Of a stretch of 59,703 nt of DNA, positions 1 through 59,703 are shown piece by piece (the stretch's first letter is position 1; every line of letters begins with the position of its first letter). Position numbers and translations under genes: made by a program. The notes below the pieces were generated by a model. The model did not search any database and was not told the origin of the DNA. It was given only the letters and a program-made list of their open reading frames with translations. The stretch is from an uncultured Rickettsiales bacterium. GTDB lineage: Bacteria > Pseudomonadota > Alphaproteobacteria > Rickettsiales > CAIJLX01. The stretch lies in contig CAYPXJ010000001.1 of assembly GCA_964414595.1 (NCBI GenBank), forward strand, positions 53,443 through 113,145. The letters run 5' to 3'.

Positions 1-23
1 CGTCAGATGTGTATAAGAGACAG
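1..23. other. Residual Nextera/Tn5 mosaic-end adapter at the contig edge (technical, not biological)
   Basis: Bases 1-23 read CGTCAGATGTGTATAAGAGACAG. This is the tail of the Nextera read-1 adapter: ...GCGTC followed by the 19-nt mosaic end AGATGTGTATAAGAGACAG. Confidence 0.9.
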
Positions 24-472
24 CTATAAAGCACATAACTTCCCCAGATTTTCCCTGGTGAAAAAGCCTGTGCCCGGTCTTCAACCCACGTAACATCTTT
101 CCGTCTGCGCACATATTTCAAAAAATCTTTCGCGGGAAGTTTCCCAAAATAATCCACCGCAACAACCAAATCCCCCTTTTTCACCTGCGCTTCTAAAAAG
201 CCGATATCGGGGGATAAATTTTCGTGGATAGGAAAAAATTTTACCGGCGTTTTTGCTTTAACAACCGCTTCTGCAAGGTCTTTGCATATATAGGCTGGCA
301 ACCAGCAGCATTTTGGTTTTTGATCCTTTATAAGCGCATAAAGCGCACTGCGTGCATTCTTATAATGCACGATTTTCTTTCGATTTTTCCAATGTTCATA
401 AACGGAAACGCTAGAAGAAAAATCAGGCAATTCCAAACCAAAAAATCCGCCGATTGGTTTGTAATTGGCCAT
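24..472 (-). CDS. DegT/WecE-like PLP-dependent sugar aminotransferase, N-terminal part only (runs off the contig)
   Basis: Manual minus-strand translation from ATG 472..470, which makes a TAATG overlap with the upstream gene stop. Product: MANYKPIGGFFGLELPDFSSSVSVYEHWKNRKKIVHYKNARSALYALIKDQKPKCCWLPAYICKDLAEAVVKAKTPVKFFPIHENLSPDIGFLEAQVKKGDLVVAVDYFGKLPAKDFLKYVRRRKDVTWVEDRAQAFSPGKIWGSYVLYS. It is open to the adapter, so it has no stop and is absent from the ORF track. The ..VEDRAQAF.. pattern is typical of this family. Confidence 0.6.
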
Positions 473-1590
473 TAAAAGAGCGACACAAGCTGGTTAACGA
501 TATACTGCACTTCGTCTTTTTTCATACCAAGCGAGAACGGAATCGCAATCGTGGATTCGGCCAGTTTTTCAGTAACAGGCAACGCGAACCGTGGGCAATC
601 TTTGAACGCTACTTGTTGATGACAACCTTTATACCACCATTTACGCGCCTCGATATTTTCTGCATTTAGCTGCTCGATCACCTCATTTGCGCGGCCAGCC
701 GGAAGGCGCACATTGCAGGTCGAATTTGCAAGCCCCTTATGCAAACGCACTTCAATACGCGCTTGCGGATGCTTGCCAAATTCTTCGAGATACCAGCCAG
801 CAAGTTCCAACAATTTGGCGCGCTTTTGCGGCCATTCATCAAGCGCGGCATGACCCACCGCCGCGGAATATTCGCTCATTTTAGAATTGATGCCCGGCAG
901 TTCGATCTCGCGTGAAGTCTTGAAGCCGAAGTTACTCATCTGCCGTGAACGATGAATCAAATTTCGATCTTTTGAAATAAGCAACCCACCCTCACCAATA
1001 CCAAATGTCTTGCTTGCGTGCATACTAAGTGCGAGTGGCACTTTATTAATTTTCATCACATTCGCCTGCAGCACAGAATCGAACGCCGCCGCCGCATCAA
1101 TAATCACGGGAATACCCGTTTCATCCTGAAATTTTTGCCATTTTTCGGTGTCTATCGGATAGCCAAACGCTGAAACGGGCATAACGCATGCCACCTTACC
1201 GGGAATATATTTAAGCTGTTCCTTCACCGCTTCTGGCTCTATCACCCAACTTTTTTCATCCACATCGACAAAATGCGGTACAAGCCCAACGGTCATTGCC
1301 GCCGCTGGTGTTGCCGCGAACGTCCAGGAGGGGCAAATGCACAATCCACCCTGCGGCAAATTCATCGCCCGCATACACGCCACGATGGAAGCTGTGCCGC
1401 TGGAAGTCGAAATAATTTCTGCCGGCTCAATACCGAACAGCTCCGCCATACGCTCTTCAAATTTCATCACCAGCGGGCCGAAATTCGCATACCAGCGATT
1501 TTTATCCACCTCTTGCATGTACGGCACAATTTTATCGACCGTTGGCAGCAGCGGTTTCATCACGGGGATTTTTTGTGCGGGGCGAACCAT
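472..1590 (-). CDS. DegT/DnrJ/EryC1/StrS family PLP-dependent aminotransferase (sugar aminotransferase)
   Basis: 372-aa ORF starting at ATG with an AGGAAA RBS. Family-typical blocks: WYANFGPL, TSSGTASI, VIIDAAAAF and SMHASKTFGIGEGG (PLP-lysine region). Confidence 0.85.
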   Translation of the reverse strand: MVRPAQKIPVMKPLLPTVDKIVPYMQEVDKNRWYANFGPLVMKFEERMAELFGIEPAEIISTSSGTASIVACMRAMNLPQGGLCICPSWTFAATPAAAMTVGLVPHFVDVDEKSWVIEPEAVKEQLKYIPGKVACVMPVSAFGYPIDTEKWQKFQDETGIPVIIDAAAAFDSVLQANVMKINKVPLALSMHASKTFGIGEGGLLISKDRNLIHRSRQMSNFGFKTSREIELPGINSKMSEYSAAVGHAALDEWPQKRAKLLELAGWYLEEFGKHPQARIEVRLHKGLANSTCNVRLPAGRANEVIEQLNAENIEARKWWYKGCHQQVAFKDCPRFALPVTEKLAESTIAIPFSLGMKKDEVQYIVNQLVSLF

Positions 1591-1619
1591 AGTTTTCCTG
1601 ACGTTTGTTTATAGCATAA

Positions 1620-3008
1620 TCACGCGGCTTTGCTCAAACCAATCGTAATTTTTTTACCTTCGATTTCGCCTTCGGCCTTAAAACCTTGCGGTGCAGCTTT
1701 TGCCGCGGAAGAAGCAAGCGTCTGCTCGGCGATATAATCTTTATACTGGTCGAACGCGGTAATCACATCTGCGTCACCTTCCACCTGCAACGTAATGCGA
1801 TCGGTAATGTTCAGATTTGCATCCTTGCGCGCCTGCTGAATCATCCGCACGAGATCACGCGCGATCCCTTCTTTACGCAGTTCCTCGGTAATTTCTAAAT
1901 CCAGAATCACCAGCGCATCGTTGGTAGAAAGAGCCTGCGCACCTTTGGGATTTTTAGGCGTAAGCGTGAGACTCGCTTCTGCCGGTTCCAGCACTTCGTC
2001 TGTTACCTGTACGCGTCCATCTGGCAATGCTTTCCAATCGCCCTGCTTTGATGCGGCAATCAGCTGCTTCATTTTCTGCGGCAAACGTTTTCCGACAATC
2101 GGGAAATTGATTTTTACATTAAAGTTTGCAACTCCTGATAAATCAGAAGAAAATTCAATCTCCTTCACATTAACTTCATTTTCTATGTACGATCTGGTCC
2201 CAGGTTCCATGCCTTTTTCAGGCATCCAGGACTGGCTATAGACCGTAAGTTTTCTTAAAGGCTGGCGCACTCGAATATTCTCAGCGCTTCTTATTGAGAG
2301 AGCAGCATTGCAAATATCAAGCGTACGACGAATTTCCGATATTCCTTCTTCGTTTCTCTCAAAGTTACTTACATCTGGAAAAAATTGTAAATGAACAGAG
2401 TCACAATCCTTACCTTTAAGACCTAAATAGATTTGCTCAGTAGTTAGAGGTAAAAGTGGAGCAAGTGCTTTGCACATTGTAACGAGAACCGTATACAACG
2501 TGTTGTAAGCTGCAATTTTGTCACCCCTTTGATAGTCGGGAGTATAAATCTCACGAAGCCCTTCTGGTAAAGTGTCAATAGTATAGCCTCTATCAATTAA
2601 AGCCTGTGCTAACCTTGGAACCTCGCCACTCTTCTTCCAAAATCGATCCCTATTTGCTCGAATATAAACATTATTTAGTAATTCAAAAAAACCTTGTGAA
2701 GTTTCACATGCTTTCGGAACGTCATATTGATCTAAAGATTGCTCAATAATCTCTACGGCTGTTCTGCACTCTCCTAATATGTACCAATCCATTCCATAGT
2801 CAGATTTATAAATTTCTTCCGCCTTCACGCCATCGGCATTCGCGTAAAGCGTAAAAAAATTATACGCATTCCAAATGGGTTTGATTGCCAGGCGCACCAT
2901 ATCACGGATGAATTTTCCTTCCGGGTCTACCGAAAGATCCTGCCCCCGCATCACCGGCGATGAAATCATCAGCCAGCGCAGCGCATCCGCGCCGAACTGG
3001 TCGATCAC
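1620..3008 (-). CDS. ileS: Isoleucine--tRNA ligase, C-terminal fragment (post-KMSKS region, anticodon-binding domain)
   Basis: The ORF-track start is a GTG. The reading frame is actually open and in frame up to 3044 (SKRLKNYKDPLEVIDQFGADALRWL...), directly after the TAG at 3045..3047 that ends the N-terminal fragment. Confidence 0.85.
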   Translation of the reverse strand: MIDQFGADALRWLMISSPVMRGQDLSVDPEGKFIRDMVRLAIKPIWNAYNFFTLYANADGVKAEEIYKSDYGMDWYILGECRTAVEIIEQSLDQYDVPKACETSQGFFELLNNVYIRANRDRFWKKSGEVPRLAQALIDRGYTIDTLPEGLREIYTPDYQRGDKIAAYNTLYTVLVTMCKALAPLLPLTTEQIYLGLKGKDCDSVHLQFFPDVSNFERNEEGISEIRRTLDICNAALSIRSAENIRVRQPLRKLTVYSQSWMPEKGMEPGTRSYIENEVNVKEIEFSSDLSGVANFNVKINFPIVGKRLPQKMKQLIAASKQGDWKALPDGRVQVTDEVLEPAEASLTLTPKNPKGAQALSTNDALVILDLEITEELRKEGIARDLVRMIQQARKDANLNITDRITLQVEGDADVITAFDQYKDYIAEQTLASSAAKAAPQGFKAEGEIEGKKITIGLSKAA

Positions 3009-3044
3009 TTCAAGCGGGTCTTTGTAATTTTTGAGGCGCTTGGA

Positions 3045-4985
3045 CTATTTCAGTCCCGTTTCTGCATCCAAAACGACGCCATGACAGATGCAATTTTTAA
3101 ACGGCGGTTTATCAAACAGCGCCGTCGAAAGCATAATGAGCGTATTAAACCAACCGCGCGTTTGGCCGACATATTCCGTAATAAAATCCGCCGGAAAATG
3201 CGATTCGAACCACTCTTTATTCTCAAATGGGTAATGCACTTGCGCGAACGGCATCGAGCCGGATTCGAACCAGCAATCGAACACATCCTCGACGCGTGTA
3301 TATTCTTCGCCACCTTCAGTAATAACAATTTCATCAATGAAAGGACGATGCAGATCCGTAATCTTTTTGCCGCTGGCTTTTTCGAGTTCGGCAATCGAGC
3401 CGAATACTTTTATCTTGCCGGATTTGCTGCGCCACACCGGAATCGGCGTGCCCCAAAAACGGTTGCGCGAAATACTCCAATCCGGCGCGGTCGCCAGCAT
3501 ATGACCCATCTGGCCATCGCGCACATGTTCGGGAATCCAGTTGATTTGCTTATTGAGCTCCACCGCGCGATCGCGGAATTTCGTCACCTCGACATACCAG
3601 CTCGGCAGCGCACGATAAATCAACGGCGTATCGGTACGCCAGCAATGCGGGTAATTATGTTTGATTTGCTCCTGCCTGATGAGCTTGCCAGACTTTTTTA
3701 GATGCTCGATAATGCGATCATTCGCGAGACCAAATTTGCTTCCGCCTGGCTCGGCGATCACATTGAGGCCTTTTAATTTCAAATCGGGCAGGTCATAAAT
3801 CTCGTCGGTGAATTTGCCCTGACCATCGACCGGCACGACAAGTTCAATGCCGTTTTTCTCACAGACTTTTTGGTCATCTTCACCAAACCCCGGCGCCAGA
3901 TGCACGATGCCTGTGCCCGAACCTTCTTCAATAAAACTTGCTCCATTTAATATTTTAAATGCCCCATGTTTATTCTGAAAATAAGGAAATAAAGGTTCAT
4001 ACTCCAAATTTAGTAAGCTACTTCCTTTAATTAAAGTTTTAAGAACTGATTTTTTCTCCTCTTTTACCGGTGTGTCGCCCCTCAATCCCGGTGGCGATCC
4101 AAAATAATCTAGATACTTTTCTCGTGCGAAATTACCTATTATTAAAACTTCATTATCATAAATCTGAGCTAGGTAATCCATATTAGGATCAACAGCCAAC
4201 GCAAGATTACTAGGAAGAGTCCAAGGAGTAGTGGTCCATCCCAGTAGCTTAAATGTAGAAAATGTACCTAATGTGCCAAGCTTTTCTTTAAATGTCTTAG
4301 GTAGATTTTTTAATTCAAACGCCACGGTGATCGCCTTATCCTCGCGCTCGCGGTAGGAATTATCCAGTTTCGTTTCAAAATTTGAGAGCGGTGTTTCCGC
4401 AGCCCACGAATACGGCATCACGCGATAGGCTTCATAGACCAGTCCTTTTTCGTAAAGCTGTTTGAACGCCCACAGCACCGATTCCATGAAATTAATATCC
4501 ATGGTTTTGTAATCATTTTTGAAATCGACCCAGCGCGCCGTACGGCTCACATAATGTTCCCACTCGCGCGTATATTTCATCACGCTGGTGCGGCAATGCT
4601 CGTTAAATTTTCCGATGCCGAATTGCTGAATCGCCTGACGGCCGGAAATGCCAAGCTCCTTCTCGCTGCCCATTTCGGCGGGCAGACCGTGGCAATCCCA
4701 CCCGAAGCGGCGCTCAACACGGCGGCCTTTCATCGTCTGATAACGCGCGACCAAATCCTTCACGAAGCCGGTCAGCAAATGCCCATAATGCGGCAGACCA
4801 TTCGCAAAGGGCGGGCCATCGTAAAAAATAAATTCGTTGGTTTTGCTTTCCTTTTTTGCCGGACGATTTTCAATCGACGTAGGAAATGTTCCCTGCTTCT
4901 GCCAAAGGCTGAGCACCTGCTCTTCGAGCTTGGCAAAATTCGGGTTGGATTCGACTTCCGGATAGAGGGGCGTGGATTTATTCAT
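3045..4985 (-). CDS. ileS: Isoleucine--tRNA ligase (type 2, eukaryote-like), N-terminal fragment ending at an in-frame TAG
   Basis: 646 aa with PPFANGLPHYGHLL (HIGH region), the editing domain and WISRNRFWGTPIPVW. It ends ...HGVVLDAETGLK-TAG, where KMSKS is expected. Confidence 0.9.
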   Translation of the reverse strand: MNKSTPLYPEVESNPNFAKLEEQVLSLWQKQGTFPTSIENRPAKKESKTNEFIFYDGPPFANGLPHYGHLLTGFVKDLVARYQTMKGRRVERRFGWDCHGLPAEMGSEKELGISGRQAIQQFGIGKFNEHCRTSVMKYTREWEHYVSRTARWVDFKNDYKTMDINFMESVLWAFKQLYEKGLVYEAYRVMPYSWAAETPLSNFETKLDNSYREREDKAITVAFELKNLPKTFKEKLGTLGTFSTFKLLGWTTTPWTLPSNLALAVDPNMDYLAQIYDNEVLIIGNFAREKYLDYFGSPPGLRGDTPVKEEKKSVLKTLIKGSSLLNLEYEPLFPYFQNKHGAFKILNGASFIEEGSGTGIVHLAPGFGEDDQKVCEKNGIELVVPVDGQGKFTDEIYDLPDLKLKGLNVIAEPGGSKFGLANDRIIEHLKKSGKLIRQEQIKHNYPHCWRTDTPLIYRALPSWYVEVTKFRDRAVELNKQINWIPEHVRDGQMGHMLATAPDWSISRNRFWGTPIPVWRSKSGKIKVFGSIAELEKASGKKITDLHRPFIDEIVITEGGEEYTRVEDVFDCWFESGSMPFAQVHYPFENKEWFESHFPADFITEYVGQTRGWFNTLIMLSTALFDKPPFKNCICHGVVLDAETGLK

Positions 4986-5112
4986 AAGGCGCGTATTTTA
5001 AGGAATTTCTGCGCAAGCGCAACGGTGTAAAAGTGAATCTCTGTCAAGCGTTTTAAATACTTGAAGAGAGCAAAAAACAGTCTCATAATTGTGAGAAAAG
5101 CTAGGGAAACCA

Positions 5113-5703
5113 ATGGCTACAGCCTATTCACCGCGTTATGTTTCGGAGCCTTCGCAGCGCTACGCGCGCCAGTGCGAACACCCGGGCTGTGTGGAAAACG
5201 GCCAGTTTCCTGCCCCTAAATCACGCCAGGCCGTCGAAGAAAACGCGCGCGATCGGTATTTTTATTTCTGCAAAGATCACGTGCGCGAATACAATAAAAA
5301 ATGGGATTATTTTAACGGGATGAGCAACGCTGAAATCGAACAATTTCAGCGCGATGCCGCGCTCGGTCATCGGCCTACGCAGCGCATCAGCCAGCACCGC
5401 GTGGCGGGCGAACGCGCGCATTATGATCTGCACGATATGGAAGACGCGCTGCATCGCTTTTTCCATTTTAACGGTTCAGCGAAAGCGGCTAATTCTCCAC
5501 GATTGCCGCAAAAAGAGCGCTGGGCACTCGGCATTTTTGATATGATTTTTCCCGTATCGCGCATGGATGTAAAAAAACGCTACAAAGAACTTGTAAAACG
5601 CCACCACCCTGACCGTCATCTGGGAGATAAAAAAGCGGAGGAGCAATTCAAGCAAATCCGCGAAGCCTACGATACGCTTCAAAAATCCGAATTTATCCTG
5701 TAA
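5113..5703 (+). CDS. J-domain protein (DnaJ-like, C-terminal J domain with HPD)
   Basis: The C-terminus MDVKKRYKELVKRHHPDRHLGDKKAEEQFKQIREAYDTL is a canonical J domain. The N-terminal Cys/His region is CEHPGC...FCKDH. Confidence 0.8.
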   Translation: MATAYSPRYVSEPSQRYARQCEHPGCVENGQFPAPKSRQAVEENARDRYFYFCKDHVREYNKKWDYFNGMSNAEIEQFQRDAALGHRPTQRISQHRVAGERAHYDLHDMEDALHRFFHFNGSAKAANSPRLPQKERWALGIFDMIFPVSRMDVKKRYKELVKRHHPDRHLGDKKAEEQFKQIREAYDTLQKSEFIL

Positions 5704-5712
5704 GTAACTCCT

Positions 5713-6693
5713 ATGACCAAAAAAGAGAAATCCGCGTCGAAAAGCGCCAGCAATACCGTTTCGGCAAAAACCTTGTTCGGCATCAGCAAGGATCTACAGG
5801 TTCCGAAACTCACATTGCAGAGCGAATATGTGCCCGAAATTGATGAGGCATATCAATTCCACGAAGCCACCACGCTCGCGATTCTGGCAGGTTTCATGCA
5901 CAACCGCCGTGTGTTGATTCAGGGTTATCACGGCACCGGCAAATCCACGCATATCGAACAGATCGCGGCGCGCCTCAACTGGCCCTGCATTCGCATCAAT
6001 CTCGATGGCCACATTTCGCGCGTGGATCTGCTCGGGCGTGACGCCATTGTCGTAAAAGATAGCAAACAAATCACAGAATTTCGTGAAGGCTTGATTCCAT
6101 TTTGCATGCAGCACGGCATTGCGCTGGTGTTCGATGAATATGACGCGGGTCGCCCGGACGTTATGTTCGTAATTCAACGCGTGTTGGAAGCACAAGGCCA
6201 TCTCACCCTCACCGAGCAAAATCGCGTGATTACCCCGCATCCCGATTTCCGGATTTTTGCCACCGCGAATACGATTGGCCTCGGCGATGCAAGCGGACTT
6301 TATCATGGAACGAATCCGATTAATCAGGGCCAGATGGATCGCTGGAGCATCGTTGCCACATTGAATTATCTTCCGCCGGCGGAAGAGGAAGCGATCGTGA
6401 AAGCAAAAGTTCCCGGCGCAAAACCTGCGGATATCAAAAAAATGGTCGCGCTGGCGAATCTCACGCGCGCCGGATTTATCGCGGGCGATATTTCCACCGT
6501 CATGTCACCGCGCACGGTTATCACCTGGGCAGAAAATTTTAGTATTTTTGGCGCACTCGCCGAAAGTTTTGCGCTGAGTTTTCTCAACAAAGTCGATATT
6601 TCCGAACGCTCCGTTATCGCGGAATATTACCAGCGCGCGATAGGCGAAGACCTGCCCGGTTATGCCAGTAAAAAATCCTCCATCGCTTCCTGA
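5713..6693 (+). CDS. cobS: CobS-type AAA+ (MoxR-like) ATPase / cobaltochelatase subunit CobS
   Basis: 326 aa with Walker [10 protein letters not shown], Walker B LVFDEYD and the tail typical of CobS. Confidence 0.85.
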
Positions 6694-8494
6694 TTCGGAA
6701 GAATTTCTACACGCAACATCGCTCGCCGCACGCGCGCTTTCGAGCGATACGGAATTTCGCGTCCGCATCCAAAAAGCGCATCCCATAACCGCGTACACCG
6801 TTGCAAATCCGCGCATTGAATTGCAGGAGGAAAGCGAGCACCTCGCCACGCTGACCATGCCCGATAGCGTCTCTACGCAAAAAGATCAGGCCTATATACG
6901 CGGCGCAACCGACTTTCTGGCGCTGCAAAAAAAATACCATTCGCGCGCGTTACAACATCGTCTCGAGCAGAGCACAGGTGAAGCGCAATCGATCCTGGAA
7001 AAAGCCGAAGAAGCGCGTGTAGAAATTCTAGGCGCGCGCGCAATGGCCGGAGTCGCCGCAAATCTCTCCGCGCGTTTAGAGCGCGAAATTTTGCCACTTT
7101 CGCCGGAAGGTCTTTCGCTTGCAAATGCGGTGGCGCTGGTCATTCGCGATGCGTTTTGGCCAGCTTCACTTCCGCCCGCGCTGAAAAAACTTGTGACGAA
7201 AGAAGCGAAATGGATCGCCGATAGTTTTGGCAAAGCCATCACAACGCTCGAACCGACTTTAGTAGATCAAAAGCAATTTTCGGAAACGCTCAAAAAACTG
7301 CTCGAGAAAATCGGCGTATTGAATTTTGCAAAACCAAAACGCGAACAAGATGTCTCGATGGAACGCCAGGGCACGGAAGATCCTATCGACGATAGCGAAC
7401 CGCTGGAAACACAAGCTACGGCTACAAATTCGCAAGATAGCAAAACGCCAAGCGAAGAAAAAAGCCAGCAGCAAACCGTGCCGCAACTTTCCGATAGCAT
7501 AGAACAAATTGAGGATGAAGAAGGCGAAATTGTCAGCGAGCGCAGGCAAACACCTACGGTTCCAACACTTAACTACCAAGCGTTTACAACGGAGTTTGAT
7601 GAGGTCGTCACACCGCAAGAAATTTGCACGAACGAAGAATTGCATCGCTTGCGAAGTCAGTTAGATAACCGTCTGCGTGATTTAAAAGATATCACCTACC
7701 ACCTCGCCGCACGCCTGCAGCATAAATTACTTTCCGCGGTTGAGCTTGCGTGGGAATATCAGCAGGAAGAAGGCTTGCTCGATACCGCGCGCCTGCCCCG
7801 CGCGATCATCGATCCCTATGTCACCCATATCTATAAGCAACATCGCGAAGTGCCGCATAAAAGTACCGTCGTTTCGTTGCTTCTCGATAACTCCGGTTCG
7901 ATGCGCGGTCGCCCAATTATGCTCGCCGCGCTTTCTGCTGACATCATCGCACGCACTTTGGAGCGTTGCCAAATCAAAACCGAAATTCTTGGCTTTACGA
8001 CGGTGGATTGGAAAGGCGGAAAATCGCGCCGCGAATGGGTTAAGCAAGGCGCGCCGCCAAATCCTGGCCGCTTAAATGATTTACGCCATATTCTCTACAA
8101 ATCAGCGGACCAACATTGGCGTATCGCGCGCAAAAATTTAGGCCTGATGTTGCGTGAAGGATTGCTCAAAGAAAACATCGATGGCGAAGCACTTTTATGG
8201 GCGCATCAACGTCTGGCAAAACGCCCAGAGCGGCGAAAAATTCTTATGGTGATTTCCGATGGCGCGCCGGTGGATGATTCGACTTTATCCGCCAATCACG
8301 GCAGTTATCTCGATACGCATTTGCGACAAGTGATTCGTCATATTGAGTCTCTGCATCAGGTAGAGCTGCTTGCGGTGGGCATTGGCCATGATGTAACCAC
8401 ACATTATAGTCGCGCGGTTACCATCAGCGATGTCGCGCATCTCGGCGATGCGATGGTCGATCAGCTGGTGGAATTATTTACGCTACGTCGATAA
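6662..8494 (+). CDS. cobT: CobT-type vWA-domain protein / cobaltochelatase subunit CobT
   Basis: 610 aa with an acidic central linker and a C-terminal vWA/MIDAS region ([11 protein letters not shown] ... [11 protein letters not shown]). The start is uncertain; the called ATG overlaps cobS by 32 nt. Confidence 0.8.
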
Positions 8495-9641
8495 TTTTTA
8501 TCTGATGCCCACGCGCGGAAAGTGAGATTTCACCGCGCTTCAACCGCAGCGCATCCTGCCCAAAAATATGAAAACGCCAACCGTGCATAGCCGGCAATTC
8601 GGAGGCCAGAAGCGTTTTTTCATCCCACGCCGCAATTTTAGCCAGATCGTCACTGCGCGCTATCATTTTTTGGCTCACCGCATGCTCTTCGCATTTGGCT
8701 TTCACCAAAACTTTTAGCAGATCCACCAGCGCGCCGGAAGCCCCCTGAACGCGTTCTTCGCGATCTAACGTTAAGTGTTCACGGCTCTTATGCGCCGACT
8801 CAAGAACTTCAAGAATAATGCCGCCGAATTTGCCTTCGATATTGTAGCTCTGCAATCGGCGCATCGTACGCATATCCTCGATTGTACGCGGTTGCGCTGC
8901 GGCAATTTCAAGCAAAACTTCATCTTTCAACACGCGCCCACGCGGCACATCTTTTTCCTGCGCTTTGGATTCACGCCATGCGGCCAGCGCCTTCACCGCC
9001 CGCAAAAATTTTTGATTGCCACCGCGCGTTTTAATCCGCTTCCACGCATTCTCTGGATCGACCGCATAAATCGACGAACTTTCGTAGCGCGCCATCTCTT
9101 CGCGCATCCATTCCTCGCGGCCTTTTTCCACCAGCTCAGCTGCAAATACTTGATAAACTTTACAGAGATAGGTCACATCCGAAAGCGCGTAGGCAATTTG
9201 CTCAGGCTTTAGAGGACGCTGCAACCAATCGGTAAAACGCGAAGATTTATCAATTTCCTTATCGCAGAATTTTTTTACGAGCGACGCATAGCTCATACTA
9301 TCGCCATAGCCTAAAACTTCCGCGGCGATCTGCGTATCGAAAATAGGTGTGGGCACTTTTCCGCGCGCCAAAAACATAATCTCTACATCCTGCGTGCAGG
9401 AGTGAAAAACTTTGAGAATTTTCTCGTCTTCAATCAAATCGTAAAAAGGGGTGAGATCCATCCCTTCTGCAAGTGGGTCAATCGCAAATGCTTCTACTTT
9501 GTCGCTGGCGAGTTGAATAAGCGCGAGCTTGGAATAGTAGGTTCGCTCACGCATGAACTCCGTATCGATAGCAATAAATTTCGCTTTTTTGAGCGGCTTT
9601 AGTGCCGCTTTCAGTGCTTCGTTTGTTGTAATTACCGTCAT
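8478..9641 (-). CDS. rnd: Ribonuclease D
   Basis: 387 aa with DEDD 3'-5' exonuclease motifs (IAIDTEF, HSCTQD, YALSDV) plus an HRDC-like C-terminal part. Confidence 0.85.
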
Positions 9642-10423
9642 AAATTCCCGAATTCTAACACAACCGGCGCATGGTCGGATGCTTTTTCTTTGGCACGAAA
9701 GGATGTGTCCACTGTAATGGACTGAAGTACGTCCGCAGCTTCCGGCGAGATAAGTGCATGATCGATGCGCAGACCTAAATTACGCTCAAATCCCCCCGCC
9801 CGGTAGTCCCACCAGGTGAATCCCATTTGCTCCGGATGCAGTGCACGGTAAGCATCAATGAGACCTGCCTGCGTGATGTCGCGAAGCAGTGCGCGTTCTT
9901 GCAGTGTGAAACAAACGGCACCTTCCATCGCGCGCGCGTCGTACACATCCTGCGGCCTCGGCGCAACGTTATAATCCCCGCAAATAACAAGCTTTTCTTC
10001 ATGTTGCAGCAACGTTTCGGCATAGCACTTAAGGCGGCTTAGAAAGCGCAATTTATAGGCGAATTTATCAGAACCCGCTTCCTGGCCGTTAGGAACATAC
10101 ACGCTTGCCACATGGAAAAATCCGGCATCGGTACGCACCTGCGCTTCAATATAACGGGATTCGAGATCTGTCTCTTCACCCGGCAACCCCGCGCGTATAT
10201 CTTCCAATGGAAATTTGGAAAGAATGGCCACACCGTTATAGGTTTTTTGGTAAGCACCGGCGATATTGTAACCGAGATCTTCGATTTCCATTTTTGGCAT
10301 TTGGTCTTCGGTGCATTTGAGTTCCTGCAAGCAGGCAATATCGATATGCGAGGATTTCAGCCACTCTAAGAGATGCGGTAAACGCGATCGAATTGAATTG
10401 ATGTTCCAAAAGCCTATGCGCAT
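9638..10423 (-). CDS. xthA: Exodeoxyribonuclease III
   Basis: 261 aa. [14 protein letters not shown]...CLQELK...GDYNVAP...RIDH...SDHAP are canonical EEP/ExoIII motifs. There is an ATGA overlap with rnd. Confidence 0.9.
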
Positions 10424-10455
10424 TCGCTACGAGTTCTCCGATTATATTATCAGGG

Positions 10456-10532
10456 TGGTCGGGGCGAGAGGATTCGAACCTCCGGCCTCGTGGTCCCGAA
10501 CCACGCGCGCTACCAGGCTGCGCTACGCCCCG
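10456..10532 (-). tRNA. tRNA-Pro (anticodon CGG), CCA encoded
   Basis: Minus-strand sequence: CGGGGCG TA GCGC AGCCTGGTA GCGC G CGTGG TTCGGGA CCACG AGGCC GGAGG TTCGAAT CCTCT CGCCCCG A CCA. It folds by hand as a 77-nt cloverleaf. Confidence 0.9.
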
Positions 10533-10703
10533 AATTCCTACCAGACCAAATCGCGCGCCTGGCATTATTTATTCGCACATACGCTTCCGCGTATCGTGCA
10601 GGGCTGCGCTACGCCCCGAATTCCTACCAGACCAAATCGCGCGCCTGGCATTATTTATTCGCACATACGCTTCCGCGTATCGTGCAGGGCTGCGCTACGC
10701 CCC
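10516..10703. repeat. Perfect tandem repeat, 86-bp unit x2 plus a 16-nt third copy. Each unit is the tRNA-Pro(CGG) 5' 17 nt plus a 69-nt upstream module.
   Basis: 10516-10601 and 10602-10687 are identical. 10688-10703 repeats only ggctgcgctacgcccc, which is tRNA positions 2-17 on the other strand. Confidence 0.9.
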
Positions 10704-10954
10704 TCGCTCACGCTTGCGTGAGAATACCTAAAACAAGCGCGTGTTTCATACAGAAACTACCCCCTAAATCCAAGTTATTTCTTTTTCAATTTGAGAGGGA
10801 GCAATCGAGAACGTAATTTTTAAAATTTTTCGTGCGATACAATATTTGGTAGTGGGATGCTTAAAAACCGCAGCAACTAGCCCATTTCAGCAGATTGTGG
10901 CTCCCAAATTGATAGTCCGTACTGTCAATTTGAGAGCCCCTCTCATAATGAGAT

Positions 10955-13129
10955 TTACGCATAAATATCCGGCTTAATCAGCAAATTGCCTCTTACGCGG
11001 CCGCGCGAGCCCTTCGGTGTCGCCGTTTCTTCGTAAATATGAATGAAACGGTGGTGATCGCGCCCGCCAATATAGTTGTAATTCGCATTGCTGCCGGTTG
11101 CGTCGCAATTACCCAAAGATGTCGGGAAATAATTGCTATCCAAATCGGCATCTGCACCCGTAACGTCATTTGCCCCCGCGCTGAAATCCACATCGACGTT
11201 TGCATCGTAAACACCGTAATCGGAGTTTACTTCCGCCGCATCTGCCGTTGCGAGTGCGTTGATGGAGTTTGTATTGGCTTTGCAGGCAATGCCGCGCAGA
11301 TTCATCACCGCAGCGGGTTCACCGCAGGCAAACGCGCTGGAGCTATTCAAGATCGTCAGGCCCAGATACGCAAATGTTTTGCCCGTTCCCGAGGTGATGT
11401 TATTAAAACGCACCGCTTCGTTTGCGCCGTCGATGAGGTTAGGGCCGTACGAAAGACTATTCACGTTCGTATTCGGAAATAGGCCGCGCCCTGTACCCGC
11501 CGAGATATGATTGCCTTCGATAACATGCACATTTCGGCTGGATAAAGTCGGCGCGAATACCGCAGCGAAGGAGGATTGCTGCGTGGTCGCGTTAAAGCGA
11601 TTAAACAAACATTGCCAATCGGGCGTCTCTCCCACAGAAGAGTTTTCGTTCGTGCCCCACACGCGCGTGCAGCCATAGTAGTTGGAGTTTTTCCAGCCCG
11701 TTATCTGCACCGCAGAGGCGCCGGCATCTGCTTTCACCCAATAACACCAGTTGGTCTCCGTGGTGCCGCCATTGGCAAAAATATTAATACCGCCGCCGGT
11801 AAGCTCAGAGAAATAACCGCCGATAATAGTGAGATCCAAATAATTATGGGTGGTGAAACATTGATCATTAAAGGCGGTGCCGGGACGTGTGCCCTGACAT
11901 TTAAGATAAACCGCATCGATATCTTTGGATGCGCTGTTACTGCTGCCGAAAGCCGACCAGCAATCACCTTTGGAATCTTTGGCAACGCACTTATGAAATA
12001 ACCAGGAGACATTCGTTTGCGAAAGCTGGGTTCCCATCAGCACAAGCCCTACGCCGCTGGCAGAGCTTGCCGAATCACGCCACACGATATTTTCCGCGCG
12101 CAGCATGCCCGCATCCCATCGCCAGGAATCGCTGGCCTGGCTGTAATCAAATGCAAAATTACGCATCCAGAAAGGTTGGGTCATGCCGCCTTGACCGGAA
12201 TGTGTCCAGCAACTGGCTGCGGTCCCCACTTTGATGGCGCTGTTCGGCCCGGAGCCTTCCAGAATAATGCCTTCCGGCCCTTTTCTGCCCGCGGCAATAT
12301 TCGCCGTCCAGTTGGAACTTTGAAACGCGGCGTTAGGCAACGTAATGGTCGAATCCGGCAACAATAATCTATCGCCCGCAACGGCGATGGCCGCCTTTGC
12401 CACAAAATCCGTGCCGTCGGAAATATTATAGGTGGTGCCTGTAACCGCAGGGAAGGCAATAGCATAAGTTTGCTTCACACCACCAATCTGCGTGCCTACC
12501 GGCGCTGTGATGCTGATCGCTGTACCATCGAGCGTTCCCAGCGCGATGTAACGATGCGCGCAGGTCACATTGATATCGTAGCCATCGACAATATACCAAC
12601 CAATCGGCGACCAGTTCACACCGTCCGGCGATTCTTTCACAAAGACATCTTTGCGGCTGCCGAATGTGCTGATTTTGAACTGGCGCGCATCGCTGGCCAG
12701 GCTTGCCGAAAAGACGATATGCGGCTGCGCGGGTTGCCAATCCTGAGGATGAATATCATCGGCATTAGCGGTGCCGCTGGCGCCGCTCGGCGCTGTAAAG
12801 TTGGCCGGCGTGCGCATACCGCACAGGGTCAGCGCAATCGCTTCGCTATCACTACCGATCGCGATAGTTTCACCCGGTGTTGCCGTAAGCATCAAGCGGT
12901 CGCACTGATAGACCCGGATTTTTTTCACCGCGGCGCTGCCGATTTTTACATAGAGAAAAAATGCGAGATCCCTCCGTACACGAAATCCGGTGTAAATACA
13001 CACAGCATTCGCGCCAGAAGGCACGATGAATTTTGTGGCGCTTGGCGTTTGCGTGATATCGGTTTGAATTGTGGAAAGCGTAAATACGCTGGTTTTTTGA
13101 CGTGAAAGTACATGCAAAAGATGGCCCAT
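10955..13129 (-). CDS. Hypothetical 724-aa protein, probably a right-handed parallel beta-helix (tailspike / polysaccharide-lyase-like fold). No family recognised.
   Basis: Long ORF with a strong RBS (AAGGAG 5 nt upstream of the ATG). Composition is G/S/T/N/A-rich with many Trp and Cys. Repetitive short beta-strand-like blocks occur (IILEGSGPNSAIKVG, NVHVIEGNHISAGTGRG, GGINIFANGG). No signal peptide is evident. Confidence 0.6.
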   Translation of the reverse strand: MGHLLHVLSRQKTSVFTLSTIQTDITQTPSATKFIVPSGANAVCIYTGFRVRRDLAFFLYVKIGSAAVKKIRVYQCDRLMLTATPGETIAIGSDSEAIALTLCGMRTPANFTAPSGASGTANADDIHPQDWQPAQPHIVFSASLASDARQFKISTFGSRKDVFVKESPDGVNWSPIGWYIVDGYDINVTCAHRYIALGTLDGTAISITAPVGTQIGGVKQTYAIAFPAVTGTTYNISDGTDFVAKAAIAVAGDRLLLPDSTITLPNAAFQSSNWTANIAAGRKGPEGIILEGSGPNSAIKVGTAASCWTHSGQGGMTQPFWMRNFAFDYSQASDSWRWDAGMLRAENIVWRDSASSASGVGLVLMGTQLSQTNVSWLFHKCVAKDSKGDCWSAFGSSNSASKDIDAVYLKCQGTRPGTAFNDQCFTTHNYLDLTIIGGYFSELTGGGINIFANGGTTETNWCYWVKADAGASAVQITGWKNSNYYGCTRVWGTNENSSVGETPDWQCLFNRFNATTQQSSFAAVFAPTLSSRNVHVIEGNHISAGTGRGLFPNTNVNSLSYGPNLIDGANEAVRFNNITSGTGKTFAYLGLTILNSSSAFACGEPAAVMNLRGIACKANTNSINALATADAAEVNSDYGVYDANVDVDFSAGANDVTGADADLDSNYFPTSLGNCDATGSNANYNYIGGRDHHRFIHIYEETATPKGSRGRVRGNLLIKPDIYA

Positions 13130-13185
13130 AAATCTCCTTGGTTATGAGCCAAGCTTATGCAGAGTCGAAAAACCCGGAAGGGGGG

Positions 13186-15039
13186 TTACTTTACAGGATG
13201 GATATACGCCTGCCACGCGCGGCGATACGCCGCTTCCAGATTGCGCGCAAATCGCGGCGCGTCGCATAAAGGTGAGGCAAGCACGCGCGGTCGTAACGTA
13301 CTGCGCAACTCACGCAGCGCCTCGCTGTTCGACGCATATTCCACGGCCTTGGCGATATATTCTTCGGCGGAATGCGCCACCCAATCCTGCAATGCGACGG
13401 CGCTGAGCAGCGACGCACCCAACCGACTGAGAAATGTATCACCTGCGAGCGCGAGCACCGGCACACCCATCCACAACGCTTCCACCGTCGTCGTGCCGCC
13501 GTTATATGGAAATGTATCCAAGATGATATCGACCTGATGATAGGTTTTGAAATATTCCTGCCGTTTGCTTACCCCCTCAAAAATCAACCGCGACTCGGGA
13601 ATATTCTGCTCCGCGAAGAGCGTGACGAATCGCGCACGCACGCCTGCGTCGGTCCATTGCTTGCCTTTGAAACAGAACTGCGCGTGAGGAATTTTTTGCA
13701 AAATCTCGGCATAGATCTTCACCATCGCCGGCGTAATTTTCGCGATATTATTAAAGCAGCCGAACGTAAACGGGCCCTCACCACGCGCAGGCGCGATAGC
13801 AATTTCCGGCGGCGTAAAACACAAAAAACTATCGGGCAGACGCAGCGGCGCTTCGGTATAAAATTTTTCTTGTTGCGGCGGAATCGTCAGGCCGTCGCAG
13901 ATAATATAATCCATCGCTTTCATTCCGAGCGTATCGAGATAACCAATCCAACTCGCCTGAATCGCCGCGGGTTTGCGCGCGAAAATACCGAGGCGATTGC
14001 CCTCCGTATGGCCGGATAAATCGATAAGAACATCGATCTGATCGTCGCGGATAATGTGTGCGGCGGCGTCATCGCTGACGTCAAAAATGTTGCGCCAATG
14101 ATCGCTCGATTGCTGCAAACGCTGCGTGATTTCCTGCACGATATTCTGGTTCGCGTAGCAGAAAATCTCCACCTGCTTTTTATCATGCGCGGCCAAAACC
14201 GACTCCATAAAATAACCGATAGGGTGGTTTTTAAAATCACCGGAAACATAACCGATGCGCAGGCGCCGCGCCGGATCGCGATCAAATGTCAATCCACCCA
14301 TCTGCACATTTTCCGGCGCGAAACGCGCAGCCCATTCCAACGCGTGCGCATGAAGAGTCGCAGGATCATTTTCCTGATAATGCAGCATCAGCAAAAAATT
14401 ACTGAACGCATTTCCATCATTCGGATTCAGGCGTTTTGCCTCGGCGCACGCAGCAAGCGCTTCGGCAATTCGCCCCTGCTCGCGTAGCGCATGGCTCAGA
14501 TTATAATGCGCCTGCGCATGCGTTGGCTCGAGCGCAATGGCTTTGCGATACGCCGCTTCCGCCTGCATAATTTGCGCGTCTTCCAAATACGCATTGCCGA
14601 GATTATTCCAAATTTCTGCATCCGGCCTCACCTGCGATGCGCGGAGGTAATGCGCAATCGCCTCGGAAAGCTTGCCCTGTTTTTTGCAGATATTGCCGAG
14701 ATTATAGAGCGCTTCCGGGTTCTGCGGCTGCAGATGAATACTATAGCGATACGCGCTTTCCGCTAAATCCGCCTTACCAACCGCCTCGAACACCAGGCCG
14801 AGATTGGAATAGATCGTGGCATTCTCGGGAGTCAGCGAAACGGCTTTTGAAATCAGCGGCAATGCTTCCTGAAAGCGGCCTAGCTGATACGCCACAATAC
14901 CCAAATGATGGAGCGCCTCGGGCTGTTCGGGCGCTGCGGCCAAAATTGACTGATAGATATTTGCCGCGTCTTGCAGCTTTCCCGCGCGCAGATAATTGTG
15001 ACCTTCGGCAAGCGCCGCAGATAGATTTTTAGCATTCAT
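13186..15039 (-). CDS. TPR-repeat protein fused to a GT41-family (OGT/SPINDLY-like) glycosyltransferase domain
   Basis: 617 aa. The N-terminal ~220 aa hold several 34-aa TPR units (AxxxYxxAL..P....A..NLG). The C-terminal part has GT41 signature blocks: GYVSGDFKNHPIGYF, DLSGHTEGNRLGIFARKPAAIQASWIGY and DTFPYNGGTTTVEALWMGVPVL. Confidence 0.85.
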   Translation of the reverse strand: MNAKNLSAALAEGHNYLRAGKLQDAANIYQSILAAAPEQPEALHHLGIVAYQLGRFQEALPLISKAVSLTPENATIYSNLGLVFEAVGKADLAESAYRYSIHLQPQNPEALYNLGNICKKQGKLSEAIAHYLRASQVRPDAEIWNNLGNAYLEDAQIMQAEAAYRKAIALEPTHAQAHYNLSHALREQGRIAEALAACAEAKRLNPNDGNAFSNFLLMLHYQENDPATLHAHALEWAARFAPENVQMGGLTFDRDPARRLRIGYVSGDFKNHPIGYFMESVLAAHDKKQVEIFCYANQNIVQEITQRLQQSSDHWRNIFDVSDDAAAHIIRDDQIDVLIDLSGHTEGNRLGIFARKPAAIQASWIGYLDTLGMKAMDYIICDGLTIPPQQEKFYTEAPLRLPDSFLCFTPPEIAIAPARGEGPFTFGCFNNIAKITPAMVKIYAEILQKIPHAQFCFKGKQWTDAGVRARFVTLFAEQNIPESRLIFEGVSKRQEYFKTYHQVDIILDTFPYNGGTTTVEALWMGVPVLALAGDTFLSRLGASLLSAVALQDWVAHSAEEYIAKAVEYASNSEALRELRSTLRPRVLASPLCDAPRFARNLEAAYRRAWQAYIHPVK

Positions 15040-15215
15040 GAAAAGAAACTATGCGGTTTGAAAACCCGTGTCATGCCAAATCGCGCTTTTGGTTTGAGGA
15101 TGATGAAGAGAGGATTGACTCGGGTTTACTAACCCTCGCCCTTCGGGCGGCTTCGCCGTCCAAATCGTTTACTAACGATTTGTCGAACTCCGAGGAGGTT
15201 CGTATTTCACCTAAA

Positions 15216-15252
15216 CCATCTACTTAAGCAGTGCTAGCACTGCTTAAGTAGA

Positions 15253-15255
<3 letters not shown>
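15216..15255 (-). terminator. Perfect 40-bp palindrome abutting and overlapping the 3' CCA of tRNA-Pro(UGG); likely an intrinsic terminator or processing hairpin
   Basis: ccatctacttaagcagtgct|agcactgcttaagtagatgg is its own reverse complement. On the minus strand it is followed by TTTAGG. Confidence 0.6.
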
Positions 15256-15507
<252 letters not shown>

Positions 15508-15590
15508 AAAGAGAACTATAAAATGAAGCGGGCGATGCAATAGCAGGAAATTTCTTGCACCGCAACTTCTGCATTGTGTATGGTCGCCGA

Positions 15591-16253
15591 ATGTCTACCG
15601 TTTCCGAAGAATTGTTCACCCGCATCTACAAAGAACACGCCTGGGGCGGAGAGAGTCTGAGCGGCACCGGCTCGGATTTACCCATCACCGCGCAACTCCG
15701 CGTGCGCTTAGCGTTTCTGATTAAAATGCTTGGTATTAAAACGCTTTGCGACGTGCCCTGCGGTGATTTTCATTGGATGAAGGAAGTGGATCTGTCGGGC
15801 GTTGATTATCTGGGTGCGGACATCGTCCCTGCGATGATTGAGAAAAACCAAAAAGATTACGGCTCGGCGGCACGGAAATTTATACATCTGGACGTGGTAA
15901 AAGAATCGCCGCCGCCCGTCGATTTGATTTTCTGCAAAGATTTATTTCTGCATTTATCCCTCGCGGAAGTCCGCACGGTGCTTGGAAATTTCAAGAAAAG
16001 CGGTGCGACGTATTTGCTGGCGAATAGTTTGCTTTTACCGGTTTTCCCTACAAAACAGGGCCTGATACGAATGAATCTGAAAGGCATAAACGCCGATTTT
16101 CCCGACCTCGCTGATCCCGAAGCGCGGATGTATGGCCGCAATGTGAGTTTGCTTGATCCGCCATTTTCGCTGCCTGAGCCGTTGCTCGTTTTATTGTGGA
16201 ACGAAGTGGGCGTACATTTTTGCCTATGGCGGCTGGCCGACTTAAATCTCTAA
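15591..16253 (+). CDS. Class I SAM-dependent methyltransferase
   Basis: LCDVPCGDFHWM (motif I-like), YLGADIV, FIHLDVV and DLIFCKDLFLHL. The track ORF starts at TTG 15555. ATG 15591 (MSTVSEE...) is the more likely start. Confidence 0.6.
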   Translation: MSTVSEELFTRIYKEHAWGGESLSGTGSDLPITAQLRVRLAFLIKMLGIKTLCDVPCGDFHWMKEVDLSGVDYLGADIVPAMIEKNQKDYGSAARKFIHLDVVKESPPPVDLIFCKDLFLHLSLAEVRTVLGNFKKSGATYLLANSLLLPVFPTKQGLIRMNLKGINADFPDLADPEARMYGRNVSLLDPPFSLPEPLLVLLWNEVGVHFCLWRLADLNL

Positions 16254-17248
16254 GCGTGCTTTAAATACGCGTCCGCCTGCGCCACAAGCTCATCAATAAT
16301 CTCCTGCACCGATTGTTCCTGCGTCACCATGCCGACACTTTGGCCCGCCATCAGCGAACCACGCTCGACATCGCCGTCAATCACCGCGCGACGCAGCGCA
16401 CCCGCCCAGAAATGCTCGATTTTCAGCTGCGCTTCTTCCTTAGTGAGTTTACCGGCGCGGAATTCTGCAATCGTTTCACGCTGCGTTTCCATGAAATCCC
16501 GCGTGGCGGCATTTTCCAGCGCACGCACCGGAATCACCGGAAAATCCGGGTCTAATTGCACTGAGGGCGTTGCTTCGCGCGCACTTGCTTTGATGAACGC
16601 ACGTTTGAAATTCGGATGCGCGATCGATTCATGCGCGCAGACAAAACGTGTGCCGAGCTGCACACCCGCCGCGCCCATTTCGAGATAGGCCGCAATCGCT
16701 TCGCCGCGGCCAATTCCACCGGCGACAAATACGGGCACATCCTTCACATGCGGAATAATTTCCTGCACGAGAACGGAGGTAGAAACCGGGCCAATATGAC
16801 CGCCCGCCTCCATGCCTTCAATCACGATGGCGTCGGCGCCGGAGCGAATCAATTTCTTTGCGATCACGAGCGCGGGCGCGAAACAAATTACCTTGCGCCC
16901 GGCATCTTTTATTTTTTGAATGTCTTTTGCTTTTGGCAAACCACCTGCAAGCACGACATGCGAAATATTGGTGGCCAGACACACATCGATCAGCGCCTCA
17001 AGTTGCGGGTGCATCGTGATGAGATTCACACCGAACGGTTTTTGTGTTTTTGCCTGCGTCGCTTCAATTTCTTTTTTCAAAAGTTCCGGCGGCATCGAGC
17101 CGCACGCAATCACGCCAAATCCACCGGCATTGGAAATTGCCGCGACCAAATTGCGCTCGGAAACCCAACTCATCGCGCCGCCTAAAATCGCGTATTTCGT
17201 GCCGAGAAAATCCGCGCCGCGCTTCCAAAGTGCTGCAAGAGATGTCAT
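16250..17248 (-). CDS. NAD(P)H-dependent flavin oxidoreductase, nitronate monooxygenase / FabK-like family
   Basis: 332 aa. The blocks GGAMSWVS...AAISNAGGFGVI, EGMEAGGHIGP, AGGIGRG and GAAGVQLGTRF are typical of the family. It ends in TAG. Confidence 0.8.
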   Translation of the reverse strand: MTSLAALWKRGADFLGTKYAILGGAMSWVSERNLVAAISNAGGFGVIACGSMPPELLKKEIEATQAKTQKPFGVNLITMHPQLEALIDVCLATNISHVVLAGGLPKAKDIQKIKDAGRKVICFAPALVIAKKLIRSGADAIVIEGMEAGGHIGPVSTSVLVQEIIPHVKDVPVFVAGGIGRGEAIAAYLEMGAAGVQLGTRFVCAHESIAHPNFKRAFIKASAREATPSVQLDPDFPVIPVRALENAATRDFMETQRETIAEFRAGKLTKEEAQLKIEHFWAGALRRAVIDGDVERGSLMAGQSVGMVTQEQSVQEIIDELVAQADAYLKHA

Positions 17249-17251
17249 GAA

Positions 17252-18406
17252 TTACGGCAGAATTTTGCAGGTGAGCGGCGGGAAACCATTAAACCCAACG
17301 GAGGAATAGGTCGTGGTGTAGGCGCCGGCATTCAGGAAATAAAGCTTATCGCCTACGCCAAGCGTTTTCGGCAGGTAATATTCCGTTTCTTCGTAGATGA
17401 TATCGATGCTATCGCAGGTCGGGCCGGCGAGAATCACGCGGCCGCATTCGCCTTCGTCTTCCCGGCCCTTGGTCGTCGTGATTTTATATTGAATCGCTTC
17501 CGCTTCGGTGAGGCCACTGAATTTGCCGATATCGAGATACACCCAACGCGTATCACCCATTTCTTTGTTGCGCGAAATCAGCAGCACTTCGGACTGAATC
17601 GCACCCGCTTCCGCTACCATATAACGCCCCGGCTCCATCATCAGATGCAGTTTTTTATTTGGGAAATGACGCTCCACCGATTCATGAATCGCCTCGGCAA
17701 AATCCTCAATGGGCGGCACCGGCGTGCGGTACGGCACAGGGAAACCGCCGCCCAAATTCAGCGCCTGCAATTCAATGCCTTCGGAAAGCACATCGTCATA
17801 CACCGCCTGCGCAAGCGATATAGAAGCAAAATATGGCTCGGTAATGGTTTGCTGCGAACCCACGTGGAAGGAAATGCCATACGGCGTTAAACCGCGCGCT
17901 TTTGCGTTCACCATCATCTCGAGCGCCACATCGCGCGTGCAACCAAATTTTTTGGAAAGCGGCCAGCCAGCACTAAATTCACCACCCACGCGAATGCGCG
18001 CAAAAATCTTCGCACCCGGAGCATTCTGGGCAATTTTCTCAAGTTCTAACAACGAGTCGCAGGCATACATTTCTACGCCCGCTTCATGCGCGAAACGAAT
18101 ATCCTCCGCGCGTTTGATCGTATTGCCGAAAATAATATCGGTCGGTTTTGCTCCGGCTTTCAGCACCATTTCGATTTCCGCGCGCGAGGCGGAATCAAAT
18201 TTTGAGCCGAGTTTGGCAAGCAGCGCCAGAATCTCCGGCGCGGGATTTGCCTTCACCGCATAATGGCAATGAATATCCGGCATCGCCTTTTTAAGTTTGT
18301 TAAACTGCGCTTCTACGCGCGCCAGATCCAGCACAAGAACCGGACCATCATGGCGATGATTCTTGAGATAATCTTGTATTTTCGATGGAAGACCTATATC
18401 AATCAT
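17252..18406 (-). CDS. Group IV PLP-dependent decarboxylase (ornithine/lysine decarboxylase-like)
   Basis: 384 aa. HYAVKANP (PLP-Lys motif), FDSASRAEI, GISFHVGSQ, LNLGGGFP and EPGRY. Confidence 0.85.
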   Translation of the reverse strand: MIDIGLPSKIQDYLKNHRHDGPVLVLDLARVEAQFNKLKKAMPDIHCHYAVKANPAPEILALLAKLGSKFDSASRAEIEMVLKAGAKPTDIIFGNTIKRAEDIRFAHEAGVEMYACDSLLELEKIAQNAPGAKIFARIRVGGEFSAGWPLSKKFGCTRDVALEMMVNAKARGLTPYGISFHVGSQQTITEPYFASISLAQAVYDDVLSEGIELQALNLGGGFPVPYRTPVPPIEDFAEAIHESVERHFPNKKLHLMMEPGRYMVAEAGAIQSEVLLISRNKEMGDTRWVYLDIGKFSGLTEAEAIQYKITTTKGREDEGECGRVILAGPTCDSIDIIYEETEYYLPKTLGVGDKLYFLNAGAYTTTYSSVGFNGFPPLTCKILP

Positions 18407-18451
18407 CCGCTTTGTATAAGAAATTTTAGCCGCATCGTATAGAAAAAATTT

Positions 18452-19123
18452 ATGTGGTACGAACGACCCGAAAATCGGCCCTTTATTCCGCTCACTCCGC
18501 CAAGCGGCGACAAGCGCGTGCTAATGCACAGCTGCTGCGCGCCGTGCGCGGGCGAATTGATGGAAGCGATGCTCGATAATAATATTGAGCTGACCATTTT
18601 TTTCTATAACCCGAATATTCATCCGAAAAAAGAATATGAGATTCGGAAGAATGAAAATATCCGCTATGCAGAAAAACTCGGCATCCCTTTTGTCGATGCC
18701 GATTACGATGTGCAGGAATGGTTTGCACGCGCCAAAGGCATGGAGCGCGAGCCCGAACGCGGCGTGCGTTGCACGATGTGTTTTGATATGCGTTTTGCGC
18801 GCACCGCGCTTTATGCGCATGAGCATGGTTTCAAGGTCTATACGAGTTCGCTCGGCATTTCGCGCTGGAAAAATATGGATCAGATTAATGATTGCGGCAC
18901 ACGTATGGCGGCGGCCTATCCGGATGTAACCTACTGGGATTATAATTGGCGCAAAGAAGGCGGCGGTGCGCGTATGTATGAAATCGCCAAGCGCGAAAAT
19001 TTCTACAAACAGGAATATTGCGGCTGTATTTATAGCCTGCGCGATTCCAACGAATGGCGCGAAAAAAACGGCCGGGAAAAAATCGCCATAGGCGAACAAT
19101 ATTACGAAGAAAAAATCGCCTGA
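18452..19123 (+). CDS. queH: Epoxyqueuosine reductase QueH (DUF208 family)
   Basis: 223 aa. [25 protein letters not shown] and EYCGC are the hallmark Cys motifs. Confidence 0.8.
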
Positions 19124-19291
19124 TAGGGCGGCTTTCCCAATAGATAAAATCCCGTACTTTTACCTATCCTATTGTATTTTATAGGGTTTTATACCTCTAT
19201 TTTACCCTCAACTTCTTTTCGAATTGTCACAAAAACGTCATATTCGAGGCGTAAAGTTTAATCATAAAGGTTACGTAATAGGAGAACGTAT

Positions 19292-20215
19292 ATGATTGGT
19301 AAAACATTACTTGGTGCAGGTTCATTTCTCGCAAAAAACTGGAAATCCGCACTCATCTGGACAGGTGTTGTCGGCGCGGGTACGCCGATTGTGGCCAAAG
19401 GCGCGCTTGATGCGACCGCTGGCGAAGGAAATGTAGCCTCACAATTTATACAAGACCATGTCATGGATACTCAAATTTCCTTTGCCCATAACGTTGCTTC
19501 CAACGTCGGTTACGTGGCCAACGAACTTTCCGAACCCGCACGGGATGCTTTTGCCGAAGGACTGGAAAAAGGACAGAAATCAGAATTCGAACTGCCCGCC
19601 CTTTTTGGCCAGGTAAATGCACCGGCGGTGGCTCAAGCTCAAGCCCCCGGTCAGCCGGGCCAGGCAAATGCACCGGCCGCTGCGGCACCGCATGCCGGAA
19701 ATCCGCACGCCGCGGCTCCAGGCGAAGGTTTCACTTTTGAGGGTGCGAAAGACACGGCTTATAAAGGCGCCGACAACGCCTGGGATTGGTTCTGGGATCG
19801 TTGGAACAGCGATAATAAAGCCTTCGGCCCGATGGCAACCGGCGGCGCAGGCCTTGGCCTCGTGATGCTGGGCAAACTCGGCATGCCGTTTGTAGGCAAA
19901 ATGGGCAGCGTGCTCACCGCCGGTGCGATTGGCCTTACCGGCTGGCGTATGTATTCCAACGGGCAAGAAATGCGCCACGATGTGAAAGAAGTTTTCACCG
20001 GCATCGATACGGCAGAAGTTACGATACCGCGTTCCAATAGCCTGCCAACCGTGCCTGATTTGGCACCCGGTATGCAGATTGAAAATATAGCTCAAATGCC
20101 GCCTGTCGATCAGGCATTGGCCGCACTCGGCAGCCCGATGTCTTTGGGTAAAGGCATGACGAACACGCCACCTGCACTGCCCGTTTCAAGCGGCCGCGCA
20201 CTGGCTATGAATTAG
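19292..20215 (+). CDS. Hypothetical protein (hydrophobic N-terminus, central Ala/Pro/Gln low-complexity tract, Gly-rich hydrophobic segment)
   Basis: 307-aa ORF with a good RBS (TAGGAGA). No recognisable family. Confidence 0.6.
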   Translation: MIGKTLLGAGSFLAKNWKSALIWTGVVGAGTPIVAKGALDATAGEGNVASQFIQDHVMDTQISFAHNVASNVGYVANELSEPARDAFAEGLEKGQKSEFELPALFGQVNAPAVAQAQAPGQPGQANAPAAAAPHAGNPHAAAPGEGFTFEGAKDTAYKGADNAWDWFWDRWNSDNKAFGPMATGGAGLGLVMLGKLGMPFVGKMGSVLTAGAIGLTGWRMYSNGQEMRHDVKEVFTGIDTAEVTIPRSNSLPTVPDLAPGMQIENIAQMPPVDQALAALGSPMSLGKGMTNTPPALPVSSGRALAMN

Positions 20216-20224
20216 GAGATAACT

Positions 20225-20965
20225 ATGTGGCCATTACTTAAAGGAACATTATTTACAGCGGTAACCTGGGTAGCGGGTTCGCTTATCGGTTCTAAAGTGA
20301 CGGAAAGTATGGGCATTCAGTTTCCGCAAGTGCCTAATCCCGCCGCACAACCGCAAAATAACCCCGCGGCAGGACCCCAGAAGCCCGTTGCCACGTCACC
20401 CTCTGTTGCCTATGCACCCGCACCTTCCGCTGACCGCGGCCAACTTTTCCTGGGCCAGGCTTTTGCCAGTATTCTCGGCAAAATGGCTAACGATGCCCAA
20501 TTAGAGCAAAATACGATGACGCGCGTGGGGTTGCCGGCAAATACGCAAAAAATGGACTATCTGCGCGACGCGGCAAAACCCGGCTCAGATGCCTATAATC
20601 TGATGATTTCCGAATTGGGTAATTTTGATTTTGCACAACTGACCACGAATCCGAATGAATTTAAGCGTTTTGCCGAAGCGGTAAGCCACAAAATTGATCT
20701 GCATTACGCACTGGAAAATCGCGATGCGCTTCAGCACCAGCGAGAAACATTGGTGGCACAGCTTGATACTATCCCGCGTGGCTGGCTAGGTGGCGATTCT
20801 AATGCCGCTGAACGCAAGCAAATTTCAGAAAAAATTGCCTCGCTGGATGGGACGCTGGTATCGCTGGGTGAAGGCATTACAGCCCCCACAAACCTTCCTA
20901 ATATCGATCAAAAGGCCTATGTCGCCGCACGCTCGGAAGGCCGCAGCCGTAGCCATACCGCGTAA
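20225..20965 (+). CDS. Hypothetical protein (hydrophobic N-terminus, Pro/Gln-rich linker, helical C-terminal domain)
   Basis: 246-aa ORF, 9 nt after the previous gene, with an AGGAGA RBS. No recognisable family. Confidence 0.6.
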   Translation: MWPLLKGTLFTAVTWVAGSLIGSKVTESMGIQFPQVPNPAAQPQNNPAAGPQKPVATSPSVAYAPAPSADRGQLFLGQAFASILGKMANDAQLEQNTMTRVGLPANTQKMDYLRDAAKPGSDAYNLMISELGNFDFAQLTTNPNEFKRFAEAVSHKIDLHYALENRDALQHQRETLVAQLDTIPRGWLGGDSNAAERKQISEKIASLDGTLVSLGEGITAPTNLPNIDQKAYVAARSEGRSRSHTA

Positions 20966-20966
20966 A

Positions 20967-21320
20967 TTATTTGCGCTCTTTATAAACTTCTACGCCCGCG
21001 GAATCCGCAACACGCAGTGCGTCCGGTTTTTCCACACGTACCTTTACCCACACGATACGCTTATTTTCCATCACCAGCGTAGCAATATAGTCGGCTAGTC
21101 TTTCCACCAAATAAAAGCGGCTTTCTTCCACACGCTCGGCGATGACTTTTACCAACTCCTGATAATCAATCGTATCTTCAAGATTATCGCTAAGCTGCGC
21201 TTTGGAAGCATCAAACGCATAGCTGATATTCAAAATAACGTTTTGCTTTACGTTACGTTCGATATCGTAAGCACCAATAATGGCGCGCAGCCGTAAATTT
21301 TTAATACGGGTAATAAGCAC
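20967..21320 (-). CDS. folB: Dihydroneopterin aldolase
   Basis: 117 aa. I..L.LRAIIGAYDIER...Q.V..N......DLS.AA..D.LEDTIDY..L is the FolB pattern. Confidence 0.8.
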   Translation of the reverse strand: MLITRIKNLRLRAIIGAYDIERNVKQNVILNISYAFDASKAQLSDNLEDTIDYQELVKVIAERVEESRFYLVERLADYIATLVMENKRIVWVKVRVEKPDALRVADSAGVEVYKERK

Positions 21321-21326
21321 GTTATC

Positions 21327-22844
<1,518 letters not shown>

Positions 22845-22867
22845 TCAACTCCTTTCCCACTACACCC

Positions 22868-23473
22868 ATGGAAAACCAAGAACGACTGAGCGCCCTTCTC
22901 TCCCGCTTCTCGCAGGAACTGCAAAAGCGAGATGCCATATCTTTGCAGGAAATCTGCACCTTTTTTGAAGAGCGGACCTTCTTTTTCCTGCTTATTATTA
23001 TTAGCGCCGTGATAGCCGTGCCGATACCCTTACCGGGCATAAAATCGGTGATGGCGCTGCCCTGCCTGCTGCTCACTTTTCAGGTCATGATAGGCCGCAA
23101 AACGCCCTGGTTGCCCAAAAAAATCGGTGCCACACGGCTTTCATCGCAGCAATTAAATAATAGCGTTACCTGGCTGCTGAAACATTTGCGTAAACTCGAA
23201 AACCGCATTCGCCCGAACATGCTGCATCTGAGTAGCGAACGGTTTGAGCCCCTCGTATCGCTAGGCCTGCTGATTATCAGCGCGTTTATTCTTCTGCCCG
23301 CACCGGGCACCAATGAAATTCTCGGTTTAGGGGTTTTGGTGACTTCGATTGGCATGCTCGAGCGCGACGGGCGTATTATATTAGGCGGGCTGATTTGGGG
23401 CTTATGCGTGTGCGTGGGGATGGCATTACTCGTGTGGATTTTTGGAACCACCATCTTCCACGAACTGACTTAA
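22868..23473 (+). CDS. exoD: Exopolysaccharide synthesis protein ExoD family (membrane)
   Basis: 201 aa. ISLQEICTFFEERTFFFLLIIISAVIAVPIPLPGIKSVMALPCLLLTFQVMIGRKTPWLPKKI matches the ExoD family layout. Confidence 0.75.
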   Translation: MENQERLSALLSRFSQELQKRDAISLQEICTFFEERTFFFLLIIISAVIAVPIPLPGIKSVMALPCLLLTFQVMIGRKTPWLPKKIGATRLSSQQLNNSVTWLLKHLRKLENRIRPNMLHLSSERFEPLVSLGLLIISAFILLPAPGTNEILGLGVLVTSIGMLERDGRIILGGLIWGLCVCVGMALLVWIFGTTIFHELT

Positions 23474-24729
23474 CGGCGCATTTCGTCTGCGCCTTTTTGT
23501 TTTTTGGCTTCCTGAATCGCTTCCTGTGTTTTACCGGAATTGAAACGCCCTAAATCTTTTGCATCGACATCGTGTGACTTGATCATCGCAAGCGCTTCTT
23601 TGATGCCGCTATCCATTTGTGCGGCAAGCTGCGCCGGCGTGACATCACCTTTGCTTTGCACTTTTACCGTCGCGCTCTCTTTACTCGTCATCTGAATAGA
23701 AGTTTTCACTTCCGCCGTTTTTGGCTTATGCGCGTCACGCTCTTTCGCTTCCATTTTGCGCTCGCCCATTTCGCGTTTGTGATCGATAAACGCACGATTC
23801 ACTTCGCGATTATGGCTGCGCTCTTTATCGCGCTCTTTACTGGGATCTTTATTGGCAAGCGCCGGGTCCGCCTTCGCCAAAAATTCTTTTTCATCCTGGT
23901 GATGGGTGTGGCCCGGTAATTTTTCCGTCTGCGAATTACGGCCTTGCGACTCGCGAAATGCCGCACGCAGTTTTGCCCAGATATCGCGGCGTTTACTCGC
24001 CGTACGCACTGGTTCTGCTGCCGGCTGCTGGTCCGGTTTGCGCTGCGGCTCTTCGATCACTGCCTGCAGATTCATCGCCTGCGTAAGCGTGCGTTTCATC
24101 TCCGCCTGAAGTTGCAGCGGACGTTGTACCACCGCATCTTTCAGCGGCTGCACAAAACTATAATTCTTGTCATTTTCCTTGGTTAAACCATACGTTGCCA
24201 GCGCCGGCACCACGGCTTCTCCTAACGCGAGAGATGCTTTTGTGAGCGCTTCCGCAAGAATACGCGTACCACTCGCGCGGCCCTCTTTTCCTTTAAGCAA
24301 AGGCATGATCTGCGGCTTCATAACCGCGAAATGCGCCTGCATGATCTGCATCAATTTATCGAATTTCTGTGATTGGAAAAAGGCATGCAGCGCCTCGGCA
24401 AAACCGGCATAACGTTCCTTCGACATCAATTCAAAATTACCGTTCAGACTAATCTGCGTACCGAGCAGGTTTTTAAGTTCTTCCGCAATCGCGAGCCTAT
24501 CTTTGCGTGTATCGAGATCGGCGAGCATTTCCTGCAATTCCATGCGCAGATCGGCATCTTCCGCGCTAACAATTTCATGCCCGGAAGCCGAAACCTGCAT
24601 CACGGCATCCACCGCGCGCTCCTGCTCCTCTGTCACTTCCTGCGATTTGCCGAACAACAAATGATACAGATCCTCGGATGTCATTCCGAGCTCATTCAGC
24701 ATCTCTGTTATGCGCTGTTGTTTCTCCAC
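23470..24729 (-). CDS. Hypothetical highly charged 419-aa protein (helical N-half, Lys/Glu/Arg-rich disordered C-half)
   Basis: GTG start with an AGGAGAGGG RBS, 9 nt downstream of the preceding ORF. No family recognised. Confidence 0.55.
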   Translation of the reverse strand: MEKQQRITEMLNELGMTSEDLYHLLFGKSQEVTEEQERAVDAVMQVSASGHEIVSAEDADLRMELQEMLADLDTRKDRLAIAEELKNLLGTQISLNGNFELMSKERYAGFAEALHAFFQSQKFDKLMQIMQAHFAVMKPQIMPLLKGKEGRASGTRILAEALTKASLALGEAVVPALATYGLTKENDKNYSFVQPLKDAVVQRPLQLQAEMKRTLTQAMNLQAVIEEPQRKPDQQPAAEPVRTASKRRDIWAKLRAAFRESQGRNSQTEKLPGHTHHQDEKEFLAKADPALANKDPSKERDKERSHNREVNRAFIDHKREMGERKMEAKERDAHKPKTAEVKTSIQMTSKESATVKVQSKGDVTPAQLAAQMDSGIKEALAMIKSHDVDAKDLGRFNSGKTQEAIQEAKKQKGADEMRR

Positions 24730-24738
24730 GTCCCTCTC

Positions 24739-25662
24739 CTAACGCGCAAGCGTGTGTGATGCGCCTGCTGCTTTTGCGTCTTTCAAATCCCCGGTTTTTC
24801 CGGCGCTGGAAATCTGCGCCTGTAATGCTTCATTTTCCTCGCGTAATTTATGCACTTCGCCAGCATGATACGCTTCCGGCAGCGCCACTTTAATGCCGAG
24901 ATCCTTCAGCATGACGTTCGCATAAACCTGCAATTTTACAGGGTCTTTGAGAATTTCACGCTTCTCTGCACGCGTAAGCTTTTTCAAATCCTTGCCAAAT
25001 TTCTGACCGATTTCATACGCCATGCGCAGCCGCACGCGTGACATATCCGAGCGCCCGAATACTTTGTGATTATCCAACGCCGAATCGATCGACTGGAATA
25101 ATTTTTTCGACATTTCGGTATCGTACGGTGCGAAACGGCGCTCATTCACCACATCGCATTTCGCGGCACCCACACCCTTTGCATAACCGAGCGTCAATGC
25201 TTCCATATCCGAACTGACCTTGGGCACCGGTTCGGAAAGTTCGCGCTGCACGTAATTAAATGCGCCCTTCACCACAATCGCGAGCAATTCGTTTAACATG
25301 TAGGCCTGCTCAGGATGATTCGGATCATTCAGCCCAAGCGCCACATATTGCGTGACCCAACTTGTCGCCTGGAAAAGGTTGGAATCCTGCGAGGGATAAA
25401 ACAAGCTGTAATCCACGCCATCTTCCAACACGTCGTCAAATCGCGCCAGCGTGCGACGAATCGGATTTTGGTATTTCAATTTGATAAGCGCTTTTTCCAA
25501 CATGTCTTCTTCGGCATTGGAAAGCAGCATGCGCGAAAGATCCACCCCGCGGCTGGTTTGCAGCGCATAAGTCATCCCGCCGGTACGACCCGTGCCGTCA
25601 ATCTTCTCGAGTAAGGCCTGCTGACCTAACGCTGGACCACTATTTTCAACCTGCGCAACCAT
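24739..25662 (-). CDS. Hypothetical 307-aa protein
   Basis: Long ORF co-oriented and near-contiguous with 23470..24729. It ends in TAG. No family recognised. Confidence 0.55.
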   Translation of the reverse strand: MVAQVENSGPALGQQALLEKIDGTGRTGGMTYALQTSRGVDLSRMLLSNAEEDMLEKALIKLKYQNPIRRTLARFDDVLEDGVDYSLFYPSQDSNLFQATSWVTQYVALGLNDPNHPEQAYMLNELLAIVVKGAFNYVQRELSEPVPKVSSDMEALTLGYAKGVGAAKCDVVNERRFAPYDTEMSKKLFQSIDSALDNHKVFGRSDMSRVRLRMAYEIGQKFGKDLKKLTRAEKREILKDPVKLQVYANVMLKDLGIKVALPEAYHAGEVHKLREENEALQAQISSAGKTGDLKDAKAAGASHTLAR

Positions 25663-25765
25663 AGATATACGTGCGTTAAACGCACCCTTTCACCCTAAAT
25701 CTACCGAGCGAATGTTACAGTTTGATGACAGTTTGAAAGAGAAATTTTCTTAAGAATTCTGAGGG

Positions 25766-26035
25766 TTAAGTTGCCTTTTTCTGCGCTTTGGCATCTTCTG
25801 CCGCATTCAAGGCATACACACACAGATCTTCGAACGAAACATTGTTTTTTTCTGCCAATTCCAACAGCTTAGCGAAGGAGTCCATCACTTCTTTCGGAAT
25901 GGTGCCACCCCGCTCTTTGGAAAGCCAGGCCGCCTGGTTTTGCAACGGGTGATTGCCGGGTTTTGGATCCCCAATATAGACATCAAACGGAGCTTTTTGC
26001 CCCCCAAAATCGCACGGAATGGTGAATTTTTTCAT
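25766..26035 (-). CDS. Small (89-aa) hypothetical protein
   Basis: ATG-initiated ORF in an otherwise empty 490-bp interval. Soluble-looking composition. No motif that I can name with certainty. Confidence 0.5.
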   Translation of the reverse strand: MKKFTIPCDFGGQKAPFDVYIGDPKPGNHPLQNQAAWLSKERGGTIPKEVMDSFAKLLELAEKNNVSFEDLCVYALNAAEDAKAQKKAT

Positions 26036-26151
26036 AGTTTGAACTTAGCGCTTTTCCGCTTTTATTTCAATAGGACGCGCGAAAAAGCTTGCTTTGGCCG
26101 GTAACGCTCGTTAAAAGAACCGCCTTAATCTGCATTCTAAAGGGGTACATT

Positions 26152-26541
26152 ATGGCACGGGTTACAGTTGAAGATTGTCTGGATAAAGTGGAAAGCCGTT
26201 TTGAGTTGGTATTGCTGGCGGCACAACGCGCGAAGGACATTGCTTCCGGCCTGCCCCTGACCATCGACCGCAACGACGAGAAAGACCCGGTTCTGGCACT
26301 GCGCGAAATCGCGAAAGAATCGGTGCAAGCCGATAAGCTGCGCGAATCCTTGATCCAGTCTTACCAGAAAATGGCGGATACGGACGCCTTGCCAAACGAT
26401 GAGCAAATGAACGAAGCGCTGCTTGCGAAAGAAGCCGGTGAAGAAATCAAGAGCATGACTTCCGATACCGCGGACGAAGACGAAGCTGGCGACGATGCAG
26501 GCTTTTCGTTCGAAGGAGAAAATATCATATCCAAAGATTAA
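26152..26541 (+). CDS. rpoZ: DNA-directed RNA polymerase subunit omega
   Basis: [30 protein letters not shown] is the canonical RpoZ N-terminus. The track ORF starts earlier, at 26089. Confidence 0.9.
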
Positions 26542-26574
26542 TCTGCAAGCCATATTGGCTAATTCCCGCGTATT

Positions 26575-28806
26575 TTGCTATCATCAGGCTTGCGCTTGAA
26601 AAAGGAGGCGCAAGTTTTGCCGACGGTTGAACCTACAGCTCCCTCTCTGCCGGAACCTGTGAAAGCCTTGCTTTCGCAGTTGGAACCCTTTGAGAAAAAA
26701 ATCGATGTGCCGCTGGTGGAAAAAGCGATTGAGTTTGCGCGCGTACATCATGGTGAGCAGCAGCGCGCTTCCGGCGAGCCCTATTATTTGCATCCTGTCG
26801 CCGTGTCGGAAATTGTCGCGCAGTTTGGTTTGGATACGAGCTCAATCGTCACCGCAATTTTGCATGATACGGTCGAAGATACCGATGTGACGGTCGATGA
26901 TCTCGAGCGCGAATTCGGCAAAGAAATCGCCGTGCTGGTGGATGGCGTTACCAAACTCACGCGTCTGGAATACCAAACGGAAGTGGCGCATCAGGCGGAA
27001 AATTACCGCAAATTGTTGATGGCGATTTCGGAAGATATTCGCGTGCTTGTGGTAAAACTTGCCGATCGTTTGCACAATATGCGCACGCTGCACCATATCG
27101 GCAAAAAGGAAAAGCGCGCCCGCATCGCGCAGGAAACACTCGAGATTTATGCGCCGCTCGCCGAGCGCATCGGCATGCATAAAATCAAAGACGAACTGCA
27201 GGATATTTCTTTCAAAGAGCTCAGCCCGGAAGGCTATGAATCGATCGTCAGCCGTTTAAATTTTCTGCGCGAAAGCGGCAAGCCTATGGTCGATAGCATC
27301 ATCGGCCATATCACCAATACGCTGGATCAGGGCGGCTTGCAGGAATTTCAAATTTACGGCCGTGAAAAACGTCCCTACTCCATCTGGCGTAAAATGGAAA
27401 AATACAATGTTGGTTTCGAGCAGCTTTCCGACATCATCGCCTTTCGCGTGATTGTAAAATCCGCGCAGGATTGTTATCTCGCGCTCGGGCTTATTCACGC
27501 GGCATACCATATGGTTCCCGGCACGTTTAAAGATTATATCAGCACGCCGAAAGATAACGGTTACCAATCGCTGCATACGATCGTGATGGGCCCGGAGCAG
27601 CAGCGTATCGAAATTCAAATTCGCACGCACGAAATGCACGAAATCGCGGAGATGGGACTCGCCGCGCATTGGTCCTATAAACAAGGCCGCGATTACAATA
27701 CGGACGGTAAGCAATATCGCTGGATACGCGAACTTTTATACATCATTCAGAATGCCTCCGAGCCGGAAGAATTTATCGAAAATACCAAGCTCGAAATGTA
27801 TCACGATCAGGTGTTCTGCTTTACGCCGAAAGGCCGCATTGTCGCGCTGCCGCAAAGTGCAACGCCGGTCGATTTCGCTTACGCGATTCACTCCGATCTC
27901 GGCAACCAATGCGTCGGCGCAAAAGTGAACGGACGCATCGTGCCACTGCGCACGAAATTAAATAACGGCGATCAGGTGGAAATTATCACCAGCAAAACAC
28001 AAACGCCTTCGCCAACGTGGGAAAGTTTTGCGGTCACGGGCAAAGCGAAATCCGCGATTCGCCGTTTCATTCGCACGCGTCAGCGGCAGGAATATGTTGT
28101 GCTCGGCAAATCGATTCTCGCCAAAGCATTTGAAACCGAGCAGCTGCCGTTTGAAGAAAAAATTATCGAGGATGCGCTGCCGAAAATGCAGAAAAAATCG
28201 CTCGAAGATCTCTATGCTTTACTCGGCGAAGGCGCGATCTCCAAACAAGAAATTATCCTCGCCGTATTTCCGGATTACAAACCGCAATCGAAAACGCAGC
28301 GCTTTTCGTTGTTACAACGTTTGCGCGGCACCAAGCAGGTGGAAAATATTACGTATGGCAAATCGGTGCCGATTCGCGGCCTTATCCCGGGTATGGCCGT
28401 GCAATTTGCCGGCTGCTGCCACCCGCTGCCGGGCGATCGCATCGTCGGCATTGTGCATACGGGGAAAGGCATCACGATTCACACCACCGATTGCAACGAG
28501 CTGGAACAATTTACGTCCGAACCGGAGCGTTGGATCAATGTTTCGTGGGACGGCGAAGCCGCGGCGGATACCTATGTCGGGCGCTTGAAAGCCGTGCTTT
28601 CGCATGAGTCCGGTAGCCTTGGCACGCTCGCGAATTGCATCGCGAAGGAAAATGGCAATATCAATAATTTAAAAATCATCAACCGCTCGTCCGATTTTTT
28701 TGAAATCATCGTTGATGTGGAAGTGAATGACATCAAGCATTTGGCAAATATCATGGCGACACTGCGATCCAAGTCCGCCATCTATTCGGTAGAGAGATTC
28801 CACTAA
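26575..28806 (+). CDS. spoT: Bifunctional (p)ppGpp synthetase/hydrolase, RelA/SpoT family
   Basis: HD domain (HHGEQQRASGEPYYLHPVAV, HDTVEDT), synthetase block (RVIVKS..DCY, GYQSLHT) and TGS/ACT tail. The exact start is uncertain (TTG in the track). Confidence 0.9.
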   Translation: MLSSGLRLKKEAQVLPTVEPTAPSLPEPVKALLSQLEPFEKKIDVPLVEKAIEFARVHHGEQQRASGEPYYLHPVAVSEIVAQFGLDTSSIVTAILHDTVEDTDVTVDDLEREFGKEIAVLVDGVTKLTRLEYQTEVAHQAENYRKLLMAISEDIRVLVVKLADRLHNMRTLHHIGKKEKRARIAQETLEIYAPLAERIGMHKIKDELQDISFKELSPEGYESIVSRLNFLRESGKPMVDSIIGHITNTLDQGGLQEFQIYGREKRPYSIWRKMEKYNVGFEQLSDIIAFRVIVKSAQDCYLALGLIHAAYHMVPGTFKDYISTPKDNGYQSLHTIVMGPEQQRIEIQIRTHEMHEIAEMGLAAHWSYKQGRDYNTDGKQYRWIRELLYIIQNASEPEEFIENTKLEMYHDQVFCFTPKGRIVALPQSATPVDFAYAIHSDLGNQCVGAKVNGRIVPLRTKLNNGDQVEIITSKTQTPSPTWESFAVTGKAKSAIRRFIRTRQRQEYVVLGKSILAKAFETEQLPFEEKIIEDALPKMQKKSLEDLYALLGEGAISKQEIILAVFPDYKPQSKTQRFSLLQRLRGTKQVENITYGKSVPIRGLIPGMAVQFAGCCHPLPGDRIVGIVHTGKGITIHTTDCNELEQFTSEPERWINVSWDGEAAADTYVGRLKAVLSHESGSLGTLANCIAKENGNINNLKIINRSSDFFEIIVDVEVNDIKHLANIMATLRSKSAIYSVERFH

Positions 28807-29537
28807 TGACAACGCTGCGTTTAGGCGTGAATATTGATCACGTCGCCACGATTCGTAATGCGCGCGGCGGTGCACACCCCGACCCGGTGCGCGCGGCAGA
28901 AATCGCGGCGAAAGCAGGTGCGAATGGTATCACCGCGCATCTGCGTGAAGATCGCCGCCATATTTCGGATGACGATATTGCGCGGCTAAAAAAAACGATC
29001 GCATTGCCCTTAAATCTAGAAATGGCGGCAACCGAAGAAATGCTCGCGATTGCGCTGCGCACGAAACCGCATGCGGCGTGCATCGTGCCGGAAAAAAGAC
29101 AAGAACGCACCACCGAAGGCGGCTTAAATGTTGCCGGTGAAAAAACGACGTTACGCCCCATTATCGAGAAGTTAAAAAAAGCCGGCATTCGCGTGTCGCT
29201 TTTTATCGACCCCGTTATCGCGCAAGCAGACGCCGCAAAAGAACTCGGTGCGGATATTGTTGAATTTCACACCGGTACTTACTGCCACGCGGCGCCAGGC
29301 GGGGCACGTGACAAAGAACTGCAAAATATTGTCCGCAGTGTAGAGCACGCGCATAAAATCGGCCTGGAATGCCACGCCGGGCACGGCCTGAGTTTCGATA
29401 CGGTAGGCCCGATCGCCGCCATCCCGGAAATCGTCGAACTGAATATTGGCCATTTTTTAATTGGCGAAGCGATTTATATTGGTTTAGAAGACGCGGTGAA
29501 GCATATGAAAAAACTCATGAAAGCAGCCCGCCCATGA
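28806..29537 (+). CDS. pdxJ: Pyridoxine 5'-phosphate synthase
   Basis: LGVNIDHVATIRNARG, ITAHLREDRRHI, CIVPEKRQERTTEGG and NIGHFLIGEA. TAATG overlap with spoT. Confidence 0.95.
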   Translation: MTTLRLGVNIDHVATIRNARGGAHPDPVRAAEIAAKAGANGITAHLREDRRHISDDDIARLKKTIALPLNLEMAATEEMLAIALRTKPHAACIVPEKRQERTTEGGLNVAGEKTTLRPIIEKLKKAGIRVSLFIDPVIAQADAAKELGADIVEFHTGTYCHAAPGGARDKELQNIVRSVEHAHKIGLECHAGHGLSFDTVGPIAAIPEIVELNIGHFLIGEAIYIGLEDAVKHMKKLMKAARP

Positions 29538-29896
29538 TTATCGGCACCGGTATTGACCTGGTTCAAATTCCACGCATCGAAAAAGCCATCGCGCGTTTCG
29601 GCGATAAATTTCTGCGCCGTATTCTGACAGAAAACGAGCGCCAGCGATCCACGAGTGCGGCCTATGTCGCGCGCCGCTTTGCCACCAAAGAAGCGGCGGC
29701 GAAAGCACTCGGCACCGGCATCGGTCAGTTTGCAAAATTCCACGATATTGAAACCGTGCACGACGATCTAGGCAAACCTTCTCTTGTGCTACACGGTGCC
29801 GCGAAAGAAAAATTTCCGCATATGGTCAGCCATGTTTCGGTCAGCGACGATTATCCCCACGCCACTGCCATGGTGATTCTTGAAAGCCGTGCATAA
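29534..29896 (+). CDS. acpS: Holo-[acyl-carrier-protein] synthase
   Basis: MIIGTGIDLVQIPRIEKA...RFATKEAAAKALGTGI. ATGA overlap with pdxJ. The track ORF is extended upstream in frame. Confidence 0.9.
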   Translation: MIIGTGIDLVQIPRIEKAIARFGDKFLRRILTENERQRSTSAAYVARRFATKEAAAKALGTGIGQFAKFHDIETVHDDLGKPSLVLHGAAKEKFPHMVSHVSVSDDYPHATAMVILESRA

Positions 29897-30575
29897 AAAA
29901 TCCGCGAATAAACTGGACTTCGCCGAGCTGGAATCGCGGCTCGGGCATCGTTTTGCGAACACCGCATTATTGGAAGAGGCGCTGACACACCCGAGCTTGC
30001 AGGCGGAAAAAAATTACGAACGGTTGGAGCTGCTCGGTGACGCAGTGTTAGAGTTGGTGATCACCGAACATCTTATCAATGCTTTTCCCGAAGAACCGGA
30101 GGGTGCGCTTGCCAAACGCCGCGCAGCGCTCGTAAAAAGCCACGCGCTAGCCCATGTCGCAACGCATCTTGGCCTCGGCGAATTCCTACTGCTTTCCGCC
30201 GGTGAAGAAACAAACGGCGGTCGTAGCAACGTGCGTAATTTAGAAAACACGCTCGAAGCGATTTTTGGCGCGATGTATCTCGATGCGGATTTCGACACGG
30301 TGCGTAAATCTATTCTGCCGTTATGGCTTCCGCTACTCAATGATATGCCGCACCCGCCGCATGATCCGAAAACGGAATTGCAGGAATGGGCGCAGCAGCG
30401 CGGCAAACCATTGCCGGAATATAAAATTACGGAACGTAACGGGCCGGATCATTCGCCGGAATTTACCGTGCAGGTACATGTGGAAGGCGTAAAGCCTGTG
30501 AGCGCGACCGGCGCTTCCAAACAAAAGGCCGAGCGCAAAGCCGCCGAAACTATGTTAAAAACAATCCATGGCTAA
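29880..30575 (+). CDS. rnc: Ribonuclease III
   Basis: NYERLELLGDAVL signature plus a C-terminal dsRBD (DPKTELQEWAQQRG...GASKQKAERKAAE). The start codon is uncertain (TTG/GTG). Confidence 0.9.
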   Translation: MKAVHKKSANKLDFAELESRLGHRFANTALLEEALTHPSLQAEKNYERLELLGDAVLELVITEHLINAFPEEPEGALAKRRAALVKSHALAHVATHLGLGEFLLLSAGEETNGGRSNVRNLENTLEAIFGAMYLDADFDTVRKSILPLWLPLLNDMPHPPHDPKTELQEWAQQRGKPLPEYKITERNGPDHSPEFTVQVHVEGVKPVSATGASKQKAERKAAETMLKTIHG

Positions 30576-31455
30576 TACGACTCGCTCCGCCACTATCGCG
30601 ATTCTCGGCGCACCCAATGCAGGAAAATCGACGCTGACCAATGCGCTCGTTGGCGGCAAAATTTCCATCGTCAGTAAAAAAGTACAAACCACGCGCTGCC
30701 TCATCACCGGCATCGCACAACACCACAATACGCAATTTGTTTTACTCGATACGCCGGGGATTTTCCGGCCGCGCAAAAAGCTCGATCACGCGATGGTCGA
30801 AGCCGCGTGGTCCAGCCTGCAACAGGCCGATTTCTGCATGATTCTTATCGATGTAATGCGCGGCATCACGCCGCAGGACGAACATATTATTCGCGAAGTC
30901 GCCAAGCGTAAAATCAAACCATTCTATGCGCTTAATAAAATCGATCGCATCGAAAAATCGAAGCTTTTGAGCCTCTCCGTAAAACTCAATCAGATGCTGC
31001 AGGCCGAGCGCACGTACATGATTTCCGCGCTCGAAAAAGATGGGCTAACTAGCATGCTCGAAGATTTGGTAAAGCTTGCGCCAACGCGCCCGTGGGCCTA
31101 TCCGGCGGATCAGATTTCCACCGCGCCCATGAAATTTTTGGCCGCGGAAATTACGCGCGAAAAATTATTTGAAACGCTGCATCAGGAATTGCCGTACGAA
31201 CTGATGGTTGTTACCGATAGTTGGGAAGAGCTTGGTAAAAGCGTGAAAATTCACCAGACGATTTACGTCACCCGTGATAGCCACAAAAATATCGTGGTTG
31301 GCAAAGGCGGGCAGATGCTGAAAACCATCGGCGAACAATCGCGCAAAGAAATCGGTGCGATTCTGGGCCACCCGGCACATTTATTTTTGTTCGTGAAGGT
31401 CAAAGAAAATTGGGCCGATTCGCGCGAATCCCTCAGTGAAATAGGCCTCGCATAA
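30568..31455 (+). CDS. era: GTPase Era
   Basis: ILGAPNAGKSTL (G1), DTPG (G3), NKID (G4) and a KH domain (VGKGGQMLKTIG). Confidence 0.95.
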   Translation: MANTTRSATIAILGAPNAGKSTLTNALVGGKISIVSKKVQTTRCLITGIAQHHNTQFVLLDTPGIFRPRKKLDHAMVEAAWSSLQQADFCMILIDVMRGITPQDEHIIREVAKRKIKPFYALNKIDRIEKSKLLSLSVKLNQMLQAERTYMISALEKDGLTSMLEDLVKLAPTRPWAYPADQISTAPMKFLAAEITREKLFETLHQELPYELMVVTDSWEELGKSVKIHQTIYVTRDSHKNIVVGKGGQMLKTIGEQSRKEIGAILGHPAHLFLFVKVKENWADSRESLSEIGLA

Positions 31456-31497
31456 AAAAACACCCGGGCATTTCTACCCGGGTGCTCCTATCTTTTA
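31454..31497. terminator. Bidirectional intrinsic terminator between era (+) and the BI-1 family gene (-)
   Basis: An 8-bp GC-rich stem CACCCGGG-cattcta-CCCGGGTG (31461-31484) is flanked by A7 (31454-31460, which reads T7 on the minus strand) and a T-rich tail on the plus strand. A second imperfect hairpin lies at 31501-31544. Confidence 0.7.
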
Positions 31498-31545
31498 TTA
31501 AAATCACGCTACTGCAATACAGTGCTCGCAGTAGATAGTGATTTC

Positions 31546-32307
31546 CTAACGGCGGTCGCCCATCAAACGCAGCAGGTTAATCATCAGATAGATGAAATCC
31601 ATGTACAGCTGCAGCGCGCCGTAAATGCCGGCTTTCGCCTGCATCTCACCGCTCAGTTGGTAATAGGTTTGCTTGATGCGCTGGGTATCGTATGCCGTAA
31701 GGCCGATCGCGAGCACTACGCCAATCATCGACATCGCAAATTCCAAACCTGAACTTTTCAGGAAGATATTCACAATGCTTGCGACAATCATGGCGAGCAA
31801 ACCGGCAAACAGGAACGCACCCATACCGGAAAGATCGCGCTTCGTCGTGTAGCCGTAAAGGCTAAGCGCACCGAAAGCCGCGGCTGTAATCAGGAATACG
31901 CGCACAACGCTCGCACCCGTATAAGCCAGCAGATACACCGAAAGGCTCACGCCCATCAGCGCCGCAAAACCCCAAAATGCCATCTGCACCGAAGCAAGCG
32001 ACATCTTGTGAATGCGAAATGACAGTGTGAGTACGAAGATAATCGGCGCGAAAGCAAGCAGCAGCGCCGTAATCTGGTTACCAAACAGCGTTTGCACCAG
32101 CGCCGGGCTGGAAGCAACGAGGTATGCAATCACCCCCGAAACGGCCAAACCGCCCGCCATATAATTATACACCCGCAGCATGTAGCTGCGCAGCCCTTGG
32201 TCATAACTGACCGCCTCATCGGCATGGGTTGCGGCCCGTACAGCGGCCTGGTTTCTTTTACGTAAATCAGCCATTCTCATCTCCTTTGTTAAATCTAAAT
32301 AATTCAA
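31546..32307 (-). CDS. Bax inhibitor-1/YccA family inner-membrane protein
   Basis: 253 aa with 7 predicted hydrophobic segments. The N-terminal LRSYMLRVYNYM and C-terminal GALQLYLDFINL-like tail are typical of the family. Confidence 0.85.
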   Translation of the reverse strand: MNYLDLTKEMRMADLRKRNQAAVRAATHADEAVSYDQGLRSYMLRVYNYMAGGLAVSGVIAYLVASSPALVQTLFGNQITALLLAFAPIIFVLTLSFRIHKMSLASVQMAFWGFAALMGVSLSVYLLAYTGASVVRVFLITAAAFGALSLYGYTTKRDLSGMGAFLFAGLLAMIVASIVNIFLKSSGLEFAMSMIGVVLAIGLTAYDTQRIKQTYYQLSGEMQAKAGIYGALQLYMDFIYLMINLLRLMGDRR

Positions 32308-32519
32308 TTACTTAAGCAAATTGCTCAACTATCAATATAGGGCCCCTTACCCCCCATTTCAATAGAAACCGGACATAGCAATGTCCGATTTTTCCGTTCT
32401 AAAATAACTGGCTGAAATTTAAGCTAAATTGATTTGCACTATTTCCATTGCATTAACAGTTTCTTAAGGTTTTTAGGGTTTAATGAGAGGCGTAGGAGAA
32501 GATCTGAGGAGTTAGAGGA

Positions 32520-34772
32520 GTGACTATTTCTGATCACAATATTCCACCGTCTGGCGTAAATAAGCCGGAAAACCAAGGTGCACGCCCAGCGTCCGCGCCG
32601 CAAGGCGGAGCGTCGTCTGCTAATTCTCCAAAAAATAATAGTAACGGACACGCGCAGGGCGATAATTTCAGTTCTGATTTTGTTTTCGGCACCAGCAGTT
32701 TTCCAATGTCCGGCAGTACTGACGCACCAAAACCTAAGGAACCGGAAGTTGAAATCCTCGCGCCGGAAGACCTAGAGCCGGAAAAACCGCAAGCCGAACC
32801 CTATAATCCCGAAGAACACGAAACGCACGATATCGCGTCTTATAAATTTGATGAGGATAATATCGTCTATGCGGATCAGAGCCATCGCCAGGCCGCAAAA
32901 GAAGCGGGCGGCAAGAAAGCGGAAAAGCAGCGCGATAAAAACGTAAAAGACGAAGATAGATTCGGCAAATCAAGCCAGAAAGAAAAAACGGTCAAAGCAT
33001 CAGAAATGATGAATAAAAACCGTAACCAGGTTTCCACCGACGTACAGGATTCAAGCCGCCCCTTACGTATCGGTGAAAAACTGGTGCAAAAAGGTCTTAT
33101 CTCACCAGACCAACTTGAAATCGCACTCAAAACGCAGCGCAGCTTGCATTCCAGCCAAAGCAAAATGCTGGGTTCGATTCTCGTGGAGATGGGTTTTATC
33201 ACCGAAAGCGCGCTGGGTGAAGTGCTCGCCGAATCGACCGGCGTTATTAAATTCGATCCGAAATCAACGGTACTCGATTCCAACCTGATTCGTCAGGTGC
33301 CGAAAGAAACCTGCTTACGCCATAAAGTGGTGCCGGTACTTTTGGACGGTGAATCGATTTATCTCGCGATGGTGGATATTTATAACGTGCTCGCGATCGA
33401 CCAGATTCAACGTATCTTCCCCAAAAACTATAAGATTGTACCCGTCTATTGCGGCGAATCGCAAATTCTTGAGATTATCGATCAGTATTACGATTACGAA
33501 ATGTCGGTCGATGGTATTTTGCGCGAAATCGAAACCGGCGAACGCGATCCAAAAGCGCTGGCAAGCGGCGATGCCTATATTAACCCGACCGTCCGTTTGG
33601 TGGATTCGATTCTGGCCGACGCGGTGAAGCGCGGCGCTTCGGACTTGCACTTCGAACCGGAAGATAACTTCCTGCGCCTGCGTTACCGTATCGACGGTAA
33701 ATTGCAGCAGATTCGCAGCTTCCACAAAGATTATTGGCCTTCCATCGCGGTACGTATCAAAATTATTTCCGGCATGAACATCGCGGAAACGCGTTTGCCG
33801 CAGGATGGTCGTATCACCATGAACGTACTCGGCCGTAACGTCGATTTCCGTGTGGCGTCGCAACCCACGATTCACGGTGAAAACTTCGTACTTCGTATTT
33901 TGGATAGAAAAGCCGATACGGTTGAACTCAATAAACTTGGCTTCAATGCGGAAAAAGAGCGCCTGCTCAAAAACCTGATTAAACGCCCGGAAGGCGTGGT
34001 GGTGATCACCGGCCCGACAGGTAGCGGTAAAACCACAACGCTTTATTCGATTCTGCACCACCTGAATACGATTGATGTGAACATCATGACGCTCGAAAAC
34101 CCGGTGGAATTTCAGATGTCGATGGTGCGCCAATCGCAAATTAACCCGAATTACGGGATGGATTTTGGCTCGGGTATTAAATCGATTATGCGTCAAGACC
34201 CGGATATCATCCTGGTCGGTGAGGTGCGTGACGAAGAATCGGCGCAGATGGCGCTGCGTGCCGCAATGACCGGTCACCAAGTATATACCACGCTGCACAC
34301 GAACGATGCGCTCGGTGCGATTCCGCGTCTGATCGATATTGGTATCAAACCGGCGATGCTTTCCGGCGCATTGATTTGTTGTATGGCGCAGCGTCTAGGC
34401 CGCCGCCTGTGCGATTGCGCCGAAACGCGCGAAGCATCGGAATACGAATCGCGCATTCTGGGCGTTGATCCGCATAATGCGCCACAACTGCGTTATCCGG
34501 TGGGCTGCGAGCGTTGTAACAATACAGGTTATAAAGGCCGTGTGGCGATTGTGGAACTTCTGCCTATCGACCGTGAACTTGATGATATGATTGCGAAGAA
34601 TATGTCGCGCAAAGATATGATGGACTACGCACTTTCCCAAGGTTTCACGCCGATGATGGAAGACGGTATTGCCAAAGTACTGCAAGGCACAACCTCTCTG
34701 GAAGAACTGATTGAAACGATCGACCTTACCGACCGCATCATCGCGGTAGAAAAAGAGCTAGGGATGAAGTAA
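32520..34772 (+). CDS. GspE/PilB-family secretion/pilus assembly ATPase with a ~180-aa low-complexity N-terminal extension
   Basis: T2SSE_N/MshEN-like segment (RIGEKLVQKGLISPDQLEIALKTQ...), Walker A GPTGSGKTTT, Asp/His boxes (IMRQDPDIILVGEVRD, GHQVYTTLHTND) and a tetracysteine cluster (CDC...CERC). GTG start with a GAGGAG RBS. Confidence 0.9.
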   Translation: MTISDHNIPPSGVNKPENQGARPASAPQGGASSANSPKNNSNGHAQGDNFSSDFVFGTSSFPMSGSTDAPKPKEPEVEILAPEDLEPEKPQAEPYNPEEHETHDIASYKFDEDNIVYADQSHRQAAKEAGGKKAEKQRDKNVKDEDRFGKSSQKEKTVKASEMMNKNRNQVSTDVQDSSRPLRIGEKLVQKGLISPDQLEIALKTQRSLHSSQSKMLGSILVEMGFITESALGEVLAESTGVIKFDPKSTVLDSNLIRQVPKETCLRHKVVPVLLDGESIYLAMVDIYNVLAIDQIQRIFPKNYKIVPVYCGESQILEIIDQYYDYEMSVDGILREIETGERDPKALASGDAYINPTVRLVDSILADAVKRGASDLHFEPEDNFLRLRYRIDGKLQQIRSFHKDYWPSIAVRIKIISGMNIAETRLPQDGRITMNVLGRNVDFRVASQPTIHGENFVLRILDRKADTVELNKLGFNAEKERLLKNLIKRPEGVVVITGPTGSGKTTTLYSILHHLNTIDVNIMTLENPVEFQMSMVRQSQINPNYGMDFGSGIKSIMRQDPDIILVGEVRDEESAQMALRAAMTGHQVYTTLHTNDALGAIPRLIDIGIKPAMLSGALICCMAQRLGRRLCDCAETREASEYESRILGVDPHNAPQLRYPVGCERCNNTGYKGRVAIVELLPIDRELDDMIAKNMSRKDMMDYALSQGFTPMMEDGIAKVLQGTTSLEELIETIDLTDRIIAVEKELGMK

Positions 34773-34785
34773 AATTACTTCATCC

Positions 34786-35991
34786 ATGCCCTCATACACA
34801 TACAAAGCCATAAACGCGCGCGGGTCTAAAATTAAAGGCACGATGACGGCCGATAACCCGATTGAATTGGAAACCAAAATTGCCAAGCTCGGGCTCGATT
34901 TATTAAACTTCAAGGAAGTGAAGCAGAAAACCATGCTGCCCTTCCTGGGCCGCATCAAGCCTAAAGAACTCATTATGTTCTGTATTCATATGGAACAGTT
35001 GGAAAAGGCGGGCGTGCCGATTCTCGATGCGGTTGCTGACATGCGCGACACCAGCGATAATATGAAAATGCAGGATGTCATGGGCAAAATCCATGAATCG
35101 CTCAAAGGCGGTAAACTTTTATCGGAAGCGCTGGGCGAACATCCGCGCGTCTTTGACGATACATTCGTGGGGCTTATTGCCGCTGGCGAGCGCACGGGTG
35201 ATATGGCCGCTTCCTTCGGCCACCTCGCGCACCACCTTAAATGGCAGGAAGATTTGAAGCGTAAGGTTAAAAAAGCCACGCGTTACCCCATCATTCTTAT
35301 TTTCATTCTCTCGGGCGTAATCTCGCTGATGATGATGTTTGTCGTGCCGAAAATGTCGGACTTCCTTAAAAACCAGGGCTTCGATCTACCTTTCTACACC
35401 ATCTGGCTAATTGCGGTTTCGGATGCGTTTGTGAATTATTGGTATTTGATGTTCGGCGTTCCCATCGCGTTGTTTATTTTGGTCACGTTCCTTTACCGTG
35501 TCAGCGATGACTTTGCATACAATATGGATGCCATCGTATTGAAAATTCCCAAAATTGGCGAAGTGATGCGTAAAATTGAGCTATCGCGGTTTTCACAATT
35601 CTTCATGGTGACTTTCGTTAGCGGTATCGACATGATCGAATGTATGGAAACCTCGGAACGCGTGGTGCATAACCGTGTCGTGAAAGAGGCAATTTTCCTT
35701 GCGAAACAAGCCGTTTCTGAAGGTAATCAGCTAACCGACGCGCTGCGGATCTCCAACCAGTTTCCAAACCTGGTGATTCGCATGTTTAAAGTGGGCGAAG
35801 ATTCGGGCGAAATGCAGAACGCCCTGGAAAATATCAGCTTCTTTTATGACCGCGAAGTCAATGATGCCGTGGATGCCATGGTGGAAATGATTCAGCCGAC
35901 CATGACAGTGGTTTTGGGCGGCATTATGTTTTGGATTATCGTTGCCGTATTCGGCCCGCTCTACGCAAGCTTCGAAAAGATTAAATTTTAG
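34786..35991 (+). CDS. GspF/PilC-family inner-membrane platform protein
   Basis: 401 aa with two repeated T2SSF domains (MLEAGVPIL-like LEKAGVPILDAV; GEDSGEMQNALENISFFYD) and three hydrophobic segments. Confidence 0.9.
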   Translation: MPSYTYKAINARGSKIKGTMTADNPIELETKIAKLGLDLLNFKEVKQKTMLPFLGRIKPKELIMFCIHMEQLEKAGVPILDAVADMRDTSDNMKMQDVMGKIHESLKGGKLLSEALGEHPRVFDDTFVGLIAAGERTGDMAASFGHLAHHLKWQEDLKRKVKKATRYPIILIFILSGVISLMMMFVVPKMSDFLKNQGFDLPFYTIWLIAVSDAFVNYWYLMFGVPIALFILVTFLYRVSDDFAYNMDAIVLKIPKIGEVMRKIELSRFSQFFMVTFVSGIDMIECMETSERVVHNRVVKEAIFLAKQAVSEGNQLTDALRISNQFPNLVIRMFKVGEDSGEMQNALENISFFYDREVNDAVDAMVEMIQPTMTVVLGGIMFWIIVAVFGPLYASFEKIKF

Positions 35992-36258
35992 GTCCTGCAG
36001 ACATTCATTTCGCCTTTTTCGCGGTATGCAGATATGTCCGTCCGCTAGGCGAACCGTGCAGAGCGTAGTGGGGCCTACGAACAAGCGGTTCAACGACGCG
36101 GGCGAACATATCTGCACCGCCCTCTGGGTTTGGCCGAAAAGACGGATTGCTACGTTAAAAGCCTTGGAAATATGCGCGGCTATTCCACGCAGCTTTTTCC
36201 TTGCACTCTGTCTTTTCGGCTGCAAATGAAAAAAGGTGAAATGAATATCTGCAGGACC
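35991..36258. repeat. 268-bp element with ~30-bp imperfect terminal inverted repeats and nested internal stems (MITE-like element or structured RNA; identity unknown)
   Basis: IR-L 35991-36020 (ggtcctgcagacattcatttcgcctttttc) matches the reverse complement of IR-R 36228-36258 at 28/30 positions. Internal stems pair 36027-36045 with 36098-36116 (16/19), and 36133-36145 with 36208-36220 (13 bp including one G-T). Confidence 0.7.
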
Positions 36259-36333
36259 TCGCGAAAATTCCTTTTCGAATCCCACGTGCTATACTATGGT
36301 ACGTGACGGATGAGGTGGGTGTAGCTAGCACGT

Positions 36334-37983
36334 ATGGCAAATATCGGGCTGAAATCGCGCAAATTCGTAATTAACGTAGGGGACGAAGGCGCTGTCGTCG
36401 TCTATTGGGACGGCAAGGCAATCGCCGGTCGTTACTTCTATGCCTCGCCCAGTAATGACGAATTCAAAAAAGTCATTATGTCGGACCCCCAGGCGAGCGT
36501 GTATCTGCTCGCGGATACGGTCGATCAAACTTTTAACCAACAAGTCTTGCCGCCGGTTAGCTCGCTGACAATCGGTGACATGGTGCGCCGCCGCCTGAAA
36601 AAAGAATTCGGGGAAAAAGATATTTCCACCGCGCGCCAGATTAGCCGCAATAAAACGGGCCGCAAAGATTGGAATTACACCTTCATCTCCATACGTAACG
36701 AAGGTCCCTTCGCGGAATGGTTGGATGCGTTCAAGGATTTGCCAAACCGCCTGGCAAGCATTCATTCGCTGCCTATTGAAACGGAATCTTTTGTAAAATC
36801 ACTGCGTGGCAGTATGAAATCCGGCAATGGCACGAAAAGCCGTTGGGAACTGCTTGTCACGCACAACAAAGTTGGCGGTTTTCGCCAAACGGTTTTCAAA
36901 GATGGCAAACTGGTATTCACACGTATCGCGCAACCTGTGGGTGGCAACGCACCAGCCGTAATCGCCGGAAACATTGAACAGGAAACCATCAACACGATGG
37001 AATTCATTCGCCGGTTCGAATTCAATCCGCAAGAGACGCTGGATATTTACATCATCACCAGCGCGGAAGTGAAAAAAGAATTGGAAACCGCGAAGCTCGC
37101 GGAACGCCGCGCGACCGTGCTTACGCCTTTCGAAGTTGCCGGAATGTTAGGCCTTGCGGGCTCTGCGCAGGAAAAAGATCGTTTTGCCGATGTTGTACTT
37201 GCCGCACATTTCATCAAAGCCAATAAAGCGGTTATCAAATTCGCTACCCCCGTTATTCAACAAGTTAACCAATATTTTTTCCTCTCGCTGGCCGCTCGGG
37301 CTATCGCCATTGTGGCCGTGCCCGCCGCCATTGTTTACGGCATTCTGCTTTATACAGATATTTCCGCGCTGCAAGTGGCGCTGAACCGCGCTAAATCCCA
37401 GCTCGCGGAAGCCAAACGCACACAGGCGGAAGTTGAGCAGAAACATGCGGCCAATGCGGAACGCGGTCAGGTGGTGCTTGGCCTCATTCAGGTGATGAGC
37501 AGCCTCGAAAAAACACAGGTAAATCCGCTGGAGTTTTTCAGCATGCTCGGTGGAGTAAAAGGTGAAAAACTTTGGGTGCGCGATGCGAATGTGCAAATCG
37601 TTTCCGCCTTACAAAACGCAACGCTGAAAGCGCCCGAAATTCGCGCCAATATTGCCATGGATTATTACAATGCACCCCTGCGCATTGAGGAACAGATTTT
37701 TGAAAATCAGCAGATTGAGCGCAGCTTCAAAAACCAATTTCCCGAACAGGAGATTGTATTTTCTGGCTTTGCAAACCGCGCCAATATTGAGTTGAGCATC
37801 GATACCGCAAAAGCGCCCGAGCCAAACCAAGTCAACAAAGTTACGGTAACCATTAACGGCCCACTGCCCTTACCTTCGCCTGAGCCTGCAATTAAAACTA
37901 CGCCGGAAATTGGCGCACCGACAGCACCCCTCGCGCCAACGGTTCCAATAGCCCCTGCAACAACACCTGTGAAACCTCATTAA
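36334..37983 (+). CDS. Bitopic membrane protein, GspL / PilM-PilN-fusion (MshI)-like assembly component (tentative)
   Basis: 549 aa: a ~310-aa cytoplasmic N-domain, one TM (aa ~314-340, YFFLSLAARAIAIVAVPAAIVYGILLY), a coiled coil, a periplasmic domain and a Pro-rich tail. The assignment rests on architecture and position after the pilB/pilC-like genes only. Confidence 0.45.
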   Translation: MANIGLKSRKFVINVGDEGAVVVYWDGKAIAGRYFYASPSNDEFKKVIMSDPQASVYLLADTVDQTFNQQVLPPVSSLTIGDMVRRRLKKEFGEKDISTARQISRNKTGRKDWNYTFISIRNEGPFAEWLDAFKDLPNRLASIHSLPIETESFVKSLRGSMKSGNGTKSRWELLVTHNKVGGFRQTVFKDGKLVFTRIAQPVGGNAPAVIAGNIEQETINTMEFIRRFEFNPQETLDIYIITSAEVKKELETAKLAERRATVLTPFEVAGMLGLAGSAQEKDRFADVVLAAHFIKANKAVIKFATPVIQQVNQYFFLSLAARAIAIVAVPAAIVYGILLYTDISALQVALNRAKSQLAEAKRTQAEVEQKHAANAERGQVVLGLIQVMSSLEKTQVNPLEFFSMLGGVKGEKLWVRDANVQIVSALQNATLKAPEIRANIAMDYYNAPLRIEEQIFENQQIERSFKNQFPEQEIVFSGFANRANIELSIDTAKAPEPNQVNKVTVTINGPLPLPSPEPAIKTTPEIGAPTAPLAPTVPIAPATTPVKPH

Positions 37984-37985
37984 CC

Positions 37986-38621
37986 ATGCGCATTCAACAA
38001 ATCAAAAAAACGCTGATTCGTGATTTGGGCATCGCCTTGGGTGTGGTGCTGGTGTTGGGCGGCATACTTTTTTACATCCTTTCCATTCGCAACGAGATGC
38101 GCGAAACGGAGGCAAAAACCAAACGCGAGGTGCAGCTGGCGCAAAACCGCATCACCACACTTGAAGCGGAAAATAAGCAGTTTCTGGAAGCTTTCGAAAC
38201 CTACGACAAAATCCCGCAAAATAAATTGGCGTATGATCTCGAAGAAACGACCTTACGCTCGGAAACGTTGCGCCCGATTATCACTGATTTATCGCGGCGC
38301 TACCGCTTGCAGAATGTACAGGTTGTGCTGAAGCAGGGGGTAAAATTGGGGCCTGCATTTACCAGCCGTACCGTCTCTTCTTACTCGGGTAGTTTGGAAA
38401 TGAAATTTGACGCCATGACCGATGAAATGGTGCTTTCTTTCATTGATTCCTTCCAGCAAGTCATGCCTGGCTTTATCAATCTTCAGTCGCTGAAAATGAC
38501 AAAAACAGCGGAAATTACCGCCGCCACATTCCAACAGGTACAAAATCAGCAAACGCCGGCGCTTGTGAAAGTCGAACTGGTGATGAACTGGGTCACCTTA
38601 AAAGAAGAGGCGCGCCGATGA
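37986..38621 (+). CDS. Bitopic membrane protein, PilO/GspM-like (tentative)
   Basis: 211 aa: N-terminal TM (LGIALGVVLVLGGILFYILSI), a coiled coil and a ~120-aa periplasmic domain. It starts 3 nt after the previous gene. Confidence 0.4.
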   Translation: MRIQQIKKTLIRDLGIALGVVLVLGGILFYILSIRNEMRETEAKTKREVQLAQNRITTLEAENKQFLEAFETYDKIPQNKLAYDLEETTLRSETLRPIITDLSRRYRLQNVQVVLKQGVKLGPAFTSRTVSSYSGSLEMKFDAMTDEMVLSFIDSFQQVMPGFINLQSLKMTKTAEITAATFQQVQNQQTPALVKVELVMNWVTLKEEARR

Positions 38622-39646
38622 TACGTTTCGCACTCTTCGTTTTTATTAGTCTTTTTGTAACGCAGGTTTTTGCGCAGACGCCCCCCACAAAAAATCCCAT
38701 TTTGCAAAATCTGCCTAAAGATATTGTGCCGAATGTGGATATTCGTCAGCTTCCTTCCAGCGTACCTTCGTTTGAAGATTTGAAAATACGCTTCGCCAAT
38801 AATTTGGCGTTTAACGGCAGCAATTTCGAAGCCTTGCCGTGGCAGGGTTCGGTCATGTTCCGCGACGAAGATCTCACCGCATTGTATGAAGCCGTTAAAA
38901 AGCAACTTCCTTTCAGTGCTTCGCAAGGCGAAGTGGGTATTGAAGTGGTAACGCCGAGCGTCGCACCCGCGTTCTACCTTAATTCCGTGTTATATAATTC
39001 ACCAAAAAACTGGACTATCTGGCTTAACAACCGCCGTATTCGCGCCGGCGCGAAATTTCCAAAACTCGAGATCAGCCGCATTAAGGCGGACAAAGTTGAG
39101 TTTATTTGGGAAACGGCTGATATCGATTTTATCTCGCCGGGCTGGGCAGAAAAAGTTCCCTCCATCCCTACCAAACAGCGCAAAGCCTATGGTAAATGGG
39201 CCTATAAATCTCCCGCCGGTGATATTTTCGTGGATGAAACCAAACAATTCGTGCGCTTTATATTAAGCCCGCACCAAACGTTTGTTTCGCGCACCATGCG
39301 TATCGCAGAAGGCCGTCATAAGAGCACGTTCCTGCAACAAGTCACCAACGGCCAGCCGCAACTCACTACCGCACCCAATACCGGACCGAATACGCTTGGC
39401 GTCGGCGAGCCAATGCAACTTCCTGCAACGAGTCTGCCCGCTCAGCCGGGCGCGGGAAGCCCGGCATCGATCGGCGTTCCCGCAGCCGCCCCTGCCGCAG
39501 CACGCGTGGCAACGCCAGCAGGCATGCCCGCGACAACCGCGCTACCGCCGGTGACACCGCTTCCGCCCGTTCCAAATATGCCTGCAACACCTGCTCCTAC
39601 CCCTAACCTCGCGCCGCCGGCGATGCCGCCAGCGGGCAATTTTTAA
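38618..39646 (+). CDS. Secreted/periplasmic protein, PilP / GspC-HR-like core plus a ~100-aa Pro/Ala-rich tail (tentative)
   Basis: Signal peptide MIRFALFVFISLFVTQVFAQ. The segment FYLNSVLYNSPKNWTIWLNNRRIRAGAKFPKLEISRIKADKVEFIW resembles the small beta-domain pattern of PilP/GspC. ATGA overlap with the previous gene. Confidence 0.4.
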   Translation: MIRFALFVFISLFVTQVFAQTPPTKNPILQNLPKDIVPNVDIRQLPSSVPSFEDLKIRFANNLAFNGSNFEALPWQGSVMFRDEDLTALYEAVKKQLPFSASQGEVGIEVVTPSVAPAFYLNSVLYNSPKNWTIWLNNRRIRAGAKFPKLEISRIKADKVEFIWETADIDFISPGWAEKVPSIPTKQRKAYGKWAYKSPAGDIFVDETKQFVRFILSPHQTFVSRTMRIAEGRHKSTFLQQVTNGQPQLTTAPNTGPNTLGVGEPMQLPATSLPAQPGAGSPASIGVPAAAPAAARVATPAGMPATTALPPVTPLPPVPNMPATPAPTPNLAPPAMPPAGNF

Positions 39647-39660
39647 CCCGGTAAATTTTC

Positions 39661-40392
39661 ATGACAAAAAATACGCCGCTTAAAGTTTTAAATATCAGCA
39701 AAAGTTTCACGGAAAAGCCGGTGCTTAGCAAAGTTTCGCTCAGCGTAAACCCGGGCGATATTTATGGTTTCGTGGGCCTGAACGGCATGGGCAAAACCAC
39801 GCTTATCAAAATTATTCTCGATTTACTGGAGCGGGACAGCGGCGAGATCGAACTCTTCGGCGAAAAAAATCAGCTCGCGCGTGTGCGCAAAAATATCGCT
39901 TATTTGCCGGAAAAATTTCAACCCTCCATTCATCTCAAGGGAAAAGAATTTTTGGGCCTCACCGTTTCTTATTACGGCAAAAAGCTCGATATGAAAAAAG
40001 CCGAAGACTACGCTACGCGTCTTGCGCTGCGCCCCGAAGTGCTCAAGCATAAAATCACCAAATATTCAAAAGGCATGAGCCAAAAGCTTGGCCTCATCGG
40101 CACGCTGCTTACCGGTGCGCCGCTGCTGAGTCTTGATGAACCGATGAGCGGCCTTGACCCGCTAGCGCGCATTCAGCTCAAGCGTGTGTTGCTCGATTAC
40201 GCTAAACAAGGCCATACGATTTTTTTCACCTCGCATATCTTGGTCGATATTGAAGAGATTTGTAACAACATCGCCGTATTGCATGATGGTAAAATTATTT
40301 TTACCGGCACGCCCGCTGGCTTCAAAAAGAAATTTGAAAAGGGCAAAAAAGGTTTAGAACACGCCTATCTTAACGCGATTGGCGTCGCATAA
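39661..40392 (+). CDS. ABC transporter ATP-binding protein (ABC-2/CcmA-like), with no adjacent permease gene
   Basis: Walker A GLNGMGKTT, signature YSKGMSQKLGL and Walker B LLSLDEP. It lies 14 nt after the preceding gene. Confidence 0.85.
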   Translation: MTKNTPLKVLNISKSFTEKPVLSKVSLSVNPGDIYGFVGLNGMGKTTLIKIILDLLERDSGEIELFGEKNQLARVRKNIAYLPEKFQPSIHLKGKEFLGLTVSYYGKKLDMKKAEDYATRLALRPEVLKHKITKYSKGMSQKLGLIGTLLTGAPLLSLDEPMSGLDPLARIQLKRVLLDYAKQGHTIFFTSHILVDIEEICNNIAVLHDGKIIFTGTPAGFKKKFEKGKKGLEHAYLNAIGVA

Positions 40393-40402
40393 AGGCATTG
40401 CT

Positions 40403-43276
40403 TTAACGGCGGTAAAAACGCCGCTCCCACAAATCTTCCACTTTTTTCGTATCCCACTTTTCCTCAGGCGCATCGATAGAGCCGGTGATACTTTGAACGA
40501 TGGGCAAACGTGTGCGCTCGCTGATTTCTTTCACTTTCACTTGCTGCGTCATCGAATTATCCAGCGGCAAGGCGTAATCACTGCGAATATTATATTCCCA
40601 TGTGCCAAAATTAATCACACCCTGCACACGGGTTTCCGGCAACATGCCATGCACCATTAAAAAATTATCAAAACCAAACACGCCCTGACCAATACGAAAG
40701 CCGCCATACGCATCACTAAAGCTGGTCATGCCCGCGGTGACATATTTGCGTATCGACTGTCGCATCGCCTGAAGCGAACTGACCTTGATAAGCTCGTTAG
40801 TGAGCGACGGCAAATCAAAACCTTTGGTTTGCACTGGGCGCGCACGAATGCTGCCACTACCTTGCGATTGCGCGATCACATCGCGCACGGTATTCCCCAC
40901 GGAACTGACAAACGCATTCAAACTTACGCGCCCTTCCAGACGCGTCGCGCCCATAAGGCGCTTCAAAAATTGACCCGTATCCACGTTTACGAAACTCAGG
41001 TAAGCGCTGCCGGCCGGAACATCGGCGATGCTCATCACCGCCTGACTTATTTCAAATTTTCCATCAAAAATCTGGCCACGAATTTTTTTAATAAGCAACT
41101 GCTGGCGATTAAGTTCGATATCCATATTCACATCGCTCATATCCATATCGGCATAATGCAATTTGCCAAAATAAGCGCGCAGCTTGCCGTCGTAATATTT
41201 GAGCGGGCTGGTTGAAAATATTTCCTGCGACCAGCGCGGCGACATGGGCTGCTCCGCAGCCATAGCGGGCGCCTTTGCCGTTTCACCGGTGCGGAAAATT
41301 TTCAGTTTCGGAAATTGATCAATATCCAAATGTTTAAAATTCAGATCAAACGCCAGATAGGGCCGCAGATTGGTCGCATCAATTTTCACCGTTCCAGAAA
41401 GCGAAATGCCAGGCGATTCCAGCGTCATCTCCTCTAAGCTCATCAGGCCGGAACCAAAACGAATAAAGGCTGACGCCTGTGAAAAATGCTGCCCATGATA
41501 GGTAAGATCGCGCACGGTAATTGAAAAATCGAGGGAGCCGAATGCACCTTCCACCGAGCGCAGCAAATCAAATTTCTTCAAAGGCTCATTCAGTTTATAA
41601 ATCGGATTTCCTGCATCGCGATCCGGATCAGCAAGCAGGTTGCTCATTTCCGGTATATATTCATCCAGATCCAATTCATCGAGCGTCAGCGTCAATGTGG
41701 AACTTTCATCGCCGGTGCGTTTCACCACAAATTTTCCGCCCTGAATCGTGGTGTTATCCACTTTCGCTACAAGGCCCTCAAAATAAAGTTCCCGCGAGGA
41801 AATGGTGAGGTTATTCGACACGGAGAAAATTTTAAGGCGGCCCGGTGTAATAGGCGGCAAATCCACTTTCAGCCATGTCAGGAAAGTGAGTAAATCGCGG
41901 CCCTCAAGTCCAAAAGCGCCCTGGAATTTTAGTGGCAGCGCTTGTACCGAACCATCGTCCGTGATCACGCCACTCATGCTTAATTGCGTTTCGCCCGGCA
42001 AAGCGGCTGATACATTACGCGCCTGTAATTGCCCATTGCCTGTGCTGCGTAAATTCAAACGTATGTTGCGAATCGCTTCTTTACGAAACTGCACTTCTGC
42101 CGCAGAAATATTGATTTCTACTTCCGCCTCATTCAGCAAATCGATATCGTAATATTTACCAAAACCGACGGCACCGCGGCGATAATTTTCAGGCGCAACA
42201 TTTCCTTCAACAAAATTATCCGCGCGAAATGTTTCTGCGCCTTCCGCCAGCAAGCCTTCCCGATCCAGATCCAATTTCTCAAGTACGATATTCACATCCA
42301 ATTTCGGCTTTTCAGCAAAAGTAAGGGTCATTTCACCAATGCCTTTCACCGCGTCGGCGTGCATGGTGAGATCGTTTAATTTCAGCGTTGATTGTGAAAA
42401 ACTGGCAATACTGGTCATGAAAATTCGTGTATCGCCTGCCTGGGCGTCCTTCGGTGCGAAAGCTTGACCAATACTTGAGCTCAGTCCCAGCGCTTCCGCA
42501 AAAGGCAGCAAGGAAGGATCAAGATGCGCTTCAAATTTGCCGCTGAAAGCATAGGCGTTGGCGCGTTGTAATTTACCACTTACTACTAACTCCGACGCAC
42601 CCGGCATAAGCGCCAATTCAAATTCCGGCGTACTTTCTTTCAGATTGCCGATGCGCGCTTTGACACCCGTTGTCACACCGTCACCACGCAACGAAGCGTC
42701 GATACGGTAAGGACCATCCGGCCCGCCAACATCCAGATTGCCATCCAGATAACCAAGTTTTTGCGCATAGCCGCTTTGCTGATGCAAGAAATAGGTTTCG
42801 ACATCCGAAAACACAATGGAGGGCATGGGTGCGCCGCTTCCCGCCTGTGCAGCCGTACCGTCTAAACGCCAATTTTGACGGCCATCTTTAAGCCATTCGA
42901 GATAAAGTTTTCCGCGCACAATTTTTACGCGGCTGCTACTGGCATCTCCGCCTATGAAAGAAAGGAGCGAGGGTTCGGCGATCACACGTTCCGCGGTGAA
43001 GAAAAATTCCTGCGATGCACCGCTGATATTATGCACCACCACATCTTCCACTACGACCTGCGGGAACGGTTTGAATTCCAACTTGACGCCGCCGCGTATA
43101 ATCATCTCCCGCCCCAGCGAATGGCTTATCTGTTTTACCAGCGCATCGGCTTCCTTATTCCAATCAATCGAAAAAGCATAAAACGCGATACCACCGGCAA
43201 TGACAGTCAGTATCAAAAGGCCGGAGAGTATCCATTTGGCGATATTGGTAAAAAAATCGAAAATGCGATTCAGCAT
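40403..43276 (-). CDS. AsmA family outer-membrane biogenesis protein
   Basis: ~957 aa with an N-terminal anchor (ILSGLLILTVIAGGIAFYAF) and a long beta-rich body typical of AsmA. The likely start is ATG 43276 (MLNRIFDFF), 1 nt after the metF stop. The track ORF extends to 43321. Confidence 0.75.
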   Translation of the reverse strand: MLNRIFDFFTNIAKWILSGLLILTVIAGGIAFYAFSIDWNKEADALVKQISHSLGREMIIRGGVKLEFKPFPQVVVEDVVVHNISGASQEFFFTAERVIAEPSLLSFIGGDASSSRVKIVRGKLYLEWLKDGRQNWRLDGTAAQAGSGAPMPSIVFSDVETYFLHQQSGYAQKLGYLDGNLDVGGPDGPYRIDASLRGDGVTTGVKARIGNLKESTPEFELALMPGASELVVSGKLQRANAYAFSGKFEAHLDPSLLPFAEALGLSSSIGQAFAPKDAQAGDTRIFMTSIASFSQSTLKLNDLTMHADAVKGIGEMTLTFAEKPKLDVNIVLEKLDLDREGLLAEGAETFRADNFVEGNVAPENYRRGAVGFGKYYDIDLLNEAEVEINISAAEVQFRKEAIRNIRLNLRSTGNGQLQARNVSAALPGETQLSMSGVITDDGSVQALPLKFQGAFGLEGRDLLTFLTWLKVDLPPITPGRLKIFSVSNNLTISSRELYFEGLVAKVDNTTIQGGKFVVKRTGDESSTLTLTLDELDLDEYIPEMSNLLADPDRDAGNPIYKLNEPLKKFDLLRSVEGAFGSLDFSITVRDLTYHGQHFSQASAFIRFGSGLMSLEEMTLESPGISLSGTVKIDATNLRPYLAFDLNFKHLDIDQFPKLKIFRTGETAKAPAMAAEQPMSPRWSQEIFSTSPLKYYDGKLRAYFGKLHYADMDMSDVNMDIELNRQQLLIKKIRGQIFDGKFEISQAVMSIADVPAGSAYLSFVNVDTGQFLKRLMGATRLEGRVSLNAFVSSVGNTVRDVIAQSQGSGSIRARPVQTKGFDLPSLTNELIKVSSLQAMRQSIRKYVTAGMTSFSDAYGGFRIGQGVFGFDNFLMVHGMLPETRVQGVINFGTWEYNIRSDYALPLDNSMTQQVKVKEISERTRLPIVQSITGSIDAPEEKWDTKKVEDLWERRFYRR

Positions 43277-43277
43277 A

Positions 43278-44153
43278 TTAGCGTCCCATCGCCTTACACA
43301 AAGCGGAGGTGAGGTCGCCACGGTTTAATGTATAAAAATGGAATTCTGTCGCGCCGCCTTTAGCCAAATCGCGAATCATCTCCGCCGCGATCTTATACGC
43401 AGCCGCTCGCATCGCCGCCGGATTTTCCTCATGCGGCTCAAGCGCTGCGCGCACCTTCTCTGGAATACTTGCACCGCACATCGCGCTGAAGCGTGCGATT
43501 TGCTTATAACTATGTATGGGCACAATTCCAGGAACGATAGGCACACGAATACCTTTTTTGCGCGCACGCTCTAGAAAACGGAAATACATATCGCTTTCAA
43601 AGAAATATTGCGTGATCGCGCGCGTGGCGCCTGCGTCTATCTTGCGTTTCAGATAATCGAGATCCGCTTCTGAACTGACCGCCTCCGGGTGCCCTTCTGG
43701 GTATGCCGCTACACTCATTTCAAAATCCGCCACGTTTTTAAGCCCTGCGACCAAATCGTTGGCATAAGCATAGCCGCCCGCATAGGGCACATAGGGCTTT
43801 TGGCCACCGGGTACATCGCCGCGCAGCGCGACAATATGCCGCACGCCTAGCTGCCAATAATCCCGCGCTACCGCGTCTATCTCTTCCCGCGTGGCATTGA
43901 CGCATGTCAAATGCGCGGCGGGTTTGAGGCTAGTTTCCTTAAGGATACGTGCAAGCGTTTGGCGTGTTCTTTCCCGCGTAGAGCCCCCCGCGCCATAGGT
44001 CACCGAAACAAAATCAGGCTTGTGCGCTTGAAGCCCCTCCACCGCCTGCCAGAGCACCCCCTCCATTTCGGGGGTTTTCGGCGGGAAAAACTCGAAGGAA
44101 ATCCTTGCTTTTGCAAGCGAAGGTAGGTCTGCGATATACGGTAAACTTTCCAT
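43278..44153 (-). CDS. metF: Methylenetetrahydrofolate reductase
   Basis: ISFEFFPPKT, VSVTYGAGGSTRERT, HLTC and IVALRGD motifs. Confidence 0.9.
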   Translation of the reverse strand: MESLPYIADLPSLAKARISFEFFPPKTPEMEGVLWQAVEGLQAHKPDFVSVTYGAGGSTRERTRQTLARILKETSLKPAAHLTCVNATREEIDAVARDYWQLGVRHIVALRGDVPGGQKPYVPYAGGYAYANDLVAGLKNVADFEMSVAAYPEGHPEAVSSEADLDYLKRKIDAGATRAITQYFFESDMYFRFLERARKKGIRVPIVPGIVPIHSYKQIARFSAMCGASIPEKVRAALEPHEENPAAMRAAAYKIAAEMIRDLAKGGATEFHFYTLNRGDLTSALCKAMGR

Positions 44154-44354
44154 AGAACCTTTAGTTTAGGCGATTGCGCCTAATAGTAAAATATTCTCCG
44201 CAGCCCTGCGGTCACAAGGCCGGTTTGTTGCTTTCCTGCAACAGTTCTCAATACTCTTTTTTTATCGCTTTTCAAAACAATAGCTTTTCCGGCAACAGTC
44301 TTGTCTTTTTTTATCTTTCTCACTAATGATGGTGGCTTGTAAACGAGGTTTTTC

Positions 44355-45059
44355 ATGCGCATCGCACTTATTCTTTTTGCCCTGGTATTTTTAGCTTCCA
44401 TGCCCGCTCACGCACAGGTTCAGAAGCTTTCACAAGATGATATGGTCGTTCAGGTATATGACCCGCTTGAGCCCATGAACCGCGGTTTGTTCCGCTTTTC
44501 GCAGGTGGTGGATCATTTGGTGCTGCAGCCGGTGGCAAAAACCTACCGTTTTGTGACGCCCCGCCCCGCCCGCACCCGCGTACGCAACTTTTTCCAGAAC
44601 TTGGGCGAACCTGTTAACTTCGTAAACGCTATCTTACAGGGCGATGCGAACCAGGCATTTACCACTTTCTGGCGCTTTGTTCTTAACAGCACCTTTGGCC
44701 TGGGCGGTGTATTTGATAACGCCAGCCAATGGGGTTTGCCTTATCGCGCTGAAGATTTCGGCCAAACGCTGGGATTTTATGGCTTAGGTTCCGGCCCATT
44801 CCTCTATATTCCTATCATTGGCCCATCGAATTTCCGCGATACGACCGGCCTGGTTGCCGATATGTTTACGGATCCGGTTAATTATCTGGAAGATACAACC
44901 GTTATTGTTGTGAACGTAGCGGATGGTATTCAGCGCCGTGAGAGTCTGCTTGATATCACGCGCGATATTGAAAACACCTCGCTCGATCCGTATGCGGCGT
45001 ATCGTAGCGCCTTTACGCAAAAACGTCGTGATTTAATCAGCAACGGTGCTTCGCGTTAA
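44355..45059 (+). CDS. mlaA: MlaA/VacJ family lipoprotein
   Basis: DPLEPMNRGLFRFSQVVDHLVLQPVAKTYRFV and NFFQNLGEPVNFVNAILQGD are canonical VacJ blocks. A signal sequence is present. Confidence 0.85.
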   Translation: MRIALILFALVFLASMPAHAQVQKLSQDDMVVQVYDPLEPMNRGLFRFSQVVDHLVLQPVAKTYRFVTPRPARTRVRNFFQNLGEPVNFVNAILQGDANQAFTTFWRFVLNSTFGLGGVFDNASQWGLPYRAEDFGQTLGFYGLGSGPFLYIPIIGPSNFRDTTGLVADMFTDPVNYLEDTTVIVVNVADGIQRRESLLDITRDIENTSLDPYAAYRSAFTQKRRDLISNGASR

Positions 45060-45148
45060 GTTTCAAATCTGCTATAATCCAATTGGTTCTTAACATCGGC
45101 CCGTGTTATCTGGCTGTATCGGAATTCTAACTTATTTGAGGAAAGTTT

Positions 45149-45760
45149 ATGCTTCGTGTTATCGGCGCTGTTTTAACGATCTTACTGATACTTCCTACCT
45201 TTGCTTCTGCCGGCGTTCCGGAAGTCAAAAACTTCATCAATAATCTCACGACAACGACCATCAACATTCTCGAAAACGAAAAACTAAACGACAAAACCAA
45301 AGAACAAAAAATGACGCAGCTTTTCACCAATTCCGTGGATTTGAATTGGATGGGCCGTTTTGTTTTGGGCCGTTACTATAACCGCATTTCCCCCACCGAA
45401 CGTAACAAATACACGCAAGCTTACCGCGATTACATGGTTTATAGTTACGTGCCGAAATTCCGCAGTTACGGCGGCCAGAAAGTGATGATTAAAAACGTAC
45501 GCGCAGAAGAAAAAGGCGAATATTTTGTCGAATCTGAAATCGTTAGCGAGGGCGAGCCGCCCGTGCGCATGTCTTACCGTTTGCGCGGTGCGGGCGATGG
45601 TTACAAAGTGGTGGATATTATTCCTGAAGGCATCAGCATTCTCACCACGCAACGTTCGGAATTCAGCTCTATCATGGCAAGCGGCAGTATCAATGATCTC
45701 ATCGCGCAGATGAAGCGCCGCACGCAGGAAAATAGAGAGAGAGCGTCGGAAGATAACTAA
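45149..45760 (+). CDS. mlaC: MlaC/Ttg2D family phospholipid-binding periplasmic protein
   Basis: Signal peptide plus MGRFVLGRYYNRISPTERNKYTQAYRDYMVYSY...YKVVDIIPEGISIL, the family pattern. Confidence 0.8.
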   Translation: MLRVIGAVLTILLILPTFASAGVPEVKNFINNLTTTTINILENEKLNDKTKEQKMTQLFTNSVDLNWMGRFVLGRYYNRISPTERNKYTQAYRDYMVYSYVPKFRSYGGQKVMIKNVRAEEKGEYFVESEIVSEGEPPVRMSYRLRGAGDGYKVVDIIPEGISILTTQRSEFSSIMASGSINDLIAQMKRRTQENRERASEDN

Positions 45761-45799
45761 TCGCTTTTATCTTCAGCAATTTTTGATAGGGTAAGCCCT

Positions 45800-47413
45800 A
45801 TGGCTCGTGCGACACCTATTCTAAAAGTTGAAAAACTCTCGCTGAATTTTCCAGATAGTTCGGCTGCGCGACCGGGCAAAAAAAGTGGTCATATTTTAAA
45901 TAACGTATCGCTTACGCTCTATAGCGGCAAAACGCTGGCCCTTGTGGGCGAAAGCGGTTCTGGCAAAACCGTCACCGCGCTTTCCATCCTGCAATTACTT
46001 GGCGATGCACGCTACGGCAAAGACAGCAAAATACTTTTTGAAAAAAATAATCTCCTTTCGCTTGAAGCCGAAAAAATGCGCACGATTCGTGGCCATCGCA
46101 TCGCCATGATTTTCCAGGAGCCGATGACCTCCTTAAACCCTTTGCATACGATTGGCAAACAACTGCGCGAAGCGATTTTGCTGCATAAATCCATGTCGCG
46201 TGCGGCAGTCAATGCGCGGGTGAAAGAATTGCTCGCGCTTGTACAACTTGAATCGCTCCATGCGCGTTTGGAAGCCTATCCCCATGAACTTTCGGGTGGC
46301 CAACGCCAACGTATTATGATCGCAATGGCGCTTGCGCATAATCCCGATATTCTGATTGCCGATGAGCCGACCACGGCGCTCGATGTGACCGTGCAGAAGC
46401 AAATTCTTGCGCTACTCGAATCTATTCAGGAAAAGCTCGGCATGGCGATTCTGCTCATCACGCACGATCTGCATCTGGTGCGGAAGGTAGCGCATCATGT
46501 GGCGATTATGCGTGAGGGTGAAGTGGTGGAATCCGGCGCAACTTCGCAAATTTTCAGCAAGCCGGAAACAGCCTACGCCAAAAAATTACTGAGTGCCGAA
46601 CCGCGCACTGCGCCGGTTAAGCTTCCTGAAAAACCGAAGAAAATTTTTGAATGCAGTATGCTTACGGTGGAATTTCCACGGCAATCTTCCTGGTTTAAGC
46701 AACAAGATCCGATTCGCGTGATCGATGATGTAAAACTTAGCGTGCATGAAGGCCAAACACTTGGCATCGTGGGCGAAAGCGGCTCTGGCAAAACCACGCT
46801 TGCGTTGGCGCTGCTGCGCCTCATCCCTTCAAAGGGAACCATTATTTACGATAATAAATATATCCGCGTACTCGAACCGGAGAAAATGCGTACGCTGCGG
46901 CGGGATTTACAAATTGTGTTTCAAGATCCGTTCGCAAGCCTTAACCCACGCATGACCGTAGAAGGCGTAATCACCGAAGGTTTACGCGCGCATCGCATCG
47001 GGGCTAATGATCTTGCCCGCCGGGATATTGCTGCAGAAATGCTGCAGAAAGTGGGCCTCGAAACATCGATGCTTGATCGCTATCCGCATCAATTTAGCGG
47101 CGGTCAGCGTCAGCGTATCGCCCTTGCGCGCGCGCTTGCGGTTTCGCCGAAGTTGCTGGTGCTTGATGAACCAACATCCTCACTCGATATTATCGTGCAG
47201 TGTGAAATTATCGAGCTGCTGAAAAAATTACAGGCGAAAGAAAAGCTCGCTTATATTTTCATCAGCCATGATCTGCGCGTCATCAAATCGATAAGCCATC
47301 AGGTGCTGGTATTGCACCATGGAAAAGTGGTGGAATCCGGCACGCGCAACGAAGTGCTCGATCGTCCGAAACATAGTTATACACAAAATCTTCTGGAAGC
47401 CGCGTTCGGCTAA
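45800..47413 (+). CDS. Duplicated-ATPase ABC protein of the oligopeptide/microcin C (YejF-like) type
   Basis: Two full ABC cassettes: GESGSGKT x2, LSGGQRQR x2 and ADEPTTALD / LDEPTSSLD. Confidence 0.85.
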
Positions 47414-48003
47414 GCGTGACCCGCAGTGGTTGAAATATGCAGAGGGTCGATATCGATGGATTTCGCCGCCAGCATCCACTTGCTGGCATTTTCCGAACCG
47501 AAAATCAGGTCGTAGGTTGCAGGAACCGTAATCCAGCTATTTTTTTCAAGCTCTGCCTCCAGTTGGCCCGGTGACCAGCCTGCATAACCCAACGCCAGCA
47601 TGGAAAAGGACGGCCCTTTGCCTGTCAGCGCGTCACGAAGCACATCCACATTCGTGCTCAGCGCCACTTTATCATCCACGCAAAGCATCCCAGGCGAAAC
47701 ATATTCCGCCGAATGTAACACCATGCCGCGATTCCCATCCACCGGCCCACCGAAGTGAATCGGTATCTGCGCGGTGACTTCGCTGGCATCAATTTTCAGA
47801 TACTCATAAATTTGATCCATGGAATATTCAGGTAAAGGCTGATTGATAATCACCCCCATCGCGCCTTGCTCGGAGTGAGCACACACATAAACAACTGCAT
47901 GGTGAAAGCATGAAAACTGAATTTGCGGCGTCGCGATAAGCAGTTGCCCGGTTAGATAACCTTCGCCTTTTCTCGCTGGAATATCGAGCCACTTTTTTGG
48001 CAT
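47410..48003 (-). CDS. YqgE/AlgH family protein (UPF0301)
   Basis: GQLLIATPQI...F..AVVYVCAHSEQGAMGVIINQP and GYAGWSPGQLEAELEKNSWI are typical of the family. Confidence 0.85.
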   Translation of the reverse strand: MPKKWLDIPARKGEGYLTGQLLIATPQIQFSCFHHAVVYVCAHSEQGAMGVIINQPLPEYSMDQIYEYLKIDASEVTAQIPIHFGGPVDGNRGMVLHSAEYVSPGMLCVDDKVALSTNVDVLRDALTGKGPSFSMLALGYAGWSPGQLEAELEKNSWITVPATYDLIFGSENASKWMLAAKSIDIDPLHISTTAGHA

Positions 48004-48033
48004 GCTGTACGTCCTATTTTAACTATAGCAAAA

Positions 48034-48396
48034 TTATCGACGGCGCTTAAGTTTTTTTATCCGCCAAAAACTGTAAGCTAACCAGCTGATTAATAACGCA
48101 AAAGGCGCTATCCACACCAGCCGCGAGAAACCTTGCGGCTGCGCTGAAAGCTGTACCGTATCCCCGTAACGCGCACGCAAATATTCGAGAATTTCTTCCC
48201 GTGTTTTGCCTTCTTCTACCGCGCGCCGCACATACACCCGCATATCCACGGCAAGCTTGGCATCCGATTCCGCAATCGACTGACCCTGGCACACCATACA
48301 GCGCAACTCATGAAAAATCTGTTGGGCTTTTTCTTCCTGCGTTTGGGCAAAAGTATTGCCCGCAAAAAATAACAGTAGGAAACAAAACCATTTCAT
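48034..48396 (-). CDS. ccmH: Cytochrome c-type biogenesis protein CcmH
   Basis: Signal peptide, LRCMVCQGQSIAESDA (the CXXC motif) and a C-terminal TM. Confidence 0.85.
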   Translation of the reverse strand: MKWFCFLLLFFAGNTFAQTQEEKAQQIFHELRCMVCQGQSIAESDAKLAVDMRVYVRRAVEEGKTREEILEYLRARYGDTVQLSAQPQGFSRLVWIAPFALLISWLAYSFWRIKKLKRRR

Positions 48397-48902
48397 CGCG
48401 CGATTTTCTCCAGCATATTTTGCACCTGCTCTTCGGTTAACGCGCCGGCGAAATGGTAGATAATTTTTCCATCTTCACGCAGTACGAATGTTTCCGGTAT
48501 GCCTGTAATGCCTAAATGCACACCCGCGCGTCCCTCCTGATCCAACACCACCTGTGTGTATGGATTGCCATGTGTTTTTAGAAAATTTTTTGTATCGTTC
48601 TCAGCGTCATGCCAAGCAATGCCTATCACTGGAGTTCCAGCTTTCTGCAATGTTTTAAGCTGCTCATGTTCGGCAATACACGCAACACACCAAGAGGCAA
48701 AAAAATTGACGATCACTTTTTGCTGCGGATTAGGCAGCGTTATTTTTTTTCCATCGACACCGACAAGCGCGATAGATTCGATACTGTATCCTTCACGCGA
48801 GCGAACAGAATTTTGCCCGCTCCATAAGCGCACCAAAAGCGCGATAGCCAAGATTAAGAAAAGCGCGAAAGGCAGAAAACTCAACCAACTTGCCTGTTTC
48901 AT
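48393..48902 (-). CDS. ccmG: Thiol:disulfide oxidoreductase CcmG/DsbE
   Basis: NFFASWCVACIAEH (a thioredoxin CXXC) and GITGIPETF. The likely start MKQASW at 48902 forms an ATGA overlap with ccmF. Confidence 0.85.
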   Translation of the reverse strand: MKQASWLSFLPFALFLILAIALLVRLWSGQNSVRSREGYSIESIALVGVDGKKITLPNPQQKVIVNFFASWCVACIAEHEQLKTLQKAGTPVIGIAWHDAENDTKNFLKTHGNPYTQVVLDQEGRAGVHLGITGIPETFVLREDGKIIYHFAGALTEEQVQNMLEKIAR

Positions 48903-50746
48903 TTTCGTCTCCACTGCATCATGAAAGCGGCAAAGCCGCCCACCACCATCAACATCACGCCAAGCCATAGGATTCGCATTGCGGGACGATAATAGAGCCG
49001 CAAATGAAAGCGCTGCGAAGGCAAATCAGGATCACTCATCACGCTATAAACATCGCCAAACCAGCCGCTGTCGATCGCCGCCTCACTTGTGCGCTGATCC
49101 TCCACAGGATAAAGCCTGCGTTCGGGATGCAGATAGAATTGGCGTGTTTCATTTGCCACTTTCAGCTCCGCACGATACGCTAGATAGTTTTCGCCTTTCA
49201 CCGGCGTTACCGAAACCAGAGTGATACGGTAATCGGCTATAGTTTCCGTGTCGCCAATTTTGAGCATCACTTCTTTTGACACACTACCAATCGCATAACT
49301 TGCAACCGCAATCGCCATAATACCAAGCCCTGCATGCGCGAGCCACATCGGAAGTTTCGCGCGCCAGCCGATTTTGTCATCGGCACAGACAGAAAACACG
49401 AGCAATAAACCCACCGCTAATAAAAAGATGGAAGAAATAGGCTGGGTATTTTCAAGAAGCAGCAATAGCGCGATCAGCACCGCTACCACGCTTATCAACG
49501 CCTTCACACCCACGCGGCGCGGCGCATCTTTTCCCCACTTCAGCCACCCGCCTAACGCTGCAGCGGGAAGTAAAAACCAACTTAAAGGGCCCACCGTTTG
49601 CGCAAAAAAATCGGGGCCGACCGCAACTAACGCAAATCCCAACCATTGCATCACCAAGGGATAAAGCGTGCCAAGCGCTACGGTAAATAACAGCACCATG
49701 AGTACAATCGTATTGATGAACAACAGCGTTTCGCGCGAGAAATAATGAAACTTTACCGGGGCCGCTTTCCATGCGGCAGCGCGCTTGCCGTATAAAAGGA
49801 GCGGCACACCCACTGCAAAAGTAAGAATCATCAAAATACCTAGCCCACGGGCGGGATCACTCGCAAACGCATGCACCGATGTCAACACGCCGGAGCGCAC
49901 GAGGAAAAATCCGAGCAGTGAAAAACCAAAGGTCAGAATGGTTAGCAATACGGTCCAGCGTTGTTGCAAACCGCGTTTGTGATAAACGATGAGCGCGTGT
50001 AAAAGTGCTGTGCCAGAAAGCCACGGTAATAGCGAGGCGTTTTCTACCGGATCCCAAAACCAGAAACCGCCCCAACCCAATTCGCGGTACGCCCACCAAC
50101 TTCCAAGCGCAATTCCAATGGTTAAAAACGCCCAGGCGGGCCGCACAAATTGCAATTCACGCTCGGCCCAGCGGCGGTCGATTTTACCGCCAATCAGTGC
50201 GGCAGTTACGGAACAGAATGGCAATGCGAATCCTACATACCCTAAATAGAGCAACGGCGGATGAATCGCGAGCGCGACATCCTGAAGCAAGGGATTTAAC
50301 CCCAAACCTTCCAGCGGCGGTAATAGCAAAACCTCAAATGGACTAGCCGTTAGCAACAGCATCAAAGAAAACGCGAGCGTAAGCACTCCGTGTACACCCA
50401 GCGTAACGCGAGACGCGCGCGTTGCAATTAAAACTATCCCCGCCACGGCAAGAAGCCAGATAAACAAAAGCATCGAGCCTTCGTGATTGCCCCACGCACC
50501 TGCGATTTTAAAAAAACGCGGTTTCGCCTGATGGGAATATTCCGCCACCATGCGCCAGTTAAAATCCGAAACCGAAAACGCATGTATTAAGGCAAAAAAA
50601 CCCACCGTGACGCATAGAAAAGCCATGATACACGCTGCTTGCGGCCAGCCCTTTTCGCTATCGCGTTTGGTAAAACCAAAAAAAGCCTGCATGCCGTAAA
50701 GGCCGGCAGCCATCCATACAATAAAAGCGGCAATATCAGCGGGCAT
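48899..50746 (-). CDS. ccmF: Cytochrome c heme lyase subunit CcmF
   Basis: 615 aa and polytopic. It contains the WGGFWFWDPVENASLLPW (WWD) motif. Confidence 0.95.
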   Translation of the reverse strand: MPADIAAFIVWMAAGLYGMQAFFGFTKRDSEKGWPQAACIMAFLCVTVGFFALIHAFSVSDFNWRMVAEYSHQAKPRFFKIAGAWGNHEGSMLLFIWLLAVAGIVLIATRASRVTLGVHGVLTLAFSLMLLLTASPFEVLLLPPLEGLGLNPLLQDVALAIHPPLLYLGYVGFALPFCSVTAALIGGKIDRRWAERELQFVRPAWAFLTIGIALGSWWAYRELGWGGFWFWDPVENASLLPWLSGTALLHALIVYHKRGLQQRWTVLLTILTFGFSLLGFFLVRSGVLTSVHAFASDPARGLGILMILTFAVGVPLLLYGKRAAAWKAAPVKFHYFSRETLLFINTIVLMVLLFTVALGTLYPLVMQWLGFALVAVGPDFFAQTVGPLSWFLLPAAALGGWLKWGKDAPRRVGVKALISVVAVLIALLLLLENTQPISSIFLLAVGLLLVFSVCADDKIGWRAKLPMWLAHAGLGIMAIAVASYAIGSVSKEVMLKIGDTETIADYRITLVSVTPVKGENYLAYRAELKVANETRQFYLHPERRLYPVEDQRTSEAAIDSGWFGDVYSVMSDPDLPSQRFHLRLYYRPAMRILWLGVMLMVVGGFAAFMMQWRRK

Positions 50747-51243
50747 TAGTGTTTGAAGGGGAAGTCTTTACGCTTCACCACCTCATCCCATTTTCCAGAT
50801 GCTTTAAGCTGCTGCGCCACTTCCGGAGGCATATAATTTTCATCGTGCTTAGCGAGTATCTGACTCGCTTCAAAGATACCGTCACGCAACACACCCTCTG
50901 CCACCACGCCCTGATTCTCGGCAAACAAAGCTGGCACAATGCCGCGATAGCGCACTTTCACATTATCGAGATAATCCGTCACAATAAATTCGATGGTTAC
51001 GGCGTCGGGGAATTTCACCAATGTTCCTTTTTCCACCATGCCACCAAGCCGTATGGTTTTACCTTCGGCAATACGCGCAGCCGCTTGCGGATTACTGGCA
51101 AGCTGGCTCGGTGTGTAGAAAAACACCAGATTATTTTGAAAGGAATAAAGCAGCAAACCCAGGCCGATCATCGCAGAAATCAGGGCCGCGCTGATATAAA
51201 AAAGTCGGTTCCACTTAGGCTTTTTGAAAATACGTAAAAACAT
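50746..51243 (-). CDS. ccmE: Cytochrome c maturation heme chaperone CcmE
   Basis: N-terminal anchor, RLGGMVEKG and LAKHDENYMPPEV (the heme-binding His motif). Confidence 0.9.
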   Translation of the reverse strand: MFLRIFKKPKWNRLFYISAALISAMIGLGLLLYSFQNNLVFFYTPSQLASNPQAAARIAEGKTIRLGGMVEKGTLVKFPDAVTIEFIVTDYLDNVKVRYRGIVPALFAENQGVVAEGVLRDGIFEASQILAKHDENYMPPEVAQQLKASGKWDEVVKRKDFPFKH

Positions 51244-51346
51244 CCCGGCACTTCTTCTAGCCTAAATTAGTGCCAGAATCAAAGGGCCCTTCATGCACAA
51301 GCAACGCTTGCGCCCCAAGCAGATAAAAAAACAAAACAGCCGCTAA

Positions 51347-51553
51347 CTACGCGGCGCGCTTTTTCTGGCTATCCGCCAGCGTGGTATGCTTAAACTCGCC
51401 TTGAATCACCCGTACCGAAGCGGTTCGACCAGATTCATCATCCAGCAAACGGCTTAAACGGCGCATGGTGGCACGGTGTTGCCGCCAGACAGAACCTACA
51501 AGAAGAGCTAATACCACGAGCGTTATCGCATACGCAGCTAAAACAAAATGCAT
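51347..51553 (-). CDS. ccmD: Probable heme exporter protein CcmD (with a C-terminal extension)
   Basis: MHFVLAAYAITLVVLALLVGSVWRQHRATMRRL has the single TM followed by the basic patch characteristic of CcmD. It lies just upstream of ccmE. Confidence 0.55.
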   Translation of the reverse strand: MHFVLAAYAITLVVLALLVGSVWRQHRATMRRLSRLLDDESGRTASVRVIQGEFKHTTLADSQKKRAA

Positions 51554-51644
51554 GCACGCCCCCACATCATTTCAGGCACTATCGCCTGAAAGTGTCTATA
51601 GCGCTTTTTCTTGCGAATGCGAAGCGTTTTCTATTTGAGCGAGG

Positions 51645-52523
51645 TTAAAGAACGCAGTGAACGTTCACTACAAACGATTTGACTTTATTCTCTAAAGCCT
51701 TAGGCGATTCCTGGTAATTCGTATGCCATGTTTCATTAAACACCACGTAATTACGCGCCAGGAATTTCTTAAGCATCGAGAGATTAATCGCGATATCCGA
51801 GGTTTTCACCGGCCCGCGCGATTCCAACTGTTCTGATTCTGATTTACTGGGATCAATCACAAATTCATAAAAGCGCGCTTTGCCACGCACCACACCTACG
51901 ACGTTGCCCGTACCATCCAAAAGCGGCCCGCCGCTATTGCCTTGCTTCACCGAATCCTGGAATTGCACCCAATTATTCTCACCGGAAGGTCCGACCGTAT
52001 CCACAATCTCGGATACGCGCATCACATATTGGCCACGCGCGCCTGCTTCAAGAGGATAGCCGAACACCGTCACCGGCTGGCCTTTCTCATATTGGTTGTC
52101 GCGGCGCAGGACAGCAACAGACGGCGGCTGAATATCAGTTTTCAGCAGCGCCAAATCCTGGCTGGGATCCAAAGACACCACTTCCGCTTTGGCAAGTTTC
52201 ACCGGCCCCTTAATATTGACATATTTGCATTTACGCACCACGTGCTCATTGGTTATCAAGTAACCTTCCTTGCTCACAAAAAAGCCCGTGCCGCTCATAA
52301 TAGATATTTTTCTGGTCTTGAAAGGCTTGGTGTTTGATTGTTCAATATCCAAACCATCTTTTTTTGCCTCCGCCGCGAGCGTCTTTTCTGTTAGCAAAAG
52401 CCACAGAAAACAAAGGCCCGTCATAAGACCAACCATAAAATAAACCCGTTGTCGTGTAAAAACAGACGTAACTGGCATTGCGGAATGATGCATAAGAACT
52501 ACCCCTACCTGACGTGATACCAC
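51645..52523 (-). CDS. Trypsin-like (S1) serine protease, membrane-anchored or secreted
   Basis: GTGFFVSKEGYLITNEHVV (His), DLALLK (Asp) and GNSGGPLLD (Ser). Hydrophobic N-terminus. The start is uncertain (ATG 52493 is possible). Confidence 0.8.
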   Translation of the reverse strand: MVSRQVGVVLMHHSAMPVTSVFTRQRVYFMVGLMTGLCFLWLLLTEKTLAAEAKKDGLDIEQSNTKPFKTRKISIMSGTGFFVSKEGYLITNEHVVRKCKYVNIKGPVKLAKAEVVSLDPSQDLALLKTDIQPPSVAVLRRDNQYEKGQPVTVFGYPLEAGARGQYVMRVSEIVDTVGPSGENNWVQFQDSVKQGNSGGPLLDGTGNVVGVVRGKARFYEFVIDPSKSESEQLESRGPVKTSDIAINLSMLKKFLARNYVVFNETWHTNYQESPKALENKVKSFVVNVHCVL

Positions 52524-52549
52524 CTATAGAGGATCGTAACAAAAACTGG

Positions 52550-55210
52550 TTAACAATTCGTTAATATGGCCTTGAGTTTATAAACTAAATCTAGGGCCTC
52601 TTTGGGGGATAAGGTGTCTGGATTCGCACCCATCAAACCTTCAATAATCTCTTGATATTTAATAGATTTTCTATCGTCCGAGACTGAAGTATTTGCCGGA
52701 TTTTGCGAGTTATTCTTAGTGTTGAATAAAGGAATATCGTTAACCAGATCCGCAAAAACCTGGGTCGAATTACGCTGCTCGATGGTTGTAAGAATACGCT
52801 TTGCGCCCACAACCACCGGTTGCGGCAAGCCCGCCAGCTTGGCCACATGAATCCCGTAGGACCGGTCAGCGGCACCCGGCACCACCTCGTGCAGGAACAC
52901 GATATCCTCCTGCCATTCTTTAACCCGCACCGTATAATTCGCCAAATCCGGCAACGTCGTGGCGAGGGCTGTGAGCTCGTGATAATGCGTTGCGAAAAGG
53001 CAGCGGCTGCGGTTGATATTATGCATATATTCAACCACCGCCCAGGCAATCGAAAGCCCATCATACGTGGCTGTTCCGCGTCCTATTTCATCTAAAATCA
53101 CGAGAGAACGCGGCGTCGCCTGATTCAAAATGGCCGCTGTTTCGACCATCTCCACCATAAACGTAGATTGCCCCCGCGCAATGTCATCCGCCGCGCCGAC
53201 ACGGCTAAAAAGCCTGTCCACAATACCGATTTCGGCTTTTTCAGCCGGCACAAAACTGCCGCACTGTGCCATGAGAACAAGCAACGCATTTTGCCGGAGA
53301 AAAGTGCTTTTACCGCCCATATTCGGCCCGGTCATTAGCCAAAGGCGACGGCCCGGTTCCAGCTGCGAATCATTGGGGACAAAGCTTGCTTCGGATAATG
53401 CTTCCACCACCGGGTGGCGCCCTTTTTCAATGCGTAGCACCACTTCTTCACTGATAACTGGCCGCACATATTTACGCCGTACAGCCACCTCGGCAAATGC
53501 ACACCACACATCCAGCTGGGCCAGTGCCTGCGCCGTACGGATAAGCGGGTCAATTTGGGTAATCACTTCACCAATCAAGGCTTCAAAAAGCTGAAGCTCT
53601 AACGTCAGGCTACGCTCCTTTGCCTGAATCAGTTTTGTTTCCAGTTCGCGTAGTTCTTCCGTGCGATACCGCACCGCGCCGGCCATAGTTTGCCGGTGTA
53701 CAAATCCTTCCGGAATTTTTGCCAGATGCTGGCTCGTGACTTCGATGTACAACCCGAGGATATTATTCTCGCCGATCTTCAGTGTGGTGATACCCGTTTC
53801 CCGGCGAAGCCTATCACGCAGCTCTAATTTTGCCGCCTCAGCATGACTGCATAAATGCCGGTATTGATCGAGCGTGGCGTCATAACCTTCGCGAATAAAT
53901 CCACCATCGCGCGCGGCCAATGGCACGATATCATTGAGCGCAGTGACCAAAAGCTGAATCAGCGCATCTTGCGCACACAGCTCAGAAAGCCAGCGTGTAA
54001 TCACCGGAGGCAGTTCCATACCAGAAAATGCAAAAAGTCCTGCAATCTCACGCGCATGATAAAGCCCTTGGCGCAACGCCACTAAGTCCCGTGGGCCGCC
54101 GCGCCGCATGTAAAGCCGCGAACAAATGCGCTCGATATCTGGCACCATTGCCAGATGGTCGCGCAGGCTTTGCCGCATCGCTTCGTTGTGCACAAAATAT
54201 CCCACCGCATCCAGCCGCTGATTAATCGCATGCGCATCGATAAGCGGAGTATGCAATATGTGCCCCAGTAACCGCGTGCCCGCCGAAGTACGGGTTTGAT
54301 TGAGTATGGAAAATAAGCTGCCGCGCACGCCGCCGGAAAGCGCCTGCGTGATTTCCAGATTACGGCGCGTGGCGGCATCCATCATCATAAAATGCGATGC
54401 AAGCATACGCACCGGGACTTGCATACGCGGCTTCTGGCCGCGCTGCGTTGTTTCAATATAATCAATCACCGCACCTGCCGCGGCGATTTCTTGAGAGGTT
54501 AGCGCACCCCAGCTTTCAAGATTTGCGACTTCATAAAACCGCTGGCAAACCCGCCCGCCTTTTTCCGGCGAAAAATAACTATCCACATGGGGATAAAGCT
54601 TAGCCTTAAGCGGCTTAAGAATTTCCCATAATAATTTATCGCCAAGCAACCCTTCCGGCACCAATATTTCCTTAGGCTGAAGGCGGTATAAATCCGCCGC
54701 GAGACCTTCAGGTGATGTTGGCGCCACATGAAATGCACCGCTCGTAATATCCGCCCAGGCCAGCGCATAATCTTTTTTGACGCGCGCAATCGCCAAAATA
54801 TACGAAGTCGCGGTAGCATCCAGCAGCGCTTCTTCTGTGACGGTGCCCGGCGTCATCACGCGCACGACTTCGCGCCGCACGACCGATTTATGCCCACGCT
54901 TTTTGGCCTGTTCCGGCGTTTCCATCTGCTCGCAAATCGCAACACGCTTACCGGCGGAAAGCAGCCGTGCGATATAGGGTTCCACGCTATGATACGGCAC
55001 ACCGCACATAGGAATATCTTCGCCTTTGTGCTGGCCACGACGCGTGAGCGCGACATCAAGAATCGGCGCCGCTTCGATAGCGTCCTCAAAAAACAGCTCG
55101 TAGAAATCCCCCATGCGGTAAAAAAGCAGCACATCTTTATGCTCGGCTTTGAGCGCAAAATATTGCTGCATCGCAGGCGTTGCGGCGTCTTTAGTAAGGA
55201 TTTCCGTCAT
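52550..55210 (-). CDS. mutS: DNA mismatch repair protein MutS
   Basis: 886 aa. TPAMQQYFALKAEHKDVLLFYRMGDFYELFFEDA, Walker A TGPNMGGKST, and DEIGRGT. Confidence 0.95.
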   Translation of the reverse strand: MTEILTKDAATPAMQQYFALKAEHKDVLLFYRMGDFYELFFEDAIEAAPILDVALTRRGQHKGEDIPMCGVPYHSVEPYIARLLSAGKRVAICEQMETPEQAKKRGHKSVVRREVVRVMTPGTVTEEALLDATATSYILAIARVKKDYALAWADITSGAFHVAPTSPEGLAADLYRLQPKEILVPEGLLGDKLLWEILKPLKAKLYPHVDSYFSPEKGGRVCQRFYEVANLESWGALTSQEIAAAGAVIDYIETTQRGQKPRMQVPVRMLASHFMMMDAATRRNLEITQALSGGVRGSLFSILNQTRTSAGTRLLGHILHTPLIDAHAINQRLDAVGYFVHNEAMRQSLRDHLAMVPDIERICSRLYMRRGGPRDLVALRQGLYHAREIAGLFAFSGMELPPVITRWLSELCAQDALIQLLVTALNDIVPLAARDGGFIREGYDATLDQYRHLCSHAEAAKLELRDRLRRETGITTLKIGENNILGLYIEVTSQHLAKIPEGFVHRQTMAGAVRYRTEELRELETKLIQAKERSLTLELQLFEALIGEVITQIDPLIRTAQALAQLDVWCAFAEVAVRRKYVRPVISEEVVLRIEKGRHPVVEALSEASFVPNDSQLEPGRRLWLMTGPNMGGKSTFLRQNALLVLMAQCGSFVPAEKAEIGIVDRLFSRVGAADDIARGQSTFMVEMVETAAILNQATPRSLVILDEIGRGTATYDGLSIAWAVVEYMHNINRSRCLFATHYHELTALATTLPDLANYTVRVKEWQEDIVFLHEVVPGAADRSYGIHVAKLAGLPQPVVVGAKRILTTIEQRNSTQVFADLVNDIPLFNTKNNSQNPANTSVSDDRKSIKYQEIIEGLMGANPDTLSPKEALDLVYKLKAILTNC

Positions 55211-55278
55211 GCGGGAGTTTTAGCGGGCGGCGATTCACCTGTCACCCTTTATCCTACATGAAAACTAGTAACAGACAC

Positions 55279-55319
55279 AAAAAAACAGCCAGTGCTTGCG
55301 CACCGGCTGTCTGTTTTTT
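55279..55319 (-). terminator. Intrinsic terminator downstream of the orphan gene 55318..55905
   Basis: Stem 55285-55310 is acagccAgtgc-ttgc-gcacCggctgt, 10 bp with one mismatch. On the minus strand it is followed by T7 (A7 at 55279-55285 on the plus strand). Confidence 0.7.
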
Positions 55320-55905
55320 ACTTCTGGGCTTCGACAAGCGTCTCAACCACAGATTTTATGCCTTGAAGCCAGTTTTCGGCTTCGCGTTTTTCCACTATAC
55401 CCGGACTTATTCCATCTTCACCTTTCATATGAAAGGAATAGTCAAGGTAATCCGGTTGCTCGGATGGGAAAGTTTTGCAAACATAAACTGCTCCTACATG
55501 CCGATCGAGATCTTGAGCACCAGCCGCTGCAAGTGTGATCGCCTTTTGAAAATCACCTAATGGAAATTCTTCCTCAGGATGATTTTCCGCGAACTCTTTG
55601 CACCTAGTCGCAAAATCCCCAACACCGTTGAGCTGATATCGAAGATCTTCTAAATCTGGAGCCAAAAACACAAAATTCAAATGACCGTCGATATTAATAC
55701 GGCACTCCTTCAAGACTGCGTTTAAAGTCCTGCGAGCTCCGATTCCCACGCTGCATAAGTTGTCGTTTATAGTGAAACTTATAGCCGCATCGACCTTTTC
55801 AAGCGAAATGAACAGATCATAGTCCAGATCCTCATCCTGCAAAATATGCAGCCCTTTAATGACCGCACAACGCACGAGTTCCCAATAGTTCGTGTCCATC
55901 ATCAT
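55318..55905 (-). CDS. Hypothetical acidic 195-aa cytoplasmic protein (orphan)
   Basis: ATG start with an AGGAG RBS 8 nt upstream, and its own terminator. No family recognised. Confidence 0.6.
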   Translation of the reverse strand: MMMDTNYWELVRCAVIKGLHILQDEDLDYDLFISLEKVDAAISFTINDNLCSVGIGARRTLNAVLKECRINIDGHLNFVFLAPDLEDLRYQLNGVGDFATRCKEFAENHPEEEFPLGDFQKAITLAAAGAQDLDRHVGAVYVCKTFPSEQPDYLDYSFHMKGEDGISPGIVEKREAENWLQGIKSVVETLVEAQK

Positions 55906-56220
55906 GATGGGACTCCTATATAAAGAACCAAACTCACCTATGGTATGATGTTAACGCAACATCATCATGGGCAAAAAGAATCACTCTAACCCTAGCATGG
56001 ATGTATGACAGAATTATGACAGGGGTCGCCCTTTAAACCCTTTTTAAGGCTTATTTTCATCATATTCTGGCGCAAAAAATCGGCCCTATCTCAAGGTTCA
56101 TGCTGCGGCGCAGCATCGAAATTTATAAAGAGTTTTTGACTATCTTCCAACCGCTTGCTAGAAACTTGCCACTTATATTTTCCAACTTTTTATTGTGAAT
56201 TGGGGAACACGCAGATTCAT

Positions 56221-58491
56221 ATGAGCCGCGCGAAGATAACGAATCAAGATGCACTAGAGTTTCACCGCCAGGGTCGTCCGGGCAAAATTTCCATTGCGCC
56301 GACAAAGCCGCTGCTCACGCAGCGTGACCTCTCGCTCGCCTATTCGCCGGGCGTTGCCGCACCCTGCGAAGAAATCGCACGCGACCCCGAAACGGCATAT
56401 GAATATACCAGCCGCGGTAATATGGTGGCGGTTATTTCCAACGGCACGGCGGTACTCGGCCTTGGCAATCTCGGCGCACTCGCTTCCAAACCGGTAATGG
56501 AAGGTAAAGCGGTTCTGTTCAAACGCTTCGCCGATATCGATGCCATTGATATCGAAGTAAACACCGAAGACCCGGAAGAATTCATCAATGCGGTGAAATA
56601 TCTCGGCCCAAGCTGGGGCGGTATTAATCTGGAAGATATTCGCGGCCCGGATTGCTTCATTATCGAAAGCAAACTGAAAGAGCTCATGGATATCCCGATT
56701 TTCCATGACGACCAACACGGCACGGCGATTATCGCGCTCGCGGGTATTATGAACGCGCTCGATATCACCGGCAAAAGCATGAAGAAAATCAAGGTGGTAG
56801 TAAATGGCGCGGGCGCTGCGGGCATCGCGTGTTTGGAACTGCTCAAATATATGGGCCTGCCGCACGATAACGCGCTACTCTGCGATAGTTACGGCGTGAT
56901 TTACAAAGGCCGCGAAGAAAGCATGAACCAGTGGAAATCGGCGCATGCGGTCGATACGAAAGAACGCACGCTCACCGACGCGCTGAAAGGCGCGGATGTA
57001 TTCCTGGGTCTCTCGGTTGCGGGTTGCGTAACGCAGACCATGGTTAAAGGTATGGCGAAAAACCCGATCATTTTCGCGATGGCCAATCCTGTGCCGGAAA
57101 TTATGCCGGAAGAAATTGAAGCCGTGCGCAACGATGCGATTATCGCCACCGGCCGTTCGGATTATCCGAACCAGGTGAATAACGTGATGGGTTTCCCCTA
57201 TATTTTCCGTGGTGCGCTGGATGTACGCGCGACGCAAATTAACGAAGAAATGAAAGTCGCCGCGGCGGAAGCACTGGCGAAACTCGCACGCGAGCAAGTT
57301 GCTGACGAAGTTGCTGACGCGTATTCCGGCCGCAAAATGCGTTACGGCCCGGACTATATTATACCTGTGCCTTTTGACCCCCGTCTCATCAGCACGATTC
57401 CACCTGCAGTCGCAAAAGCGGCTATGAAATCGGGTGTTGCGAAAAAACCCATTGAAGATTTCGGCCAGTATAAAATTGATCTCTCTGCACGCCTGAATCC
57501 AACGGTTAATATTCTCAACAACATCTTCCAGCGCGTGAAGCAAAACCCGAAAACCGTGGTGTTTGCGGAAGGCGAGGATGAATCTATTATTCGCGCGGCC
57601 ATCAACTGGAAAGAAAGTGGTTACGGCCATGCGATTCTTGTGGGCCGTGAAGAGCGTGTGAAAAAAGCGCTTGAAGCCATGGGGATGAACGATTTGAAAG
57701 GCGTAGAAATTTCTAACGCCACGAATTGCAAACGTATCGATGACTATATTGATTATCTTTACCGCAAACTTCAGCGCCGAGGCTTCCTGCATCGCGACGT
57801 GGTGCGCATGGTGAAAAACGAGCGTAACTATTTCGCCTCTTGCATGGTCGGTTGCGGCGATGCGGACGCGATGGTCACCGGTTTTACGCGCACCTATCAG
57901 GTGATTTTGGGTACGGTTCGCAATATCTTCAACGCCGAGCCGGGCAAACTCCTTTTCGGCAGTTCTATTGTCGTGGCGCGCAATGGCCGCGCTGTATTTA
58001 TGGCGGATACGACCGTGCACGAATTGCCAACCCCGGAAGAATTGGCGCAGATCGCCATTCAGGCCGCAGATCAAGCACGTCATATGGGTTATGAACCCCG
58101 CGTAGCGCTGCTTTCCTTCTCCAACTTCGGTAACCCGATGCACGAAAAAGCTGAGCGTATCCGCCAGGCCGTGCGTGTACTAGACAAAATGAAGGTCGAT
58201 TTTGAATATGATGGGGAAATGTCCGCCGATGTGGCCCTGAACCCGGATTTGATGAAACTCTACCCATTCTGCCGCCTTTCCGGCCCGGCCAACGTGCTGG
58301 TGATGCCGGCGCTGCATACCGCCAATATTTCTTACAAGCTTTTGCAAGAGCTTGGCGGTGGCACGGTAGTGGGTCCGGTGCTGTGCGGTTTGGAAAAACC
58401 GGTACAGATTGTGCGCATGAACGCGACGGTATCCGAGATATTGAGCTCGGCGGCCTTTGCGGCCATGGGCGCCATTATGGCTGACCGCTAG
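56221..58491 (+). CDS. maeB: NADP-dependent malic enzyme (malic enzyme domain plus a PTA-like C-terminal domain)
   Basis: LSLAYSPGVA, VISNGTAVLGLGN, FHDDQHGTA, VVNGAGAAG and a phosphate acetyltransferase-like tail. The likely start is MSRAKIT at 56221. Confidence 0.9.
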   Translation: MSRAKITNQDALEFHRQGRPGKISIAPTKPLLTQRDLSLAYSPGVAAPCEEIARDPETAYEYTSRGNMVAVISNGTAVLGLGNLGALASKPVMEGKAVLFKRFADIDAIDIEVNTEDPEEFINAVKYLGPSWGGINLEDIRGPDCFIIESKLKELMDIPIFHDDQHGTAIIALAGIMNALDITGKSMKKIKVVVNGAGAAGIACLELLKYMGLPHDNALLCDSYGVIYKGREESMNQWKSAHAVDTKERTLTDALKGADVFLGLSVAGCVTQTMVKGMAKNPIIFAMANPVPEIMPEEIEAVRNDAIIATGRSDYPNQVNNVMGFPYIFRGALDVRATQINEEMKVAAAEALAKLAREQVADEVADAYSGRKMRYGPDYIIPVPFDPRLISTIPPAVAKAAMKSGVAKKPIEDFGQYKIDLSARLNPTVNILNNIFQRVKQNPKTVVFAEGEDESIIRAAINWKESGYGHAILVGREERVKKALEAMGMNDLKGVEISNATNCKRIDDYIDYLYRKLQRRGFLHRDVVRMVKNERNYFASCMVGCGDADAMVTGFTRTYQVILGTVRNIFNAEPGKLLFGSSIVVARNGRAVFMADTTVHELPTPEELAQIAIQAADQARHMGYEPRVALLSFSNFGNPMHEKAERIRQAVRVLDKMKVDFEYDGEMSADVALNPDLMKLYPFCRLSGPANVLVMPALHTANISYKLLQELGGGTVVGPVLCGLEKPVQIVRMNATVSEILSSAAFAAMGAIMADR

Positions 58492-58590
58492 GCATATAAA
58501 AAATGCGCCTCAAGGCTTGACAGGGGGGTAAAATCCCTTTAGAAAGCAGCCCCTGAGCGAAAAATGCTCTGAACTAAAGGAATTAATGAG

Positions 58591-58872
58591 ATGGCAAACC
58601 ATCGTAACGCACTAAAGGCCATACGCCAGACGATCAAACGCACCGAACGCAACCGCGCGCGCCGCAATCGCATTCGTTCGTTTGTGAAGCAAGTTGAGCT
58701 GGCTATCCAGTCCAAAGACAAAGACGCAGCGAAAGCCGCGTTCCGCGCAGCGGAGTCGGAGCTGGCGCGTGGCGTGACAAAAGGTGTTCTGAAAAAGAAA
58801 ACCGCGTCGCGCAAAATCAGCCGCCTGGCGAAAAAAGTTAAAAATATCGACGCGGCACAAGCTTCCGCGTAA
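58591..58872 (+). CDS. rpsT: 30S ribosomal protein S20
   Basis: [33 protein letters not shown] is the canonical S20 N-terminus. Confidence 0.95.
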
Positions 58873-58887
58873 TTCTTCTCTTCATCC

Positions 58888-59082
58888 TTATTTTTTGTTC
58901 GGCAGAAATTCCTTGGCTTTGTCCAAGCCTTCGCCTGCGCCGTGAATCACCTTATCGGTGATTTTCTGCTCGGCGCGATGAACATCCTGCTTTAGCTCGG
59001 CACGATTGCTGGGCGTATTCCAGCCTTGAAAAACCAGATAAATGATAAAGGCGATAACACCCCAGAATAACAAATGATGCAT
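58888..59082 (-). CDS. Small (64-aa) membrane-anchored hypothetical protein
   Basis: AGGAG RBS 7 nt upstream of the ATG. One N-terminal TM (LLFWGVIAFIIYLVF) followed by a charged helix. Confidence 0.5.
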   Translation of the reverse strand: MHHLLFWGVIAFIIYLVFQGWNTPSNRAELKQDVHRAEQKITDKVIHGAGEGLDKAKEFLPNKK

Positions 59083-59139
59083 AGTCAGCTCCTAGGGCGA
59101 CTATAGCATAAATTTACCGGCAACCAAAGCTGCCCTAAA

Positions 59140-59703
59140 CTACATGTGAATTACTTTACCGTATGCGTCCAGCACCGCTTCGTGCATCATTTCGGAAAGC
59201 GTCGGGTGCGGGAAAATGGTGTGCATGAAATCTTCTTCCGTTGCTTCCATGGTTTTGCCAACCGCATAGCCTTGAATCAGCTCGGTCACTTCCGCGCCGA
59301 TCATATGCGCGCCGAGTAACTCGCCTGTTTTCGCGTCGAATACGGTTTTTACCAAACCTTCCGGCTCGCCCAGCGCGATTGCTTTGCCGTTACCAATAAA
59401 TTGGAATCGGCCTACTTTGACTTGATAGCCTTTATCCTTTGCTGCCTTTTCCGTCAGACCGATACTTGCCACCTGTGGGTGCGAATAGGTACAGCCGGGA
59501 ATCAGCTCTTTCTTCATCGGTTTTACATGCAGGCCGGCAATTTTCTCCACACAGATAATGCCTTCATGACTCGCCTTATGCGCCAGCCACGGCGCACCAA
59601 CCACGTCGCCAATCGCGTAAACGCCCGGCTCGCCGGTTTGCAGATAGGGATCAACAACGATAGGGCCTTTTTTAATTTTCACCTTGGTGCCTTCCAGCCC
59701 CAA
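59140..59703 (-). CDS. lpdA: Dihydrolipoyl dehydrogenase, C-terminal part (gene runs off the window)
   Basis: GVYAIGDV...LAHKASHEG, the dimerisation domain and HAHPTLSE-like FPHPTLSEMMHEA. Confidence 0.9.
   Translation of the reverse strand: MGLEGTKVKIKKGPIVVDPYLQTGEPGVYAIGDVVGAPWLAHKASHEGIICVEKIAGLHVKPMKKELIPGCTYSHPQVASIGLTEKAAKDKGYQVKVGRFQFIGNGKAIALGEPEGLVKTVFDAKTGELLGAHMIGAEVTELIQGYAVGKTMEATEEDFMHTIFPHPTLSEMMHEAVLDAYGKVIHM

Follow-up and report, generated by a model that had tools for sequence, protein, structure and literature searches.

The window, a 59,703-nt stretch that lies within a single gap-free contig, carries an intact tRNA-Pro(CGG) gene on its minus strand, immediately preceded by short tandem units that each contain a copy of the gene's own 5' end. 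Tandem Repeats Finder (TRF) reported a repeat of period 86 at 10516–10703, with 2.2 copies, 100% matches, no indels and a score of 376, in agreement with the perfect 86-bp tandem repeat described in the first-pass annotation. Its further statement, that the units re-copy the first 17 nt of tRNA-Pro(CGG) followed by a 69-nt leader, is borne out by the sequence, ARAGORN and Rfam. Throughout, G000 denotes the source genome (1.8 Mb), C-numbers its scaffolds, and all other G and L labels other genomes and loci. The features of the array are as follows.

10456–10532, minus strand: tRNA-Pro(CGG), intact gene (ARAGORN; Rfam RF00005, 65.5 bits)
10516–10532, minus strand: first 17 nt of tRNA-Pro(CGG), the source of the repeated fragment (sequence)
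10533–10618, minus strand: tRNA-proximal 86-nt unit, consisting of a fragment copy (10602–10618) and a 69-nt leader (10533–10601) (TRF, 100% identity)
10619–10704, minus strand: distal 86-nt unit, consisting of a fragment copy (10688–10703) and a leader (10619–10687) (TRF, sequence)

Read on the tRNA strand, the order is thus fragment, 69-nt leader, fragment, 69-nt leader and full tRNA, and the array abuts the gene without a spacer. The outermost fragment, which had been noted as a third copy of the tRNA start, spans 10688–10703 and matches 16 of the 17 bases, position 10704 being A in place of C1. Open reading frames overlapping the array had no Pfam match and the 86-bp period is not divisible by 3, so we read their peptides as artefacts of the repeat, as had been proposed. 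A perfect small hairpin (CTCACG-CAAG-CGTGAG; 10705–10722, minus strand) lies 4 nt upstream of the outermost fragment. Genes near the arrays of the window encode an Exo_endo_phos-family nuclease, a DNA_pol_A_exo1/HRDC-domain protein (RNase D-like), a 724-aa orphan and a GT41/TPR protein; an integrase, nuclease or transposase adjoining either array was not found. The 724-aa frame (10955–13129, minus strand) lies between the two tRNA-Pro genes of the window and has no Pfam or NCBIfam match, and its neighbour is the TPR/GT41 glycosyltransferase at 13186–15039.

The same layout precedes a second gene in the window, tRNA-Pro(UGG), where TRF reported a period of 89, 2.2 copies and 100% identity at 15313–15507.

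15253–15329, minus strand: tRNA-Pro(UGG) (ARAGORN, Rfam)
15330–15418 and 15419–15507, minus strand: two perfect 89-nt units, homologous to the CGG units (TRF, sequence)
15515–15520, minus strand: TATAGT, a hexamer resembling a −10 box, 7 nt before the outermost UGG fragment (by-eye comparison)

A third gene, tRNA-Pro(GGG) on scaffold C3, is preceded by the same leader and fragment in an array interrupted by 100 N. A scan of all 39 tRNA genes of G000 found no further tRNA with this cassette. Across the genome the insert between fragment and tRNA measures 64–72 nt. Fragment copies match their own tRNA, with C6 at the CGG and GGG loci and A6 at the UGG locus, which points to concerted evolution of each array with its gene. 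A covariance model of the full leader (R1) matched only the tRNA-Pro loci in G000, apart from three matches to the HP1 hairpin described below; a match at C1:45306, inside a flagellin gene, was judged to be chance. Chance can be set aside as a source of the repeats. The assembly consists of scaffolded short reads with many 10-N joins, and unit counts are therefore given as lower bounds. At least two full units at each of the CGG and UGG loci must be real, because a 17-nt repeat alone cannot make a loop in a de Bruijn graph and the assembler has to meet a repeat longer than its word size; the true number may be higher. The tmRNA of this genome is of the two-piece type, which marks the organism as an alphaproteobacterium.

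We then examined the structure of the unit. One CGG unit folds into three hairpins according to the minimum free energy (MFE) structure, the centroid and the pair probabilities, and the leader alone has a folding z-score of −3.5.

10600–10617 (distal unit, 10686–10703), minus strand: HP0, G2–C6 of the fragment copy paired with GCCCU at its 3' edge (MFE and centroid fold)
10575–10599 (distal unit, 10661–10685), minus strand: HP1, GCAC-G-AUACGC-GGAA-GCGUAU-GUGC (folds; compensatory pairs)
10539–10564 (distal unit, 10625–10650), minus strand: HP2, UGCCAGGC paired with GGUCUGGUA (folds; antisense match)

HP0 has pair probabilities of 0.76–0.99, and its pairs are invariant across loci, hence beyond the reach of covariation. 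HP1 has a stem of 10 bp, interrupted by one bulge and capped by a GGAA loop of the GNRA type, and shows two compensatory double changes relative to the GGG locus. The ATACGC-GGAA-GCGTAT hairpin of the first-pass annotation falls within it and is well founded, with a pair probability above 0.98 for nine of ten pairs. An A/U-rich linker separates HP1 from HP2, whose 5' strand CCAGGC (10557–10562) is antisense to tRNA nt 15–20 and whose 3' strand CUGGUAG copies the D-loop; across loci it shows one compensatory pair and one wobble pair. When the three G000 loci are compared, pairing holds in 98% of cells, and there are three compensatory pairs in all.

The annotation had also proposed that the TACGC of HP1 could pair instead with GCGTA inside the tRNA fragment, giving two mutually exclusive folds, and had suggested searching homologous units for compensatory changes. 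This comparison, run across the three loci, favoured HP1 and HP2 and went against the alternative. The GCGUA:UACGC helix has a probability of 0.0 in the folding ensemble of the unit, and both of its variable positions break pairing in the homologous units (A·G at UGG, G·A at GGG) with no compensation. The idea of mutually exclusive folds therefore fails, the compensated structures being its rival HP1 and HP2. Related units of the type found at locus L026 replace C-G by U-A in three of seven sequences. Among standard-pair variants in the G000 loci and the L026-type units, G·U is present and A·C never occurs. Since G·U is tolerated on the tRNA strand only, the hairpins read as RNA in the orientation of the tRNA, and the array is in all likelihood transcribed as a 5' leader.

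The sequence of the leader can be partly traced to the tRNA itself. In six L026-type units and in L055, 11–14 nt are perfectly antisense to part of tRNA nt 14–28, a length reached by 0–1 of 2000 shuffles; behind this piece comes a direct repeat of roughly nt 18–25, and together the two form HP2. The units of G000, L128, G247 and G094 have an antisense match of 6–8 nt (ACCAGGC or GCTACCAG), which 31–337 of 2000 shuffles reach. ACCAG is the sole leader motif kept across all subtypes. Judged by these matches, the cassette is put together from stretches of the 5' part of the tRNA itself, some in sense and some in antisense, a make-up that fits an origin by local rearrangement.

We next searched for signals that could drive expression of the array. 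A consensus scan found no sigma-70 promoter inside the arrays on the tRNA strand, and the units also lack the TATAAG/TATAG box that precedes other tRNA genes of G000. At the UGG locus, TATAGT upstream of the outermost fragment matches these −10 boxes by eye; the consensus scan did not call it, and no good −35 is present there. Elsewhere, L047 has TATAAT 11 nt before its outermost fragment, and G247 and G094 have CTTGC-type −35 boxes upstream. The spacing from box to fragment resembles that of ordinary tRNA promoters in cassette-free relatives, which lie about 11 nt upstream of the tRNA. Just upstream of the CGG array there is no recognisable promoter, which counts against the leader reading; this array may be co-transcribed with upstream genes. 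Taking the G·U bias and the upstream promoter-like boxes as indirect support, we read the array as a probable transcribed 5' leader.

The cassette is sporadic among relatives. Of 401 genomes of the order searched with a strict pattern, 4 have a fragment 45–75 nt upstream of tRNA-Pro. Two perfect 86-nt units are present in G094 and two perfect 88-nt units in G247, where an older unit of another type lies distal to the new ones; G046 has a single unit. The tRNA-Pro(GGG) gene of G094 also carries a G094-type cassette, its fragment decayed; judging from the three loci of G000 and the two of G094, cassette types are genome-specific yet common to paralogous tRNA-Pro loci. In G001, from the same family, and in other relatives the cassette is missing and a plain promoter lies about 11 nt upstream of the tRNA; a synteny comparison with G001 that sought an empty site aligned only the tRNA itself. 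The syntenic close relatives L026, L127 and L029 carry one, one and two units, respectively, and records with L026-type cassettes are labelled Rickettsiales or Alphaproteobacteria. A Holosporales-labelled match proved to be a true tandem of two tRNA-Pro genes, and extra 17-mer matches in G002 were unrelated sequence with no cassettes. With covariance model R1, no leader lacking the fragment was found in 150 related genomes. As a control, repetition of GTAGCTCAG at the same spacing was sought in 151 relatives and gave a single fragment-like case; these 151 genomes hold five tRNA-Pro loci with the layout, in three genomes. Because GTAGCTCAG-containing tRNAs are far more numerous, the layout is enriched at tRNA-Pro.

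Beyond the order, partial 5' copies of tRNA-Pro occur 62–92 nt upstream of the gene in many phyla (one genome per species, true tandem tRNA genes removed before reading). Between 17 and 43 nt are copied, and roughly one locus in four has at least two units. A Bacteroidales long-read MAG (L019) has five units upstream of tRNA-Pro(CGG), of 87, 78, 79, 87 and 87 nt, with mosaic identities; at the same 8-kb locus, the 5' end of tRNA-Lys(CTT) is likewise repeated 89 nt upstream of that gene. In Microbacteriaceae (L022, L025 and L089, including isolates), the first 40 nt of tRNA-Pro(GGG) and a hairpin lie 79–91 nt upstream of the gene; the hairpins of L025 and L089 differ by compensatory changes between genera, and the filler of L022 differs. 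A specific pattern for the G000-type cassette had no hits in metagenomes, and a looser one returned mostly true tandem tRNA-Pro genes along with three real cassettes (L125, L127 and L128). Viral contigs contained no fragment-leader-fragment layout, and the only tRNA-Pro sequences that followed ACCAG there were ordinary genes.

Other partial tRNA copies are present in G000. The last 19–27 nt of tRNA-Arg(ACG), tRNA-Ser(CGA) and one tRNA-Met(CAT) are copied 137–188 nt downstream (C6:54800–55146, C7:54381–54700 and C16:12346–12640); the fillers share the motif GGTTCGACAAAA, and the modules look like classical 3'-side modules, either similar to the tRNA-linked repeats (TLRs) of E. coli or small and att-flanked. 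At tRNA-Arg(CCT) (C12:12290–12520), a displaced pseudo-copy of about 49 nt of the 5' part lies 148 nt upstream, with a different anticodon stem and an AT-rich filler between copy and gene. HP1-like hairpins occur at C31:17539–17590 (locus L139:1501–1552), C5:65926–65978 and C7:54330–54379. One of these is near-identical to the HP1 of the GGG leader, shares its A/U-rich tail and has the same orientation; it is situated between murJ and proA, the gene for glutamate-5-semialdehyde dehydrogenase. At tRNA-Val(GAC) and tRNA-Ser(CGA), copies in inverted orientation directly adjoin the 5' end of the gene.

We compared the arrays with systems already described. In known integrative elements, bounded by attL and attR, the duplicated part of the tRNA gene is nearly always the 3' one, and the enclosed DNA runs to kilobases and includes an integrase. 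The arrays share with them a direct repeat of a partial tRNA gene that flanks inserted DNA while a functional gene is kept; they differ in copying the 5' part, in an insert of only 64–72 nt in G000, in having no recombinase nearby and in their tandem units. As in REP/BIME families, HP1 is an imperfect palindrome with a small set of relatives between genes of G000, but it has only about four extra copies in the genome, the full cassette is found at tRNA-Pro genes alone, and the RAYT (Y1) transposase that accompanies such repeats (PF01797) was not found in G000. The 3' external transcribed spacer of glyW-cysT-leuZ, which sponges small RNAs (as cited in PMC8144298), is likewise a by-product of tRNA-precursor processing that may act as an RNA itself, but it is a single 3' segment with no tRNA copy.

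The closest described objects are the E. coli TLRs, of which there are 22 units at ten loci with 1–5 per locus; the last 18–19 bp of each unit repeat the 3' end of the neighbouring tRNA or rRNA, and for the majority no function is known (PMC8144298). They have been known since 1978, and the 178-bp repeats of tyrT/tyrV carry RttR, according to Egan and Landy (1978) as cited in PMC8144298. We confirmed the E. coli tyrTV (tyrV) array as 178 bp in 3.1 copies overlapping the tRNA 3' end. In both cases short tandem units adjoin a tRNA gene, presumably inside its transcription unit in our arrays; the unit carries a short copy of the tRNA's own end (18–19 bp in TLRs, 17 nt here); and units are few (1–5 per locus in TLRs, two full units at each of two loci here, as a lower bound). 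Unlike TLRs, the present units lie upstream, so that the unit start corresponds to the 5' end of the downstream gene instead of the unit end to the 3' end of the upstream gene; they are 100% identical, versus 95% in E. coli; and the layout is concentrated on tRNA-Pro. The arrays show no relationship to RtT RNA (RF00391), in sequence or by its Rfam model, since cmscan of 10440–10960 with E up to 10 returned only the tRNA and a chance microRNA, and no Rfam family beyond tRNA matched the array at gathering or permissive thresholds. Our literature searches found no published description of a 5' equivalent.

Several explanations of these arrays have to be weighed. That the duplication is an assembly artefact is extremely improbable: the genome was indeed scaffolded from short reads, the GGG array contains a 100-N gap, and the recurrence of the same 2.2-copy figure in several independent MAGs suggests that assemblers may collapse longer arrays, but no loop would be visible to an assembler without at least one full repeated unit, the two arrays of the window differ in unit sequence and share one gap-free contig, and the layout recurs in isolates and in long-read or complete assemblies (L019, L067 and Microbacteriaceae isolates). 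We regard it as very unlikely that each unit carries a promoter and that the array thereby raises tRNA-Pro expression. The A/T-rich linkers do contain −10-like hexamers (AATAAT at CGG, TAAAAT at GGG and a perfect TATAAT in L127), and several non-alphaproteobacterial loci have plausible promoters between fragment and tRNA. Against such tandem promoters, no −35 occurs at the proper spacing, the consensus scan was empty on the tRNA strand, the box typical of G000 tRNA promoters is missing from the units, those of G247 and G094 have no A/T-rich linker at all, and the GNRA loops, tandem G·A and G·U of HP1, which lies upstream of the linker, indicate a function as RNA. A cis-regulatory RNA that couples tRNA-Pro maturation to the status of proline or tRNA-Pro is a somewhat less remote idea, and still a doubtful one. 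Here an anti-D motif (CUACCAG/ACCAGGC) would pair either with the D-loop mimic inside the cassette, forming HP2, or with the genuine tRNA D-arm, and HP1 would be a shared signal module used before proA too. The near-invariance of ACCAG across otherwise diverged cassettes speaks for such a switch, as do the L026-type antisense strand, which never varies while its HP2 partner does, and an antisense match that runs past the fragment boundary and would thus be specific for the real tRNA; the HP1-like hairpin and tail upstream of proA and the enrichment at tRNA-Pro over other tRNAs would also fit. When unit and tRNA were folded together thermodynamically, the upstream fragment was predicted to take the 3' acceptor strand and the leader to pair with the D-arm in 8 of 11 loci, but shuffled leaders behaved like real ones in this energy comparison, so that real leaders compete with the cloverleaf no better than shuffled ones. 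HP2 also has a probability near 1 in the isolated unit and would form before the tRNA is transcribed; the inverted HP1-like hairpins at tRNA-Val and tRNA-Ser mean that the link to proline may be coincidence; and conservation of the anti-D motif could reflect mere origin as an inverted tRNA copy.

Rather better placed, though we still consider it unlikely, is a selfish non-autonomous element or its scar, which would target the D-loop position of tRNA-Pro and restore the gene by its own copy of the 5' end. Such an element would be spread by a nuclease or recombinase supplied in trans and specific for the site, and new units would enter beside the tRNA. This would agree with the sharp fragment boundary, kept at nt 17–19 across families, with the sporadic occurrence in the order and absence from G001, and with the same genome-specific type at every tRNA-Pro paralogue in a genome. 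The arrangement of some arrays points the same way: in G247 the older unit, which is of a different type, lies farther from the tRNA than the two new ones, units of L047 decay with distance from the tRNA (69, 93 and 100% identity), and the outermost fragment has the position expected of the original tRNA start relative to the promoter. The other partial copies at Arg, Ser and Met genes of G000 may be counted in its favour as well. On the other side, neither window array is adjoined by an integrase, nuclease or transposase, G000 has no Y1/RAYT transposase, viral contigs contain no attP-like fragment and leader, the full leader model has no other match in G000 and none in 150 relatives, and the L019 array is mosaic instead of polar.

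The reading that we favour, and hold on balance to be likely, is that the array is a 5'-side analogue of the E. coli TLRs, amplified and homogenised by out-of-register recombination at its 17–19-nt repeats and removed from the transcript by RNase P. The unit would be a structured leader cassette that encodes no protein, opening with a copy of tRNA-Pro nt 1–17 and continuing in hairpins that derive partly from D-arm sequence. Transcription would start at an ordinary gene promoter upstream of the outermost fragment, the whole array would be carried as a long 5' leader, and RNase P would free the tRNA at its genuine 5' end. HP0 would hide each pseudo acceptor strand and so prevent competition with the real one; because the fragment takes the 3' acceptor strand in 8 of the 11 loci folded with their tRNA, this insulation would rest on the order of co-transcriptional folding. 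We infer these steps of transcription, processing and recombination from the arrangement of the sequence.

Identical direct repeats of 17–19 nt bound the cassette, one being the fragment copy and the other the start of the real tRNA. Whole units could be gained or lost between them through slippage during replication, or through recombination or repair out of register, and the same process would keep the units of an array uniform and matched to their own tRNA and could copy the cassette into other tRNA-Pro genes of the genome. RecA is inefficient at repeats of only 17–19 nt, and for this reason the spread among paralogues has the standing of a model. Slippage accounts for the amplification; it does not account for the first fragment-leader-tRNA state or for the preference for tRNA-Pro.

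A more speculative extension, to which we give a low probability, is that the cassette propagates itself as a hitch-hiker of tRNA-Pro genes. Because it opens with tRNA nt 1 to 17–19, a broken or stalled replication site in the D-loop region could be repaired out of register, with a sister copy or a paralogous tRNA-Pro locus as template, and this repair would add units beside the tRNA and seed the genes of other proline isoacceptors. If true, the cassette would represent a class of mobile DNA that can do without a dedicated enzyme and always leaves its target active, and the similar layouts in other phyla would be independent members of this class, a 5' counterpart of TLRs.

Returning to the arrays as 5'-side analogues of TLRs, their practical side is that they break short-read assemblies, as at the GGG locus, and yield spurious open reading frames. 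They also raise the questions of whether such leaders slow or gate tRNA maturation, whether excised units persist as stable small RNAs, and whether unit number varies within populations in the manner of a contingency locus. The mirror-image 5' form makes this kind of repeat approachable through its conserved hairpins, its sense and antisense tRNA pieces, its focus on tRNA-Pro and its recurrence in many phyla, and these four properties suggest a general, overlooked route to structured, amplifiable flanks of tRNA genes.

Follow-up and report, generated by a model that had tools for sequence, protein, structure and literature searches.

The analysed locus lies within a 59.7-kb stretch of DNA, called here the window, and consists of six plus-strand open reading frames (ORFs) and one structured element (Table 1). 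All were verified at the coordinates given in the initial annotation, in agreement with its description of a co-directional block of seven elements. Two of the junctions it reported, an ATGA overlap between the 211-aa and 342-aa genes and a 14-nt spacing between the 342-aa gene and the ABC gene, were read from the sequence as described, while the gap between the 549-aa and 211-aa genes measures 2 nt (TAA-CC-ATG) instead of 3 nt. The six ORFs, referred to below as the cassette, are intact and full-length relative to their orthologues, and their catalytic motifs are undamaged. Pfam scans of nearly all the other large ORFs of the window returned housekeeping genes only.

Table 1. Genes and features of the locus, with positions in the window.
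Feature	Position	Strand	Size	Basis
PilB-like extension ATPase	32520..34772	+	750 aa	Pfam T2SSE+MshEN
PilC/GspF-type inner-membrane platform protein	34786..35991	+	401 aa	Pfam 2x T2SSF
Palindromic element	35990..36259	.	270 bp	30-nt terminal inverted repeats, fold energy
Predicted PilM-PilN fusion, GspL/MshI-type architecture	36334..37983	+	549 aa	AF2 model, Foldseek, PilN profile match
Bitopic inner-membrane protein, PilO/GspM-like by position and topology	37986..38621	+	211 aa	
Secreted periplasmic protein, putative HR-type domain	38618..39646	+	342 aa	Signal peptide, sub-threshold T2SSB
Soluble ABC-2/DrrA/ABCA-type ABC ATPase, NBD only	39661..40392	+	243 aa	Pfam ABC_tran

The first gene encodes an ATPase with a disordered N-terminal extension of ~180 aa, followed by an MshEN/T2SSE_N domain, which carries the c-di-GMP-binding motif RIGEKLVQKGLISPDQLEIALKTQ at residue 183, and by a T2SSE core with the Walker A motif GPTGSGKT and a CxC...CxxC motif. 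Its Pfam matches (T2SSE, 404 bits; MshEN, 64 bits) confirm the earlier assignment to the GspE/PilB family. Among NCBIfam models, PilB (TIGR02538) scores 505 bits and GspE 482 bits, each under its own equivalog cut-off, and the best solved relatives of the full-length protein are PilF and PilB, with GspE behind. The c-di-GMP motif model NF053729 is matched at 58 bits (cut-off 38), and the 24-aa motif is found in 56 of 65 cassette orthologues of the ATPase, which is probably controlled by c-di-GMP through it. The second protein has three predicted TM helices and matches Pfam T2SSF across two stretches (156 bits), as expected from its earlier identification as a GspF/PilC platform. It scores 288 bits with GspF (TIGR02120) and ~246 bits with the PilC models, none of which reaches its equivalog cut-off.

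The structured element is bounded by 30-nt terminal inverted repeats with 93% complementarity, contains two internal hairpins, and folds with a minimum free energy of -138.7 kcal/mol (z = -10.4 versus shuffles). The insertion site coincides exactly with the platform stop codon, and the C-terminus of the platform protein (...FEKIKF) is unaltered relative to orthologues. The median gap between the platform gene and the next gene in relatives is 15 nt. The element is present in one copy in the window, has no Rfam match, and was found in none of the 85 related loci nor in a metagenome scan. The structured element noted earlier is real, but it is 270 bp long and not 268 bp, and its membership in the system does not hold, since related loci lack it. 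It is a lineage-specific palindromic insertion, MITE- or REP-like, and not a component of the system. Unrelated palindromic repeats occupy the same site in other relatives.

The 549-aa protein comprises an actin-like cytoplasmic domain (residues ~9-300), a TM helix with a long coiled coil (306-393), and a periplasmic part in which an alpha-beta-beta x2 domain (398-510) is followed by a Pro-rich tail; a single TM helix is predicted, at 316-340. Its AF2 model has a mean pLDDT of 81, rising above 90 across the N-terminal domain. Foldseek comparison of this model with the PDB returned PilM 5eou (E=6.4e-10), 2ych and FtsA, together with the cyto-EpsL/GspL structures 1yf5, 4pht and 1w97 (TMt 0.62-0.65), and the C-terminal part of the family profile matched M. 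xanthus PilN 3jc8 at E=0.0024. The predicted fold joins an actin-like domain of the PilM/GspL type through one TM helix to a periplasmic domain that resembles PilN, in line with the cytoplasmic domain-TM-periplasmic architecture proposed initially. None of 40 members tested of this family, which has 1,982 representative clusters, matched a Pfam or NCBIfam model.

The 211-aa protein has an N-terminal TM helix (residues 16-34), a coiled coil, and a C-terminal globular domain. In 76 loci its homologue comes after that of the 549-aa protein, the two genes overlapping by a median of 4 nt. Searches of Pfam, NCBIfam, and PDB sequences gave no match, PilO and GspM included. In hhalign, the protein aligned with the PilN-like part of the 549-aa family at 87.6% probability (E=3.5e-6), mostly over the coiled coil, and the globular part alone reached ~20%. 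The suggested mimicry of GspM/PilO is thus upheld for the TM-coiled coil-periplasmic topology but not for identity; we regard the protein as PilO/GspM-like by position and topology, with putative homology. An actin-like cytoplasmic-TM-ferredoxin-like periplasmic chain followed by a small bitopic partner is also the arrangement of GspL/GspM in T2SS and of MshI/MshJ in MSHA pili.

The 342-aa protein carries an N-terminal signal peptide, a conserved beta-rich core (~112-236), and a Pro/Ala-rich tail. Weak matches to T2SSB (PF16537) were found in 9 of 52 family members (best E=0.0026), and the family consensus matched positions 2-53 of this 60-position model at E=0.015. The core profile, searched against the PDB, picked up GspB 4wfw at E=0.5 in the same region as the T2SSB match, as well as titin FN3 domains (1e-5). 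With a pLDDT of 53, the AF2 model is poor, and Foldseek with it gave no informative match; neither did Pfam, NCBIfam, or PDB sequences provide a significant match to PilP or GspC. Of the PilP/GspC resemblance claimed earlier, the signal peptide and beta-rich character stand, but not the identity. The core is possibly an HR-type (GspB/GspC/PilP-like) domain and a candidate contact for a secretin. A gene for a weakly T2SSB-like periplasmic protein beside an ATPase gene recalls the secretin-assembly pair GspA/GspB (ExeA/ExeB), although the T2SSB similarity here is sub-threshold and a soluble ABC NBD stands where that pair has a membrane-anchored AAA+ protein carrying a peptidoglycan-binding domain. 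The absence of recognisable families among the three accessory proteins, also noted initially, was borne out by Pfam and NCBIfam searches, and no sequence-profile match linked any of them to the T2SSL/GspL, T2SSM, or PilN families.

Conservation of the gene order was then assessed among 81 non-redundant, species-level alphaproteobacterial MAG loci. The six-gene order, which the initial annotation had proposed to look for in relatives, is kept in ~70 of them, with junctions that overlap or span less than 30 nt. Because the same order recurs in ~70 independent species-level genomes, the arrangement is far beyond chance.

No ORF of the window has a class III prepilin leader, as had been reported, and no pilin was found there by a regular-expression scan for such leaders or by tblastn with the pilins of relatives. 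Similarly, phmmer with E. coli GspD, HofQ, and GspO detected no secretin or prepilin peptidase in the window, and tblastn with PilT no separate PilT gene. This absence describes the window but not the system, as relatives carry such genes beside the cassette. N_methyl-positive class III pilins adjoin it in eight loci; in L001, L021, and L063 they immediately follow the ABC gene. These pilins are 240-300 aa long, occur in tandem copies, and have their own C-terminal D-x-K-x-DDG motif; their N-termini show weak GspG/GspH matches. A Peptidase_A24 (prepilin peptidase) gene lies upstream of the cassette in L021 and L037, a TPR protein with weak PilW/Tgl similarity is encoded beside it in 43 loci, and PilT/PilU-like ATPases, which pass TIGR01420 (420 and 479 bits; cut-off 319), in 51. 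A secretin occurs within 10 kb of the cassette in 0 of the 81 genome loci. The sole linked case is L150, a distant metagenomic relative (67.5% GC), in which a one-strand cluster carries a secretin that matches GspD 5wln (E=8e-11) and PilQ, together with pilins, ATPase, platform, 549-like, 211-like, and 342-like genes, ABC, and PilT.

The last cassette protein has the motifs of an ABC NBD (Walker A GLNGMGKT, signature YSKGM, Walker B LLSLDEP, H-loop SH), matches Pfam ABC_tran at 83 bits, and scores under cut-off with the NCBIfam drrA subfamily and GldA models. Its nearest solved relatives are ABCA1/4 NBD2, Rv1218c, and NosF, and no TM segment is predicted. Median identity to orthologues is 53%, and 54% for the platform. 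The generic ABC-2/DrrA/ABCA type of the NBD, and the lack of a permease or other ABC partner in this locus or any locus compared, would suit a mere syntenic neighbour that serves an unrelated exporter (of lipids or drugs, for example) and has no role in the pilus. Two loci, L071 and L078, also have the platform-549-211-342 block and no ABC gene, but the PilB-like ATPase is missing from them as well. We consider such a neighbour unlikely: of 68 evaluable loci, 66 have the gene directly beside the 342-aa homologue and in the same direction, in lineages with only ~36% identity between their 549-aa proteins; the gap has a median of 11.5 nt, with start/stop overlaps in some loci; and the distant L150 cluster keeps the gene between its 342-like gene and PilT. 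The ABC ATPase is the conserved last gene of the cassette and probably a lineage-specific extra component of it, so the earlier suggestion of a variant that has recruited other partners is borne out for this protein. T4P of M. xanthus likewise require an ABC transporter, PilGHI (PMC3724824). By analogy with this system, in which an ABC-2-type ATPase is genetically embedded in the T4aP gene cluster, the co-transcribed ABC ATPase would most likely energise an unlinked ABC-2 permease required for pilus biogenesis. Unlike PilG-PilH-PilI, the cassette encodes the NBD only, and an equivalent of the PilI permease or of PilG adjoins it in 0 of 81 loci.

The Pfam and NCBIfam matches of the ATPase and platform, together with the fold of the 549-aa protein, support the initial placement of the locus in the T4P/T2SS superfamily. 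Within it, the block is probably the inner-membrane motor/alignment operon of a T4aP-like pilus machine specific to a large clade of uncultured Alphaproteobacteria. Since ATPase and platform remain under the equivalog cut-offs of the PilB/PilC and GspE/GspF models alike, the choice of T4aP over T2SS or MSH rests mainly on the PilT/PilU neighbours of relatives. A T2SS or other non-pilus TFF machine, whose short pseudopilus pushes folded proteins through a secretin, would fit the higher GspF score of the platform, the GspL architecture of the fused protein (cyto-GspL structures match it equally to PilM), the weak GspG/GspH similarity of the pilin N-termini, and the faint GspB signal of the 342-aa protein. 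This reading is nonetheless improbable, as two retraction ATPases of the PilT/PilU family, passing a curated T4aP model, adjoin the cassette in most relatives, GspC, GspD, or a GspH-K set was found in none of the loci examined, the full-length ATPase is nearer to PilF/PilB than to GspE, and the large tandem pilins differ from the conserved GspG.

We attach a similarly low probability to an MSHA-type pilus, with equivalents of MshE, MshG, MshI, MshJ, and MshK, the ABC ATPase in place of MshM, and the TPR protein in the role of MshN. The MshE-type c-di-GMP motif and the shared cast of roles are in its favour: MSHA pili combine a GspL/PilN-like MshI and a PilO-like MshJ with MshM as accessory ATPase and MshN as TPR protein (PMC4624765 Table 1). 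However, PilB proteins too can carry MshEN motifs, MshM is an ExeA-type ATPase and not an ABC NBD, and the MSHA gene order is not that of the cassette. Moreover, MSH systems nearly always have all their genes, that of the secretin included, at one locus (PMC6668835; PMC4624765), whereas the parts are dispersed here. T4aP genes, by comparison, are usually spread across several loci (PMC6668835), with which unlinked pilins, peptidase, and PilT/PilU are compatible. This ordinary dispersal, the whole ORFs, the preserved catalytic motifs, and an insertion placed right after a stop codon make it very improbable that the cassette is a decaying remnant that builds nothing in this genome, despite a 59.7-kb window devoid of pilin, peptidase, PilT, and secretin and a palindromic element inside the operon.

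The T4aP-like machine resembles the T4aP of Pseudomonas, Myxococcus, and Thermus in its ATPase, closest to PilF/PilB, its T2SSF platform, the actin-like PilM-type domain, the PilN-like TM, coiled-coil, and periplasmic domain, the gene positions corresponding to PilO and PilP, the multi-locus organisation, and the PilT/PilU, class III pilin, Peptidase_A24, and TPR genes beside the cassette in relatives. Unlike in these systems, PilM and PilN form a single polypeptide, the three accessory proteins match no PilM, PilN, PilO, or PilP profile, the protein at the PilP position has a long Pro-rich tail and, in place of a lipobox, a signal peptide, the operon contains a fixed ABC ATPase gene, and the pilins of relatives are large, with a C-terminal motif of their own. 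The locus is accordingly atypical, as first described, in its unmodelled accessory families and its fixed ABC ATPase, but not in its missing parts, which pertain to the window only.

In the mechanism we propose for the T4aP-like machine, a hexameric PilB-like ATPase, activated by c-di-GMP via its MshEN motif, would drive the PilC/GspF platform, which would push pilin subunits out of the membrane into the fibre. Like GspL of T2SS and MshI of MSHA pili, the 549-aa protein would perform the tasks of PilM and PilN in a single chain, its actin-like cytoplasmic domain holding the ATPase and platform and its periplasmic domain pairing with the 211-aa partner. The secreted 342-aa protein, at the PilP/GspB position, may join the inner-membrane ring to an outer-membrane secretin, whose gene presumably lies elsewhere in this genome, as would those for pilins, prepilin peptidase, the retraction ATPases PilT/PilU, and the pilotin-like TPR protein. 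The accessory proteins belong to families that fit no existing family model and span ~2,000 clusters, and the machine has so far been found only in uncultured Alphaproteobacteria.

Re-calling of the cassette returned the six genes at exactly the positions proposed in the initial annotation, all on the + strand. In cassette order, the first four genes are separated by 13, 342 and 2 nt; the 211-aa and 342-aa genes then share a 4-nt ATGA overlap, and 14 nt precede the ABC gene. The overlap and this last gap are as first described, while the spacing of the 549-aa and 211-aa genes is 2 nt rather than the 3 nt reported. Hydropathy bore out the proposed topologies, with one transmembrane (TM) segment at residues 316-340 of the 549-aa protein, an N-terminal TM segment in the 211-aa protein and a signal peptide in the 342-aa protein; the ABC protein has no TM segment. 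Pfam and NCBIfam name three of the genes: a T2SSE ATPase whose N-domain is MshEN, a two-domain T2SSF platform and an ABC_tran protein. The other three proteins match nothing in either database, in line with the earlier view that they show no recognisable family motifs.

Relatives were sought in one genome per species and 117 were found, the best 80 of the 117 all being alphaproteobacterial MAGs. Of the 81 non-redundant loci, about 70 keep the order ATPase-platform-549-211-342-ABC, with median gaps of 8, 15, -4, -4 and 11.5 nt, and the ABC gene lies directly 3' of the 342-aa homologue in 66 of the 68 evaluable loci. Because the median identities of the ABC ATPase and the platform to the window proteins are so close (table), the ABC ATPase is constrained as much as the platform. 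Two loci (L071 and L078) are exceptions: platform, 549-, 211- and 342-aa genes are present with pilins upstream, both ATPases are absent, and the other neighbours are housekeeping genes. Judged only by gene spacing, the cassette would be co-transcribed; a promoter and terminator scan gave a result no better than chance. The stem-loop at the ATPase-platform junction could affect translational coupling. The organism comes from a biofilm metagenome, with low-coverage matches in four runs of one study, and the literature searched offered nothing specific on such a system in either Rickettsiales or Micavibrio.

Coordinates and properties of the cassette, other window features and selected features of related loci (L-numbers); identities are medians to the window protein across related loci
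Feature	Position	Strand	Size	Median identity	Content
Six-gene cassette	32520-40392	+			
PilB-like ATPase		+	750 aa	61%	
Platform		+	401 aa	54%	
549-aa protein		+	549 aa	36%	
211-aa protein		+	211 aa	23%	
342-aa protein		+	342 aa	28%	
ABC ATPase		+	243 aa	53%	
Stem-loop	34762-34785				Perfect 10-bp stem, 4-nt loop, GGATGAAGTA-AAAT-TACTTCATCC; spans ATPase stop codon, stops one base short of platform ATG
Palindromic element	35990-36259		270 bp		30-nt terminal inverted repeats (TIRs), two inner hairpins
Isoleucyl-tRNA synthetase	1620-4985	-			Apparently split into two ORFs, 36 nt apart
Its catalytic ORF	3045-4985	-			tRNA-synt_1
Its second ORF	1620-3008	-			Anticodon_1 + DUF5915
Gly/Ser/Thr/Asn/Ala-rich protein	10955-13129	-	724 aa		No Pfam match; adjoins tRNA-Pro gene
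TPR protein	13186-15039				TPR + GT41 glycosyltransferase
Adjacent ORF pair	19292-20965	+	307 and 246 aa		No Pfam match
Adjacent ORF pair	23470-25662	-	419 and 307 aa		No Pfam match
AsmA-like gene	40403-43321				
MlaA, MlaC, then ABC protein	44355-47413		537 aa (ABC protein)		Two ABC_tran domains (ABC protein)
Palindromic repeat, L016	1960-2213				At platform/549-aa junction
Palindromic repeat, L079	9661-9970				At platform/549-aa junction
Clade pilins, L001	14469-16236				
Clade pilin, L078	4576-5295				
Whole system, L150	4344-18318	one strand			

The ATPase scored 404 bits on Pfam T2SSE and 64 bits on MshEN. Its best solved relatives are PilF and PilB, whose full-length structures align with residues 181-737 at 414-400 bits; the alignment of GspE is confined to the C-terminal two thirds. 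On the PilB equivalog TIGR02538 it reaches 505 bits, below the cut-off of 675.65, so that membership holds at the family level and not at the equivalog level; the GspE model (482 bits) is likewise missed. The protein carries a Walker A and a CxC...CxxC motif behind a low-complexity stretch formed by its first 180 residues, and has the plan of a type IVa pilus (T4aP) extension ATPase, that is, a GspE/PilB-family enzyme with an N-terminal T2SSE_N/MshEN domain. NF053729, the curated model of the MshE-type c-di-GMP motif, gives 58 bits (cut-off 38). This putative c-di-GMP-binding motif of 24 residues, RIGEKLVQKGLISPDQLEIALKTQ, begins at residue 183, recurs in 56 of 65 orthologues, and is a feature shared with the MSHA pilus, to which MshE-type motifs are not exclusive. 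The platform protein matches PF00482 (T2SSF) over two stretches with 156 bits, as a T4aP platform does, and falls below the equivalog cut-offs of both the GspF and the PilC models.

The 549-aa protein has at least 289 homologues by database search, all of them unnamed proteins from uncultured Alphaproteobacteria or 'Rickettsiales' MAGs. An exhaustive profile search of public metagenomes extended the family to 1,982 clusters at 50% identity (E<=1e-3), or 614 at E<=1e-30. From 40 sequences, AF2 produced a model with a mean pLDDT of 81, rising above 90 for residues 9-300, in which an alpha/beta domain is followed by an 88-residue helix (306-393) and an alpha-beta-beta-alpha-beta-beta domain (398-510). 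In Foldseek searches of the PDB, PilM ranks first (5eou, E=6.4e-10; also 2ych and 3jc8_Ma), followed by FtsA and then by the cytoplasmic domains of EpsL/GspL (1yf5, 4pht and 1w97; target-normalised TM 0.62-0.65). The family profile also matches PilN of M. xanthus (3jc8_Na) at E=0.0024 across the TM segment, the coiled coil and the first strands. With a PilM fold and a PilN match in one chain, the 549-aa protein is, on its predicted structure, a PilM-PilN fusion, i.e. the GspL/MshI architecture, in which an actin-like domain of the PilM fold is joined to a bitopic protein of the PilN type. The initial annotation's 'GspL or PilM-N fusion' is thus upheld for architecture and not for family profiles, as the PilM, PilN and GspL Pfam models match none of the 40 family members. 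The fusion state is already known from GspL and MshI, and the locus offers an independent example of it, set against separate PilM and PilN.

For the two remaining accessory proteins, the families comprise 56 sequences from related loci (211-aa) and 52 members (342-aa). No member of the 549-, 211- or 342-aa families (40, 56 and 52 sequences) matches the PilM, PilN, PilO or PilP profiles at E<=1, and none of these components is recognisable in the cassette by family profile. Searches of the PDB with whole and trimmed 211- and 342-aa alignments returned coiled-coil noise, titin FN3 domains and a sub-threshold GspB signal only. Comparison of the three family alignments by hhalign with single E. 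coli HofM/N/O/P and GspL/M/C/B sequences yielded no signal, such single divergent templates being too weak, and a homology search with E. coli K-12 GspB found only near-identical E. coli proteins without the PF16537 domain.

The 211-aa protein had been likened to GspM/PilO. Its topology and position agree with this; the family has no Pfam or PDB sequence match. A comparison by hhalign with the PilN-like part of the 549-aa family gave 87.6% probability (E=3.5e-6), but when split by domain the membrane-proximal coiled coil reached 90% and the globular part only about 20%. We therefore set this match aside as proof of homology and call the protein PilO/GspM-like by position and topology only.

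The comparison of the 342-aa protein with PilP/GspC holds for its signal peptide, and otherwise comes down to sub-threshold similarity to T2SSB (GspB, PF16537). The conserved core of the family reads ...YPQFYLxSxVYxxxxDWxVWxNGxKIT...LxVxxIxxDxVxLxW...VxFTLRPNQTF...EGKV. Weak T2SSB matches occur in 9 of the 52 members (best E=0.0026), and the family consensus aligns with positions 2-53 of the 60 in T2SSB at E=0.015 and 15.4 bits, against a PF16537 cut-off of 28.4. The trimmed profile meets the solved GspB domain 4wfw in the same stretch at E=0.5, and titin FN3 domains at 1e-5. An AF2 model run with 20 homologues was poor (pLDDT 53, confident at residues 150-216 only), and Foldseek found nothing for it below E=0.1. 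Our best guess is that the core folds as a beta-sandwich, which may be of the HR type, a binder of the N0 domains of secretins.

The initial annotation had noted the lack of a pilin, prepilin peptidase or secretin. For the 59.7-kb window this is correct: our searches turned up neither a class III leader nor a relative of the clade pilins, and no Peptidase_A24, secretin or separate PilT gene; a PilT query matched nothing beyond the ATPase core of the PilB-like gene. For pilins and the peptidase, related loci differ. Class III pilins of 240-300 aa (GFTL[IV]ELSIVLVIIGLL...), which score above the N_methyl cut-off of Pfam, adjoin the cassette in eight loci and lie directly 3' of the ABC gene in three of them (L001, L021 and L063), and Peptidase_A24 is found upstream in L021 and L037. 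PilT-family ATPases that pass TIGR01420 are next to the cassette in 51 of the 81 relatives, 39 of which have two, and a TPR protein with weak PilW/Tgl similarity is near it in 43. The TPR protein of the window itself was ruled out as a counterpart because it is a TPR + GT41 glycosyltransferase. Since T4aP are usually encoded in multiple loci (Denise et al., PMC6668835), the dispersed layout is in itself ordinary.

The clade pilins are a distinct family, seen in L001, L078 and L088-L167. Beyond the N-methyl leader they have the motifs F..KY..LPGD, E....W.HL and D-x-K-x-DDG....G. The family is abundant in metagenomes, with at least 328 confirmed matches, often as tandem copies.

In none of the 81 genome loci did a secretin turn up within 10 kb of the cassette. 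A metagenome scan with the pilin alignment recovered L150, a distant relative on an 18.3-kb contig of 67.5% GC, which carries the whole system in the order secretin, 254-aa polytopic and 366-aa membrane proteins, two pilins, six-gene cassette and PilT. Its cassette includes 549-like, 211-like and short 342-like genes, and its secretin is a 705-aa lipoprotein that matches GspD (5wln, E=8e-11) and PilQ (4av2, E=8e-7). The linked secretin comes from this one distant relative, so that the window's organism would have one only by inference.

The cassette is best read as the inner-membrane module of a T4aP-like machine. The PilB-like motor would respond to c-di-GMP and work with the PilC-like platform, and the GspL/MshI-style PilMN fusion would couple the motor to the periplasm. 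The 211-aa protein would act as its PilO-like partner and the 342-aa protein as a periplasmic connector to a secretin, while other loci would supply fibre subunits, peptidase, retraction motors and a pilotin-like TPR protein. The type of machine is known; its accessory families are unmodelled. The MSHA pilus has a parallel cast, with a GspL-like MshI, a PilO-like MshJ, the accessory ATPase MshM and the TPR protein MshN (PMC4624765). However, MSHA is a single-locus system with the in-operon secretin MshL, an ExeA-like MshM and the TPR protein MshN (PMC4624765, PMC6668835), whereas the cassette locus has neither a secretin nor an ExeA-type ATPase, and a TPR protein is nearby only in the relatives. 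The PilT/PilU genes beside the cassette in relatives make a type II secretion system (T2SS) unlikely; of its set of GspC, GspD and GspG-K with GspL and GspM, the GspL-like architecture alone is present, and no GspD or GspC homologue occurs in the window or related loci.

The ABC ATPase is an unusual fixed addition to this T4aP-like cassette: conserved, permease-less and unexplained. Its Walker A, signature, Walker B and H-loop are all intact, and it is closest to the nucleotide-binding domains (NBDs) of ABC-2-type transporters (ABCA1/4, Rv1218c, NosF, DrrA and GldA). Family clustering of 85 loci showed no permease-like conserved neighbour. The 254-aa polytopic protein of L150 is a candidate for the missing ABC-2 permease, but has neither a PDB match nor a homologue in the other loci. 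The one precedent documented here comes from M. xanthus, whose pil cluster encodes the ABC transporter PilGHI, reported as essential for pilin translocation and T4P biogenesis (PMC3724824, citing Wu et al. 1998). The cassette differs in having the NBD alone, with neither an adjacent ABC-2 permease (PilI) nor PilG. A bolder proposal, which we rate as unlikely, makes the ABC ATPase an integral, permease-less third nucleotide-driven component of the pilus machine, instead of an NBD that serves some separate transporter. It might bind from the cytoplasmic side to the PilC platform or to the PilMN fusion and, for example, gate pilin extraction or switch between extension and retraction.

The 342-nt gap between the platform and 549-aa genes houses the palindromic element, which folds at -138.7 kcal/mol (z = -10.4) and begins within the platform stop codon, leaving the conserved C-terminus of the platform (...FEKIKF) unaltered. 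It has no Rfam match, and no further copy of the element or its TIR was found in the rest of the window, the 85 loci or the metagenome scan; no empty site was seen in contigs of the four biofilm runs, where depth was only 3-7x. The same junction measures only about 15 nt in relatives. A few, L016 and L079 among them, have different, unrelated palindromic repeats there, e.g. GTCATTGCGAGCGAAGCGAAGCAATCC-like hairpins. Small palindromic elements seem to have landed at this junction repeatedly, and the element of the window is a MITE- or REP-like insertion specific to its lineage.

The rest of the window is housekeeping (RelA/SpoT, PdxJ, RNase III, Era, a Bax1-I family protein, AsmA, MTHFR, MlaA/MlaC, CcmE/CcmF, MutS and others). 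The AsmA-like and Mla envelope-lipid genes in the downstream flank of the cassette mark a diderm envelope. The apparent split of isoleucyl-tRNA synthetase may be genuine or may stem from a frameshift or an assembly error. The 724-aa protein may be surface/adhesin-like or part of a mobile-element remnant, and one of the two unmatched ORF pairs has hydrophobic segments and Pro/Ala-rich linkers.

With about 2,000 clusters at 50% identity, the 549-aa family alone marks an annotation gap in Pfam and NCBIfam. As these families have no models, such genomes would come out of automated tools with a type IV filament system marked as incomplete or 'generic'; a profile for each of the three accessory families would close the gap for a whole clade of uncultured Alphaproteobacteria, often labelled 'Rickettsiales'. 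Since pilH of M. xanthus, the link between ABC ATPases and T4P has been an open question, and the cassette, with an orphan NBD fixed in the operon, is a cleaner case. If the ABC protein were integral to the machine, the cassette would define, for the Alphaproteobacteria, a separate sub-type of type IV filament system that has accessory-protein families of its own. Should the secretin link prove wrong, how the fibre crosses the outer membrane becomes the question. Pili in this clade may matter for attachment to hosts, prey and surfaces.
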